A stretch of 64,000 nucleotides of DNA, taken from NCBI RefSeq assembly GCF_000497125.1, contig NC_090596.1:1054001-1118000 (forward strand), written 5' to 3'. The stretch's first letter is position 1; the number at the start of each line of letters is the position of its first letter. Under the pieces are notes generated by a model. That model saw nothing but the letters and a program-made list of their open reading frames with translations, did not search any database and was not told the origin of the DNA. Below are positions 1 through 64,000 of the stretch, one piece after another. Source of the stretch: Spironucleus salmonicida (taxonomy: Eukaryota). A program made the position numbers and the translations under genes.

Positions 1-3000
1 ATTCTATCCCAGAAGGCTACCCAGAGCCTCCAGTAGTGATACTGGTCGTCGCCAAAGGCCCAACTTCGCTATTACATAATTCAGCCATAGTTTCGCAGTT
101 TTAGACGAATTTGAACAGACTTCCGTAACTAAACCCATAATTCAAATGCTGAGTTATTTCGCTTATAAAATCGCTATTGCTCTGCAAAGAAAGCAGCTAA
201 ACCTCCTAATCGTGCTCGCTATTGCCGATAATTCCATCATAGAGGTAAATTAGCCTGTAAAGCTCAAAAACGCCTTCGGATTTGAGCTCAATGCTCATCG
301 TATTTTGCTGAATCCGAACGATCGTTTGCAGGACGCTCTTCAAATTGTCGATTACAGCGCATTCTTCGCTAACTTATTTGAGCTCCAAATCGCACGTCTG
401 ATATAACTCCAAAAGCAGCGGACGCGCCTTTTCGATCACCATGCGCATCACGCAATCGCGCCACAAATAGCACTCATTTATGATGCTTTCGGCGAGCTGC
501 GTGCCCTCCAAAATGCAGAAAACGACGATTGCGCGATACGGCGGATGCGAGCTGATTTCGCCCGAAAACGGCAGCGACTGCATCAAATTGCAGTTCTCAG
601 GAATCCTGAAAAACGAGTTTTCGTCGATTTTGAACGACTGCAAATCGTCGATTTCGTTCGATTCCTGCGACTGGCCGTCGACCAAAACCGTCAAAAGCGA
701 CGCCTTTTCGCGCTTTTTGTTGCTGTTCAAAACGAACGTTTTTTCCTGTTTTCCCTGCTCCAAAAACTGCGCTGTGGACGTGAAAAAGTGCAGCAAATAG
801 TCGAAATCTGAACTCGAGAGCTCAAATTACTGGAATTTGTTGATGACTTAAAGCCGTTAATTTTTGTAAAAATCGGTAAATTTGCTCCAAGAATTCACGT
901 ATTTTTGGATCTCTACGAGCGTTTATTGGACCTTTTCCTGGATGTCTGTGATGATTGTCGTCACCGTCGACTGGTTGATTACTTGGATGTGGAAAGAGCG
1001 GACGACGACTTCTTCTTGGAGCGTTACGTCGTCTAATTGCGCTTATTTGCGGAATTCGAACAGCTCAGATTTTCTGAGCGTTGTAGCGTCAGAAGAAATT
1101 AGGATTTAAGCGCCTTTTTGGGACGTTGCGGATTCGAAATTATGCTGTTTGACGGTTCCGTCTTCCCAGAGAACGAAAGGCTGAGCGACGCGTGCGATTG
1201 CCTCCACTTGGTAGTTTAGTGTGTTTCTGAGCTGCTCAATTGACGGGTTAACAAGAATTTCTGGGAGCTGCAAACTGGCTTATAAATGGAAAAGTGGGGT
1301 GTAGTTATATTTTAAGAATTTGTTATTTATTTCCTTGTTATTTACAGTTTGACCTTTGATGAGGGTGTTGTAATCTTTAAGCGCGTTAGTGACCATTTGG
1401 ATCAAAGCATTAAACACCTTTTGGGCCCAGAATTTGTAATATTTCTCAAGTTTTCCTGTATCATTTCCTAAGTTAGCATTCTCTTCAATTTTTAATAATA
1501 ACTAGGTAAGACCAGAATATTTTTCGAGAGCAAGTGTTACTTATCTATTTCTATATTCCTCAATTCTTTCGCTGAACTCTTACAAACTCAAACTTGCCAA
1601 ATCTTCGAACATTTTTTCATTCATTGCAGCAGCTTTGAGTTCCATATCTCTTGCTGCAGCCCTCATTGCCTGTTCTGGTGGTAAATTAGCATACTTTGTC
1701 GGGTCTATAGACACGTTGACAAGATTTTAGGGATTTGCCGCAGCATATGAAAGTTCAGAACCTGAAAATAGTATTTACTGCGAAGGTACTAACTTTGTAT
1801 TCTTTATGAATTTAATATTTTATTCAACATTTCCAATAGTTTTCAGCATTTATTAGCAAGTTTATTAAAGTTCTGACGCTGCTGAAATAGATCGTTCTAA
1901 ATAATCATCTACAGATAATGAATTCCAGTTCAAAGGGCCAAAACCTGGTCTAATGATGATTGATGCCTTTTAAACTGCTTTTTCAATTAAAACATGAGCC
2001 GTTTCAGTTGTAATGTTGTTAGTTTTTACATCATCTAAAGCCTGAGCTGTTAAAAACTCAGAGAGTGCACTATTTATTTAGTTAATAAGTTGCTTTAATC
2101 CTTCTGCGTGTTTTTCATATTTTTACTTCTATAGAGCAACATTCAAAGCTGTTTCACCAACTGAAAAACCAAGTCTATCTAAAATTTTAACCTCATCAAT
2201 GAGTTCATTCAATTCAGGTGGGAAATTAACACACATTTCATGCTATTGACGACGCAAAATCAATGCTGTTACAGATGGTGAAATATATGTAATATTCTCA
2301 TCAGATTTTAAGGCATCTAACGGTGGGTTTTTAACTCTTTCATTTTCTTGTATAATAAACTCAGTATCGTTGTTAGAACGAAGAATATCAATATTAACAA
2401 CAGGTTTTTCACCTAACAGTGGCGAAGATAATGACTTCATAATAATAGCATCAGCTTCTTGTTTCCATCTATTAAAAATAAGTTTTTCATAGGATTTAAG
2501 AGATTATTAGATACCTGAAAAGACAGATGAAGCTTCTTTTGTAACAAGAAGCTCTTAACTTTCCTTTGGTAATTATTTTATCTAATCCATAGGTGTTTTA
2601 ATTGCAGCATAAAGACTTCTGCACCAAACTAAAGTACCAGCAATTTTTGGTAAATCAATACCAATAGGGGGAGATTTATGTTTTAAATCAAATTCCTTTT
2701 CTGTACGAGTCAATTCGGTAACATATTATTAAATAATATCTTCAGTTTTTGTTTTCATATGATTAGCTAAAATAGACGATGAATTAGATATCTGCTATGC
2801 TGTCTAAAGTTTGATGATAAGATCTAATGCCTAACTAACACTTCGTAATTTTGTAAATGATTGATCAATAAATTCAAAGGATCTAACTTCTGCTTTTTTA
2901 ACATTAATATTAAATAGGGTTATAATCTCTTAAAAAGCTTCGTTATTATCAATATTCCAAATTTCATCGCCAAAAGCAATTAATTTTTCTGGTAATTCAG

Positions 3001-4375
3001 CAATCATAGCCTTTACCATTCTCACACCGCCAGTATCACCTGTTACTTATTAAACATCAGTTGAAATTATTTGATCAAATTCTTAAATTTGTTCAACACA
3101 TTTGATAAGAACATTAATTCTCTCAGTCTAAAAATTAGTATTTTTGAATAAAATCTGTTTATCGAATTCCCATCTTCTGGCTTCCTTATTATGTTCCTCT
3201 ATTTATGTTCTAGTCTAATAATAAGAATCTGACCATTTTAATAATACACTCTTGGTAGCTTTCAGTAACTAAATACCAAATAATTAATCCTTAATATTTT
3301 CACCATAACTACTACCTTAAACTGGTTTAACTGTTGTAGAAAATAATTCTGAAACTATAATGCTAGATTAAACTCGTCTACAAATCTAAAGAGCTATTTT
3401 TTCCATTAAAGGTAATAATCTTTCTTCGGTATTATAATATCTAGAAATAGTCCAAACCATACGAATAGCAGCATATAATGAATTAATAACATCTGGCAAA
3501 GTTTATATAGGAGCACGTTATAATAATTTAAAATGACGTTCAAGAGTTGACAAAAATCTAGTATTATCCCTAGATTCTAAACAATTTTTAGTAAGTTCTG
3601 TACGAAGGGTAATAAAATGAGTGACCACTTAGTTTGTAACTGGTTCTATAACCTAAATTAATTTCTTAAACTCAGGTGTCATCATATTCTCATATAGGGT
3701 TCCTATCAAAGCAGATCTGTGCCTCCAAAGCTCTATCTCGTCCATAGGTGTATCCGACTAATGAGTGAGTTGATTATATGTATCAAACGCTTTCTAAACA
3801 ATTGGTGTCCAAAGTTCTAGTTATTTTAAAATATTGTTCATTGTTGCAACGTCAGACTACGCAGCTTTAGCATTTCCAATTACTATATCCTCTGGAATAC
3901 TTATAGTAAAATCGCTCTTAAGCTACTAATCAGTTGTACTAGCTTAAACAGCTAGTTTTTTGCTTTAAAATGTTAATTCTGATTCGTTTTGTCCCGGCAT
4001 CATAGCTGGGAAAATTTTATCTAATGAATCTGAGATTGATCTCAAAACGTTTGGTTCATTGACCATAAAATTAAGTTAACTAATCATAGCAAGCTTGAAC
4101 TATTAAGGTCCACAATCTTCTGGCGCTTCAATAGCAGTAGGTTCATCTCCGGCTTCAATTCTGCGAGTTATAATAAGAATAACGGAATCAGTAGTGGGAG
4201 GAGAGGACTTAACTAGAATCTGATCCCCGTGTTGAGTGATAAATAAGGGTTGATCTGAAGCCTCTAAAAAGGTGGCGGTTGTCTCACAATCTAAAGAAGT
4301 GAGAGTTAACTTGGGTGGAGTGCAGAGTACACGAGAAGCTACATCTGCTAAATAAGTTATTATCCGGTCCGCCAT
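1..4375 (-). CDS. Axonemal dynein heavy chain, N-terminal tail region (DNAH10/inner-arm I1-like); runs off the window start
   Basis: ATG at 4375 (MADRIITYLAD...). Track fragments 4103-4375, 2243-2440 and 374-796 share one frame and join when TAA/TAG = Gln. Contains ESRDNTRFLSTLERHFK...AIRMVWTISRYYNTEERLLPLMEKIA, typical of the DHC_N1 tail. Subfamily is from motif recall. Confidence 0.85.
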
Positions 4376-4993
4376 ATTTAAACGAAGTGGCGTAAAATTT
4401 TACATTAGTTGGCTATTATATATTCTTTATAATTTATGAAAATGGATAGTAACAGTAAAAATATATACCTAAGTTATAATAAACTTTTCATTTCATTTGA
4501 AACTCTAATATTAAAGAAAAATTTACTTTATCACTTTAACATGGCATACTTTAGTTTTAGTGTGCGGTCTTCCAAATTTTTTAATCTTGCTTTAAGCTAA
4601 TTCGTACGATCTGTATAATCTGGCACATGTTACATAATATGCATAATTTTTTAAAATGCCGTTTCTTTTTATGCTTTTTATGACTTTAGTATTGGTGGAT
4701 GTGCTTCATCTAGTTAAATAATAAGCTGATTTTGTTTAATAATTAAATCATCAATATTTTACTAAATCTAAGATTGATTTGTCATTTCTGAAGTGGAGAT
4801 TTAATGTAATTAATAATATAATAATATCAAATTTGCGCTTAACTAAAAAGGAAAATGTCTAAATTACATGAGTCCTTAAATAAAGATTAAAGTAAAGTAT
4901 CATAATACTTATTTTTGATACTCCTAGTAAGTTGAATATCTAGACCCAACTATATTCTAATATCAAATATAAATAAACCAAAATCAGCAACGC

Positions 4994-5134
4994 TCACTGC
5001 TTGCAGGCGCCGCCGCCGCAGCACTTCTTGGGGGCCTCCTGGGCCTTCTGCTGGCAGCACTGGCCCTCAGCCTTCTTCTCCTCGGTGTGGCTCTGGCAGC
5101 ACTCCTTCTTCTCCTGGCAGCATTTTCCCTCCAT
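4994..5134 (-). CDS. Metallothionein-like Cys-rich peptide, type 1 (46 aa), copy 1
   Basis: MEGKCCQEKKECCQSHTEEKKAEGQCCQQKAQEAPKKCCGGGACKQ*. 9 Cys (four CC pairs), no Phe/Trp/Tyr, GC3-rich codons, C-rich motif before ATG, ends CAG-TGA. Confidence 0.75.
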   Translation of the reverse strand: MEGKCCQEKKECCQSHTEEKKAEGQCCQQKAQEAPKKCCGGGACKQ

Positions 5135-5224
5135 TTACAGAGGAGCGGGGCTGGGATTTTCGCCGAGAATTGACTACTACGGATATAATAATGGTATATG
5201 CTGTGACTCAAAAGTATACAAAGG

Positions 5225-5615
5225 GGGAGCACAGTCCACGATCCCGGCCGCCCCGCAGGTGCCCTCGCTGCAGGACTACGAGTACCGCGTGTCCATGAGC
5301 GAGTTCCTCCACAAGCAGCAGAACGACGCGGCGTGCTACTTCATCATGGCCTTCAACGGGCTCACTCTGCGCGACCAGGCCCTCGGGCTCACGGTCATCT
5401 TCTCCACCACCGCCCTGCTGGCCGCGTTCCTCGCGTACCAGCTGCTGAACTTCTGGGTCAAGCGCCAGTTCGACGCCGCGCTCGCCGCGCTCCGGCTGCC
5501 GGGCTACCCCAACCCCGCGGGCGGTGCGGCAGCCACGGCGGGGCTCTGCTCCAACCTCGGGGTGCTCGCCGCCCTCGCCTTCCTCGCCCTCTCCAGCCTC
5601 GCAGTGTACCTCTGA
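5225..5615 (+). pseudogene. 5'-damaged copy of the small multi-TM orphan at 15661-16077 (could still start at ATG 5295)
   Basis: Homology begins at GGGAGCACAG and the original ATG is lost. An in-frame 24-nt deletion (VLLVSLAA) lies between GCG repeats. Confidence 0.65.
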
Positions 5616-5726
5616 GGGCGGGCCAGCACCCCATCCGCCCGCGACCGAAACACTGTAGATGCCCGGAACACAAATCGCCGCCGCGGCAGAAACAGCGGCC
5701 TCGGATTATCCACTCGCCCTCCCGAA

Positions 5727-5969
5727 ATGGGGACGTGCGCGCAGAGCAGCAGGCTGGAGGACTTCGAGAACGCCCTCAGCGGCAAGGTGGCGGTGCCGGC
5801 GATCGAGCTGGTCCTGGCGCAGCGCGTGGCGTAGCAGGGCGCCGCGGAGACCCCGGAGCTGTCGGAGCAGGCGCGGGGCGGGACGCGGACGCGGCAGTGC
5901 AGCAACCTCATGGACCTGGACCTCAGCGCCTTCCTGGAGGCGCTCGGCGAGGTGGAGCTGGGCCAGTGA
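5727..5969 (+). CDS. Hypothetical 80-aa protein (MGTCAQSSRLEDFENALSGK...), copy 1
   Basis: One internal TAG (Gln), high GC3, CCACTCGCCCTCCC upstream, ends CAG-TGA. Also at 16189-16431 and 36791-37033. Confidence 0.65.
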
Positions 5970-6023
5970 CGACCTTACTTGTATACCATTTTCACCGCCC
6001 TACTCGCGTAGAGCCCCGCACGA

Positions 6024-6311
6024 ATGAAGCAGAACCCCGGCACGATTTTTACTACATCTTTTGGCATCAGGAGCTCGCGTTCAGCAAATATCATCATCAA
6101 TGACCTCATCACTGCGCAGACAAACGATTTCGAGTACGTGATCAATCCTAGCTCAAACTCAGTAAAAACACGCTTTCGTGAAGAAAAAATCATATATGAT
6201 GACTACCAATAAAATATATCTGTTGAAGTTGATGTTAGCTTTTTACCAGTTGAAAGTAATAAATTATATGAGATCAATGTCGAATTAAGTGGAATACGTT
6301 GTTATAAGTGA
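6024..6311 (+). CDS. Hypothetical 95-aa protein whose first 20 nt are shared with the repeat unit
   Basis: MKQNPGTIFTTS...ELSGIRCYK*; reads through TAA 6210-6212 and ends AAG-TGA. Homology to 16486-16505 stops at 6043. Confidence 0.5.
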
Positions 6312-6354
6312 TCGGATGAATAATATTATTATATTATAATAAAAATTTAATAAA

Positions 6355-8256
6355 ATGAACTCATTATTATTAGTTTTATAACTACCATTAACAGCTGAGT
6401 AACGTAATATTAAGACAAACCTTTGCTCCCCATTAAGCATTAATAACACAAATATACTTTTTCCAACACTAAATATGGCAGGTTTTGGACAATTTGTGTT
6501 TTCAAAATATCATTGGATGATTACAGAAAGTTAATTTCCTTAACTTATGGCAAATTCTATAATAGTAGCTACAAATGAAGCTTATTTAAAAGAATATGTC
6601 AATTAGTCATATACGTATGGCAATGTTGGCTAACTGAATAGTATTCTTTTAAATGAAGGTTTTACTATAGGACAATTAGAAGACGCTTTATCAGGTTATA
6701 GTAGCAGTAATATAAGTTTTCTTATCCTGCCACTTATTGATTGCTCGTTTAACAACCAGAATGTTCACGAGTATTTATAAATTATACCAGATTTTAAGTA
6801 GTTTTCCAACCAAAATCTTGATACAGATTTGATTTTAGCATTTTCTACCTTAGTTTAGAATAATTTCAACCTGAGAAGTGCATATAATGAAACTTTGCTG
6901 GGTTCGTTATGTTACTCCTAAACAAAATTACTTAATCCTGATTTTTAAATTATATCCACTGTATTTAATCAACTAGGCTAGCTTTTTGTTGAAAATATCC
7001 CGATATCATCAGTTTAGTTGAGTGGTTAGAAATTCAGTGGTTCTGAAGGTTTTGTTTCCTTGGCTATAGGATATGGTGCATAGTCTTATCTTGGTGAAGC
7101 TGATATCATGCAGTCGACAATGGGATATTACTTTATTACAGCGGCAATTTAGTCTGTCTTCAAGAATATCTCCATTATAGTGGTTTAGTAAATTTTATAG
7201 GAAATTAGCTTTTACACCCCACAGATATTCAAGGATGGCCAAGCCCTAAATTCCATCACATTCACGAACTTACTGAAAATTATGGAGTTCAGCCCAGAAA
7301 AAACTTTTCCAAATCCAAACTTAGATTTCCTGGTAGTTATGGGAATTAAAAATATGAGTAATCTCACCCCTAGTTCAACATAATTTGCAAATAGATTCCC
7401 AGGAATGTAATTCGCCAGCTAGCAGTTGGTCATAGTGTTTCGGTGCTTCGATTGCAACGATACGGTGGAACCAACGTTAGAAGAAGTTGGGGCAACGCTA
7501 GTGTCATAGGCTTAAATGAAACAACTAGATGGCTATACTATTTTTGTTAGTTTTACCAATGGATAAAGAGAAGAAAGTTTTTACGTTGCAACTATTGGAA
7601 GTGGGAAAAATGAAATTTACAAGACTATGTATCGAACCATGGCAAATTTCAATATGATGACACCCTCAGAAATTCAGATTACTGTTTGCAAATAGCTTTC
7701 TATAGGGAGAGTAATGATAGGATAGTGCCATGCGCCACCTCCATAGGACTTTCGGATAGCAGTTTATAATATGGGATTTATAAATGATATTTATGTTAGA
7801 ATGTTATCTGATACACTGATTTCTGTGAATGAAAAGATATACTTTGAAGTAATACCGTCTAGTACAGGAAACTTTAGCATCAGCATATCTTGCACTTATT
7901 TATACTAGAACAATTTTATACTTTTGGGCTTCTCATCACTTGTTAAACATAAGCTAAGTTTAAAGTTTTTGTAGAATCAGGGAAGTCTAGGAATATGCAA
8001 AATAATAGTCTGCCCAACGGAATATCTAGTTAACGACATCTTAGTTCCTATCCCGACAGATAAAATTAATAAATCCGGAGTATATTCTAGTTTATGTGGA
8101 ACTACCGACAGCTTTTCTGTAGAGAAATAAATAGTTGGTATGACATTTTTCTTTTGCTTTAGCGTTTATGGAGTTTTCTTAGTTTCGTATTTTGCTATAC
8201 TTTAGATCGTACACAAGAGGCAAGAAGTGCTAACAAGCAAAATTAATTAATACTGA
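6355..8256 (+). CDS. 633-aa putative type I membrane/surface protein, unknown family
   Basis: TGA-free frame of 634 codons read through by hand. Hydrophobic N-terminus, many N-x-S/T sites, C-terminal TM (IVGMTFFFCFSVYGVFLVSYFAIL) followed by basic residues. Confidence 0.8.
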
Positions 8257-10236
8257 TTTTATGGTATTATAATAGTGATAGAAATACTTACCACTTCAAA
8301 TGAATCTCTCTCTTAGTATATTGGTTGATTTGTGGACGAAAACGTTGGGGTTCCAAATCGCAATTCCTTTGCTAGCAGTCTGCTACATTGCATTTTATAC
8401 TCTTAAAATGTACCAGACACCCCCAGGTTCTCTGACATTGCGATCTTCTCGCAGCACTTCGATCTTTGCATCCCTGCTATAATTTGGTGGATTATTTGTG
8501 GCTCTCGGGCTACTAATTCAACTTCCATCCTTCTATGTTATGTTTGTAGCGTACTTTATTCAATTCTTGGTTTATATATTTGGGTCTGTCATGTTTCTTG
8601 GCACAAAGACTCCTCGGTTTTGCTGCTCAAAGAATATTACAAATAGCAGAATACTGCGCATTCTGATTGTCATACAGCATATCTTGCTTGGGGTTTTGAG
8701 CACGGCTGCTGTTCTGTTAGCTGGAGCCGATGTAAGCCCAGAGACTATACATCAGTATTAAAATAGCAAAAGTTTTGAAAATTGCTACAAATGCCTCGTT
8801 GGTGGTACATTTTATATTGTCATGATTCATTTCATTGGGGGCATTGAAGAAGCTATTTGGTACCTTGTGTGGATAAAGCGCGATGAGAGTATTGGATAGC
8901 GCAGGAAGGTGATTGTTTGGGAAGACTCAAATGGGATCATTACGGAGTATAGTTACGACTAGAGCAGTGAAAACATTGCTTGGCTCTCACTTAACAAAAC
9001 TTTACACCATCTTTTTTATATTCATTGACGCCCCTACACCGCATATTACCACGCTAACGCCGATACATAGTCCTATGGCAATCTTACGAGTTACGCGAAT
9101 ACTTTCTACGGTGGTACCCTCCTGTACCTAAACTGGAGCCTCATTGCTGATATGCGAGCCTCTGTCATTTGTATTGAGCTCTTCTAGCGCCTATTGAGCC
9201 TCAAGCATAACATTCTGATTACTCGGTCCACTACTCATGTGATAAGTGCATCCCTGATCCGAAGTCGCAACTACAATTGATCGCGTCCTAAATATACTGG
9301 GAGTTCTAGGGTGGACCTCGCCGAAGCTCTTCCTATCATGGCCAAACATCCGAATGGTTAGAGCCCTTGCGCGCTCTACCGGCATGATATGAGCTAAAAT
9401 AGGTACCATTAGAGGATCTACTACATGCATTGCGTCATTTTCTGCATCAGCATGCTAGTTCTAGCTCCTCAGCTGTGGAAGTTTTAGGGAAAATATGAAC
9501 GGAAGATAGAAGACGTACACAAAGCCGCTCAGCGAAGCAAATATTGCAAAAATAACGACAATATTTTCGTAAACTGCCGCCAGGGCAAAACTAAACACGA
9601 CAAAAAGACTGCTAATGAGCAATGCCCATAATTAGCCCTTTTTATCATTTATAGACATGCCATATTACGCGAGAAGAGTCTCTTTTATAGGAAAAATAAC
9701 TAGTGGGAACGATATTATAACGACTAGGCCATAGAGGAGACCAAGAATGTTAAAATATATAAAATTACACTCCCCAATGTTCACGAATATATTGTTAGAA
9801 ATTTTAGTACCGAACATAATTGCTCCCATGTACCCTACACAAAGATAAAAAATCGTTCCAAACGTTGCTGCTATCCAAGCTGAAATTTTGACAGTCTGTT
9901 TCTTGAAGATCGCTGGGCCTTATACAGAGTTTAGCAAAGAAGGAATAGCATTATACGAACCAAAATTCGATTAAATTGACGGGATATACATCAAAAAAAG
10001 TAACACAGCTTGACCTGGGGATTGTTCTGGTAAAATATTAATATGATAACTCCCGTTCCCACAGATACTTTATTTAGAAAATCTAATGAAAAAGATAGTG
10101 GCTATCGAAATAACAGTAACAAAAATTATCAGGGACGATATTGAGCTTACTTTAGCCAAAATAGACATCTTGGAAACAAGAGTAAGTGGAAAGACAATGA
10201 AGAACGAAATAACAATTTTTACCCAGATTATGTTGA
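6525..10236. repeat. 3.7-kb segmental duplication, source copy (direct repeat of 47037-50748)
   Basis: Constant offset 40512 (8300->48812, 9191->49703) with scattered substitutions. Confidence 0.95.
8300..9028 (+). CDS. 242-aa multi-pass membrane protein, unknown family
   Basis: Track ORFs 8300-8482 and 8498-8761 join through TAA; first in-frame TGA is 9026-9028. CCACTTC just before ATG; several hydrophobic segments. Confidence 0.75.
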
Positions 10237-10603
10237 AATCTCCTGTGCTGAAAGTATTCTTAATAAATGAATACGCACTGCGGGATGAAATGATAATATA
10301 ACCAGTACAAAACCCATAATAAGATACTATCAGACATATATTTAATAGTTAACATGCCTTATTTCCACAGATTTTTTTAGTAGCATCTCTATAAGACATA
10401 GCTCCAGAATAATGTATTGCTTCAGTAAATTATGCTAAAAGTATAATAACTATTACAAAGATAAGACTAAATGATAAAACAACTAATACCACGCCTAGTT
10501 ATGAAAAAATATATGGCATTGATAAAAGCGAGGCTCCCATCATCTATGATACCAGTGCAAATGAGACAGTGGTCTTCTAGCTCATATGAACTTCTTTATG
10601 CAT
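8987..10603 (-). CDS. Amino acid transporter (Aa_trans/SLC38-like), 538 aa
   Basis: MHKEVHMSQKTTVSFALVSQMMGASLLSMPYIFSQLG matches the family TM1 motif (G-x-x-L-L-S-M-P). Many TMs; in frame with 9191-9430; ends AAG-TGA. Confidence 0.85.
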
Positions 10604-11179
10604 TTAAAAAAATTACGAAGTGAAAAATTAATTAAATATATCTTTTACATTTTTTCATAGCATAAAATATCGAATACTAAAATTCTATTATATTGTAGAA
10701 ATTAGTTTCCTAGTTTTATAATTAATATTTCATAATATAGCTAATGCGTCGTTTTATTCATAAATAATTGTTTATTTATAATTTATATATTAATGAACTA
10801 ATATTAAAATGATATTTCTATGTTGACCATTAATATATATTGATATATATTTTAATTTAAATTTTCCAAAATAATCAAAGTAAGTAAAATATTATATTAT
10901 ATGAAATATTCCATATACCTACTCGTATTAGAAATCAAAATTATTTTGCAGGCATCTTTATCTTATTAGTAAATTCATATTATGATACTTTATGCTTGGA
11001 TAATGTGAATTATATATATGAGATATCATAGTATCAATTAATAACTATAATTACTTACTAAATTTAAAATAATAATTATCACAAGATTCGGTATTTATTT
11101 TGGGTTGAGAAATAGTTATTCAAAGCTATATTGGAGTATTATCAGTATTTAGGGAAATATTTAAGTAGATACAATCTCC

Positions 11180-11570
11180 TCAGAGGTACACTGCGAGGCT
11201 GGAGAGGGCGAGGAAGGCGAGGGCGGCGAGCACCCCGAGGTTGGAGCAGAGCCCCGCCGTGGCTGCCGCGCCGCCCGCGGGGTTGGGGTAGCCCGGCAGC
11301 CGGAGCGCGGCGAGCGCGGCGTCGAACTGGCGCTTGACCCAGAAGTTCAGCAGCTGGTACGCGAGGAACGCGGCCAGCAGGGCGGTGGTGGAGAAGATGA
11401 CCGTGAGCCCGAGGGCCTGGTCGCGCAGAGTGAGCCCGTTGAAGGCCATGATGAAGTAGCACGCCGCGTCGTTCTGCTGCTTGTGGAGGAACTCGCTCAT
11501 GGACACGCGGTACTCGTAGTCCTGCAGCGAGGGCACCTGCGGGGCGGCCGGGATCGTGGACTGTGCTCCC
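11180..11570 (-). pseudogene. Second 5'-damaged copy of the small multi-TM orphan
   Basis: Mirror of 5225-5615 with the same 24-nt deletion. Confidence 0.65.
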
Positions 11571-11660
11571 CCTTTGTATACTTTTGAGTCACAGCATATA
11601 CCATTATTATATCCGTAGTAGTCAATTCTCGGCGAAAATCCCAGCCCCGCTCCTCTGTAA

Positions 11661-11801
11661 ATGGAGGGAAAATGCTGCCAGGAGAAGAAGGAGTGCTGCC
11701 AGAGCCACACCGAGGAGAAGAAGGCTGAGGGCCAGTGCTGCCAGCAGAAGGCCCAGGAGGCCCCCAAGAAGTGCTGCGGCGGCGGCGCCTGCAAGCAGTG
11801 A
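11661..11801 (+). CDS. Metallothionein-like Cys-rich peptide, type 1 (46 aa), copy 2
   Basis: Same peptide as 4994-5134; ATG 11661, TGA 11799-11801. Confidence 0.75.
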   Translation: MEGKCCQEKKECCQSHTEEKKAEGQCCQQKAQEAPKKCCGGGACKQ

Positions 11802-12123
11802 GCGTTGCTGATTTTGTATTTATTAATCTTTAGGGCAGCAAAATGAGGCGCTCACGCTGGCAGGACGCTTAGTGGGACGTGCCTGGTCAGCTAAAACGGG
11901 CGAAACCGAAATTTGCGAAATCGGTATCAACCGCGTCAGCTGTGTACTTGATTTGCAGCTAAAACGGACGGATTTGCCAGAAACTCAAACAGGCAATTTT
12001 TGTTTTTTTAAATAATATTCTGATTGGTATATAATAATTGATTTTATTAAAATTATTGGTTGTTCACAATCCTATCGATTTCGTCTAACCGCCATTTTTG
12101 TATACTTTAAATTTTAAAAAATA

Positions 12124-12194
12124 TGCACTACCCGGGAATCGAACCCGGACCAAAAGCTTGGGAAGCTACCATTCTACCACTAAACCAGTAGTGC
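12124..12194 (-). tRNA. tRNA-Gly(CCC)
   Basis: GCACTAC acceptor stem pairs with GTAGTGC(A); D loop TAGTGGTA; anticodon loop TTCCCAA; T loop GGTTCGATTCC. Confidence 0.92.
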
Positions 12195-12256
12195 TAATAT
12201 ATAATATTAATTAACACGCAACGAAGATTTAACTACACCCTATTTCCAATTTTCAA

Positions 12257-12577
12257 ATGGAGTCGCCCCGCTGCTAGCTGCTGCCAGTCCCGAACATCAA
12301 GAAGCCCCTATTGATTTTTACAGGAATTCTAAACTGCATCGTGCCTGGAATGGGCCTTCTGGTGGCTGCCTGCATCGAGAACCAGCAAAACTTTATGCAG
12401 CTTTTCAGCCTCGCTTTGATGCAGTTCTTCCTGATTATGCTTTTCCTCGTAGGCTACGTTTGGGGTATCGCGAACGGTGTCAAAATGATTTTGGCCAGCT
12501 GCAAAAAGGAGCGGAAAAGTGACGTCGAGGAGGTGGCCAAGGAGCCTGAGTTCAAGGGGAAAGCGAAAAGAGTGTGA
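12257..12577 (+). CDS. Small membrane protein, Spec3/stum-like (106 aa)
   Basis: Starts MESPRCQ (TAG = Gln). ILNCIVPGMGLLVAAC...ALMQFF...LVGYVWGIANGV resembles the LN-x-x-x-PGxG...GWIWSI-x-WG pattern of Spec3/stum. Confidence 0.65.
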
Positions 12578-12596
12578 GATTGGGATTTTAAAAATG

Positions 12597-12669
12597 CGCC
12601 TTTTGGCGGGATTGAACCGTCGACCTTGCGGTTAACAGCCGCACGCTCTACCAGCTGAGCTAAAAAGGC
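12597..12669 (-). tRNA. tRNA-Asn(GTT)
   Basis: GCCTTTT/AAAAGGC(G) acceptor stem, TAGCTCAGCTGGTAGAGC D arm, anticodon loop CTGTTAA, T loop GGTTCAATCC. Confidence 0.93.
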
Positions 12670-12753
12670 ATATTAGAATATTATTATATACAAAATGAAT
12701 AAACAAATATTATTAAAATTATATTATGATATCCTATAATATTTGAATTCTAA

Positions 12754-13032
12754 ATGAAGTACTCACGTGAAATTGAAATTGCTTTGGCCCTACAGCAACA
12801 CGAGCTGTCGGAGATGTAAGAGTTCCACAATGAACAGGTACATAAAAACCTCAAGATGACTACGGAAGAATTCGAGGAACTAGCTCTAAAAATCTAGCGC
12901 TCGCCGCTGCTTTAGACACTATTGGAAAACCCCACAAATCTCAACGACATTATTGAGTACTCCGGCTACCCCAAGCTGGATTTTCGCCTCAGCCAGAATG
13001 TTAGCTTTGAGAACATATTCAAACGCGACTGA
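12754..13032 (+). CDS. Hypothetical 92-aa protein
   Basis: MKYSREIEIALALQQHELSEMQEFH...ENIFKRD*; ATG-to-TGA frame after an AT-rich intergenic stretch. Confidence 0.6.
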
Positions 13033-13061
13033 AACCAAATACGAAAATTTGAAAACGTTGG

Positions 13062-13241
13062 TCACTGAATGTTCGCGATCTCCCCTTCGTAAACGTCAGT
13101 CAGATTGTCCTTCCCTTGGCTGGAAACGAGATATTTTTGCTGCACGCACGTCATCCTAATCTCATCAAACAGGGTGTAGCTGAGCGCTGAGAGCTCCATG
13201 GGTAGGATCTGTGTTCTGTTTTTTTGGCAGCATTTGTTCAT
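13062..13241 (-). CDS. Possible 59-aa hypothetical protein
   Basis: MNKCCQKNRTQILPMELS...EGEIANIQ*; ends CAG-TGA, converging on the previous gene. Confidence 0.35.
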   Translation of the reverse strand: MNKCCQKNRTQILPMELSALSYTLFDEIRMTCVQQKYLVSSQGKDNLTDVYEGEIANIQ

Positions 13242-13679
13242 TTTTGCCGGGTTAGTGATTTCCAGGCATATCGCACTACTTTGGAGTGAAAATAGGTTTA
13301 AAAATATAGGTTTTCCACCTACTCCTTACTAATTTGAGGCAATAGGAAACCCATGTAGAAAGCGGGCTTCATGCGGGCCACTGTTTCTAGATGGCCCATT
13401 TACGCTCTGTTGCGATTTCCCTCAAAGTCAACACCGCGTCTCGGCCTCTGCGATCATTTCTTTTATTAGCGGAAACCGTAAATCACTGACGTTTGGTCTA
13501 CTGAAAATTAGAGATAAATTCCATTTTCTGACCTTTTCGACGCTGCTACCCAGGACTGGTTTGAAATTCTGTTTTTCACTTCATCAAAATATTATCAAAT
13601 TCCGCTCCACAAAAAAACCAATTTTTGAATAATGTATTATTATACATTAAACTATATATTATTCCCTTCCATAACTAAA

Positions 13680-14009
13680 ATGAACATAACGAAAGAAAAC
13701 GCGCAGGTCGTCCTGAAGGGACAGATAACGTCGTTTACGGCGGGAATGGAGGTCCTGACCGTTCCAAAATAGTGCCACTTCATAGTCGAGCTGGAGGTGG
13801 AAAAGATCTACTGCGGCAGCCTCCCGAAGGGGCCCCTGAAGATTATTCTGTCTGAGGGGCAGCCGCCGGTTTTGGGCGAAAATTCGGTCCTTTTCGGGAG
13901 TGAAGTAGGGGGCTTTTTCGCGTTCGCGGGTCAGATTTGCGGTGAGTCCGAGGCGATGCAGGAGACGTTCGACCAGCTGGAGGAGCAGTTTGCAGCAGAA
14001 ACGGAGTGA
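13680..14009 (+). CDS. Hypothetical 109-aa protein
   Basis: MNITKENAQVVLKGQIT... through one TAG; CCCTTCC upstream; ends GAG-TGA. Confidence 0.65.
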
Positions 14010-14863
14010 AATTTATTGGCTCAAATGGAAGAGAAATATATACTAATAGTATATAATAATCATATATAGTGGAATAAACATGGAATGGGTAAATGATAAA
14101 TATTCGTAATTTGTGGGTTATGAGGACGGGGTTCAGGTTGTGTGACTAGTTTTCTGGGGTATATGCGGAATATATAGGTGTTGAGGAGAAATTGTGGTAA
14201 GAGTTTGCGTTTTTGCTTTAGTGCGTTATATTTTAGAGGTTTATTTTCTTAGACGTAGACAGTTGTACTCAAGATCAGGAGTTTACATATTAATAAGGTA
14301 TATATATTTTTTAGTATATAAAAATTAGGCCAACCTGTTGAAAAATCATCGTAAAAGAGGTTTTAGTTAGGTTATGATTTTAATAATTAGTTTTATTTGC
14401 TTTGAGAGGGGGTTTCAACTGTATATATTATAAATAGATTTTACATATTGTGAGTGTGGTGTTAATAATTTTTGTTGTAATACTTAATTTTGTATTCAGC
14501 TAATCTGTTAAAAACTAAAAGCACTTTATAAATTCAAGTAATTATGATCATATTCTTCTTAAAATTGTAAATATTATAGAAACAAGCCTAATTATAAGAT
14601 AATATATCTACAATAAAGTAATAATAGTTTTCCTATAAGAAATCTCATTATTTTTGGGGCAATTTTAATATACTGAGTCATGAAATGCTAAAATAACTGG
14701 AAGGTAAGAATATTCAATATATTATGTCTTACTTATCAAATATTCTTATGATCAATAATTTTATATATATAATCATTAAATTCTGAAATATATATAATAT
14801 TATTATTATACATAATATATATTATGAACTAAGCAACCTTAAATAAAACTACGAACCCAGAGA

Positions 14864-14989
14864 ATGCCTGAAAACAAGCCTGAAACAGAAAAACCTCACA
14901 AGGTTAAAGATATGTTTTAAAAAATGAAAGATAAAATGCATCATGAGCCCAAGACGAAAGAACCAACTCATCCAGAGCCTCAGGGATGA
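14864..14989 (+). CDS. Possible 41-aa charged peptide spanning the outer boundary of the large inverted repeat
   Basis: MPENKPETEKPHKVKDMFQKMKDKMHHEPKTKEPTHPEPQG*. The mirror copy at ~38233-38346 lacks the first four codons. Confidence 0.35.
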
Positions 14990-15660
14990 ATGAGATTTAC
15001 ATTATTTATTTCATTTCTGACAAAAGCCCTACATCGCGGGATGCTATTGTAGAGTATGCTCTAATTTAAAGGAAAGTATAATGTATATTTATTTTAGTCA
15101 ACTATAGGGCAATAATGACGTCCTTACACAGGATAGAAGCAGGTGTAAAGGCAAATTAGAAAGGGTCACTTCATGCTCTGACTGTCACCAGAGCACTTGG
15201 TTCCGCCCTTGCAGCAGTTGGCCTACATATTTTATGGAATGACTAATAACTTTTTTTGTCGAATCAGACTAATTACAAAATAATATAACAATACTATAAG
15301 TTTACGTAAACGTATACTTTATTATCACTTTTATTAGTATTTAATATTTATATTAAGCTAGTTTCTCCTTTCCATTATCATATTCTTGACTTGACGTTGC
15401 AACATAAATACTATACCTAGGCTATAGGTATCGTTAAACTGAAGACAGAAACTCGTAATTCAAGGCTAAGCATAAATAATGCTTCCTGTACTTTATTCCG
15501 AACCAGTTGAGTCTGCACGAACCTCGGGCTATGCCTTTCGGTGCAGTCCGGCATGACGTGGGTGAATATATGCCTACGGTATCCTGGCGGGCTTGTGGTC
15601 GCTGCCATACGCCCTACTCCGTAGACCCTCGCAGTGCTACTTGGAGTGCCCTCCCACACC

Positions 15661-16077
15661 ATGGGAGCACAGTCCACGATCCTGACCGCCTCGCAGGTGC
15701 CCTCGCTACAGGACTACGAGTACCGCGTGTCCATGAGCGAGTTCCTCCACAAGCAGCAGAACGACGCGGCGGTCCTGCTGGTGTCCCTCGCAGCGTGCTA
15801 CTTCATCATGGCCTTCAACGGGCTCACTCTGCGCGACCAGGCCCTCGGGCTCACGGTCATCTTCTCCACCACCGCCCTGCTGGCCGCGTTCCTCGCGTAC
15901 CAGCTGCTGAACTTCTGGGTCAAGCGCCAGTTCGACGCCGCGCTCGCCGCGCTCCGGCTGCCGGGCTACCCCAACCCCGCGGGCGGCGCGGCAGCCACGG
16001 CGGGGCTCTGCTCCAACCTCGGGGTGCTCGCCGCCCTCGCCTTCCTCGCCCTGTCCAGCCTCGCAGTGTACCTCTGA
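15661..16077 (+). CDS. 138-aa orphan with about 3 hydrophobic segments (intact copy)
   Basis: MGAQSTILTASQVPSLQDYEYRVSMSEFLHK...; CCCTCCCACACC before ATG; very high GC3. Confidence 0.75.
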   Translation: MGAQSTILTASQVPSLQDYEYRVSMSEFLHKQQNDAAVLLVSLAACYFIMAFNGLTLRDQALGLTVIFSTTALLAAFLAYQLLNFWVKRQFDAALAALRLPGYPNPAGGAAATAGLCSNLGVLAALAFLALSSLAVYL

Positions 16078-16188
16078 GGGCGGGCCAGCACCCCATCCGC
16101 CCGCGACCGAAACACTGTAGATGCCCGGAACACAAATCGCCGCCGCGGCAGAAACAGCGGCCTCGGATTATCCACTCGCCCTCCCGAA

Positions 16189-16431
16189 ATGGGGACGTGC
16201 GCGCAGAGCAGCAGGCTGGAGGACTTCGAGAACGCCCTCAGCGGCAAGGTGGCGGTGCCGGCGATCGAGCTGGTCCTGGCGCAGCGCGTGGCGTAGCAGG
16301 GCGCCGCGGAGACCCCGGAGCTGTCGGAGCAGGCGCGGGGCGGGACGCGGACGCGGCAGTGCAGCAACCTCATGGACCTGGACCTCAGCGCCTTCCTGGA
16401 GGCGCTCGGCGAGGTGGAGCTGGGCCAGTGA
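16189..16431 (+). CDS. Hypothetical 80-aa protein, copy 2
   Basis: As 5727-5969. Confidence 0.65.
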
Positions 16432-18900
16432 CGACCTTACTTGTATACCATTTTCACCGCCCTACTCGCGTAGAGCCCCGCACGAATGAAGCAGAACCCC
16501 GGCACCATATTACTAGCCGCAACTCTCCCAGACCGTGTTCGCCGCTGGGAAGGCAGAGTAGTAGTGCTATCCGAGCCAGTCTACAGCATATATAGCCTAT
16601 ATCCATCCTAGACGTATGTCGACAGCAAACACTACCACGCAGCGGTCTGCGAAGAAGGGCACTACGCAAGGCCGCCTAGTCATGCTACCACTGGGATTCG
16701 AAACATCCCTTACGCCCACCTTGGTCCTGAGCTCCGTCCTCTGCAGGATGGGCATAAAATTTATGCAATCATAGTGCGCATGGTGCTGTGGAGCTAGCAC
16801 TAAATACTAGCTGATGCCTCCGAGTCGCAACCGCAGAGCACGCTCTGGCGCAGCTGCTCAGTGCTGTTTCCACCCTGTGAGATGGAGTGTTTAGTACGTC
16901 TTAGCGCGTAAACTAGACCCCCTTTCGTCAACGTTTAGCTGGCGAAGTGCTAGAAAGCTTGCCAAAATTGCACTAAAAACTGATACCTGGATAGAATATT
17001 AGTCTTCGCGAGTCATTTCCATCGAGCAAGTGTCTTACCAAATGCAGCTATACTTACTAACTATGTGAAACCCTACTCTCAGAAAATATTTTGGTCGCAA
17101 GCAAGCCTCCAAATAGCGAGTTAGACATTTTGGTCTGTCCACGCGGAATTTCACTCCGAGATACGGCCAATATATTTAATAGCTAGTTTGGGTTTCTTGG
17201 GCCTGGTAGAGGGTCTCCGTACGCGTAGTAGCATGAAATTCCAATTAGGACATTTTGCAAATATCCCCACATAGGGCATATTAGTATACATTGTGTTGCC
17301 TTAGATTTTGGACGTCGGCGACGTTTGGATGAGTGGGGGCTTTCTGTGCGTTAGAGGGAGAGCCTGCAGCTAGTAACGATCCATATGGCCGAAGGTAGTT
17401 TTTCAGGGTTGCTAAAAGCTATTGTATCCGCGTACTCATAGTCATAACGCTCAGTAATGACTGACCTGGGTAGTCAGGTAGTTTGAGGAAGCAGGATGGC
17501 TAGTTTACGAAGGTAACGGAGCGCTGGGAATGTTGTTGGGCTTTGGGGCTAGCCTAATGGACAAATTCGCGTGATTTTAAGATTAAGCTTAGGCCTACGT
17601 GCCTCCTGCTGCTGGTGGCATGGCGGCCCTCATTTGCGCATCGACGCACAGGTCAGAAGAGTCGTACGGCTTAGTATTCTTGCCACTCTGCCGCAACATG
17701 TTCAGCTGCAAAGCTGGCGCCTGTCCTCCAGGGGCGTCTACTGCTCATTCGTACTGGAAGCTCGCGCGTGCTAGATCTGAACCACGAAGGGCAGCGGAGA
17801 CACCACACCGTATGCGGTTAAAGCCTTGGACGGCGTCCCGCAACGTGGCACTGCTTCAAGGGTGCAGCCAAGGTATTTGATCTTAGCCCTTCAGAATCTA
17901 CGCCGAGGGACCCAAGGCGAGCTTATTTGGGAGGCAGTGCAATATTACCTTCAGAGCACCGACCGTGGATCCAAACATGAACACGGCTTGCAAAATACCT
18001 CAAGCGCCTGGTAGTTTCTCCGCGCATCGTGTCCCGAGAGTTTTGTCGCAGTAAATTCCTAGGTCCAGGGATCACCAAGCGGATGGCATACGCTATCTGT
18101 TGTAAGTACTAGATGCCAGCGCAGCGAGGTCCTGTACACTTTGCTGACCACCGGGAATGAGTCTGAAACGTTATGCTTTCTTCACGAGGGCACTCTACGT
18201 TTAAAATACTTATATAAATATAATTTCCAAAAGCGCAACGCAGTAAAATGTGGTTCTGGTGTGGTAGTTAACCAGCCGTAGTACCTTATTCGGGATAGCC
18301 GTGTAGCTCCTCGCACATATGAATTCTTATTCCAATTTGAACACCCTTCGATAGCCTAGCCGCCAAGAAGGCGACGTTCGCCTCTTCCACTGCGGCGTAG
18401 AGGATAAGCTAGTAACAATGCTGAAAGCCTTTTGTGGAAGATTGACCTCCTTATGCTGACATATAAGCTGGGTGCTAGGTGCCACAGCTCAGACCTACCA
18501 TGCAGGCGATGATATGCTGCTCCTTTGGATGCTTTGGGGAATTTGGTGCAAATGCAGTGATAGGGAGATTCTGAGTTTCCCGTAGTCGCGGGAATTGGGC
18601 TCTGCAGGCCCATGTCCGGCCCACGACTTTACCCCACCTAGCACGGGACCCATTCGTCGAATTTCACTCTCTGGTAGGGGAGGCTGCGACGGACGAGGGC
18701 ACACCGAGCCCGCGCGTCCTGTGGGACCGAATGGACTCGTGGGCGGCGGGCGTACGAGCCCAGCCAGGTACACAGCCCGGCCTAGAATAAGCGGCGGCGC
18801 TGGCGTGGGTAGTGGCAGTCCTGCATGTTGCTACGAAAAAGTAGTGGGCATTCTACGGGACAACAATTACCACCACCATATAATAACCCGCGTGCCAGAC

Positions 18901-19446
18901 ATGGGCGAGACGGTCAGCAGGCTGAGCGACCGCGTCCGGACCGACCTGTAGAAGGTGGAGCAGGCGCAGGCCATCTTGGGGCACAAGCAGCCCCCGGAGG
19001 CGTCGGCGGTGATGGCGATGGCGAACCCCGTGCTCGTCGCGCAGCGCGCATCCCCGTCCCAGCCTGGGGTGCTGATGAAGAAGAACCAGAACGGTCGCGG
19101 GTGCCAGCCGGTCTCGGGCCTGTTCGCCCGGGACGAGGTTCTGCCGCCGCTGCTGGAGGACCAGCAGGCGCCCCTGCAGACGGCGCGGCCCAACCCGACC
19201 ATGGGAATGTCCGAGTTCGCGGTCAAGAAGATCGACACCGCGAAGCTGAAGCGGCAGGAGCATCCGGCGCACCTGGCCACCTCGCGCATATCGTCGCGGC
19301 CGTCCCAGATATTCGCGGCGCCGAGCAAAACGAAGCGGGGCGGGTCCATCATGGAGAAGATCGGAAGCAACCAGGTGGCGATCCGGCTGCCCAGCAGTGG
19401 GAGGACGATCCGGCTCACCATCGAGGGCGACGAGGAGATGGTCTGA
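18901..19446 (+). CDS. Hypothetical 181-aa protein (MGETVSRLSDRVRTDLQKVEQAQ...)
   Basis: ATG 18901, reads through TAG 18949-18951 into track ORF 18955-19446; high GC3. Confidence 0.7.
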
Positions 19447-19576
19447 GTGAGGTGCTTTCGCGGCACCCTTCCATTCTCGCGGGCGGGTATATTATGTGCT
19501 AATTGGCGCGCAGGCCAGAGCCGCGTCCGCATTCGGAGTGTATACTCGGCCCTCGCGGCGGGCCATCCCTCCGCAA

Positions 19577-19774
19577 ATGCACCTGCCGCTGCTCCTCGCG
19601 CACACGGGCACCCCGTCCCCGGCCCGGCGCTCCCCCGGCCTCGCGACGCTGCCCTACCTGCAGCAGTGCGGCCTGCGGAACCAGCGCCTGCGCTCCTCCC
19701 TGGACGAGAAGTGGGGCCAGTTCGAGGCCATCAAGGCCCGGATCCGCCGCACGGCCAGCGGGCTGCGCCAGTGA
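19577..19774 (+). CDS. Hypothetical basic 65-aa protein (MHLPLLLAHTG...)
   Basis: CCATCCCTCC upstream, high GC3, ends CAG-TGA. Confidence 0.55.
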   Translation: MHLPLLLAHTGTPSPARRSPGLATLPYLQQCGLRNQRLRSSLDEKWGQFEAIKARIRRTASGLRQ

Positions 19775-19785
19775 GCCTCGTTTTC

Positions 19786-20145
19786 TCACTCGCACGGCCG
19801 CTCCGGGTCTGGCGCGCGGCCCTTCAGACTGCAGCCCGGCGGCCGGGGGACCCGCCGCACCCGCGTCGGCCGGTGGGAGGGAGCCTCGTGCTGGCCCAGG
19901 AAGGCGCTGATCTCGTCCGCGCGCACGGCCTCGGTCCTCTGGCGCACCTGCTGCGCCTTGATGCGCGCGATGTCCTGGCGCAAGACGACTGCGGCTGGCT
20001 TGGCCTGCTCGGGCGGGTTGGTGAAGTGCAGCGAGGGCAGCTGCCGCACGGGGTCGTACCTGCCGACCTGCAGGAGCCGGGTCTGGAGGTTGACGGCGGC
20101 GCGGTTCTGCGCGTACTGCTTCTTGAGGTGCTTCGCGGCCATCAT
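19786..20145 (-). CDS. Hypothetical basic 119-aa protein (MMAAKHLKKQYAQ...)
   Basis: C-rich upstream motif, high GC3, ends GAG-TGA. Confidence 0.6.
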   Translation of the reverse strand: MMAAKHLKKQYAQNRAAVNLQTRLLQVGRYDPVRQLPSLHFTNPPEQAKPAAVVLRQDIARIKAQQVRQRTEAVRADEISAFLGQHEAPSHRPTRVRRVPRPPGCSLKGRAPDPERPCE

Positions 20146-20261
20146 GGGGCAGGTGGCAGGGGGCGTATAATAACTAATATCGGTGTTCGGCGAAAGACCG
20201 CATACTGGCTAATACACGCACTCCACATGGGACGGCGCGGGCCAAAAGATAAACCAAGAGA

Positions 20262-21989
20262 TCACTGCGCGTAGTCGAACTGCATCTTGAAGTGGTGCAG
20301 GCTGAGCTGCCTGAGGCCGGCACGGTCCACCACGCCACGGATGTCCGCCCTGCAGTCGAAGAGGAACTTGATCCAGAGCGCGGCTGCGTCCAGGTCCGAG
20401 TCGCTGTAGAGCTGCCTGGGGATCGCGAGGCGCACGAAGTTCCCGCTGACGGCCTCCACGCTCTTGTAGGGCGCGTTGCCGTGGGGCGAGTAGAACGCGG
20501 AGACGCCGAGCTCGCAGCCGCGGATGCCCTTCGCGAGCATGAGGCCGACGAGGGCGTTGCCGAGGAACTGGGCGCGCTTGTCCCTGCCGAAGAACCTGTC
20601 CACGTCGATGTACACCGCGGAGGTGCCGCAGGGGTCGAGCACGGGGATGCCGAGCGCCTTGAGCTGGGCCGCGAACCGCTGGACCTGGTCGATCCTGCCC
20701 TTGAGGTAGTTGAACTCCACGACCTGCTGGAGGCCCGCGCACGCCGCCTTGATGTCGCGGCCGGTAAGGGCGCCGTAGGTGAAGTGGCCCACCTTGAGGA
20801 TGACGCCGTCCATGATCTGCTGGAGGATGCAGCCGGTCTCCTACCCCACGAACTGCCCGAAGTTAACCGACTCGGGGGCGAAGCATACCGCGCCGCCGCA
20901 GTTGGCGATGCCGTCCTTCTTGAGCGAGATGGTGAAGCCGTCCACGAGCGCGAAGGTCTTGTGCACGATCTCCCGGACGGACAGGGGCGAGTCCTCGATG
21001 GTCTTGATGAGGTAGGCGTTCTCGGCGAAGCGGCAGGCGTCCATGATGTAGGGGATACCGTGCTTCTTACAGAGGGCCGACACCGCCTCGATGTGCTGCA
21101 GCGACACGGGCTGGGAGCCGCCGGAGTTGTTGGTGATCGTGGTGAATACGATCGCGGTCTTCCCGGGGGCGGCCTCCACGTTGCGGCTGAGCAGCTCGAA
21201 GTCCCCGTCGCCGAGGTACTTGTCAGATGCGCAGTAGGTGCCATCGCGCACCTTGGGGTTGGGGTGGTTCATGAGGTTGAAGGTGACGCGGACGGTCTTG
21301 CCGTCGGGCGCGCGGAACGGCTTGTCCGTGATGTCCAGAATGTGGCCCGAGGTGGTGTCGAAGAAGTTGTTCGTGCAGATGACGTTGTAGTCGACTGCGC
21401 CCTCGATGGTCCGGTAGTCGCGGTTGACGAGGGCCTGTGCGAGTGCGGGGAACAGCTGGTTCTCGGCGCCGCGGCCCTGGTTGACGATGTAGTTGAAGTT
21501 CTTGCGGAGCTTGTACTGCTCGTTGAGGGCCTGGTTGCGGTGCTTGCCCAGGAACACCGAGGCGTAGCGCTCACCGAAGATGTCGGCCATGGTGTCGTTG
21601 AACTGGTACCAGCCCTCGTTGGAGCCGTAGGACTCGTCTCCCTGCATCATCTGGCCCCACTGCGCGGTGGTCATGGCGGAGGAGCCGGAGTCCGAGAGGA
21701 AGTCCACCTCGAGGTGGTCGGCGGGCATGTAGAAGGAGTTGAGCCCGACCTCGATGACCTTGGCGGCGCGGATCTGGAACTCTTCCCGGGGGTCCGCGGC
21801 CAGCTGGTTCTTGGGCTTGACCACGTGATTGATGAAGGGCCGGAAGGCGGAGTTGAGCGCCTGGGCCATCACGAGGAGCTCCGGGGGGATCTGGCTGACC
21901 CTGTCGGCCTGGGTAGTCTTCCAGGCCTCGAAGCGGTCGTAGAAGGACGTGAGGTAGGCGAGCTGCTGGGCGGGTTCCATGGCCTGCAT
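20262..21989 (-). CDS. tnaA: Tryptophanase (PLP-dependent beta-eliminating lyase), 575 aa, copy 1
   Basis: Track ORFs 20841-21989 and 20262-20813 are one frame joined by TAG = Gln. Motifs: DFLSDSG, GDESY, QGRGAE, NNFFDTTSGH, TNNSGGSQPVS, DACRFAENAY, SLKKDG (PLP Lys), VRLAIPR, LHHF. FDTT and xHF favour TnaA over tyrosine phenol-lyase. Confidence 0.9.
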
Positions 21990-22225
21990 TTTATGGGGGA
22001 AGGATTGAAAACGGGAGCGAAAAATTAGTCATGCTTTCGGGGCGGCAGGCGATTCCGAGGAAACTTAAGAATACTTCGAAATGAACTGTACAACGGCGGG
22101 AGAATATCGGTATGAAGGGGAAAAGTTGGTCACCAATTATAAGTAGTTGTGCGAGTGGATACAATTTGGGCCCGCAAGGAGTGCACCACTCCGATCTGAT
22201 TTGTGATTTGGTGAGAAAGCAAGGG

Positions 22226-22579
22226 TCACTTGGCGAGCATGGCGACGATGTCCTCCTCGATGGTCGCCTTGGGGCTCTCGACGATCCTGCCGACCTCCTG
22301 CGCGCCCTTGAAGACGACGAGGGTGGGGATGTTGGTGACCCCGAGGCGCTTGGCGATGCCCTGGGGGTCGTTCTTCTGCCTGTCGACCACGACGTCGACG
22401 ATCTTGACGGCGGGGAGCGCGGCCACGATCTTCTTCAGCAGGGGCAGCGTGTAGGTGCAGTCGCCGCACCAGTCGGCGTGCACGACGGTGATGCTAAGGT
22501 CCTTGTGGGCCTGGAGGGCGGCCACGGCGGCGGCGACGGGCTCGTACCAGTCTGAGGTTTCGTACTGCGCGTAGTTCAT
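22226..22579 (-). CDS. Thioredoxin-family protein (WCGDC), 117 aa, copy 1
   Basis: MNYAQYETSDW...HADWCGDC...TNIPTLVVFKGAQEVGRIVESP; CxxC plus cis-Pro IPT motif. Confidence 0.88.
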   Translation of the reverse strand: MNYAQYETSDWYEPVAAAVAALQAHKDLSITVVHADWCGDCTYTLPLLKKIVAALPAVKIVDVVVDRQKNDPQGIAKRLGVTNIPTLVVFKGAQEVGRIVESPKATIEEDIVAMLAK

Positions 22580-22632
22580 GCGGGTGGAGCGGTGATTTAA
22601 AACCGATCGGGCCGCAAGCGTATAATACAGTG

Positions 22633-23436
22633 TCACATTCCCATCACCACGCGCTTCACCCACATCGCGCCCGCCTCCCTCTTGAGCACCAGCACCAGCC
22701 GGCGCTCGCCCACGAACACGCTCGGGTTCCAGCCCACGCCCAGCAGCGCCCCCAGCTGCCCGTGCTGCCGCAGCGCCTCCTGCACCGCCCGGAAGCCGAA
22801 GTGGCCCGCGACCCCCGCGCCCTCGCCGGCCTGCGCGTAGCTGGCGGACACCTGGCTCATCTGCGTCCCGAGCTGCAGCGTCTTCACGCCCTCCGCGTGC
22901 AGCACCGCCACCTCCACGGTCTCGTCGCCCTCCACCAGCAGGCCGAAGAGCTGCGGCGCCCGCGCGAACAGCTGGAACTCCTGGCTGGGCGCGCCGTCGC
23001 CGAGCCCGTCCTCGACCATCTGCAGCTCCTGGACGACCGCGTTCAGGCTCTGGTTGCGCAGAAACCCGATCGGCACCTGCAGCTTCGCCTCGATCGCGTG
23101 CTCCGCGAAGTCGCTGCCCTCCTGGAAGAAGCGGGCGTCCAGGAAGGGCTTGTCGCCGGCCTCCTGGGTGAGAACGAAGCTTGCGTCGAAGTCCTGGAGG
23201 TTCTCGAGTTGGAAGATGCGGGAGAAGCGCACGCCCACCGGGTGCGAGCCGGCGAGGTCCAGGGCGCTGAAGAGGAAGGAGCTGGCGAGGCTGTAGACGC
23301 CGCCGGCCTGGGGGTCGAAGACCTGCACGGTGGCGGAGGTGGGCCGGAAGATGAAGACCGCGGTGTCCGAGAGCAGCGCCAGCAGCTGGGTGAACTGCTG
23401 GAGGTGCCGCGCCGTGAGGTAGAGCCGCAGGTGCAT
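22633..23436 (-). CDS. 267-aa protein, possible PCNA/9-1-1 (Hus1/Rad9/Rad1)-like clamp subunit, copy 1
   Basis: The ORF itself is solid (CCACTCCACA-ATG, high GC3). The fold call is inferred only from length and an N-terminal strand-helix-strand pattern (MHLRLYLT..HLQQFTQLLALLSDTAVFIFRP...GGVYSLASSFLF). Confidence 0.5.
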   Translation of the reverse strand: MHLRLYLTARHLQQFTQLLALLSDTAVFIFRPTSATVQVFDPQAGGVYSLASSFLFSALDLAGSHPVGVRFSRIFQLENLQDFDASFVLTQEAGDKPFLDARFFQEGSDFAEHAIEAKLQVPIGFLRNQSLNAVVQELQMVEDGLGDGAPSQEFQLFARAPQLFGLLVEGDETVEVAVLHAEGVKTLQLGTQMSQVSASYAQAGEGAGVAGHFGFRAVQEALRQHGQLGALLGVGWNPSVFVGERRLVLVLKREAGAMWVKRVVMGM

Positions 23437-23454
23437 TGTGGAGTGGGACTACGC

Positions 23455-24429
23455 TCACTGCACCGCGTTGAAGAAGTACTGCCGCTGCTCCGCGCCGTCG
23501 TAGCAGACGAACTTGCCGCGCTGGCACATCTCCTCCAGCCAGTCCACCTCGAAGCCCGTGAAGTCGCCCTGGCGCAGGAAGCGGAAGCCGTGCAGCTCGC
23601 ACGTCCGGCCGCGGATGCGCTCGTTGATGTCCGCCGCGAAGCTCCGGTCCAGGAGGTACTTCCGCCCGTTCAGCACCTTCACCGCCCAGCCGTCCAGCCC
23701 CTCGCACACCCGGACCATCGCGTCGGGCGCGATCAGGTTCCCGCTGCGCGCCTTGTTCCAGCGCCCGTACACGCGGTCCAGCGGCATGATGCCGCGCGCC
23801 TGCATCCGGCCCAGCACCCCGCCCAGCTCGTCCCGGAGGCGGGGCAGGTCGCGCGCGGGGCTCTGGATCTGCAGGTCCAGCTCCTGGTCGATCAGCGCCA
23901 CCTCGCCCTTGAGCGCGTCGTCCTGGAACCGGTTCTGGGCGATCACGCGGCGGATCTTGGCGATCAGCTCCAGCAGCGACGCCGCGTTCTGCTGCAGCTG
24001 CGCGAAGGTGTTCGAGGAGGTCGATATCGCGAACTAAAGTGCGTTGGTGAGCGCCTGCTCGCGCTGCTGCACTGGGAGGGCGGAGATAAATTTCCGGGCG
24101 GACACCTGCTGCATGGTCGCGTTGAAAAACTCGGCCAGAGCCGCAGGAGTCGCAAAGCCATGCAGGGCGTACCGCTTCGGGCCAAAGTACAGGGTGATGC
24201 CGGCGGGGGTCCTCTGCACGTTGGTCACGTCGTGGAGGTTAAAGCAGAAGAACGCGCCCTCCACCTGTAAGTGGAGGCTGGTCTGCGTCAGGAAAGCGCG
24301 CGCCTAGCACTCCTCGAAGCTCAGGGCCGCGTCCTGGAAGACTCTTTCGTCCGAGAGTAGATACGGGGCGTGGCGGTCGGACTCGGCGTGGGTGGAGAAA
24401 TTTAGAGGGCGGAACCGCTTGATGTCCAT
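23455..24429 (-). CDS. VPS36: ESCRT-II subunit Vps36/EAP45, 324 aa, copy 1
   Basis: ATG 24429 (MDIKRFRP), two TAG = Gln. N-terminal PH/GLUE-like region, then GIMPLDRVYGRWNKARSGNLIAPDAMVRVC matching Vps36 G-I-x-x-L-x-x-VY-x-x-x-N-R-AR...L-x-x-P. Confidence 0.78.
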
Positions 24430-24788
24430 TCTGGCATTGGGGCGATTGGTATATAATATATTTGGCCACTGGGGAAAATGCATCGCTCACGGTCCTAGCG
24501 TCGCCAGGCCTTGGGCGTACGCCCTCTCGGCGGAATTGGGGTCCCAATGCCGCAAGCAGCTGCCTAGCCAGCCCTGCTGCGAAGTATCCGGCCCGGGAAC
24601 AGGCTGCGGCCAGCACCTTGCCCACTTAGCAAGCGGCATCGTACCGGACCGGGCGTGGCCAGCTGGGCAGCTCTGCGATACGCTCCCCTGCCATCCTGGT
24701 GTGGGGTATGGGACCTACGTAACGATGCCCGAGATTCCGGGGAGAGCGCATTTGCAGCAGAGAGGCATGGGCATGAAATTAGAAAAGG

Positions 24789-24920
24789 TCACTTCTTGCA
24801 CTGGCCCTCGGTGCAGCACTTCTTCTCTTCGTTGCACTTCTTAACGGTGCAATTCTTGTCGGTGCACTCCTTCTTCTCCTGGCAGCATTCTTTCTTGTCC
24901 TAGCAGCACTTACCCTCCAT
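24789..24920 (-). CDS. Metallothionein-like Cys-rich peptide, type 2 (43 aa), copy 1
   Basis: MEGKCCQDKKECCQEKKECTDKNCTVKKCNEEKKCCTEGQCKK*; 10 Cys; codon 7 is TAG; ends AAG-TGA. Confidence 0.75.
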
Positions 24921-25703
24921 TGATCGAGGAAGGGGTCACCAAATCTGGAAGGAATATGCGAGTATATTCGGATAATACGCCCATGCCCGCGATATACGAT
25001 TTCGTATTGTAGGCCACCCCGTTGACGTATACTGCTAAGGGAAGTAGTGTTAGGAAACTAAATCTATTTATAGTACACGGGATACACATGTAAATTAATA
25101 TCCTATCTATTGTAGATATTTTCGTATAGTAAATATAGGTAATATTGCTGCCTTCTATATGTTGTATATTTGGCAGCAGTATACGTAAATGCGGTCCTAG
25201 CTTCGCTGCCGTTCACTTTAACGCGTGCTAGTTTTATAGTTTCAGCGGCGAATGATTATTCATGTAACCTGCTAGAAGCATGGGCATTGCCGCGCGGGGA
25301 TACCCAATACCTTGCTTTGCGGGGAGCTAGCAATCGCGCCGGAGCAGAGGGCGTAGAAGATAAGCCTCTGCACGAGGTGAATCTCAGCGTCATGTGTTCT
25401 GCACTCGCGTTCAATGTTTCACTCCACCGCTGCTCTTTCCCACAGAGCCAGAGCAGCCGTCCCACGCCATCCGGTGCCTGCCATCCCTTGCCGCCATGTG
25501 TCCAAGCACTCCGAACAACTCTACTCGGCAAAACAGCACTTCCTCAAATTGACCTACAATAGGCCAATTAATATTCTACGCATATCTTTAAATCTATTTA
25601 TTATATAATTATAGCAGATATTTTCACTCCAGTCCCAAAATAGGTACTACTTATTATTATGCAATAATATATCGTTTTTATAACGCGCCTTTCTTTCTTC
25701 ATA

Positions 25704-26099
25704 ATGGACGAAGGTACAAAACATATTTTAGAGACTCAAATCGCTTCGCTAACATCACAGCTCGAAAACTAAATGCTCCTTACGAAAATTGAACGCTAAA
25801 ACCGTATTAAAATCGAGAAAACACTGGAGTAAACTCGAATTTAATTTGAAATGGAAATTTCTCTTCTTTCGGATGAAATTTAGCGCTCCTAAAACGCACA
25901 GAAAATGCTGGCCTATCAACTTTCTCAGTCAGTTTGCTCAAAGCAGCGCCTGGAACGCCTTATTGACATGCAGTTCGAGAGCTACAAAGTGGACACACAG
26001 GGCGTGATCTTTGGAGACTAGGAGATGGTTCTCAGTTCATAAATGTAGCGAGAACTAGTTCTCAGTTGCAATGAGAACGATACTTAGCTTTTTGAATGA
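25704..26099 (+). CDS. Hypothetical 131-aa coiled-coil-like protein in the repeat spacer
   Basis: MDEGTKHILETQIASLTSQLENQMLL...NDTQLFE* under TAA/TAG = Gln. Confidence 0.65.
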
Positions 26100-27093
26100 T
26101 CTATTTTAATATATAATAATAGTAATACGAAAAATCGAATTAACCTTTTTTCTAGGAGTAGCTAGATATTATAGAGGTTTTTGATGTTGTATTATATGTT
26201 ACAGTTGTTATTGAGTGTCAGAAATTATTAGAATGATAGGTTTTTAAAATTCTACTCTTTTTCTTAGCCAGAAAATTAAGAACATACTAATGTGAAATAA
26301 ATTAATTCTATATAAAAATCACTATATTTAGTCTATCAAGGCCTTGTTATTCTCATCTATTATATCTAAATTCTAAGGAATCATGTTTATACAATATTTT
26401 AAGAACTAAACTCTTTCTGTTTCCTCCTTCAATAGCCGTAGTGAACTACGGATACAGGATATGAGGATAATTTTGCGGTTTGAGCTGCGGAACTCTTCTA
26501 TGGGATGAATAGGAGATTTGCATGCGGTAGCGTTGATAGTCATTTTTCCCAATATTCGGGTAAATATATGTAGACCTTACATAGTCTGACAGAAATAAGT
26601 AAGAAACTTAGTATAATGTGAATAGTACATATTATGTTTAGTAAATTGGGCTGATTTGGTAATTCTTTGCTTTATCTGTACAATAATGTTTAAATATACT
26701 ATTTTATAGCAAAACTAATGCCGGACAATAAGCAAAATAAAATTGATTGTAAGCATAAATACATATAGTAATTATGTTTATTTTTCCCAGTTGAATACAT
26801 TAAGGATTTATATATTTATATGGAATTTTTATATTTTTCTAAATATGCTACCTTTTATCAGATAATTCTTAATATTGTTATCAGAAACGTAACTAAAATA
26901 ACAACTCTACTTATTTTGCAAAATTTTCTACCATTTTAAAAAAATCACTTTGCTACTATTTTATAGAATAATATATTTATTTATTCTAAATCAACTTTTA
27001 ACAATATGATATAATACTTACTAATTTGTCAATTTTTATTCTACTGCTACTTTTTTATTATGATTATTATATCCTTATATTAATATATTTTAA

Positions 27094-27498
27094 ATGGACC
27101 AATTCACATTTTAAACGAGCAGTACCGTAATGCTCCCAAAACACCTCATAGAACCGCGAATGGTCTAAAATTTGCTCTGCATCAGCGAGAATGTGTCTCC
27201 AAAAGTCATCCACTGCAACGTACACGAAATTGCCGAAATGAAGAAGATCTACCCCGCCGTAGGGTAGTATTCGCTCAAACGTATTGACCGCAAAATCGGG
27301 ATTCAAATCAAGGAAAAATACTCCCCGAAACTGCCAAAATAAATAATTTATGCGAAGGAAATCTAGGATGCAGAGCCGCCAAAGCAGCCAAAAGGTATTA
27401 GGATAAATGGGGTCGATCGGCTAGGATTCGCATACGTGCACAGAGAGCTCAAAGCGAGGAGCCCGAATCGCAGCAAATTCACTGACCTGGTTTGGTGA
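27094..27498 (+). CDS. Hypothetical 134-aa protein in the repeat spacer
   Basis: MDQFTFQTSSTVMLPKHLIEPR...SKFTDLVW*. Confidence 0.6.
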
Positions 27499-28301
27499 TA
27501 TTAATGGGTGTTGTGATATTTTAGTTTTATTACATGGAGTGGTAAACTGCTATATAAATGTATAATAATAAGTAGTACCTATTTTGGGACTGGAGTGAAA
27601 ATATCTGCTATAATTATATAATAAATAGATTTAAAGATATGCGTAGAATATTAATTGGCCTATTGTAGGTCAATTTGAGGAAGTGCTGTTTTGCCGAGTA
27701 GAGTTGTTCGGAGTGCTTGGACACATGGCGGCAAGGGATGGCAGGCACCGGATGGCGTGGGACGGCTGCTCTGGCTCTGTGGGAAAGAGCAGCGGTGGAG
27801 TGAAACATTGAACGCGAGTGCAGAACACATGACGCTGAGATTCACCTCGTGCAGAGGCTTATCTTCTACGCCCTCTGCTCCGGCGCGATTGCTAGCTCCC
27901 CGCAAAGCAAGGTATTGGGTATCCCCGCGCGGCAATGCCCATGCTTCTAGCAGGTTACATGAATAATCATTCGCCGCTGAAACTATAAAACTAGCACGCG
28001 TTAAAGTGAACGGCAGCGAAGCTAGGACCGCATTTACGTATACTGCTGCCAAATATACAACATATAGAAGGCAGCAATATTACCTATATTTACTATACGA
28101 AAATATCTACAATAGATAGGATATTAATTTACATGTGTATCCCGTGTACTATAAATAGATTTAGTTTCCTAACACTACTTCCCTTAGCAGTATACGTCAA
28201 CGGGGTGGCCTACAATACGAAATCGTATACCGCGGGCATGGGCGTATTATCCGAATATACTCGGATATTCCTTCCAGATTTGGTGACCCCTTCCTCGATC
28301 A

Positions 28302-28433
28302 ATGGAGGGTAAGTGCTGCTAGGACAAGAAAGAATGCTGCCAGGAGAAGAAGGAGTGCACCGACAAGAATTGCACCGATAAGAAGTGCAACGAAGAGAAG
28401 AAGTGCTGCACCGAGGGCCAGTGCAAGAAGTGA
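28302..28433 (+). CDS. Metallothionein-like peptide type 2, copy 2
   Basis: MEGKCCQDKKECCQEKKECTDKNCTDKKCNEEKKCCTEGQCKK*. Confidence 0.75.
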
Positions 28434-28792
28434 CCTTTTCTAATTTCATGCCCATGCCTCTCTGCTGCAAATGCGCTCTCCCCGGAATCTCGGGCATCGT
28501 TACGTAGGTCCCATACCCCACACCAGGATGGCAGGGGAGCGTATCGCAGAGCTGCCCAGCTGGCCACGCCCGGTCCGGTACGATGCCGCTTGCTAAGTGG
28601 GCAAGGTGCTGGCCGCAGCCTGTTCCCGGGCCGGATACTTCGCAGCAGGGCTGGCTAGGCAGCTGCTTGCGGCATTGGGACCCCAATTCCGCCGAGAGGG
28701 CGTACGCCCAAGGCCTGGCGACGCTAGGACCGTGAGCGATGCATTTTCCCCAGTGGCCAAATATATTATATACCAATCGCCCCAATGCCAGA

Positions 28793-29767
28793 ATGGACAT
28801 CAAGCGGTTCCGCCCTCTAAATTTCTCCACCCACGCCGAGTCCGACCGCCACGCCCCGTATCTACTCTCGGACGAAAGAGTCTTCCAGGACGCGGCCCTG
28901 AGCTTCGAGGAGTGCTAGGCGCGCGCTTTCCTGACGCAGACCAGCCTCCACTTACAGGTGGAGGGCGCGTTCTTCTGCTTTAACCTCCACGACGTGACCA
29001 ACGTGCAGAGGACCCCCGCCGGCATCACCCTGTACTTTGGCCCGAAGCGGTACGCCCTGCATGGCTTTGTGACTCCTGCGGCTCTGGCCGAGTTTTTCAA
29101 CGCGACCATGCAGCAGGTGTCCGCCCGGAAATTTATCTCCGCCCTCCCGGTGCAGCAGCGCGAGCAGGCGCTCACCAACGCACTTTAGTTCGCGATATCG
29201 ACCTCCTCGAACACCTTCGCGCAGCTGCAGCAGAACGCGGCGTCGCTGCTGGAGCTGATCGCCAAGATCCGCCGCGTGATCGCCCAGAACCGGTTCCAGG
29301 ACGACGCGCTCAAGGGCGAGGTGGCGCTGATCGACCAGGAGCTGGACCTGCAGATCCAGAGCCCCGCGCGCGACCTGCCCCGCCTCCGGGACGAGCTGGG
29401 CGGGGTGCTGGGCCGGATGCAGGCGCGCGGCATCATGCCGCTGGACCGCGTGTACGGGCGCTGGAACAAGGCGCGCAGCGGGAACCTGATCGCGCCCGAC
29501 GCGATGGTCCGGGTGTGCGAGGGGCTGGACGGCTGGGCGGTGAAGGTGCTGAACGGGCGGAAGTACCTCCTGGACCGGAGCTTCGCGGCGGACATCAACG
29601 AGCGCATCCGCGGCCGGACGTGCGAGCTGCACGGCTTCCGCTTCCTGCGCCAGGGCGACTTCACGGGCTTCGAGGTGGACTGGCTGGAGGAGATGTGCCA
29701 GCGCGGCAAGTTCGTCTGCTACGACGGCGCGGAGCAGCGGCAGTACTTCTTCAACGCGGTGCAGTGA
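28793..29767 (+). CDS. VPS36: Vps36/EAP45, copy 2
   Basis: Mirror of 23455-24429. Confidence 0.78.
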
Positions 29768-29785
29768 GCGTAGTCCCACTCCACA

Positions 29786-30589
29786 ATGCACCTGCGGCTC
29801 TACCTCACGGCGCGGCACCTCCAGCAGTTCACCCAGCTGCTGGCGCTGCTCTCGGACACCGCGGTCTTCATCTTCCGGCCCACCTCCGCCACCGTGCAGG
29901 TCTTCGACCCCCAGGCCGGCGGCGTCTACAGCCTCGCCAGCTCCTTCCTCTTCAGCGCCCTGGACCTCGCCGGCTCGCACCCGGTGGGCGTGCGCTTCTC
30001 CCGCATCTTCCAACTCGAGAACCTCCAGGACTTCGACGCAAGCTTCGTTCTCACCCAGGAGGCCGGCGACAAGCCCTTCCTGGACGCCCGCTTCTTCCAG
30101 GAGGGCAGCGACTTCGCGGAGCACGCGATCGAGGCGAAGCTGCAGGTGCCGATCGGGTTTCTGCGCAACCAGAGCCTGAACGCGGTCGTCCAGGAGCTGC
30201 AGATGGTCGAGGACGGGCTCGGCGACGGCGCGCCCAGCCAGGAGTTCCAGCTGTTCGCGCGGGCGCCGCAGCTCTTCGGCCTGCTGGTGGAGGGCGACGA
30301 GACCGTGGAGGTGGCGGTGCTGCACGCGGAGGGCGTGAAGACGCTGCAGCTCGGGACGCAGATGAGCCAGGTGTCCGCCAGCTACGCGCAGGCCGGCGAG
30401 GGCGCGGGGGTCGCGGGCCACTTCGGCTTCCGGGCGGTGCAGGAGGCGCTGCGGCAGCACGGGCAGCTGGGGGCGCTGCTGGGCGTGGGCTGGAACCCGA
30501 GCGTGTTCGTGGGCGAGCGCCGGCTGGTGCTGGTGCTCAAGAGGGAGGCGGGCGCGATGTGGGTGAAGCGCGTGGTGATGGGAATGTGA
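29786..30589 (+). CDS. Possible PCNA/9-1-1-like protein, copy 2
   Basis: Mirror of 22633-23436. Confidence 0.5.
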   Translation: MHLRLYLTARHLQQFTQLLALLSDTAVFIFRPTSATVQVFDPQAGGVYSLASSFLFSALDLAGSHPVGVRFSRIFQLENLQDFDASFVLTQEAGDKPFLDARFFQEGSDFAEHAIEAKLQVPIGFLRNQSLNAVVQELQMVEDGLGDGAPSQEFQLFARAPQLFGLLVEGDETVEVAVLHAEGVKTLQLGTQMSQVSASYAQAGEGAGVAGHFGFRAVQEALRQHGQLGALLGVGWNPSVFVGERRLVLVLKREAGAMWVKRVVMGM

Positions 30590-30642
30590 CACTGTATTAT
30601 ACGCTTGCGGCCCGATCGGTTTTAAATCACCGCTCCACCCGC

Positions 30643-30996
30643 ATGAACTACGCGCAGTACGAAACCTCAGACTGGTACGAGCCCGTCGCCGCCGCCGTGG
30701 CCGCCCTCCAGGCCCACAAGGACCTCAGCATCACCGTCGTGCACGCCGACTGGTGCGGCGACTGCACCTACACGCTGCCCCTGCTGAAGAAGATCGTGGC
30801 CGCGCTCCCCGCCGTCAAGATCGTCGACGTCGTGGTCGACAGGCAGAAGAACGACCCCCAGGGCATCGCCAAGCGCCTCGGGGTCACCAACATCCCCACC
30901 CTCGTCGTCTTCAAGGGCGCGCAGGAGGTCGGCAGGATCGTCGAGAGCCCCAAGGCGACCATCGAGGAGGACATCGTCGCCATGCTCGCCAAGTGA
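30643..30996 (+). CDS. WCGDC thioredoxin-family protein, copy 2
   Basis: Mirror of 22226-22579. Confidence 0.88.
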   Translation: MNYAQYETSDWYEPVAAAVAALQAHKDLSITVVHADWCGDCTYTLPLLKKIVAALPAVKIVDVVVDRQKNDPQGIAKRLGVTNIPTLVVFKGAQEVGRIVESPKATIEEDIVAMLAK

Positions 30997-31232
30997 CCCT
31001 TGCTTTCTCACCAAATCACAAATCAGATCGGAGTGGTGCACTCCTTGCGGGCCCAAATTGTATCCACTCGCACAACTACTTATAATTGGTGACCAACTTT
31101 TCCCCTTCATACCGATATTCTCCCGCCGTTGTACAGTTAGCTTCGAAGTATTCTTAAGTTTCCTCGGAATCGCCTGCCGCCCCGAAAGCATGACTAATTT
31201 TTCGCTCCCGTTTTCAATCCTTCCCCCATAAA

Positions 31233-32960
31233 ATGCAAGCCATGGAACCCGCCCAGCAGCTCGCCTACCTCACGTCCTTCTACGACCGCTTCGAGGCCTG
31301 GAAGACTACCCAGGCCGACAGGGTCAGCCAGATCCCCCCGGAGCTCCTCGTGATGGCCCAGGCGCTCAACTCCGCCTTCCGGCCCTTCATCAATCACGTG
31401 GTCAAGCCCAAGAACCAGCTGGCCGCGGACCCCCGGGAAGAGTTCCAGATCCGCGCCGCCAAGGTCATCGAGGTCGGGCTCAACTCCTTCTACATGCCCG
31501 CCGACCACCTCGAGGTGGACTTCCTCTCGGACTCCGGCTCCTCCGCCATGACCACCGCGCAGTGGGGCCAGATGATGCAGGGAGACGAGTCCTACGGCTC
31601 CAACGAGGGCTGGTACCAGTTCAACGACACCATGGCCGACATCTTCGGTGAGCGCTACGCCTCGGTGTTCCTGGGCAAGCACCGCAACCAGGCCCTCAAC
31701 GAGCAGTACAAGCTCCGCAAGAACTTCAACTACATCGTCAACCAGGGCCGCGGCGCCGAGAACCAGCTGTTCCCCGCACTCGCACAGGCCCTCGTCAACC
31801 GCGACTACCGGACCATCGAGGGCGCAGTCGACTACAACGTCATCTGCACGAACAACTTCTTCGACACCACCTCGGGCCACATCCTGGACATCACGGACAA
31901 GCCGTTCCGCGCGCCCGACGGCAAGACCGTCCGCGTCACCTTCAACCTCATGAACCACCCCAACCCCAAGGTGCGCGATGGCACCTACTGCGCATCTGAC
32001 AAGTACCTCGGCGACGGGGACTTCGAGCTGCTCAGCCGGAACGTGGAGGCCGCCCCCGGGAAGACCGCGATCGTATTCACCACGATCACCAACAACTCCG
32101 GCGGCTCCCAGCCCGTGTCGCTGCAGCACATCGAGGCGGTGTCGGCCCTCTGTAAGAAGCACGGTATCCCCTACATCATGGACGCCTGCCGCTTCGCCGA
32201 GAACGCCTACCTCATCAAGACCATCGAGGACTCGCCCCTGTCCGTCCGGGAGATCGTGCACAAGACCTTCGCGCTCGTGGACGGCTTCACCATCTCGCTC
32301 AAGAAGGACGGCATCGCCAACTGCGGCGGCGCGGTATGCTTCGCCCCCGAGTCGGTTAACTTCGGGCAGTTCGTGGGGTAGGAGACCGGCTGCATCCTCC
32401 AGCAGATCATGGACGGCGTCATCCTCAAGGTGGGCCACTTCACCTACGGCGCCCTTACCGGCCGCGACATCAAGGCGGCGTGCGCGGGCCTCCAGCAGGT
32501 CGTGGAGTTCAACTACCTCAAGGGCAGGATCGACCAGGTCCAGCGGTTCGCGGCCCAGCTCAAGGCGCTCGGCATCCCCGTGCTCGACCCCTGCGGCACC
32601 TCCGCGGTGTACATCGACGTGGACAGGTTCTTCGGCAGGGACAAGCGCGCCCAGTTCCTCGGCAACGCCCTCGTCGGCCTCATGCTCGCGAAGGGCATCC
32701 GCGGCTGCGAGCTCGGCGTCTCCGCGTTCTACTCGCCCCACGGCAACGCGCCCTACAAGAGCGTGGAGGCCGTCAGCGGGAACTTCGTGCGCCTCGCGAT
32801 CCCCAGGCAGCTCTACAGCGACTCGGACCTGGACGCAGCCGCGCTCTGGATCAAGTTCCTCTTCGACTGCAGGGCGGACATCCGTGGCGTGGTGGACCGT
32901 GCCGGCCTCAGGCAGCTCAGCCTGCACCACTTCAAGATGCAGTTCGACTACGCGCAGTGA
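31233..32960 (+). CDS. tnaA: Tryptophanase, copy 2
   Basis: Mirror of 20262-21989; TAG (Gln) at 32379-32381. Confidence 0.9.
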
Positions 32961-33076
32961 TCTCTTGGTTTATCTTTTGGCCCGCGCCGTCCCATGTGGA
33001 GTGCGTGTATTAGCCAGTATGCGGTCTTTCGCCGAACACCGATATTAGTTATTATACGCCCCCTGCCACCTGCCCC

Positions 33077-33436
33077 ATGATGGCCGCGAAGCACCTCAAG
33101 AAGCAGTACGCGCAGAACCGCGCCGCCGTCAACCTCCAGACCCGGCTCCTGCAGGTCGGCAGGTACGACCCCGTGCGGCAGCTGCCCTCGCTGCACTTCA
33201 CCAACCCGCCCGAGCAGGCCAAGCCAGCCGCAGTCGTCTTGCGCCAGGACATCGCGCGCATCAAGGCGCAGCAGGTGCGCCAGAGGACCGAGGCCGTGCG
33301 CGCGGACGAGATCAGCGCCTTCCTGGGCCAGCACGAGGCGCCCTCCCACCGGCCGACGCGGGTGCGGCGGGTCCCCCGGCCGCCGGGCTGCAGTCTGAAG
33401 GGCCGCGCGCCAGACCCGGAGCGGCCGTGCGAGTGA
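33077..33436 (+). CDS. 119-aa hypothetical, copy 2
   Basis: Mirror of 19786-20145. Confidence 0.6.
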   Translation: MMAAKHLKKQYAQNRAAVNLQTRLLQVGRYDPVRQLPSLHFTNPPEQAKPAAVVLRQDIARIKAQQVRQRTEAVRADEISAFLGQHEAPSHRPTRVRRVPRPPGCSLKGRAPDPERPCE

Positions 33437-33447
33437 GAAAACGAGGC

Positions 33448-33645
33448 TCACTGGCGCAGCCCGCTGGCCGTGCGGCGGATCCGGGCCTTGATGGCCTCGA
33501 ACTGGCCCCACTTCTCGTCCAGGGAGGAGCGCAGGCGCTGGTTCCGCAGGCCGCACTGCTGCAGGTAGGGCAGCGTCGCGAGGCCGGGGGAGCGCCGGGC
33601 CGGGGACGGGGTGCCCGTGTGCGCGAGGAGCAGCGGCAGGTGCAT
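33448..33645 (-). CDS. 65-aa hypothetical, copy 2
   Basis: Mirror of 19577-19774. Confidence 0.55.
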   Translation of the reverse strand: MHLPLLLAHTGTPSPARRSPGLATLPYLQQCGLRNQRLRSSLDEKWGQFEAIKARIRRTASGLRQ

Positions 33646-33775
33646 TTGCGGAGGGATGGCCCGCCGCGAGGGCCGAGTATACACTCCGAATGCGGACGCG
33701 GCTCTGGCCTGCGCGCCAATTAGCACATAATATACCCGCCCGCGAGAATGGAAGGGTGCCGCGAAAGCACCTCAC

Positions 33776-34321
33776 TCAGACCATCTCCTCGTCGCCCTCG
33801 ATGGTGAGCCGGATCGTCCTCCCACTGCTGGGCAGCCGGATCGCCACCTGGTTGCTTCCGATCTTCTCCATGATGGACCCGCCCCGCTTCGTTTTGCTCG
33901 GCGCCGCGAATATCTGGGACGGCCGCGACGATATGCGCGAGGTGGCCAGGTGCGCCGGATGGTCCTGCCGCTTCAGCTTCGCGGTGTCGATCTTCTTGAC
34001 CGCGAAGTCGGACATTCCCATGGTCGGGTTGGGCCGCGCCGTCTGCAGGGGCGCCTGCTGGTCCTCCAGCAGCGGCGGCAGAACCTCGTCCCGGGCGAAC
34101 AGGCCCGAGACCGGCTGGCACCCGCGACCGTTCTGGTTCTTCTTCATCAGCACCCCAGGCTGGGACGGGGATGCGCGCTGCGCGACGAGCACGGGGTTCG
34201 CCATCGCCATCACCGCCGACGCCTCCGGGGGCTGCTTGTGCCCCAAGATGGCCTGCGCCTGCTCCACCTTCTACAGGTCGGTCCGGACGCGGTCGCTCAG
34301 CCTGCTGACCGTCTCGCCCAT
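33776..34321 (-). CDS. 181-aa hypothetical, copy 2
   Basis: Mirror of 18901-19446. Confidence 0.7.
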
Positions 34322-36790
34322 GTCTGGCACGCGGGTTATTATATGGTGGTGGTAATTGTTGTCCCGTAGAATGCCCACTACTTTTTCGTAGCAACATGCA
34401 GGACTGCCACTACCCACGCCAGCGCCGCCGCTTATTCTAGGCCGGGCTGTGTACCTGGCTGGGCTCGTACGCCCGCCGCCCACGAGTCCATTCGGTCCCA
34501 CAGGACGCGCGGGCTCGGTGTGCCCTCGTCCGTCGCAGCCGCCCCTACCAGAGAGTGAAATTCGACGAATGGGTCCCGTGCTAGGTGGGGTAAAGTCGTG
34601 GGCCGGACATGGGCCTGCAGAGCCCAATTCCCGCGACTACGGGAAACTCCGAATCTCCCTATCACTGCATCTGCACCAAATTCCCCAAAGCATCCAAAGG
34701 AGCAGCATATCATCGCCTGCATGGTAGGTCTGAGCTGTGGCACCTAGCACCCAGCTTATATGTCACCATAAGGAGGTCAATCTTCCACAAAAGGCTTTCA
34801 GCATTGTTACTAGCTTATCCTCTACGCCGCAGTGGAAGAGGCGAACGTCGCCTTCTTGGCGGCTAGGCTATCGAAGGGTGTTCAAATTGGAATAAGAATT
34901 CATATGTGCGAGGAGCTACACGGCTATCCCGAATAAGGTACTACGGCTGGTTAACTACCACACCAGAACCACATTTTACTGCGTTGCGCTTTTGGAAATT
35001 ATATTTATATAAGTATTTTAAACGTAGAGTGCCCTCGTGAAGAAAGCATAACGTTTCAGACTCATTCCCGGTGGTCAGCAAAGTGTACAGGACCTCGCTG
35101 CGCTGGCATCTAGTACTTACAACAGATAGCGTATGCCATCCGGTTGGTGATCCCTGGACCTAGGAATTTACTGCGACAAAACTCTCGGGACACGATGCGC
35201 GGAGAAACTACCAGGCGCTTGAGGTATTTTGCAAGCCGTGTTCATGTTTGGATCCACGGTCGGTGCTCTGAAGGTAATATTGCACTGCCTCCCAAATAAG
35301 CTCGCCTTGGGTCCCTCGGCGTAGATTCTGAAGGGCTAAGATCAAATACCTTGGCTGCACCCTTGAAGCAGTGCCACGTTGCGGGACGCCGTCCAAGGCT
35401 TTAACCGCATACGGTGTGGTGTCTCCGCTGCCCTTCGTGGTTCAGATCTAGCACGCGCGAGCTTCCAGTACGAATGAGCAGTAGACGCCCCTGGAGGACA
35501 GGCGCCCGCTTTGCAGCTGAACATGTTGCGGCAGAGTGGCAAGAATACTAAGCCGTACGACTCTTCTGACCTGTGCGTCGATGCGCAAATGAGGGCCGCC
35601 ATGCCACCAGCAGCAGGAGGCACGTAGGCCTAAGCTTAATCTTAAAATCACGCGAATTTGTCCATTAGGCTAGCCCCAAAGCCCAACAACATTCCCAGCG
35701 CTCCGTTACCTTCGTAAACTAGCCATCCTGCTTCCTCAAACTACCTGACTACCCAGGTCAGTCGTTACTGAGCGTTATGACTATGAGTACGCGGATACAA
35801 TAGCTTTTAGCAACCCTGAAAAACTACCTTCGGCCATATGGATCGTTACTAGCTGCAGGCTCTCCCTCTAACGCACAGAAAGCCCCCACTCATCCAAACG
35901 TCGCCGACGTCCAAAATCTAAGGCAACACAATGTATACTAATATGCCCTATGTGGGGATATTTGCAAAATGTCCTAATTGGAATTTCATGCTACTACGCG
36001 TACGGAGACCCTCTACCAGGCCCAAGAAACCCAAACTAGCTATTAAATATATTGGCCGTATCTCGGAGTGAAATTCCGCGTGGACAGACCAAAATGTCTA
36101 ACTCGCTATTTGGAGGCTTGCTTGCGACCAAAATATTTTCTGAGAGTAGGGTTTCACATAGTTAGTAAGTATAGCTGCATTTGGTAAGACACTTGCTCGA
36201 TGGAAATGACTCGCGAAGACTAATATTCTATCCAGGTATCAGTTTTTAGTGCAATTTTGGCAAGCTTTCTAGCACTTCGCCAGCTAAACGTTGACGAAAG
36301 GGGGTCTAGTTTACGCGCTAAGACGTACTAAACACTCCATCTCACAGGGTGGAAACAGCACTGAGCAGCTGCGCCAGAGCGTGCTCTGCGGTTGCGACTC
36401 GGAGGCATCAGCTAGTATTTAGTGCTAGCTCCACAGCACCATGCGCACTATGATTGCATAAATTTTATGCCCATCCTGCAGAGGACGGAGCTCAGGACCA
36501 AGGTGGGCGTAAGGGATGTTTCGAATCCCAGTGGTAGCATGACTAGGCGGCCTTGCGTAGTGCCCTTCTTCGCAGACCGCTGCGTGGTAGTGTTTGCTGT
36601 CGATATACGTCTAGGATGGATATAGGCTATATATGCTGTAGACTGGCTCGGATAGCACTACTACTCTGCCTTCCCCGCGGCGAACACGGTCTGGGAGAGT
36701 TGCGGCTAGTAATATGGTGCCGGGGTTCTGCTTCATTCGTGCGGGGCTCTACGCGAGTAGGGCGGTGAAAATGGTATACAAGTAAGGTCG

Positions 36791-37033
36791 TCACTGGCCC
36801 AGCTCCACCTCGCCGAGCGCCTCCAGGAAGGCGCTGAGGTCCAGGTCCATGAGGTTGCTGCACTGCCGCGTCCGCGCCCCGCCCCGCGCCTGCTCCGACA
36901 GCTCCGGGGTCTCCGCGGCGCCCTGCTACGCCACGCGCTGCACCAGGACCAGCTCGATCGCCGGCACCGCCACCTTGCCGCTGAGGGCGTTCTCGAAGTC
37001 CTCCAGCCTGCTGCTCTGCGCGCACGTCCCCAT
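36791..37033 (-). CDS. 80-aa hypothetical, copy 3
   Basis: Mirror of 16189-16431. Confidence 0.65.
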
Positions 37034-37144
37034 TTCGGGAGGGCGAGTGGATAATCCGAGGCCGCTGTTTCTGCCGCGGCGGCGATTTGTGTTCCGGGCA
37101 TCTACAGTGTTTCGGTCGCGGGCGGATGGGGTGCTGGCCCGCCC

Positions 37145-37561
37145 TCAGAGGTACACTGCGAGGCTGGAGAGGGCGAGGAAGGCGAGGGCGGCGAGCACCC
37201 CGAGGTTGGAGCAGAGCCCCGCCGTGGCTGCCGCGCCGCCCGCGGGGTTGGGGTAGCCCGGCAGCCGGAGCGCGGCGAGCGCGGCGTCGAACTGGCGCTT
37301 GACCCAGAAGTTCAGCAGCTGGTACGCGAGGAACGCGGCCAGCAGGGCGGTGGTGGAGAAGATGACCGTGAGCCCGAGGGCCTGGTCGCGCAGAGTGAGC
37401 CCGTTGAAGGCCATGATGAAGTAGCACGCTGCGAGGGACACCAGCAGGACCGCCGCGTCGTTCTGCTGCTTGTGGAGGAACTCGCTCATGGACACGCGGT
37501 ACTCGTAGTCCTGCAGCGAGGGCACCTGCGAGGCGGTCAGGATCGTGGACTGTGCTCCCAT
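37145..37561 (-). CDS. 138-aa multi-TM orphan, second intact copy
   Basis: Mirror of 15661-16077. Confidence 0.75.
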   Translation of the reverse strand: MGAQSTILTASQVPSLQDYEYRVSMSEFLHKQQNDAAVLLVSLAACYFIMAFNGLTLRDQALGLTVIFSTTALLAAFLAYQLLNFWVKRQFDAALAALRLPGYPNPAGGAAATAGLCSNLGVLAALAFLALSSLAVYL

Positions 37562-38739
37562 GGTGTGGGAGGGCACTCCAAGTAGCACTGCGAGGGTCTA
37601 CGGAGTAGGGCGTATGGCAGCGACCACAAGCCCGCCAGGATACCGTAGGCATATATTCACCCACGTCATGCCGGACTGCACCGAAAGGCATAGCCCGAGG
37701 TTCGTGCAGACTCAACTGGTTCGGAATAAAGTACAGGAAGCATTATTTATGCTTAGCCTTGAATTACGAGTTTCTGTCTTCAGTTTAACGATACCTATAG
37801 CCTAGGTATAGTATTTATGTTGCAACGTCAAGTCAAGAATATGATAATGGAAAGGAGAAACTAGCTTAATATAAATATTAAATACTAATAAAAGTGATAA
37901 TAAAGTATACGTTTACGTAAACTTATAGTATTGTTATATTATTTTGTAATTAGTCTGATTCGGCAAAAAAAGTTATTAGTCATTCCATAAAATATGTAGG
38001 CCAACTGCTGCAAGGGCGGAACCAAGTGCTCTGGTGACAGTCAGAGCATGAAGTGACCCTTTCTAATTTGCCTTTACACCTGCTTCTATCCTGTGTAAGG
38101 ACGTCATTATTGCCCTATAGTTGACTAAAATAAATATACATTATACTTTCCTTTAAATTAGAGCATACTCTACAATAGCATCCCGCGATGTAGGGCTTTT
38201 GTCAGAAATGAAATAAATAATGTAAATCTCATTCATCCCTGAGGCTCTGGATGAGTTGGTTCTTTCGTCTTGGGCTCATGATGCATTTTATCTTTCACTT
38301 TTTAAAACATATCTTTAACCTTGTGAGGTTTTTCTGTGTCAGGCTTTCTATTTTAATTTCGAGGAGAAAATCTATAAGGTATATTAATAGAAAATATTAT
38401 AATATTCTACGAGAAATTGACATTTTATGCTAGAAATCCATATTTCTGGTCTTGAGAGTAATATCAGACTTACAGAATGCAGAATCATACTGAAGTGATA
38501 TCTCACTCTCTGGTAGGGGCGGCTGCGACGGACGAGGGCACACCGAGCCCGCGCGTCCTGTGGGACCGAATGGACTCGTGGGCGGCGGGCGTACGAGCCC
38601 AGCCAGGTACACAGCCCGGCCTAGAATAAGCGGCGGCGCTGGCGTGGGTAGTGGCAGTCCTGCATGTTGCTACGAAAAAGTAGTGGGCATTCTACGGGAC
38701 AACAATTACCACCACCATATAATAACCCGCGTGCCAGAC

Positions 38740-39285
38740 ATGGGCGAGACGGTCAGCAGGCTGAGCGACCGCGTCCGGACCGACCTGTAGAAGGTGGAGC
38801 AGGCGCAGGCCATCTTGGGGCACAAGCAGCGCCCGGAGGCGTCGGCGGTGATGGCGATGGCGAACCCCGTGCTCGTCGCGCAGCGCGCATCCCCGTCCCA
38901 GCCTGGGATGCTGATGAAGAAGAACCAGAACGGTCGCGGGTGCCAGCCGGTCTCGGGCCTGTTCGCCCGGGACGAGGTTCTGCCGCCGCTGCTGGAGGAC
39001 CAGCAGGCGCCCCTGCAGACGGCGCGGCCCAACCCGACCATGGGAATGTCCGACTTCGCGGTCAAGAAGATCGACACCGCGAAGCTGAAGCGGCAGGACC
39101 ATCCGGCGCACCTGGCCACCTCGCGCATATCGTCGCGGCCGTCCCAGATATTCGCGGCGCCGAGCAAAACGAAGCGGGGCGGGTCCATCATGGAGAAGAT
39201 CGGAAGCAACCAGGTGGCGATCCGGCTGCCCAGCAGTGGGAGGACGATCCGGCTCACCATCGAGGGCGACGAGGAGATGGTCTGA
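38740..39285 (+). CDS. 181-aa hypothetical, copy 3
   Basis: Offset copy of 18901-19446. Confidence 0.7.
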
Positions 39286-39415
39286 GTGAGGTGCTTTCGC
39301 GGCACCCTTCCATTCTCGCGGGCGGGTATATTATGTGCTAATTGGCGCGCAGGCCAGAGCCGCGTCCGCATTCGGAGTATATACTCGGCCCTCGCGGCGG
39401 GCCATCCCTCCGCAA

Positions 39416-39613
39416 ATGCACCTGCCGCTGCTCCTCGCGCACACGGGCACCCCGTCCCCGGCCCGGCGCTCCCCCGGCCTCGCGACGCTGCCCTACCTGC
39501 AGCAGTGCGGCCTGCGGAACCAGCGCCTGCGCTCCTCCCTGGACGAGAAGTGGGGCCAGTTCGAGGCCATCAAGGCCCGGATCCGCCGCACGGCCAGCGG
39601 GCTGCGCCAGTGA
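39416..39613 (+). CDS. 65-aa hypothetical, copy 3
   Basis: Offset copy of 19577-19774. Confidence 0.55.
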   Translation: MHLPLLLAHTGTPSPARRSPGLATLPYLQQCGLRNQRLRSSLDEKWGQFEAIKARIRRTASGLRQ

Positions 39614-39624
39614 GCCTCGTTTTC

Positions 39625-39984
39625 TCACTCGCACGGCCGCTCCGGGTCTGGCGCGCGGCCCTTCAGACTGCAGCCCGGCGGCCGGGGGACCCGCCGCACC
39701 CGCGTCGGCCGGTGGGAGGGCGCCTCGTGCTGGCCCAGGAAGGCGCTGATCTCGTCCGCGCGCACGACCTCGGTCCTCTGGCGCACCTGCTGCGCCTTGA
39801 TGCGCGCGATGTCCTGGCGCAAGACGACTGCGGCTGGCTTGGCCTGCTCGGGCGGGTTGGTGAAGTGCAGCGAGGGCAGCTGCCGCACGGGGTCGTACCT
39901 GCCGACCTGCAGGAGCCGGGTCTGGAGGTTGACGGCGGCGCGGTTCTGCGCGTACTGCTTCTTGAGGTGCTTCGCGGCCATCAT
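39625..39984 (-). CDS. 119-aa hypothetical, copy 3
   Basis: Offset copy of 19786-20145. Confidence 0.6.
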   Translation of the reverse strand: MMAAKHLKKQYAQNRAAVNLQTRLLQVGRYDPVRQLPSLHFTNPPEQAKPAAVVLRQDIARIKAQQVRQRTEVVRADEISAFLGQHEAPSHRPTRVRRVPRPPGCSLKGRAPDPERPCE

Positions 39985-40100
39985 GGGGCAGGTGGCAGGG
40001 GGCGTATAATAACTAATATCGGTGTTCGGCGAAAGACCGCATACTGGCTAATACACGCACTCCACATGGGACGGCGCGGGCCAAAAGATAAACCAAGAGA

Positions 40101-41828
40101 TCACTGCGCGTAGTCGAACTGCATCTTGAAGTGGTGCAGGCTGAGCTGCCTGAGGCCGGCACGGTCCACCACGCCACGGATGTCCGCCCTGCAGTCGAAG
40201 AGGAACTTGATCCAGAGCGCGGCTGCGTCCAGGTCCGAGTCGCTGTAGAGCTGCCTGGGGATCGCGAGGCGCACGAAGTTCCCGCTGACGGCCTCCACGC
40301 TCTTGTAGGGCGCGTTGCCGTGGGGCGAGTAGAACGCGGAGACGCCGAGCTCGCAGCCGCGGATGCCCTTCGCGAGCATGAGGCCGACGAGGGCGTTGCC
40401 GAGGAACTGGGCGCGCTTGTCCCTGCCGAAGAACCTGTCCACGTCGATGTACACCGCGGAGGTGCCGCAGGGGTCGAGCACGGGGATGCCGAGCGCCTTG
40501 AGCTGGGCCGCGAACCGCTGGACCTGGTCGATCCTGCCCTTGAGGTAGTTGAACTCCACGACCTGCTGGAGGCCCGCGCACGCCGCCTTGATGTCGCGGC
40601 CGGTAAGGGCGCCGTAGGTGAAGTGGCCCACCTTGAGGATGACGCCGTCCATGATCTGCTGGAGGATGCAGCCGGTCTCCTACCCCACGAACTGCCCGAA
40701 GTTAACCGACTCGGGGGCGAAGCATACCGCGCCGCCGCAGTTGGCGATGCCGTCCTTCTTGAGCGAGATGGTGAAGCCGTCCACGAGCGCGAAGGTCTTG
40801 TGCACGATCTCCCGGACGGACAGGGGCGAGTCCTCGATGGTCTTGATGAGGTAGGCGTTCTCGGCGAAGCGGCAGGCGTCCATGATGTAGGGGATACCGT
40901 GCTTCTTACAGAGGGCCGACACCGCCTCGATGTGCTGCAGCGACACGGGCTGGGAGCCGCCGGAGTTGTTGGTGATCGTGGTGAATACGATCGCGGTCTT
41001 CCCGGGGGCGGCCTCCACGTTCCGGCTGAGCAGCTCGAAGTCCCCGTCGCCGAGGTACTTGTCAGATGCGCAGTAGGTGCCATCGCGCACCTTGGGGTTG
41101 GGGTGGTTCATGAGGTTGAAGGTGACGCGGACGGTCTTGCCGTCGGGCGCGCGGAACGGCTTGTCCGTGATGTCCAGGATGTGGCCCGAGGTGGTGTCGA
41201 AGAAGTTGTTCGTGCAGATGACGTTGTAGTCGACTGCGCCCTCGATGGTCCGGTAGTCGCGGTTGACGAGGGCCTGTGCGAGTGCGGGGAACAGCTGGTT
41301 CTCGGCGCCGCGGCCCTGGTTGACGATGTAGTTGAAGTTCTTGCGGAGCTTGTACTGCTCGTTGAGGGCCTGGTTGCGGTGCTTGCCCAGGAACACCGAG
41401 GCGTAGCGCTCACCGAAGATGTCGGCCATGGTGTCGTTGAACTGGTACCAGCCCTCGTTGGAGCCGTAGGACTCGTCTCCCTGCATCATCTGGCCCCACT
41501 GCGCGGTGGTCATGGCGGAGGAGCCGGAGTCCGAGAGGAAGTCCACCTCGAGGTGGTCGGCGGGCATGTAGAAGGAGTTGAGCCCGACCTCGATGACCTT
41601 GGCGGCGCGGATCTGGAACTCTTCCCGGGGGTCCGCGGCCAGCTGGTTCTTGGGCTTGACCACGTGATTGATGAAGGGCCGGAAGGCGGAGTTGAGCGCC
41701 TGGGCCATCACGAGGAGCTCCGGGGGGATCTGGCTGACCCTGTCGGCCTGGGTAGTCTTCCAGGCCTCGAAGCGGTCGTAGAAGGACGTGAGGTAGGCGA
41801 GCTGCTGGGCGGGTTCCATGGCTTGCAT
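40101..41828 (-). CDS. tnaA: Tryptophanase, copy 3
   Basis: Offset copy of 20262-21989; same protein. Confidence 0.9.
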
Positions 41829-42064
41829 TTTATGGGGGAAGGATTGAAAACGGGAGCGAAAAATTAGTCATGCTTTCGGGGCGGCAGGCGATTCCGAGGA
41901 AACTTAAGAATACTTCGAAGCTAACTGTACAACGGCGGGAGAATATCGGTATGAAGGGGAAAAGTTGGTCACCAATTATAAGTAGTTGTGCGAGTGGATA
42001 CAATTTGGGCCCGCAAGGAGTGCACCACTCCGATCTGATTTGTGATTTGGTGAGAAAGCAAGGG

Positions 42065-42418
42065 TCACTTGGCGAGCATGGCGACGATGTCCTCCTCGAT
42101 GGTCGCCTTGGGGCTCTCGACGATCCTGCCGACCTCCTGCGCGCCCTTGAAGACGACGAGGGTGGGGATGTTGGTGACCCCGAGGCGCTTGGCGATGCCC
42201 TGGGGGTCGTTCTTCTGCCTGTCGACCACGACGTCGACGATCTTGACGGCGGGGAGCGCGGCCACGATCTTCTTCAGCAGGGGCAGCGTGTAGGTGCAGT
42301 CGCCGCACCAGTCGGCGTGCACGACGGTGATGCTGAGGTCCTTGTGGGCCTGGAGGGCGGCCACGGCGGCGGCGACGGGCTCGTACCAGTCTGAGGTTTC
42401 GTACTGCGCGTAGTTCAT
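42065..42418 (-). CDS. WCGDC thioredoxin-family protein, copy 3
   Basis: Offset copy of 22226-22579. Confidence 0.88.
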   Translation of the reverse strand: MNYAQYETSDWYEPVAAAVAALQAHKDLSITVVHADWCGDCTYTLPLLKKIVAALPAVKIVDVVVDRQKNDPQGIAKRLGVTNIPTLVVFKGAQEVGRIVESPKATIEEDIVAMLAK

Positions 42419-42471
42419 GCGGGTGGAGCGGTGATTTAAAACCGATCGGGCCGCAAGCGTATAATACAGTG

Positions 42472-43275
42472 TCACATTCCCATCACCACGCGCTTCACCC
42501 ACATCGCGCCCGCCTCCCTCTTGAGCACCAGCACCAGCCGGCGCTCGCCCACGAACACGCTCGGGTTCCAGCCCACGCCCAGCAGCGCCCCCAGCTGCCC
42601 GTGCTGCCGCAGCGCCTCCTGCACCGCCCGGAAGCCGAAGTGGCCCGCGACCCCCGCGCCCTCGCCGGCCTGCGCGTAGCTGGCGGACACCTGGCTCATC
42701 TGCGTCCCGAGCTGCAGCGTCTTCACGCCCTCCGCGTGCAGCACCGCCACCTCCACGGTCTCGTCGCCCTCCACCAGCAGGCCGAAGAGCTGCGGCGCCC
42801 GCGCGAACAGCTGGAACTCCTGGCTGGGCGCGCCGTCGCCGAGCCCGTCCTCGACCATCTGCAGCTCCTGGACGACCGCGTTCAGGCTCTGGTTGCGCAG
42901 AAACCCGATCGGCACCTGCAGCTTCGCCTCGATCGCGTGCTCCGCGAAGTCGCTGCCCTCCTGGAAGAAGCGGGCGTCCAGGAAGGGCTTGTCGCCGGCC
43001 TCCTGGGTGAGAACGAAGCTTGCGTCGAAGTCCTGGAGGTTCTCGAGTTGGAAGATGCGGGAGAAGCGCACGCCCACCGGGTGCGAGCCGGCGAGGTCCA
43101 GGGCGCTGAAGAGGAAGGAGCTGGCGAGGCTGTAGACGCCGCCGGCCTGGGGGTCGAAGACCTGCACGGTGGCGGAGGTGGGCCGGAAGATGAAGACCGC
43201 GGTGTCCGAGAGCAGCGCCAGCAGCTGGGTGAACTGCTGGAGGTGCCGCGCCGTGAGGTAGAGCCGCAGGTGCAT
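42472..43275 (-). CDS. Possible PCNA/9-1-1-like protein, copy 3
   Basis: Offset copy of 22633-23436. Confidence 0.5.
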   Translation of the reverse strand: MHLRLYLTARHLQQFTQLLALLSDTAVFIFRPTSATVQVFDPQAGGVYSLASSFLFSALDLAGSHPVGVRFSRIFQLENLQDFDASFVLTQEAGDKPFLDARFFQEGSDFAEHAIEAKLQVPIGFLRNQSLNAVVQELQMVEDGLGDGAPSQEFQLFARAPQLFGLLVEGDETVEVAVLHAEGVKTLQLGTQMSQVSASYAQAGEGAGVAGHFGFRAVQEALRQHGQLGALLGVGWNPSVFVGERRLVLVLKREAGAMWVKRVVMGM

Positions 43276-43293
43276 TGTGGAGTGGGACTACGC

Positions 43294-44268
43294 TCACTGC
43301 ACCGCGTTGAAGAAGTACTGCCGCTGCTCCGCGCCGTCGTAGCAGAGGAACTTGCCGCGCTGGCACATCTCCTCCAGCCAGTCCACCTCGAAGCCCGTGA
43401 AGTCGCCCTGGCGCAGGAAGCGGAAGCCGTGCAGCTCGCACGTCCGGCCGCGGATGCGCTCGTTGATGTCCGCCGCGAAGCTCCGGTCCAGGAGGTACTT
43501 CCGCCCGTTCAGCACCTTCACCGCCCAGCCGTCCAGCCCCTCGCACACCCGGACCATCGCGTCGGGCGCGATCAGGTTCCCGCTGCGCGCCTTGTTCCAG
43601 CGCCCGTACACGCGGTCCAGCGGCATGATGCCGCGCGCCTGCATCCGGCCCAGCACCCCGTCCAGCTCGTCCCGGAGGCGGGGCAGGTCGCGCGCGGGGC
43701 TCTGGATCTGCAGGTCCAGCTCCTGGTCGATCAGCGCCACCTCGCCCTTGAGCGCGTCGTCCTGGAACCGGTTCTGGGCGATCACGCGGCGGATCTTGGC
43801 GATCAGCTCCAGCAGCGACGCCGCGTTCTGCTGCAGCTGCGCGAAGGTGTTCGAGGAGGTCGATATCGCGAACTAAAGTGCGTTGGTGAGCGCCTGCTCG
43901 CGCTGCTGCACTGGGAGGGCGGAGATAAATTTCCGGGCGGACACCTGCTGCATGGTCGCGTTGAAAAACTCGGCCAGAGCCGCAGGAGTCGCAAAGCCAT
44001 GCAGGGCGTACCGCTTCGGGCCAAAGTACAGGGTGATGCCGGCGGGGGTCCTCTGCACGTTGGTCACGTCGTGGAGGTTAAAGCAGAAGAACGCGCCCTC
44101 CACCTGTAAGTGGAGGCTGGTCTGCGTCAGGAAAGCGCGCGCCTAGCACTCCTCGAAGCTCAGGGCCGCGTCCTGGAAGACTCTTTCGTCCGAGAGTAGA
44201 TACGGGGCGTGGCGGTCGGACTCGGCGTGGGTGGAGAAATTTAGAGGGCGGAACCGCTTGATGTCCAT
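43294..44268 (-). CDS. VPS36: Vps36/EAP45, copy 3
   Basis: Offset copy of 23455-24429 with two private amino-acid changes. Confidence 0.78.
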
Positions 44269-44627
44269 TCTGGCATTGGGGCGATTGGTATATAATATAT
44301 TTGGCCACTGGGGAAAATGCATCGCTCACGGTCCTAGCGTCGCCAGGCCTTGGGCGTACGCCCTCTCGGCGGAATTGGGGTCCCAATGCCGCAAGCAGCT
44401 GCCTAGCCAGCCCTGCTGCGAAGTATCCGGCCCGGGAACAGGCTGCGGCCAGCACCTTGCCCACTTAGCAAGCGGCATCGTACCGGACCGGGCGTGGCCA
44501 GCTGGGCAGCTCTGCGATACGCTCCCCTGCCATCCTGGTGTGGGGTATGGGACCTACGTAACGATGCCCGAGATTCCGGGGAGAGCGCATTTGCAGCAGA
44601 GAGGCATGGGCATGAAATTAGAAAAGG

Positions 44628-44759
44628 TCACTTCTTGCACTGGCCCTCGGTGCAGCACTTCTTCTCTTCGTTGCACTTCTTATCGGTGCAATTCTTGTCG
44701 GTGCACTCCTTCTTCTCCTGGCAGCATTCTTTCTTGTCCTAGCAGCACTTACCCTCCAT
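44628..44759 (-). CDS. Metallothionein-like peptide type 2, copy 3
   Basis: Same peptide as 28302-28433. Confidence 0.75.
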
Positions 44760-45959
44760 TGATCGAGGAAGGGGTCACCAAATCTGGAAGGAATATCCGA
44801 GTATATTCGGATAATACGCCCATGCCCGCGGTATACGATTTCGTATTGTAGGACCGCCTGCGTCTGGAGATGTATACTTTCTACTACCGTAACTGAGCGA
44901 TCTATTTTTGAAAATTGTCCTGCAAAGCGACTTTAGAAGTGAAATTTGAACTCGTTATGCATCAGAAATTCATTAAAACATCCCCACATGTAGCAGCTTC
45001 AGTTTCAAAATACCAAGTACGAAAATTTTCTCTAGATTTATTGGAGCTTAGTAGGTCAGACTTGATTGATATTAGGTAGTAGTCACTTCTCTAATAGATT
45101 ATTATTCGACAGTATACTAATGGATTAAAATGTAAATAGTTCACCTCTAAGCATACATAAGATAAACTAAGCTGGTCGGTAACCTACCCAAATATACCTG
45201 GACGTGTCTAGACTTCACGTTACTAGTCGCTTACGAATTCATAGTCTATCGGGCAATCTAGATTAACTTGTTACCTACTGATTATTTGAACCTACGCTAA
45301 TCCTAGGCAAAAGGCGTCCATCAATAAATAGTGCTTTCGTTGAGTATCTTTCCAATACCAAAAATTGAAATCTAGCATGATGCTGTGTAAGTAATGCTAG
45401 TATTATGTTCATCAGTAGGGCGTACTACTAACCCTGCTGATAGTTCGTGGGGTTCGCATGACAGTGATTCATTACATTCATTTGGGCTTCCTAGCAAGCA
45501 GAAGATCTTAGGCTGATACAACATATAACTCTATACTTATACAGTTCGATTGCAAAAATGACAACGGAGACTTTAAATCTATCTAGTTTTGATGATATGC
45601 ATTGCTTGTTGTGAGTACGCAGAGGATGACATCACTCATGAATATACGGGCAGTTCTCTCCGAGTTTGCAAACTCCTTCTTTAAAATGTCTGCAAACAGT
45701 TTGTATCTTCGTGGTCTTTACTGTTAGGACTGGATTTAATATTTCTAGGATCTCCTAGTCTGAAAGCTTTTTGTTGATAGGAGCCTAAAAGTTTTTCTTA
45801 AAAGTGGTTTTTTAATATTTATAATCATAAGTCTCATCGTTACTAGAAAATTATATCGTTGCTTCTTCATTAAATGGTAAGTCAATAAGCTCTTACATGT
45901 TTGAAGTGGTAAAGTTATCAAGATTAAATAAAAATTATATAATATTTATTCATAAATTA

Positions 45960-46457
45960 TCACTCGAGGGCTTTTTCAGCAGCGACACCTTGCTTCTTAG
46001 GAGAAACAATAATCTGACAATGGCAAGGCTGAGAATTGAAAGCAGTAACACGACCATGAGCTCTATATAATCTTCTACGGTGACCAACTGCCTGACCGCA
46101 GAAAGTGTCTAAAACAATAAGATCAGCGTCTTCAACGTTGTGTTGGGCGCGAGCGTGGGCGGCAGCCTGCTTAAGGAGGTCCATAACAATAGCGACAGAC
46201 TTTTCAGGGAAACGACCATGGTTTATTCCCCAGGCCTTTGCTTCAGCATGACGAGAGCATCCACCGTGGAATTTGTAAAAAGGTACAATTTCAGAGTGAT
46301 CAAGAACGTTAGAAAGATATTTCATTGCGCGAGGGATTGACATACCACGGATGGCGAAAAGGGTGTTGTGAGTATTTTTGTAAGAAACTTTACAGGAATC
46401 AACTTTAGCCTTGCCAACCTTATCAGAGCCGGAAACATATGCGTACTTGACGACCAT
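45960..46457 (-). CDS. RPL17: 60S ribosomal protein L17 (uL22)
   Basis: KVSYKNTHNT..AIRGM, GRFPEKS and RRLYRAHGRVTAFNSQPCH are eukaryotic uL22 motifs. CCACTCC upstream; ends GAG-TGA. Confidence 0.95.
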   Translation of the reverse strand: MVVKYAYVSGSDKVGKAKVDSCKVSYKNTHNTLFAIRGMSIPRAMKYLSNVLDHSEIVPFYKFHGGCSRHAEAKAWGINHGRFPEKSVAIVMDLLKQAAAHARAQHNVEDADLIVLDTFCGQAVGHRRRLYRAHGRVTAFNSQPCHCQIIVSPKKQGVAAEKALE

Positions 46458-47036
46458 TTCACGATTGGAGTGGAAATAGGAATTAAAAATGAAGCAAATA
46501 ATTTATATAATATATATAATTACTTTATATTTTAAAATTAAAATATGTATTAACAAAAGAAATTATTATCAAGTAGTGATTCTAATAATATTTGCTATTT
46601 ACAAGATGAAATTATAGTAACAATGATGTTATACTATTATATAAAAGATTAGTGGATATTACAATAAGAGAAATTTATAGTTAATAAAATAATTACAGTA
46701 TAGTAAATAATAAAAATTAACATTAATAATATTAAAAATATTAATATAGATTAATATTTAATCTATTTCATGCTTTATAACCTATTTAATACGTATTTAG
46801 AAATAGTATTATTTGAAAATTAACCTTAGTATTATAAAAGTATTAATACGTTTGCTACAGAGAATTATTTAGTAAAATATGTATAGAAATGACGGTTTCA
46901 TATATTCTTATTGATAGAATAATTTTTAATTATACTGCATCTGATATTATTTGACTAAAATTTATAGTAACAAGATATTATAAAATTAACTCATATCAAA
47001 ATAATTATTACACAGATTGTACGCTTTGATTATAAG

Positions 47037-48768
47037 AGAAAGTTAATTTCCTTAACTTATGGCAAATTCTATAATAGTAGCTACAAATGAAGCTTATTTA
47101 AAAGAATATGTCAATTAGTCATATACGTATGGCAATGTTGGCTAACTGAATAGTATTCTTTTAAATGAAGGTTTTACTATAGGACAATTAGAAGACGGTT
47201 TATCAGGTTATAGTAGCAGTAATATAAGTTTTCTTATCCTGCCACTTATTGATTGCTCGTTTAACAACCAGAATGTTCACGAGTATTTATAAATTATACC
47301 AGATTTTAAGTAGTTTTCCAACCAAAATCTTGATACAGATTAGATTTTAGCATTTTCTACCTTAGTTTAGAATAATTTCAACCTGAGAAGTGCATATAAT
47401 GAAACTTTGCTGGGTTCGTTATGTTACTCCTAAACAAAATTACTTAATCCTGATTTTTAAATTATATCCACTGTATTTAATCAGCTAGGCTAGCTTTTTG
47501 TTGAAAATATCCCGATATCATCAGTTTAGTTGAGTGGTTAGAAATTCAGTGGTTCTGAAGGTTTTGTTTCCTTGGCTATAGGATCTGGTACATAGCCTTA
47601 TCTTGGTGAAGCTGATATCATGCAGTCGGCAATGGGATATTACTTTATTACAGCGGCAATTCAGTCTGTCTTCAAGAATATCTCCATTATAGTGGGTTAG
47701 TAAATTTTATAGGAAATTAGCTTTTACACCCCAAAAATATTCAAGGATGGCCAAGCCCTAAATACCATCACATTCACGAACTTACTGAAAATTATGGAGT
47801 TCAGCCCAGAAAAAACTTTTCCAAATCCAAACTCAGATTTCCTAGTAGTTATGGGAATTAAAAATATGAGTAATCTCACCCCTAGTTCAACATAATTTGC
47901 AAATAGATTCCCAGGAATGTAATTCGCCAGCTAGCAGTTGGTCATAGTGTTTCGGTGCTTCGATTGCAACGATACGGTGGAACCAACGTTAGAAGAAGTT
48001 GGGGCAACGCTAGTGTCATAGGCTTAAATGAAACAACTAGATGGCTATACTATTTTTGTTAGTTTTACCAATGGATAAAGAGAAGAAAGTTTTTACGTTG
48101 CAACTATTGGAAGTGGGAAAAATGAAATTTACAAGACTATGTATCGAACCATGGCAAATTTCAATATGATGACACCCTCAGAAATTCAGATTACTGTTTG
48201 CAAATAGCTTTCTATAGGGAGAGTAATGATAGGATAGTGCCATGCGCCACCTCCATAGGACTTTCGGATAGCAGTTTATAATATGGGATTTATAAATGAT
48301 ATTTATGTTAGAATGTTATCTGATACACTGATTTCTGTGAATGAAAAGATATACTTTGAAGTAATACCCTCTAGTACAGGAAACTTTAGCATCAGCATAT
48401 CTTGCACTTATTTATACTAGAACAATTTTATACTTTTGGGCTTCTCATCACTTGTTAAACATAAGCTACGTTTAAAGTTTTTGTAGAATCAGGGAAGTCT
48501 AGGAATATGCAAAATAATAGTCTGCCCAACGGAATATCTAGTTAACGACATCTTAGTTCCTATCCCGACAGATAAAATTAATAAATCCGGAGTATATTCT
48601 AGTTTATGTGGAACTACCGACAGCTTTTCTGTAGAGAAATAAATAGTTGGTATGACATTTTTCTTTTGCTTTAGCGTTTATGGAGTTTTCTTAGTTTCGT
48701 ATTTTGCTATACTTTAGATCGTACACAAGAGGCAAGAAGTGCTAACAAGCAAAATTAATTAATACTGA
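47037..48768 (+). pseudogene. 5'-truncated copy of the 633-aa membrane protein
   Basis: Lacks the first ~57 codons, including the hydrophobic leader. An internal ATG at 47059 could still be used. Confidence 0.65.
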
Positions 48769-48811
48769 TTTTATGGTATTATAATAGTGATAGAAATAGT
48801 TACCACTTCAA

Positions 48812-49540
48812 ATGAATCTCTCTCTTAGTATATTGGTTGATTTGTGGACGAAAACGTTGGGGTACCAAATCGCAATTCCTTTGCTAGCAGTCTGCTACAT
48901 TGCATTTTATACTCTTAAAATGTACCAGACACCCCCAGGTTCTCTGTCATTGCGATCTTCTCGCAGCACTTCGATCTTTGCATCCCTGCTATAATTTGGT
49001 GGATTATTTGTGGCTCTCGGGCTACTAATTCAACTTCCATCCTTCTATGTTATGTTTGTAGCGTACTTTATTCAATTCTTGGTTTATATATTTGGGTCTG
49101 TCATGTTTCTTGGCACAAAGACTCCTCGGTTTTGCTGCTCAAAGAATATTACAAATAGCAGAATACTGCGCATTCTGATTGTCATACAGCATATCTTGCT
49201 TGGGGTTTTGAGCACGGCTGCTGTTCTGTTAGCTGGAGCCGATGTAAGCCCAGAGACTATACATCAGTATTAAAATAGCAAAAGTTTTGAAAATTGCTAC
49301 AAATGCCTCGTTGGTGGTACATTTTATATTGTCATGATTCATTTCATTGGGGGCATTGAAGAAGCTATTTGGTACCTTGTGTGGATAAAGCGCGATGAGA
49401 GTATTGGATAGCGCAGGAAGGTGATTGTTTGGGAAGACTCAAATGGGATCATTACGGAGTATAGTTACGACTAGAGCAGTGAAAACATTGCTTGGCTCTC
49501 ACTTAACAAAACTTTACATCATCTTTTTTATATTCATTGA
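48812..49540 (+). CDS. 242-aa multi-pass membrane protein, intact second copy
   Basis: Copy of 8300-9028. Confidence 0.75.
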
Positions 49541-50748
49541 CGCCCCTACACCGCATATTACCACGCTAACGCCGATACATAGTCCTATGGCAATCTTACG
49601 AGTTACGCGAATACTTTCTACGGTGGTACCCTCCTGTACCTAAACTGGAGCCTCATTGCTGATATGCGAGCCTCTGTCATTTGTATTGAGCTCTTCTAGC
49701 GCCTATTGAGCCTCAAGCATAACATTCTGATTACTCGGTCCACTACTCATGTGATAAGTGCATCCCTGATCCGAAGTCGCAACTACAATTGATCGCGTCC
49801 TAAATATACTGGGAGTTCTAGGGTGGACCTCGCCGAAGCTCTTCCTATCATGGCCAAACATCCGAATGGTTAGAGCCCTTGCGCGCTCTACCGGCATGAT
49901 ATGAGCTAAAATAGGTACCATTAGAGGATCTACTACATGCATTGCGTCATTTTCTGCATCAGCATGCTAGTTCTAGCTCCTCAGCTGTGGAAGTTTTAGG
50001 GAAAATATGAACGGAAGATAGAAGACGTACACAAAGCCGCTCAGCGAAGCAAATATTGCAAAAATAACGACAATATTTTCGTAAACTGCCGCCAGGGCAA
50101 AACTAAACACGACAAAAAGACTGCTAATGAGCAATGCCCATAATTAGCCCTTTTTATCATTTATAGACATGCCATATTACGCGAGAAGAGTCTCTTTTAT
50201 AGGAAAAATAACTAGTGGGAACGAGATTGTAACGACTAGGCCATAGAGGAGACCAAGAATGTTAAAATATATAAAATTACACTCCCCAATGTTCACGAAT
50301 ATATTGTTAGAAATTTTAGTACCGAACATAATTGCTCCCATGTACCCTACACAAAGATAAAAAATCGTTCCAAACGTTGCTGCTATCCAAGCTGAAATTT
50401 TGACAGTCTGTTTCTTGAAGATCGCTGGGCCTTATACAGAGTTTAGCAAAGAAGGAATAGCATTATACGAACCAAAATTCGATTAAATTGACGGGATATA
50501 CATCAAAAAAAGTAACACAGCTTGACCTGGGGATTGTTCTGGTAAAATATTAATATGATAACTCCCGTTCTCACAGATACTTTATTTAGAAAATCTAATG
50601 AAAAAGATAGTGGCTATCGAAATAACAGTAACAAAAATTATTAGGGTCGATATTGAGCTTACTTTAGCCAAAATATACATCTTGGAAATAAGAGTAAGTT
50701 GAAAGACAATGAAGAACGAAATAACAATTTTTACCCAGATTATGTTGA
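49499..50748 (-). pseudogene. 5'-truncated copy of the amino acid transporter
   Basis: Missing the first ~122 codons of 8987-10603; no nearby in-frame ATG seen upstream. Confidence 0.7.
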
Positions 50749-51841
50749 GTTATAATATGATATTTATTGAAAGATTAATAATATTAGATTAAAATTATAC
50801 CTGTTAAAATAGAAAGCAGTGTTTAATTAGATGAGTCTAGTTACTTGAAATATTATTAATTTGTTATTATTATATAATATAATAGTATAATGGATTATAT
50901 ATAACTCGCATGTATCAAAAATTATTTTCATGATAATTTTTATAGCTTAATCAGCAATCAAATTCCATATTTTCTAAACCTTATAAAGTATGCTTAAATT
51001 TAAGTCTATACTATTACTAGATCTATGTGTGTATAGCCCATTATTATGTTACTCAGAGAGCTGGGGTGTATCTATAACGTCCATTACACAATGGTTTATT
51101 CTGTTACATGCCATAAGAACTTCAAATTCACCAATAGTAATTTTATCACGCATAGCATTATATAAGTCTTCTAGCTTACTGCTATACATACAAGTGCCAA
51201 TAATAAAAGAAAGGGACTTAGTACTATTTATATTATTTTCGTAAGGATTATTTTAATGCTTTCTCATAAAGTTAAATATCCTAAAAATGATGAAATATCA
51301 AAATCTTTTATCATATCTATAGTTGTTTCTTTGCAATCGTTTTATACTCTGATTTTTAAGAGTAATTATGTTTATGAGTAATTACGTAAAAATTTGAATC
51401 ATAATATATTCTTTTTAGTACATCATTCATACTATACTGCTCTAAAAGAGATATTACAAAGTGAGTTCGGATTATTGATATGAGAACTAATATTAAGCTT
51501 ACCTATTAAAATAAAAGATAAAGTAGTTGTGCGATTTTTATTCATAAATGCATGTCTAGTAATTATTTTAGTTTGGTTGCAGTTTACGCTTTATGTGTAT
51601 ATCCTGATGAGGCACAGGAACTCTGGTTCCAATACTGTAAGGAGGATTTATAACATTCACAAAAAGTAATTTTGGTTTATGGTTTGTAAATATTTCCATA
51701 ATTTTGTTATACTTCCTAGGAAAAAGTGCTTATTAAGAGTTACAGTGATAAACTTTCAGTCATATTTTTTTTAAAATTAAATTCAAACTTTTAATGCGAT
51801 TCCGAGATCGACTACTTTCGATTTATTAGTACCCTTCCAAA

Positions 51842-52708
51842 ATGAATGAATTTATTTTATCAACTGGATAAGAAAGTTTTGAATCTTTCAAACGAAGTGA
51901 GTACAAATTCTCGACTTCAGACCATAGTACCTCAACTTTCACTTTTACATCACTCGAATCTCTTTCCGTGGCCATTGACCTTGGAGGTATGACTATTCCG
52001 GCTCAGAAAAATATGTTTAAAACGAAATTAGACGAAGATTAAGTGGAGATACAACTGATGAATACCTCAGCTTCTTTTATCACTCATTTTAATGGAAAAT
52101 TCACATATATATTTTCAAATTAAATAGCTGAGATCAAGCAAGCCCTCACCTAATGTAGCGGCACAAAACCAGAAAACAAAGATAAACATTAACGTAATGT
52201 TAAGAAAAATAATAATGAAGTAGTTCACAATGAAGTCTCTCTCAATGATAGGGAAGATAATTTGATTATCCAGAAGAGGGAATCAAGTGCTAATAGAAAG
52301 TAGCAGTAAGATACACATATTACGCATGAATTAAAAACTACATTATAAAAAAAATAATACAGTCAAGACAAAACTCCTGTGATAGAATCTCCAGTATAGG
52401 TAGCAATCATCAGCATAGACGCACCTAAATATAAAGAACGAAAACCTAAAAAATAATTAATTAAAGAATAGCCAAAGTAGATAGACCCCATAGAAAAATT
52501 CTAATTACCAGCTGAATTTGTTCTTACCGTGTCTGAAGTAGAGTTTCTAGAAATATAGAGACTTTTAGACAACTGTAGCAACTTGGCTGGTGCATCCAAC
52601 TTCTTCAAAATCCCGGTTACGAAGCTTAAACAATATGAAGTCTTAAGTTAGATGACCTTAAATGATCGCCTGGAGAAGTTCGGATTTGAGAAGGAGTTGG
52701 CATAGTGA
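51842..52708 (+). CDS. Hypothetical 288-aa protein
   Basis: CCCTTCCAAA-ATG; MNEFILSTGQESF...FGFEKELAQ*; ends TAG-TGA. An in-frame ATG near 51794 is an alternative start. Confidence 0.7.
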
Positions 52709-53384
52709 ATGTTATTTTTCTCTCGCTAGTCCGTATAATTTATGCATGATGGCTTGTGTGTGCATTCATGTATAGAAAACACCCTAGAGTATCCAGAAAC
52801 CAATATCAGATGAGTACTCCAGATCTGTGAGATTCCATTAATGTGTCGTTCCTGCTAGAGTAAAAGGCCCAGCTGGATATAATATCTCTGCAAATAAACA
52901 TTATCAGCTTCTGATTTTTACTCCCCTCCAACGTCAGACTCATAGCCTAAGGTAGGCTCATTATGCTGTAATTCCATTTAGCTCTCCGTTTTTGTAGGCC
53001 ATCCAGGTTCATTCGTATGTATGGGATGCCAATAGGATGCAGCAGGCGGCACTACTGAGTGGATTCACTACAATACTTTCTCAAGAGAATGTGGATGCCC
53101 ATGATATAGCTGCGCGTAACATCAATTTCCTCATTGTACCTCCTAGAAATTTCCACTAGAACTGGTAGGGTAGAAGCGCAGCTTACGACCAGATTGCGAG
53201 TATAAAGAACGCGACTCCTCTTACTCCCATGGATGTATCAAGAAAACCCTGGCAACATCATTGGCAACTCTATTATTAACAATCTATTATTTCAGACTAT
53301 ATTACAATAGGCTCACCATGGATCGTTTACAGATCCTAGTACGATCAGGAACTACGCAACTAATCAACAGTATCTCCATAAACA

Positions 53385-54896
53385 TCACTCAATCATAGAA
53401 GCAATACTGACTTCGCTGAACTAGCTGTAGTACTTGGAGTCCACCACTAGCTCCTCTTGTATATCCTAACCATTCCCTCTTGCAGCCCTCTTCTTCATTA
53501 CAACTACTATCAAAATTACCAAAGCCCCAACTAAACCAAGCACCCCCAGCACAATTCCAACGATAGCTCCAACCTGTAAACCCAGGACGCAGACACCATT
53601 AACCGCCCTGTATCCACTCAGGCACTCCGAGCAGCTCCCGTTCTTATCAATGGCAAAATCCCCTATACACCCCGCACACGCGTTTAATCCGCATTTAAAG
53701 CAGTTCTCGAGTCTCTCACCACAAAAGCATTACCCAACGGACCCGTCCTAACGTTGCTCGCAGAAGCTGAGTTCCTCACGCGCAGCGCAAAAGAACCCTA
53801 AAACGCGATCTGCACAACTAGGGACGCACGCAGCGCCCTCGAAGTGGAATCCATCCAGGCAGGCGGAGCATGATCCCTCCCTACACGTCAGGCAGTTCTA
53901 GGAACGCCCACAGCTGCACGGCTCTGCCTGCCCATCACCTCCGCATACCGCGCTGACGCCCGGCGCCGCGCAGTAGAAATTATCGGCCAAATGATCGCAA
54001 ATCGGTGAATTGCACCCACTATCGCCGCCCCGGAAGCCAGAAATACACCCCACGCACACTCCATTTCCGCACATCAGGCAGTTCTTCAGAGCACCGCACT
54101 CGCATGGAACGTCCTGAAAACGGCAATCCTGGCACACCCCGCCCTCCAAGAACTGCCCGTTCGCGCAGCTCAGACACGCCGTTATATCACATGTTTTGCA
54201 GCCCACGCAGAGCTCGCAGACGCCCCCAGCGCTGCAAAATTCGCCCTCTATACACTCTCCAGCGCCGTCGGAGCACTTCCTCAAGCACACCTTTCCCACC
54301 AAACTGCTCCCCTCCTGGCAGACCAAACAGCCCTCAGAGTTGCAATTCGCGCAGCGCTCGCCGCAGCGGCAGCCGACGGTATGCTTATCGCACGATTAGC
54401 ATATATTTTCCGCTTCTTTTTCGATTTTGCAGAATTGCCCGAAGGCGCAGGAAACGCTGTTCTGGCACTGGTCGATGACGCAGCGGCCGGCCTTCGGGGA
54501 CGCGAATTTGGCGCAGGAGGCGCATGCCGTTCCGCTACAGCTCTGGCAGTTCGCTTGCAGGGCGCCAGTGCAGTTGCAGGCGCAGTTCGGGGTCATGCGC
54601 ACGCAGGACTGGCACGCGTACGCGCTGCTCCCCTCGAGGTCGCAGAAAAAGCCCGGGAGGCACGCGGCAGAGGAGCCATTTTTGCAGTCGTTTTCGACGC
54701 ATTTCGTGCCGACGAGTTAGAAGCCGAAGAGGCACTCAGTGCACGTTTGGGCGTCGCTGCAGATCGTGCAATTTTCGAACAGAGACGGGGAATTCGGGTT
54801 CAGTGAGCAGTTGCAGGCTCCATTTAGCGTCATGCGCTCGCAGCTCTCGCAGACGTCTAGTTTTGCGTTATAAAACATCGCCAATGAGCAGTCCAT
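53385..54896 (-). CDS. Cysteine-rich membrane protein (CXXC/CXC repeats, VSP/HCMP/CRMP-like), 503 aa
   Basis: MDCSLAMFYNAKLDVCESCE...; dense CxxC and CxC; C-terminal TM (VGAIVGIVLGVLGLVGALVILIVVV) then MKKR and a short tail; ends GAG-TGA. Confidence 0.88.
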
Positions 54897-55958
54897 TTTT
54901 GTGGAGTGGTTAAATTATCAATATTTATAAAATAAACATATAATAATAGTTTTTGTGGTTTTAGTTTGTGGTTTAAGAGTAGAGATGTGGGGCAGAAATA
55001 GTAAAAAATGCAAAACGTTTTTCTTGAAAATTGAGTTAAAAGTAGGTTAAATCATGAATAGGAGAGATGAGGTTTTTCTTGCAAAATGGATGATATTAGA
55101 TATAAATACAAATATATGGTTACCGGAAAATTAAAAATATAGGTAAATGTTAAAAATTTAATATTTAGAGTAATTTATGTATAATAATTAATTAATTGGA
55201 ACTTTTATTAGCAGGTGATAAAATCTGACAGTCGCCTTAGTGCTGATTTGAGAGTAAGGATAAATAAAGTTGAACACGATAGGAAACTTATGGACATGGG
55301 TAATATTACTGCTGAAAGAATGCAGATTAATTTTATTTGTATTCTTGTGTAGAGACACCGGATTTTTTAACATATTTATCGTGTGAGTGTTAAGGTACAA
55401 AAAAGAAGTAAAAATTTATAGGGTTTTATTTTATCAGATTTTATATTAAGTGTACAATTATATTTATAAATAATTTATTTCTACGTACGTATTTTTCGAT
55501 AAGTATTATTTTCAATTTTAGATAATCCTAATATTTTAAATTATTTTCTTGAACAATAATTTTTGTAACAATTTATTATTATATGTTATATTTAGTTATA
55601 AAGTATACGCTGATTTATTAATTTTCTTGAGTATATCGAATATATATGTGCTATGTTATTATTTCAAATATTTGTTTAACTGTAATTTTAATTAAACTTC
55701 ATTAAGATGTAAACTATGTTATCAACATATAATTTATTATAAAATAACAACCTGTCGTACAATTTACACTGCTCCGGTAATTTTCATTACTACTTAGGTA
55801 CATATAAAAGGATAAATAAACTGTACGACAATATTAAACGTATATATTTTTATTTTACTAAAATAAGCAGGGAGATGAATTAAACTTAATATACAATGTA
55901 ATATTTTATCTTATAATACTACTTAACTAAATTTAAAATAATTTCATTTCTTTATAAA

Positions 55959-56945
55959 ATGTTCATTCTTTTTGCTTAAGTTCCTATTGTCATGATGCAT
56001 GGCGCAGGATTAGATGCTTCCAGCCTTAATGATATGAAGATGTGGATAGAATAGAAGATTCAAGGTGTTGCAATTGTTAATTGTGAAGTAGGTAATGGTG
56101 TTTAAGACTCGCTGAACATGAGTCTCACTGCCTAGACAAAGTTGCTAACTGATTGTATAATGGGAAATCCAGTTTTAGCTAATGGCTTCATTGGAGTTGG
56201 ACACTCATAAGGTACTCTTCTTTTGCGTGGATATCTTTCCGCTGGAAAAGGTCCTAAAATGATTAGATACATCTCGATAGCAGGCCCTCAGGGAGGATTT
56301 TACTGTTTTGGTAATTCTGGTGACTCTATATGCGATACGAGTAGCCCTGTTGGTTTAATACAAGCTAGCTTTACAAAAATGACCTAATATACTGAAGCAG
56401 TTTAGAACAAAAACGGTATTGCTAACTTTTGGAAGGATCCTACTGACCTATCAACGTATCGTACAGGATGTTAGTTTATGCCAGATATTAACTAGCAAAG
56501 AGCAGCAAAGAACCCATTAGTTAAAGCTGCATTTGAGAGTTTAGACCTTGTTGTACTCTTTGGATCATTCTTAGATGGTGCTGTCAAACCATTCTAATCT
56601 TTATTTTTCGGATTCTATGCTGATGGATCTACTACTGATATAGTTGATATGACAGAGTAAGATTACTATAAATAAGATTGGTTTGGCCTTAAAACTATGA
56701 ATGAGGCTGGAAAAGTACTTCGGCTTGAATCTGGTCTTCCACATGTTGGATATCTTAGCAGTGAGGGTTGGGTCAAGAACCAACTTGTACCGATGCTTAT
56801 CGTAGGAGATTCTAATAGTACTTTATAAACTTCTGTTGGTTCTATTGCAGCTATTGTAGTTCTTGCAGTTGTAGTAGCAGCTTTATTCATAACACTTCTT
56901 GTTATTATTATTAAATATAAGAGAGCTGCTAGCATTAATAAGTGA
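55959..56945 (+). CDS. Palmitoyl-protein thioesterase (PPT1-like) with C-terminal TM, 328 aa
   Basis: VPIVMMHG, GVGHSQG (Q = TAA 56208-56210), ISIAGPQGG, NFWKDP, candidate catalytic Asp (FLDGAV) and His (LPHVG); ends AAG-TGA. Confidence 0.87.
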
Positions 56946-58444
56946 TGACATTATTTATTTAAAATATTTTCTATCTATTATTTTTCATGTTTTTTTCTTA
57001 TTTGCAATATTATGAAAATATTCAGCTATTATAGTTTATTGCAAAAATGAATTTAATTGTACTTAAAGTAGCAAAATACAATATCTCACTAACCATTGAT
57101 ACAATTAAAATACATGTGTTAATTAATCAAATCGTTGCAACTTTGCTTATATAAATGTTTTGATCAATAAGCTCTTCTTCGTCATCTTCTTTTAACGTTT
57201 GTGTAATATAATCTGTTAGTTTTAGTCTGTTTTATGCTTTGTACTACACATGAATACTTTATGTAAGGCGGGCGGTAGAAGATTTGCTAAGCATACTAGT
57301 TGATTAACTTGATCGAAGTATTGGTAGATTTAGCGCGTCAGATCTTGGAGACTAACCAAACATACAATCAGCTTATTCAGCCTGGTATATTTCAACAGAT
57401 TTCTTTGATGTTTATATTCCCATTTCAAGTAAAAAATGGTTCTCATAAATATGATATATTTTTGATAATACGATAAATAAATTTGCATTAACAATAGTAA
57501 TACAATCAATGTAGAACTATTAATAAAACAAAAAACTAATAACATAGTATAATCTACCTTAATACTAATATTTGAAATTACGTTATCTTTATAAAAATGA
57601 TAAATAATATATATAAGTTATTCTTTTACGTTTCAGTAAGTTACGCTTAATTATTAATAGGATACAGAATAAGCTTTCAATAAACTTAAATTAAAAATAA
57701 TATATACTATTTTTAATATATATTAACTGACAATAGTTACTTCATGAAACTACTGAAAGTTACTTTCTATAACTAATTCACATATAGACTTAATAATTAT
57801 TTTATAAATCGTATACGTAATTAGCTCAAATAATACATTATATTATATATATCTAAAGTTTCACTTGATTTATGAAGTGATATAGATTTATATTTAATTT
57901 ACTTAGAGCGTATCTCAAATTTGTATCAATTAATAGAATAAAATAATTTATAGTGACTTTATTTTATTAAACATTATCATGCCAATAAATTCACATCGAG
58001 TTTATCACAACTTTCACCTCTATATATCCACGTTAAAGCCTTTACACCTATTATAAAAGATGTTGATATGTCATTATAATCGGAAATTTAACATTCATAT
58101 ACAGATAAATATACAAGAAACACCGAATCATGTCTAAAATCGCAATACAATCTAACAGTAGTTTATAAACTTAAGCAATCTCACATTTATAGCAATTTAG
58201 TGTTCAAATTACTCACAAACACTATTTCCCTAACCATTTCAACCTTGATAATGAACTAGCAATTTTCAAAGTCACTAACGAAATACCACTAGAAATTGCC
58301 TAAATCAACCAAATATGCCAATATATCACATTTAAAAGTTCTATTCCGCTATTCAACACCATCTTCACACCAATACAAACAATGTAACTTAACTTTCGCA
58401 ACGATCTCAACCCCATCCACATTGTTAACCCCCACTCACTCGCT

Positions 58445-59650
58445 TCACCTTAAATCGGCCTTTTCGCCGCTCTTCCGCCCCGCCACGCATTTATCTACGC
58501 CCCTCTCAGCGCCGCGCACCCGCTCGCGCCACTCCTCGATCAACTCGCGCGAGACGACCTTTTTCGTCATCCGGACGCCGACGTTCTTCTCGATTTCCTG
58601 GAAAACGGCGATTTCGGCCTGGCTCACGAAAGTTACGCAGACACCGCTGCGGCCGGCCCGCCCGGCGCGGCCAACGCGGTGGACGTACTCCTGCGCCTTC
58701 GGGGGGACCTCGAAGTTGACGACGAGCTGGACGTCAGAAACGTCAATTCCGCGCCCCGCGACGTCGGTAGCGACGAGGATTTGCGTGGAGTCCGCAGAGA
58801 AGGCCTGGAGCGACGCGGAGCGGAGCTTCTGCTGCATCTGGCCGTGCAGCTCGCATACGCCGAAATTGAGCGCCTTGAGGACCTGGAAAACCTTCGACAC
58901 GTCCGAAATTTTGTTGCAGAAAATGATCGTTTTCGCGTTAAATTCGAGCAAAAGCGGAATCAGCGTGTAAAATTTTTCTGACAAAGGAGTGGAAATCAGA
59001 AATTGAATTAGATTCTAATTTGTCTTTTATTCGTCCTGCGACGTGTTTATGACGAGCGCATTTTGCGAGGTCTGGGCCTGCAGATTTTTCACTTTCTTGC
59101 TGTAGGTGGCCGTGAAAAGCAGATTCTGACGCGTTTTTGACAGCTTGCGGCTGATGGCCAAAATGTCGCTTTCGAAGTCCATATCCAGCAGTTTGTCGCA
59201 CTCGTCGAGCACCAGAAACCTGAAATTCTTGAAGTTTATTCCGCGCGAATTCGCGAAATGGTCCAGGACGCGGCCTGGCGTGCCAACGACGACGTGCGGC
59301 CGCAGGCCCAGCCGGACCTGCTGCACGGACATGTCGACGCCGCCGATCAGAACGGCCGTTTTCAGGCCGATTTCGGCCCCGAACCGCTCGAAAACCTCGC
59401 CGATTTGCACCGCCAGCTCGCGCGTCGGGGCGATAACGAGCGCGAAAAACGACGCTTTTGAGGCGATCAGCGCGTTCAAAATCGGCAGCGCGAACGCGAG
59501 CGTTTTGCCCTGGCCCGTTTTCGCCACCGCGAGCACCGAGTGCTGCTGCAGCACCTTCGGGATCGTCTGGTCCTGGATTTCGGTTGGCGAGGCTATATGG
59601 TTCGTTTTCAGAGCGTTTTGCAGCGATTCGTGCAGCAGCGAAAATGTCAT
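58445..59650 (-). CDS. DEAD-box RNA helicase, RRP3/DDX47-like, 401 aa
   Basis: Two track ORFs joined through TAA. Q motif, AKTGQGKT, PTRELA, GG, TPGR, DECD, TAT, GRGID, HRVGRAGRAG. Confidence 0.88.
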
Positions 59651-60149
59651 TTTTTAGGAGTGGAAAAAGGAAAGAAAATATATATTATTATATGATTATA
59701 TACATAATTAAAATTTTGAGCGTCATTCTATGCTATTGTCTACTAGTAAGCCTGTGACGTCAGTTTCTGGTATTAAGGACTGCTGTTTGACGTGAATATT
59801 AGGAGTAGCTTTTTGGTGGAATTTTATGGCTACAGCTAGAAAAGAAAGAACTAGTGAGTAGATTCCTGCAGAAAGCGTCAATTTAGCTGTTAAATCAAAC
59901 TCACAGTTAACACCGTCGCTGCACTATAAAAAGCAGCCTGTGCACATTTGTAGACTCATTTTCTGAGTTATTTAGTTAATAGATATATAGTAATTAAAGA
60001 TATAGAAATAATTTTTAAATTTATAAAATAGGTGTTAAATCATATAATAAGTAAAGTAAAATATTGGTTTTCAGTCAATATTACATTATAGAATTTAGAT
60101 ACAGGATAACGTAGAGGCCATGTTAGGTAAATTTGCTACACGTAGATCT

Positions 60150-60268
60150 AGGATGTCCGCGGCTACCCCACGCTCAAGTTCTTCAACAACGGCCAGTACG
60201 TCGAAAACTACAAGGGCGCCAGAGAGGCCGAGGCGATCAAGGACTGGCTGCACGAGAGAGTTCAGTGA
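60150..60268 (+). pseudogene. C-terminal fragment of a PDI-type thioredoxin domain
   Basis: DVRGYPTLKFFNNGQYVENYKGAREAEAIKDWLHERVQ* (ends CAG-TGA). No CxxC or ATG seen in frame upstream. Confidence 0.7.
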
Positions 60269-60291
60269 AACTTTTCCAACACTGCCTCTGC

Positions 60292-60597
60292 TCACAGGAC
60301 GGCGCTGTCTTCCGTCTGCGACAACATTTAGCACACGCTACGCGCCTCCATCCGGAGCAGCTGGAAGTTGCTGGCCAGGATCTGGGCGTTATCCTCCAAA
60401 ATAGTCACGAAGAGGAGCATTTTTTCTATCTTGCGCTGCTGCTTCTATCCAAGGTGGATTGAGCTCCTGATGCACGACGTCAGCACGATCTGCGGGTTCG
60501 AAAAGTTGAAATCTTCTTCTGTAAAGCTACAAGTCGACGGCGCTTACATGTACCGCGGAGGTTCTAGAAGTTCTGTAATTAGTTTTGACAGGGTCAT
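60292..60597 (-). CDS. Hypothetical 101-aa protein
   Basis: MTLSKLITELLEPPRYMQAPS...QTEDSAVL*. Confidence 0.5.
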
Positions 60598-60877
60598 TCT
60601 ATAGATTGAAAAGTTTGCTGTAGTATATGTAGTATATACCAATATAAACCATAGTAAATGAAACCCCTTTGAATATCGACTATTCAATGTTTCCTAATTC
60701 CATATGAACCTTATTTTTAATCAACTAGCACCCTTAAAGTTTATTTCCATGAGGCTACAAATACCCTGACAATACATATCCTAGTTGCGAAATCTAATAA
60801 ATATCTTACTTAAATACGTTAATTTTAATAAAATATCCATTTCAGAATGTCCAAAACCATATTACCCCGGAAAAATA

Positions 60878-62329
60878 TCACTTCAAGAACCCGTTAATCA
60901 GCCCGTAGACCGTGAAGGCGAAACCGACGGCAAAGATGGAGATGATACTGAAAATGACCCAATTCTGGTCCAAGAACCCACTGAAAGGCGTTTTAGGCGC
61001 CGCGAACTCCTCCCGGCACCGCTTTCTGGCTCTCAGCAGCAGCACAGCTGGTGACAGCAACACCACAAATGCGAAGAGACCGGAAACGTCGATAATGCTC
61101 CCCAAGCATCGGAAAAAACCTGCCAAAATTCCAGCCGGGATCACACTTGCGAGCTTGAACGCAACGTCGAATACCCTGCTGTTCTCCGTTTTCGGCGATA
61201 TCTGCTTCAGATTCGCTGACATCGAGAGCGCCACGATGGGCATCGAGCCTATAACGTAGATTGGCGGGAGAATGCGGACCAGGTAGGAGAGGAACTTGAA
61301 AAATACGGGCTGGTGCTGAGCACCCCAGCTTTTCCCATCCCACTGCAACAGATTCAGCGTGATCAGCTGCGCACCGTCAGTACCAAAATACATTGCCGAT
61401 GGGTAGGCTACTATTGCCATTAGGACGTAAATAACGCCGAAGGCGAGTGTCATGGCCCGATTAAGGTATTTCTAGTGTTGCTGTACCACAGGTCGCATCG
61501 TGGTGGGAATGGCACTGTGGAGGATAATAGCGTATATGGAGCTAGAAAATACACTTGAAAATGTCGAAATCTCAAACTTAAATACGGGAATGTTATTTTT
61601 GATGAAAGGGGCCGCGCTGGTCGTGTTACCATTGACGTCAAAAGGTGAGAGAAACATAGCAACAAAGGGGATTATTGCTATTATCAGGACTGCAGTGATC
61701 CGGATTGCCGTTAAAATTGTTTATAAAACGTTCTGTTTCGAAATATCAAAAAATATCATAATCGATGTGTAGACAATAGCAACAAATGTCCAGACAAAGT
61801 AAGCAATGTTGCACCTACTCGAGTAAACCTAGCAAGGATCACCGCACTCCCAGCTGGCCCCAAACGGGACGATTGAGGCTATAGATTAAGCTACAATAGC
61901 AGTATAACTCCACATAGCTCCAAACGTGAGGCAACAGACGGCTATCAAATAGATGATCTTTCCAGCCGTCCCGTAGTAAATTTAGCACATTTCAGAAAAC
62001 TCATAGGTAGCGTCATTCGGTAGTGAGAAGTCTGGAGATGTGATCTCATCAATAGGCTGTTCTTCAAGGGTTGTCTAGATTTCAATTTTCTAGTTTTCGG
62101 CTTCTTATAAATTTTAGACTTAGATGCATCTTTAAAGAGCAAATGTACGAGATACAATATCTATTGAGTATCTACCTAGGAGATATCCTAAAAATGTTAT
62201 TATAGTGATTAAAATCAAAGATACTACTATTGATGCTCTCGCTACAGTTTATGGGAGGTTAAGAATACCAACACCTATTGTGAAATTGATTAAAACAGCA
62301 GATGCCGTGAATGCCTTATAATTAGGCAT
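60878..62329 (-). CDS. Amino acid transporter (Aa_trans, TMEM104-like), ~483 aa
   Basis: MPNYKAFTASAVLINFTIGVGILNLP TM1 motif, YEFSEMCQIYYG, in frame with 60878-61453; ends AAG-TGA. Confidence 0.85.
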
Positions 62330-62562
62330 TTTGGTTTAATATAATTTACTATATATAAGTATACTCAATTGGTTAGTATTACATAATAGCTCCCTAAGCT
62401 AATGGTATAAAAAGTATATAAGCAATAATTTATAGTATATGTGGTTTAATTTGTAAAAATAATACTTCTTTGATTATTTATAATGTAATATTAATTGTGG
62501 TTTACAAAGTATAGTTAATGTAAATTATAGGTTATTATGGATGATATAAAAATAAAATTGGT

Positions 62563-63417
62563 TCATTATCTCCTATATACATTCAAATCCCCACCATCTC
62601 TTTTACCACCTAAACATACAGGCTTTTCTCCATCTCTTTTTTACTTAAAACCGTGAGCAATACTTAAATCAGTATCTAAATTTCTAGTAACTTTAACAGT
62701 TAAGTCAAAATTAGGAAGTTATGTACCATAACCAGTACTAAGAACATTTTTAGCTCTATCCCCCTTATCTATAATTACACCAGCTGCCGACATTTCTTAT
62801 TTGTCTAAGGGAATCTCTTCACTGAATGTTTTAATAAGATGTCTTTTAATTGTTTCAGGAACTATTTCACCACGATTTTTAATTACATATCCTTTGTCAA
62901 GATAGACCCCTGAAAGTTATTCTGATGCAGTATCGCCTGCTAGCTTTTTTGTACTAATACCACAAACTTTGGTGAGATCCGCATCATAATTACGTTTGAC
63001 AGACTCTCCAATATCAGCATACTCAGAATGAAGAGTATGCAATAAAGGGTGCTTGTGACAAGGGTCTGGTGCTGGATTCTTAAATAAAAGAGCAACCTCA
63101 CAAGGACGATATGGTGGCATATCGGGTGCACATTCAGGATGCTGAGTCAAATCATAGTATTCTGAATTTGGATTATCTGAAGTAGGATCGCGCTTATTCG
63201 CAATTTCTTTATACGTAAATTCACGCTCTGGGATCCATGGTGTATCTCTTTCTGGTTTAAGTCCATGACGGAACTATGGATCTTCTGGGTTGTGAGGTAG
63301 TGAGAATTTTGGCTTGGGGTTATTATAACTTGGATTGTTGGACCAGTCTTCAGCATCCTTAACTTTCTGCGAAGAACGGAACTTTAATGCTACAGCACGA
63401 CGTTCTGCAGCGTTCAT
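62563..63417 (-). CDS. Hypothetical 284-aa Pro-rich soluble protein
   Basis: MNAAERRAVALKFRSSQ...GGDLNVYRRQ*; TGA-free frame that includes track ORF 62917-63150. Confidence 0.72.
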
Positions 63418-63538
63418 AATTTGCGGAAATGTATATAACTATATTAAATATATATTTATTAATAATATTAATAAATTAATATATAATTTATATGTTTTAT
63501 GTATAAAATCTAGTTTTAGGCGCACTCCATTATTAATA

Positions 63539-63700
63539 ATGCCTATCAAATTTGAAGATGTAGTTCATGTTGACCCTTTGAGCAGAACCCAGAGAAAGCA
63601 AATTACAGCAAAAACTGCTTGCTAAGAAGTTGAGAAAAAAGTACAGTAAACTAAACCTCATTTTTATGAAGACGAGAACGCATTCAAGAGAAAGGTCTGA
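63539..63700 (+). CDS. Hypothetical 53-aa protein
   Basis: CACTCC upstream; MPIKFEDVVHVDPLSR...AFKRKV*. Confidence 0.5.
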
Positions 63701-63857
63701 TTTTATTATTTTTTTGTATCAAAAACCACGATATTGGTGTTAAAATGAACATCTATTATCAATATTTTACTAACTCACCTTAATTCCTATCCATAAATAA
63801 TTTCAATAATTAATTATAATTATTATATAATTTTATTAGTTTGTTCCACTTCAGATT

Positions 63858-64000
63858 ATGGAGGATTCATATCAAAAAGAACTGGACAGCTTGTCAATAG
63901 AAATGAAATAGTAGCTTATTAAACTAGAGGAACTAACATCTGAATATCTTAACCTTAAATCTTCCTCATTTAGATAATTCTTAAAGAACGAGATTGTTCG
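63858..64000 (+). CDS. Start of a coiled-coil-like protein, truncated by the window end
   Basis: CCACTTC upstream; MEDSYQKELDSLSIEMKQQLIKLEEL... Confidence 0.5.

What the first reader, a model, noticed from the sequence alone, without database searches (positions are those of the whole stretch)
28302..28433. Hidden family of five metallothionein-like micro-genes (two paralogues)
Seen: type 1 (46 aa, 9 Cys) at 4994-5134(-) and 11661-11801(+); type 2 (43 aa, 10 Cys) at 24789-24920(-), 28302-28433(+) and 44628-44759(-). Both start MEGKCCQ(E/D)KKECCQ, end ...C-K-(Q/K), are Lys/Glu-rich, lack Phe/Trp/Tyr, and carry the local gene signals (C-rich motif before ATG, AGTGA stop). They are missed by the ORF track because they are short and type 2 has a TAG at codon 7. 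Established: tiny, aromatic-free, ~20% Cys peptides with CC clusters are typical of metallothioneins, such as ciliate Cd-metallothioneins. Inference: an amplified metal/thiol-redox buffering system. I know of no described diplomonad metallothionein but cannot verify that.
Basis: partly seen in the sequence, partly recalled or inferred. Interest (0 to 1): 0.85.

Follow-up and report, generated by a model that had tools for sequence, protein, structure and literature searches.

The report
Tiny cysteine-rich genes in Spironucleus
A salmon parasite's genome carries five copies of two tiny genes for cysteine-packed, metallothionein-like peptides; the genes look real but are drawn too long in public annotations, and whether they bind metal has not been tested.

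Summary
They amount to two paralogues: type 1 (46 aa, 9 Cys, two identical copies) and type 2 (43 aa, 10 Cys, three copies, one with D26V). The copies sit inside segmental duplications that are at least 99.2% identical. The two types share sequence only from 15 nt before the ATG to 13 nt after the TGA. In the first 14 codons, 5 of 6 differences are silent in this frame alone, including CAG/TAG, which supports coding and code 6. Both carry a C-rich pre-ATG motif and an AGTGA stop. They are only partly hidden. Type 2 is the tail of EST48931.1/SS50377_10836, a 100-aa "Cysteine-rich protein" of Spironucleus salmonicida, and type 1 is the tail of a 116-aa public ORF. Both N-terminal extensions look spurious. 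The peptides meet the compositional criteria for metallothioneins. However, they match no metallothionein family, have no CxC or CxxC motif, and SS50377_10836 is not induced by oxygen in published RNA-seq. I rate real micro-genes at about 0.8 and a metal/thiol buffer role at about 0.35-0.4.

The parts
28302..28433 (+). Type 2 micro-gene, 43 codons plus TGA (10 Cys; TAG=Gln at codon 7)
   Evidence: Translation. There is an in-frame TGA 6 codons before the ATG. GC1/2/3 = 0.33/0.35/0.86. In-frame 21-nt and 15-nt tandem modules.
24789..24920 (-). Type 2 copy in the other palindrome arm, with one change (D26V)
44628..44759 (-). Type 2 copy in the third 6.35-kb repeat. Its protein is identical to the 28302 copy. 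Similarity to the other copies ends 93 nt upstream of the ATG.
11661..11801 (+). Type 1 micro-gene, 46 codons plus TGA (9 Cys, 4 CC doublets)
   Evidence: Translation. GC1/2/3 = 0.54/0.46/0.93. It forms the C-terminal 46 residues of the public 116-aa ORF P0004.
4994..5134 (-). Type 1 copy, identical protein. The 654-bp duplicated unit ends about 30 nt after the stop.
28287..28296 (+). C-rich pre-ATG stretch of type 2 (CCCCTTCCTC, -15 to -6). Similarity to type 1 begins here.
   Evidence: PMC3916229 describes a C-rich motif about 10 bp upstream of start codons that is linked to high expression (passage).
11640..11655 (+). C-rich pre-ATG stretch of type 1, containing CCGCTCC at 11647-11653
   Evidence: CCRCTCC occurs 23 times in the window against 12.0 expected. 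Eleven of the 23 lie 4-16 nt before a start codon: type 1 x2, the 267-aa gene x3, thioredoxin x3, L22, the CRMP-like gene and the DEAD-box gene.
28429..28446 (+). AGTGA stop/poly(A)-type signal of type 2, plus the 13 nt after the stop that are still similar to type 1
   Evidence: PMC3916229 reports AGTGA overlapping the stop, with the poly(A) tail about 14 bp downstream (passage).
11797..11814 (+). AGTGA stop/poly(A)-type signal of type 1 plus the conserved 13 nt
28133..28301 (+). Upstream stretch that the 2014 gene model (EST48931.1, 100 aa) reads as an N-terminal extension with a predicted signal peptide. In the window it lies in a different frame from the micro-ORF and is probably promoter/5' flank.
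   Evidence: P0006 residues 1-53 lie in frame 2, 53-58 in frame 1 and 59-100 in frame 0. GC3 of the extension is 0.50 against 0.86 in the micro-ORF.
11451..11660 (+). Upstream stretch that the public 116-aa model (P0004) reads as an N-terminal extension. It is probably not coding.
   Evidence: five TAA/TAG codons in 70 codons against none in the 46-codon micro-ORF. It overlaps the divergent gene 11180-11500(-) and shows no similarity to the type 2 upstream region.
14876..25677 (.). Left arm of a 10.8-kb GC-rich inverted duplication that carries one type 2 copy
   Evidence: 99.667% over 10,803 bp; GC profile
27544..38346 (.). Right arm of the inverted duplication, carrying the type 2 copy of the finding
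38500..44852 (.). Third 6.35-kb copy of the inner part of the arm, carrying the third type 2 copy
   Evidence: 99.67-99.86%

Best explanation
The five loci are copies of two paralogous, independently transcribed micro-genes of Spironucleus salmonicida, 43 and 46 codons long. Each is a unit of about 160-170 nt: a C-rich promoter-type motif just before the ATG, a short ORF read with TAG=Gln, and a TGA inside the AGTGA stop/poly(A) signal. The products have no signal peptide or hydrophobic segment, so they should stay in the cytosol. They are aromatic-free, rich in Lys, Glu and Gln, and built from in-frame 7-residue (xKKxCCQ) and 5-residue (KKCTD-like) modules that place 9-10 cysteines mostly as CC doublets next to lysines.

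The most likely role (inferred, not shown) is a metallothionein-like thiolate buffer: binding soft metal ions (Zn, Cd, Cu) and possibly mopping up oxidants in an organism without glutathione. Expression would be constitutive rather than oxygen-induced. Nine to ten thiolates would hold roughly three divalent ions, by analogy with the Cd7Cys20 stoichiometry quoted for standard metallothioneins.

The copy number (3 + 2) comes from the loci lying in near-identical GC-rich segmental duplications, not from targeted amplification. The longer public gene models (100 aa and 116 aa) are over-extensions.

Confidence by step: real coding micro-genes about 0.8; cytosolic about 0.7; metal/thiol buffering about 0.35-0.4. 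The confidence value given for this explanation is for the whole statement, including function.
For: Coding and gene boundaries:
- The type 1 and type 2 loci are similar only from -15 to +13 around the ORF (t1 11646-11814, t2 28287-28446; 65% over 172 columns, E 5e-15). Nothing further out is similar within +/-600 nt.
- In the ungapped first 14 codons, 6 nucleotide differences give 5 silent and 1 conservative (E/D) change in this frame. The other five frames give 0-3 silent changes. One silent change is CAG/TAG.
- The paralogues differ by a 9-nt (3-codon) indel, and 8 of the 9 type 1 Cys align with Cys in type 2.
- GC3 (0.86 and 0.93) far exceeds GC1 and GC2, as in the neighbouring genes with Pfam matches (GC3 0.90-0.96). 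The annotated N-terminal extensions have GC3 of 0.50 and 0.71.
- Type 2 has an in-frame TGA 6 codons upstream of its ATG, so it cannot be longer in this assembly.
- All tandem modules have periods that are multiples of three: 21, 15 and 9 nt.

Gene signals:
- A C-rich motif sits at -6 to -21 and the stop is AGTGA, as at the L22, DEAD-box, thioredoxin and CRMP-like genes of the window.
- PMC3916229 links the C-rich motif to high expression and AGTGA to polyadenylation about 14 bp downstream (passages).

Transcription (weak evidence):
- The published model containing type 2, SS50377_10836, received fold changes and numeric adjusted p values in the RNA-seq table of PMC6397501 (supplement file 3, row 636).
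- Its neighbour SS50377_10834 is the EAP30/Vps36 gene, as in the window.

Metallothionein-like character:
- 43 and 46 aa; 23.3% and 19.6% Cys; no aromatic residues. This lies within the definition quoted in PMC7216689.
- XCCX clusters and Lys next to Cys are described for Tetrahymena and mammalian metallothioneins in PMC4862169 (passages).
- AlphaFold2 predicts no confident fold on its own (mean pLDDT 65 and 56, single sequence).
- PMC3916229 found no glutathione synthesis genes and takes cysteine to be the main thiol (passage).
Against: - No Pfam metallothionein family matches at E up to 10. The only match is granulin, below its cutoff (13.4-13.7 bits against 20.9).
- Nothing matches in the PDB by sequence.
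- There are no CxC or CxxC motifs. The Cys clusters are separated by charged linkers of 4-12 residues, and Cys density is at the low end of the range quoted for metallothioneins.
- SS50377_10836 is not induced by oxygen (log2FC 0.42, padj 0.27) or by antioxidant withdrawal (0.26, padj 0.50). In the same table another small CRP, SS50377_16923 (7.9 kDa, 36% Cys, 13 CXC, 9 CXXC), is induced (log2FC 1.86 and 2.91). That protein is a more conventional metallothionein candidate in the same genome.
- With TGA as the only stop, a 46-codon open frame is unremarkable, and frame +1 is also open in both paralogues.
- The silent/replacement count rests on only 6 differences. In the last 12 codons, all 4 differing codons change the residue.
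- No relative was found outside this species, so there is no cross-species test of selection.
- The RNA-seq quantification used the ORF +/-150 bp of a mis-drawn model (passage), so it does not show that the micro-ORF itself is transcribed or translated.
Confidence: 0.38

Rival explanations
1. The micro-genes are real and translated, but the peptides are not metal or thiol buffers. The CC doublets flanked by lysines could be S-acylation (palmitoylation) sites that tether a small regulatory peptide to membranes, or disulfide cross-linking sites of a structural or matrix peptide.
For: All the evidence for coding applies here too. The Cys pattern is only CC doublets and single Cys, without the CxC/CxxC chelating motifs that dominate most metallothioneins. 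The first CC doublet is at residues 5-6, next to Lys. There is no oxygen or antioxidant response. That dual cysteines near basic residues are typical S-acylation sites is recalled knowledge, not a tool result.
Against: There is no hydrophobic stretch and no myristoylation (N-terminal Met-Gly) or prenylation motif to bring the peptide to a membrane first. Acidic residues nearly balance the lysines. A cross-linking role outside the cell would need a signal peptide, which the 43- and 46-aa forms lack. No homology to any known acylated or structural family was found.
Confidence: 0.32
2. The micro-ORFs are not translated genes. They would be chance open frames in purine-rich, GC3-biased low-complexity DNA that is copied along with the segmental duplications.
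For: Only TGA stops translation here, so short open frames are common: 206 ORFs of 30-80 aa and 192 ORFs of at least 100 aa in 64 kb, many clearly spurious. Frame +1 is open too. Copies within a type are near-identical only because the duplications are recent. No homologue exists outside the species.
Against: Two diverged paralogues keep the same ATG, the same stop and 8 aligned Cys. Their similarity is confined to -15..+13. Five of 6 N-terminal differences are silent in this frame only. Gene-type signals are present at both ends. The indel and the repeats are in frame. Only 3 of 206 small ORFs reach 15% Cys, and all three are type 2 copies.
Confidence: 0.13
3. The longer public models are correct. 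Type 2 would be a 100-aa secreted cysteine-rich protein with a 24-residue signal peptide (EST48931.1), type 1 a 116-aa protein, and the Cys-rich part their C-terminal domain.
For: These models exist in public annotation, and the 100-aa one has a predicted signal peptide and an 'extracellular' call. It is listed as a CRP with one TM segment in Table S4 of PMC3916229.
Against: In the window the 100-aa model needs two +1 frame hops, each at a short homopolymer. All three type 2 copies instead have ATGGAGGG, as type 1 does, with an in-frame TGA upstream. The third copy loses similarity 93 nt upstream, before the model's start. The two extensions are unrelated to each other and have low GC3. The type 1 extension has five TAA/TAG codons in 70 and overlaps the neighbouring gene on the other strand.
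Confidence: 0.07

Closest known systems
Metallothioneins as an operational class; within it the ciliate family 7a Cd-metallothioneins of Tetrahymena (PMC4862169, passages)
   Same: Small size, 20-23% Cys, no aromatic residues, XCCX doublets, Lys adjacent to Cys, and construction from short in-frame repeated modules. The host also reads TAG/TAA as Gln.
   Different: No sequence or profile similarity. There are no CCC, CxCC, CxC or CxxC clusters. Length is 43-46 aa against 78-191 aa. Cys density is lower than the 24-30% tabulated for CdMTs. Linkers are longer and charged. Metal binding and metal induction are untested, and there was no induction by oxygen.
'Cysteine-rich protein' (CRP) class of S. 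salmonicida (PMC3916229, Table S4), including SS50377_10836 itself and the 7.9-kDa, 36%-Cys SS50377_16923
   Same: Type 2 is the C-terminal 42 residues of SS50377_10836/EST48931.1 (98% identity over the whole query). That protein is filed as a CRP: 11.4 kDa, 12% Cys, 1 CXXC, 0 CXC.
   Different: The CRP class is a compositional bin (over 10% Cys, not CRMP), not a family. The published model is 100 aa with a predicted signal peptide, which the chromosome-scale sequence does not support. SS50377_16923 is CxC/CxxC-rich and oxygen-induced, unlike these genes. I did not see its sequence.
Granulin repeat (Pfam PF00396)
   Same: It is the only Pfam family that turned up at all. The match covers the stretch with the CC doublets (residues 2-24).
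   Different: E-values are 0.07-0.09 and scores 13.4-13.7 bits against a cutoff of 20.9. Type 1 has no match. There is no signal peptide. I treat this as a compositional coincidence.
Predicted metallothioneins of other protists, e.g. three in Trichomonas (Table 1 of PMC7216689, partly seen)
   Same: Trichomonas belongs to the same supergroup (Metamonada), and its candidates were predicted by composition-type criteria.
   Different: I did not see those sequences, so no comparison was possible. The text of that paper mentions no diplomonad genus.

Membership tests
Metallothionein (operational definition quoted in PMC7216689: small, 15-35% Cys, <10% aromatic) | Small size (at most 300 aa; classical forms 25-82 aa) | tested here: met
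   43 and 46 aa; size ranges from passages
Metallothionein (operational definition) | Cys content 15-35% | tested here: met
   10 of 43 = 23.3% and 9 of 46 = 19.6%
Metallothionein (operational definition) | Few or no aromatic residues | tested here: met
   0 Phe, Trp or Tyr in both; one His in type 1
Metallothionein (operational definition) | Cys arranged in chelating clusters (CxC, CxxC, CC) | tested here: inconclusive
   Type 1 has 4 CC doublets plus 1 single Cys. Type 2 has 3 CC doublets plus 4 single Cys. Neither has CxC or CxxC. XCCX is a recognised metallothionein cluster, but a CC-only pattern is atypical.
Metallothionein (operational definition) | Binds metal ions in metal-thiolate clusters with defined stoichiometry | not testable with these tools
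   Needs recombinant or native peptide with ESI-MS/ICP
Metallothionein (operational definition) | Induced by metals or stress | tested here: inconclusive
   I found no metal-exposure data. In published oxygen and antioxidant-withdrawal RNA-seq, SS50377_10836 shows log2FC 0.42 and 0.26, neither significant. The quantification used a mis-drawn model.
Any curated metallothionein sequence family (Pfam) | Profile match at or near the gathering score | tested here: not met
   No metallothionein family at E up to 10 for any of the 3 proteins
Ciliate metallothionein family 7a (Tetrahymena CdMT) | CCC/CxCC clusters in a strict module/submodule pattern; 78-191 aa | tested here: not met
   No CCC or CxCC; 43-46 aa
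S. salmonicida CRP class (PMC3916229) | More than 10% Cys and not meeting the CRMP-1/2 criteria | tested here: met
   SS50377_10836 is listed as a CRP. The corrected 43- and 46-aa forms have 20-23% Cys and no TM segment.
Granulin (PF00396) | Score at or above the gathering cutoff of 20.9 bits | tested here: not met
   13.4-13.7 bits for type 2; no match for type 1

The most novel reading that the evidence does not exclude
These genes would be founders of a diplomonad-specific metallothionein family with a so far undescribed design: CC doublets only, on a Lys/Glu scaffold, about 45 residues long. That would make them the first metallothioneins of Fornicata. They would be constitutively expressed from a housekeeping-type C-rich promoter and would supply metal/thiol buffering in a glutathione-free anaerobe.
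Probability: 0.3. Interest if true: 0.6.

Novelty: new variant of a known kind. Interest (0 to 1): 0.37.

Why it matters
Diplomonads lack glutathione and rely on cysteine, yet I found no paper that describes a dedicated metal- or thiol-buffer protein in them. A real family of 43-46-residue cysteine peptides would be a candidate for that role, and it can be tested directly with the tagging vectors that already exist for this parasite.

There is also a practical point. Both paralogues are mis-modelled in public annotation. One carries a false signal peptide that led localisation predictors to call it extracellular, which shows how code-6 genomes with a single stop codon inflate short genes. The significance is limited: the function is inferred from composition alone, the genes show no oxygen response, and the same genome holds a more conventional metallothionein-like candidate (SS50377_16923).

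Tried and rejected
- Whole-genome search: no genome is held for this window. I therefore could not count copies outside the window or run tblastn on other diplomonads.
- Word-indexed protein search at near lengths: nothing for type 2 or type 1.
- Exhaustive HMMER search with type 1: 2 hits at E up to 0.001. One is the 116-aa self model P0004. The other is P0005 (895 aa, E 7e-4, 21 aligned residues in a repetitive protein), which I regard as chance.
- Metagenome scan with the alignment of both types: 398 pattern matches, none confirmed by tblastn. The first attempt with a single protein was rejected as too short.
- PDB sequence search: 0 hits at E up to 10 for both types.
- ESM Atlas: type 1 scored at best 0.81 against unnamed clusters, which is not informative. 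Type 2 was not accepted because it needs code 6.
- AlphaFold2 on single sequences: mean pLDDT 65 and 56, no confident fold. I ran no fold search on such models.
- Sequencing runs: no RNA holder listed.
- Rfam over the whole window: only two tRNAs (12124-12194 and 12597-12669, both on the minus strand) and nothing at the micro-gene loci.
- Earlier notes of this scan: nothing at this place or with this sequence. The word search returned only micro-gene notes from other genomes.
- The idea of a helical Cys-stripe bundle, prompted by the heptad spacing of the first CC doublets, got no support from the models: only a short low-confidence helix.
- Reading the micro-ORF as an upstream ORF of the Vps36-like gene: rejected. 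Type 1 has different downstream neighbours at its two copies, and similarity between the types ends 13 nt after the stop.
- I sent no complex prediction, because the report claims no protein-protein binding.

Full report
**Observation.**
- Type 1 (46 aa, 9 Cys) lies at 4994-5134(-) and 11661-11801(+). The two copies are identical.
- Type 2 (43 aa, 10 Cys) lies at 28302-28433(+) and 44628-44759(-), which are identical.
- A third type 2 copy at 24789-24920(-) carries one change (D26V).
- A six-frame scan for the shared motif found these five loci and no others in the window.
- Neither type has Phe, Trp or Tyr. Lys, Glu and Gln (plus Asp in type 2) make up 50-58% of the residues.
- Of 206 first-ATG-to-TGA ORFs of 30-80 aa in the window, only the three type 2 copies reach 15% Cys.

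**Five loci, two genes.** A self-comparison shows that the type 2 copies lie in a 10.8-kb inverted duplication (14876-25677 against 27544-38346, 99.67%) and in a third 6.35-kb copy (38500-44852, 99.67-99.86%). The type 1 copies lie in a 654-bp inverted duplication (4965-5617 against 11178-11831, 99.24%). These blocks are GC-rich (0.5-0.7, against 0.22-0.45 elsewhere).

This agrees with earlier notes of this scan on GC-rich, near-identical repeats in the same genome. It also agrees with PMC9509377 (passages), which reports that 19.2% of the S. salmonicida assembly is duplicated at 95% identity or more, with mean GC of 44.7% against 30.7%. Identity between copies of one type therefore says nothing about selection. 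Only the comparison between type 1 and type 2 is informative.

**Are they genes?** With TGA as the only stop, open frames are cheap here: 192 ORFs of at least 100 aa occur in 64 kb. One is a 1055-aa ORF that runs across type 2 in another frame. It is Arg/Ala/Gly/Pro-rich and its GC3 (0.49) is below its GC1 (0.77). Only its last 117 residues, a thioredoxin at 30643-30996, look genuine. Openness alone is therefore not evidence.

The evidence for coding is the following:
1. The type 1 and type 2 loci are similar only from -15 to +13 around the ORF, and nowhere else within +/-600 nt.
2. In the ungapped first 14 codons, six differences give five silent changes and one E/D change in this frame. The other five frames give 0-3 silent changes. 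One of the silent changes is CAG/TAG, which also supports TAG=Gln.
3. The paralogues differ by a 3-codon indel, and 8 of the 9 type 1 Cys align with Cys in type 2.
4. GC3 (0.86 and 0.93) greatly exceeds GC1 and GC2, as in the neighbouring genes with Pfam matches.
5. The internal tandem modules have periods of 21, 15 and 9 nt.
6. Both types have a C-rich stretch at -6 to -21 and end in AGTGA.

On point 6: CCRCTCC occurs 23 times in the window against 12.0 expected. Eleven of the 23 lie 4-16 nt before a start codon (type 1 x2, the 267-aa gene x3, thioredoxin x3, L22, the CRMP-like gene, the DEAD-box gene). I did not assign the other 12. PMC3916229 (passages) describes this C-rich motif about 10 bp before start codons, enriched at highly expressed genes. 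It also describes AGTGA as an overlapping stop/poly(A) signal with the tail about 14 bp downstream. The block conserved between the paralogues therefore coincides with the expected transcription unit.

Against this, the silent/replacement count rests on six differences, and in the last 12 codons all four differing codons change the residue. No relative outside the species is available either.

**Public annotation.** An exhaustive HMMER search with type 1 found a 116-aa protein (P0004; NCBI/UniRef; on a 1.92-Mb contig) whose last 46 residues are type 1. It is encoded at 11451-11801(+) and 4994-5344(-). Its 70-codon extension has five TAA/TAG codons, overlaps the divergent gene 11180-11500(-) and has GC3 of 0.71.

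A word-indexed search for longer proteins found P0006 = EST48931.1 = SS50377_10836 = V6LYX2, a 100-aa 'Cysteine-rich protein' of Spironucleus salmonicida, 98% identical over all of type 2. Its residues 1-53, 53-58 and 59-100 lie in three different frames of the window. The older sequence must therefore differ by two single-base length changes at short homopolymers, one of which removes the ATG.

All three type 2 copies here, and type 1, read ATGGAGGG, and type 2 has an in-frame TGA six codons upstream. I conclude that the short forms are right and that the predicted signal peptide and 'extracellular' call of the old model are artefacts. Table S4 of PMC3916229 lists SS50377_10836 as a CRP (11.4 kDa, 12% Cys, 1 CXXC, 0 CXC). 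The neighbouring SS50377_10834 is an EAP30/Vps36 protein, matching the window's Vps36-like gene at 28739-29767. No protein of 23-76 aa matching type 2 exists in the collection, so the corrected 43-aa gene appears to be unannotated.

**Expression.** In the published RNA-seq table of PMC6397501 (supplement file 3), SS50377_10836 has log2FC 0.42 (padj 0.27) under oxygen and 0.26 (padj 0.50) without antioxidants.

Numeric adjusted p values suggest that reads were assigned to it; that DESeq2 leaves padj empty at very low counts is recalled knowledge. The quantification used the ORF +/-150 bp of the mis-drawn model (passage), so this is weak evidence of transcription. It is also evidence against oxygen induction. 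In the same table SS50377_16923, a 7.9-kDa CRP with 36% Cys, 13 CXC and 9 CXXC, is induced (log2FC 1.86 and 2.91). That protein is a more conventional metallothionein-like candidate in this genome.

**Function.** The peptides meet the compositional definition of metallothioneins quoted in PMC7216689. They share XCCX clusters, Lys next to Cys and a modular build with the Tetrahymena metallothioneins described in PMC4862169.

They do not match any Pfam metallothionein family or any solved structure by sequence. They contain no CxC or CxxC, and they give no confident AlphaFold2 fold. They have no hydrophobic segment, so a cytosolic location is the simplest reading.

PMC3916229 reports no glutathione synthesis genes and mentions metallothioneins only as an analogy for the large membrane CRMPs. 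My best reading is a constitutive metallothionein-like thiolate buffer (about 0.35-0.4). The main rival is a real micro-protein with another use of its CC doublets, such as S-acylation or cross-linking (about 0.3). Chance ORFs (about 0.13) and the long annotated models (about 0.07) are less likely.

**Novelty.** Text searches for metallothionein together with Spironucleus, diplomonad, Giardia, Hexamita, Trepomonas or Fornicata found no description of a diplomonad metallothionein (one search lists 15 of 45 hits and one search lists 10 of 51). Table 1 of PMC7216689 lists predicted protist metallothioneins, including three in Trichomonas, and that paper's text contains no 'Giardia', 'Spironucleus' or 'Fornicata'.

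The genes themselves are partly in the public record as 'cysteine-rich' or unnamed proteins. What is new is the corrected 43- and 46-aa gene models, the recognition that they are paralogues, and the metallothionein-like reading. I saw only passages and the named supplementary rows of the papers cited, and supplements I did not open could hold more.

Noticed in passing
window 14876-25677, 27544-38346, 38500-44852: A 10.8-kb inverted duplication with a 1.87-kb AT-rich spacer, plus a third 6.35-kb copy. All are 99.7-99.9% identical and GC-rich (0.5-0.7). Each carries the type 2 micro-gene, a Vps36-like gene, a 267-aa gene, a thioredoxin and a beta-eliminating lyase.
   Followed up: partly
window 27829-30996 (+) and its copies 22226-25393 (-), 42065-44989 (-): ORFs of 974-1055 aa under code 6 that are Arg/Ala/Gly/Pro-rich, with GC3 (0.49-0.50) below GC1 (0.77-0.81). 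Only the last 117 residues (30643-30996) are a real thioredoxin with its own CCGCTCC motif and AGTGA stop.
   Followed up: partly
window 11180-11500 (-) and 5295-5615 (+), compared with 15553-16077 (+) and 37145-37669 (-): The gene divergent from each type 1 copy encodes 106 aa, corresponding to the C-terminal two thirds of a 174-aa hydrophobic protein encoded in the big repeat arms (93-96% DNA identity). It is a shortened paralogue that shares a roughly 160-bp intergenic region with the micro-gene.
   Followed up: partly
not in the window (SS50377_16923; Table S4 of PMC3916229 and supplement file 3 of PMC6397501): A 7.9-kDa annotated CRP with 36% Cys, 13 CXC and 9 CXXC motifs. It is induced by oxygen (log2FC 1.86) and by antioxidant withdrawal (2.91). 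It looks like a more classical metallothionein candidate, but I found no paper discussing it as one.
   Followed up: partly
window 28284-28304, compared with protein P0006: The 2014 protein model implies two single-base length differences at short homopolymers relative to this assembly. They fuse an upstream frame to the micro-ORF and create a false signal peptide.
   Followed up: yes
window 53385-54896 (-): A 503-aa CxxC-rich protein with a C-terminal hydrophobic segment and a basic tail, typical of diplomonad cysteine-rich membrane proteins. It has no Pfam match and has a CCACTCC motif 7-13 nt before its ATG.
   Followed up: no
window 12124-12194 (-) and 12597-12669 (-): Two tRNA genes just downstream of the type 1 copy at 11661.
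   Followed up: no
window 6513-10236 and 47025-50748: A further 3.7-kb direct duplication (99.14%) that includes an amino-acid transporter gene. Unlike the other repeats it is not GC-rich.
   Followed up: no
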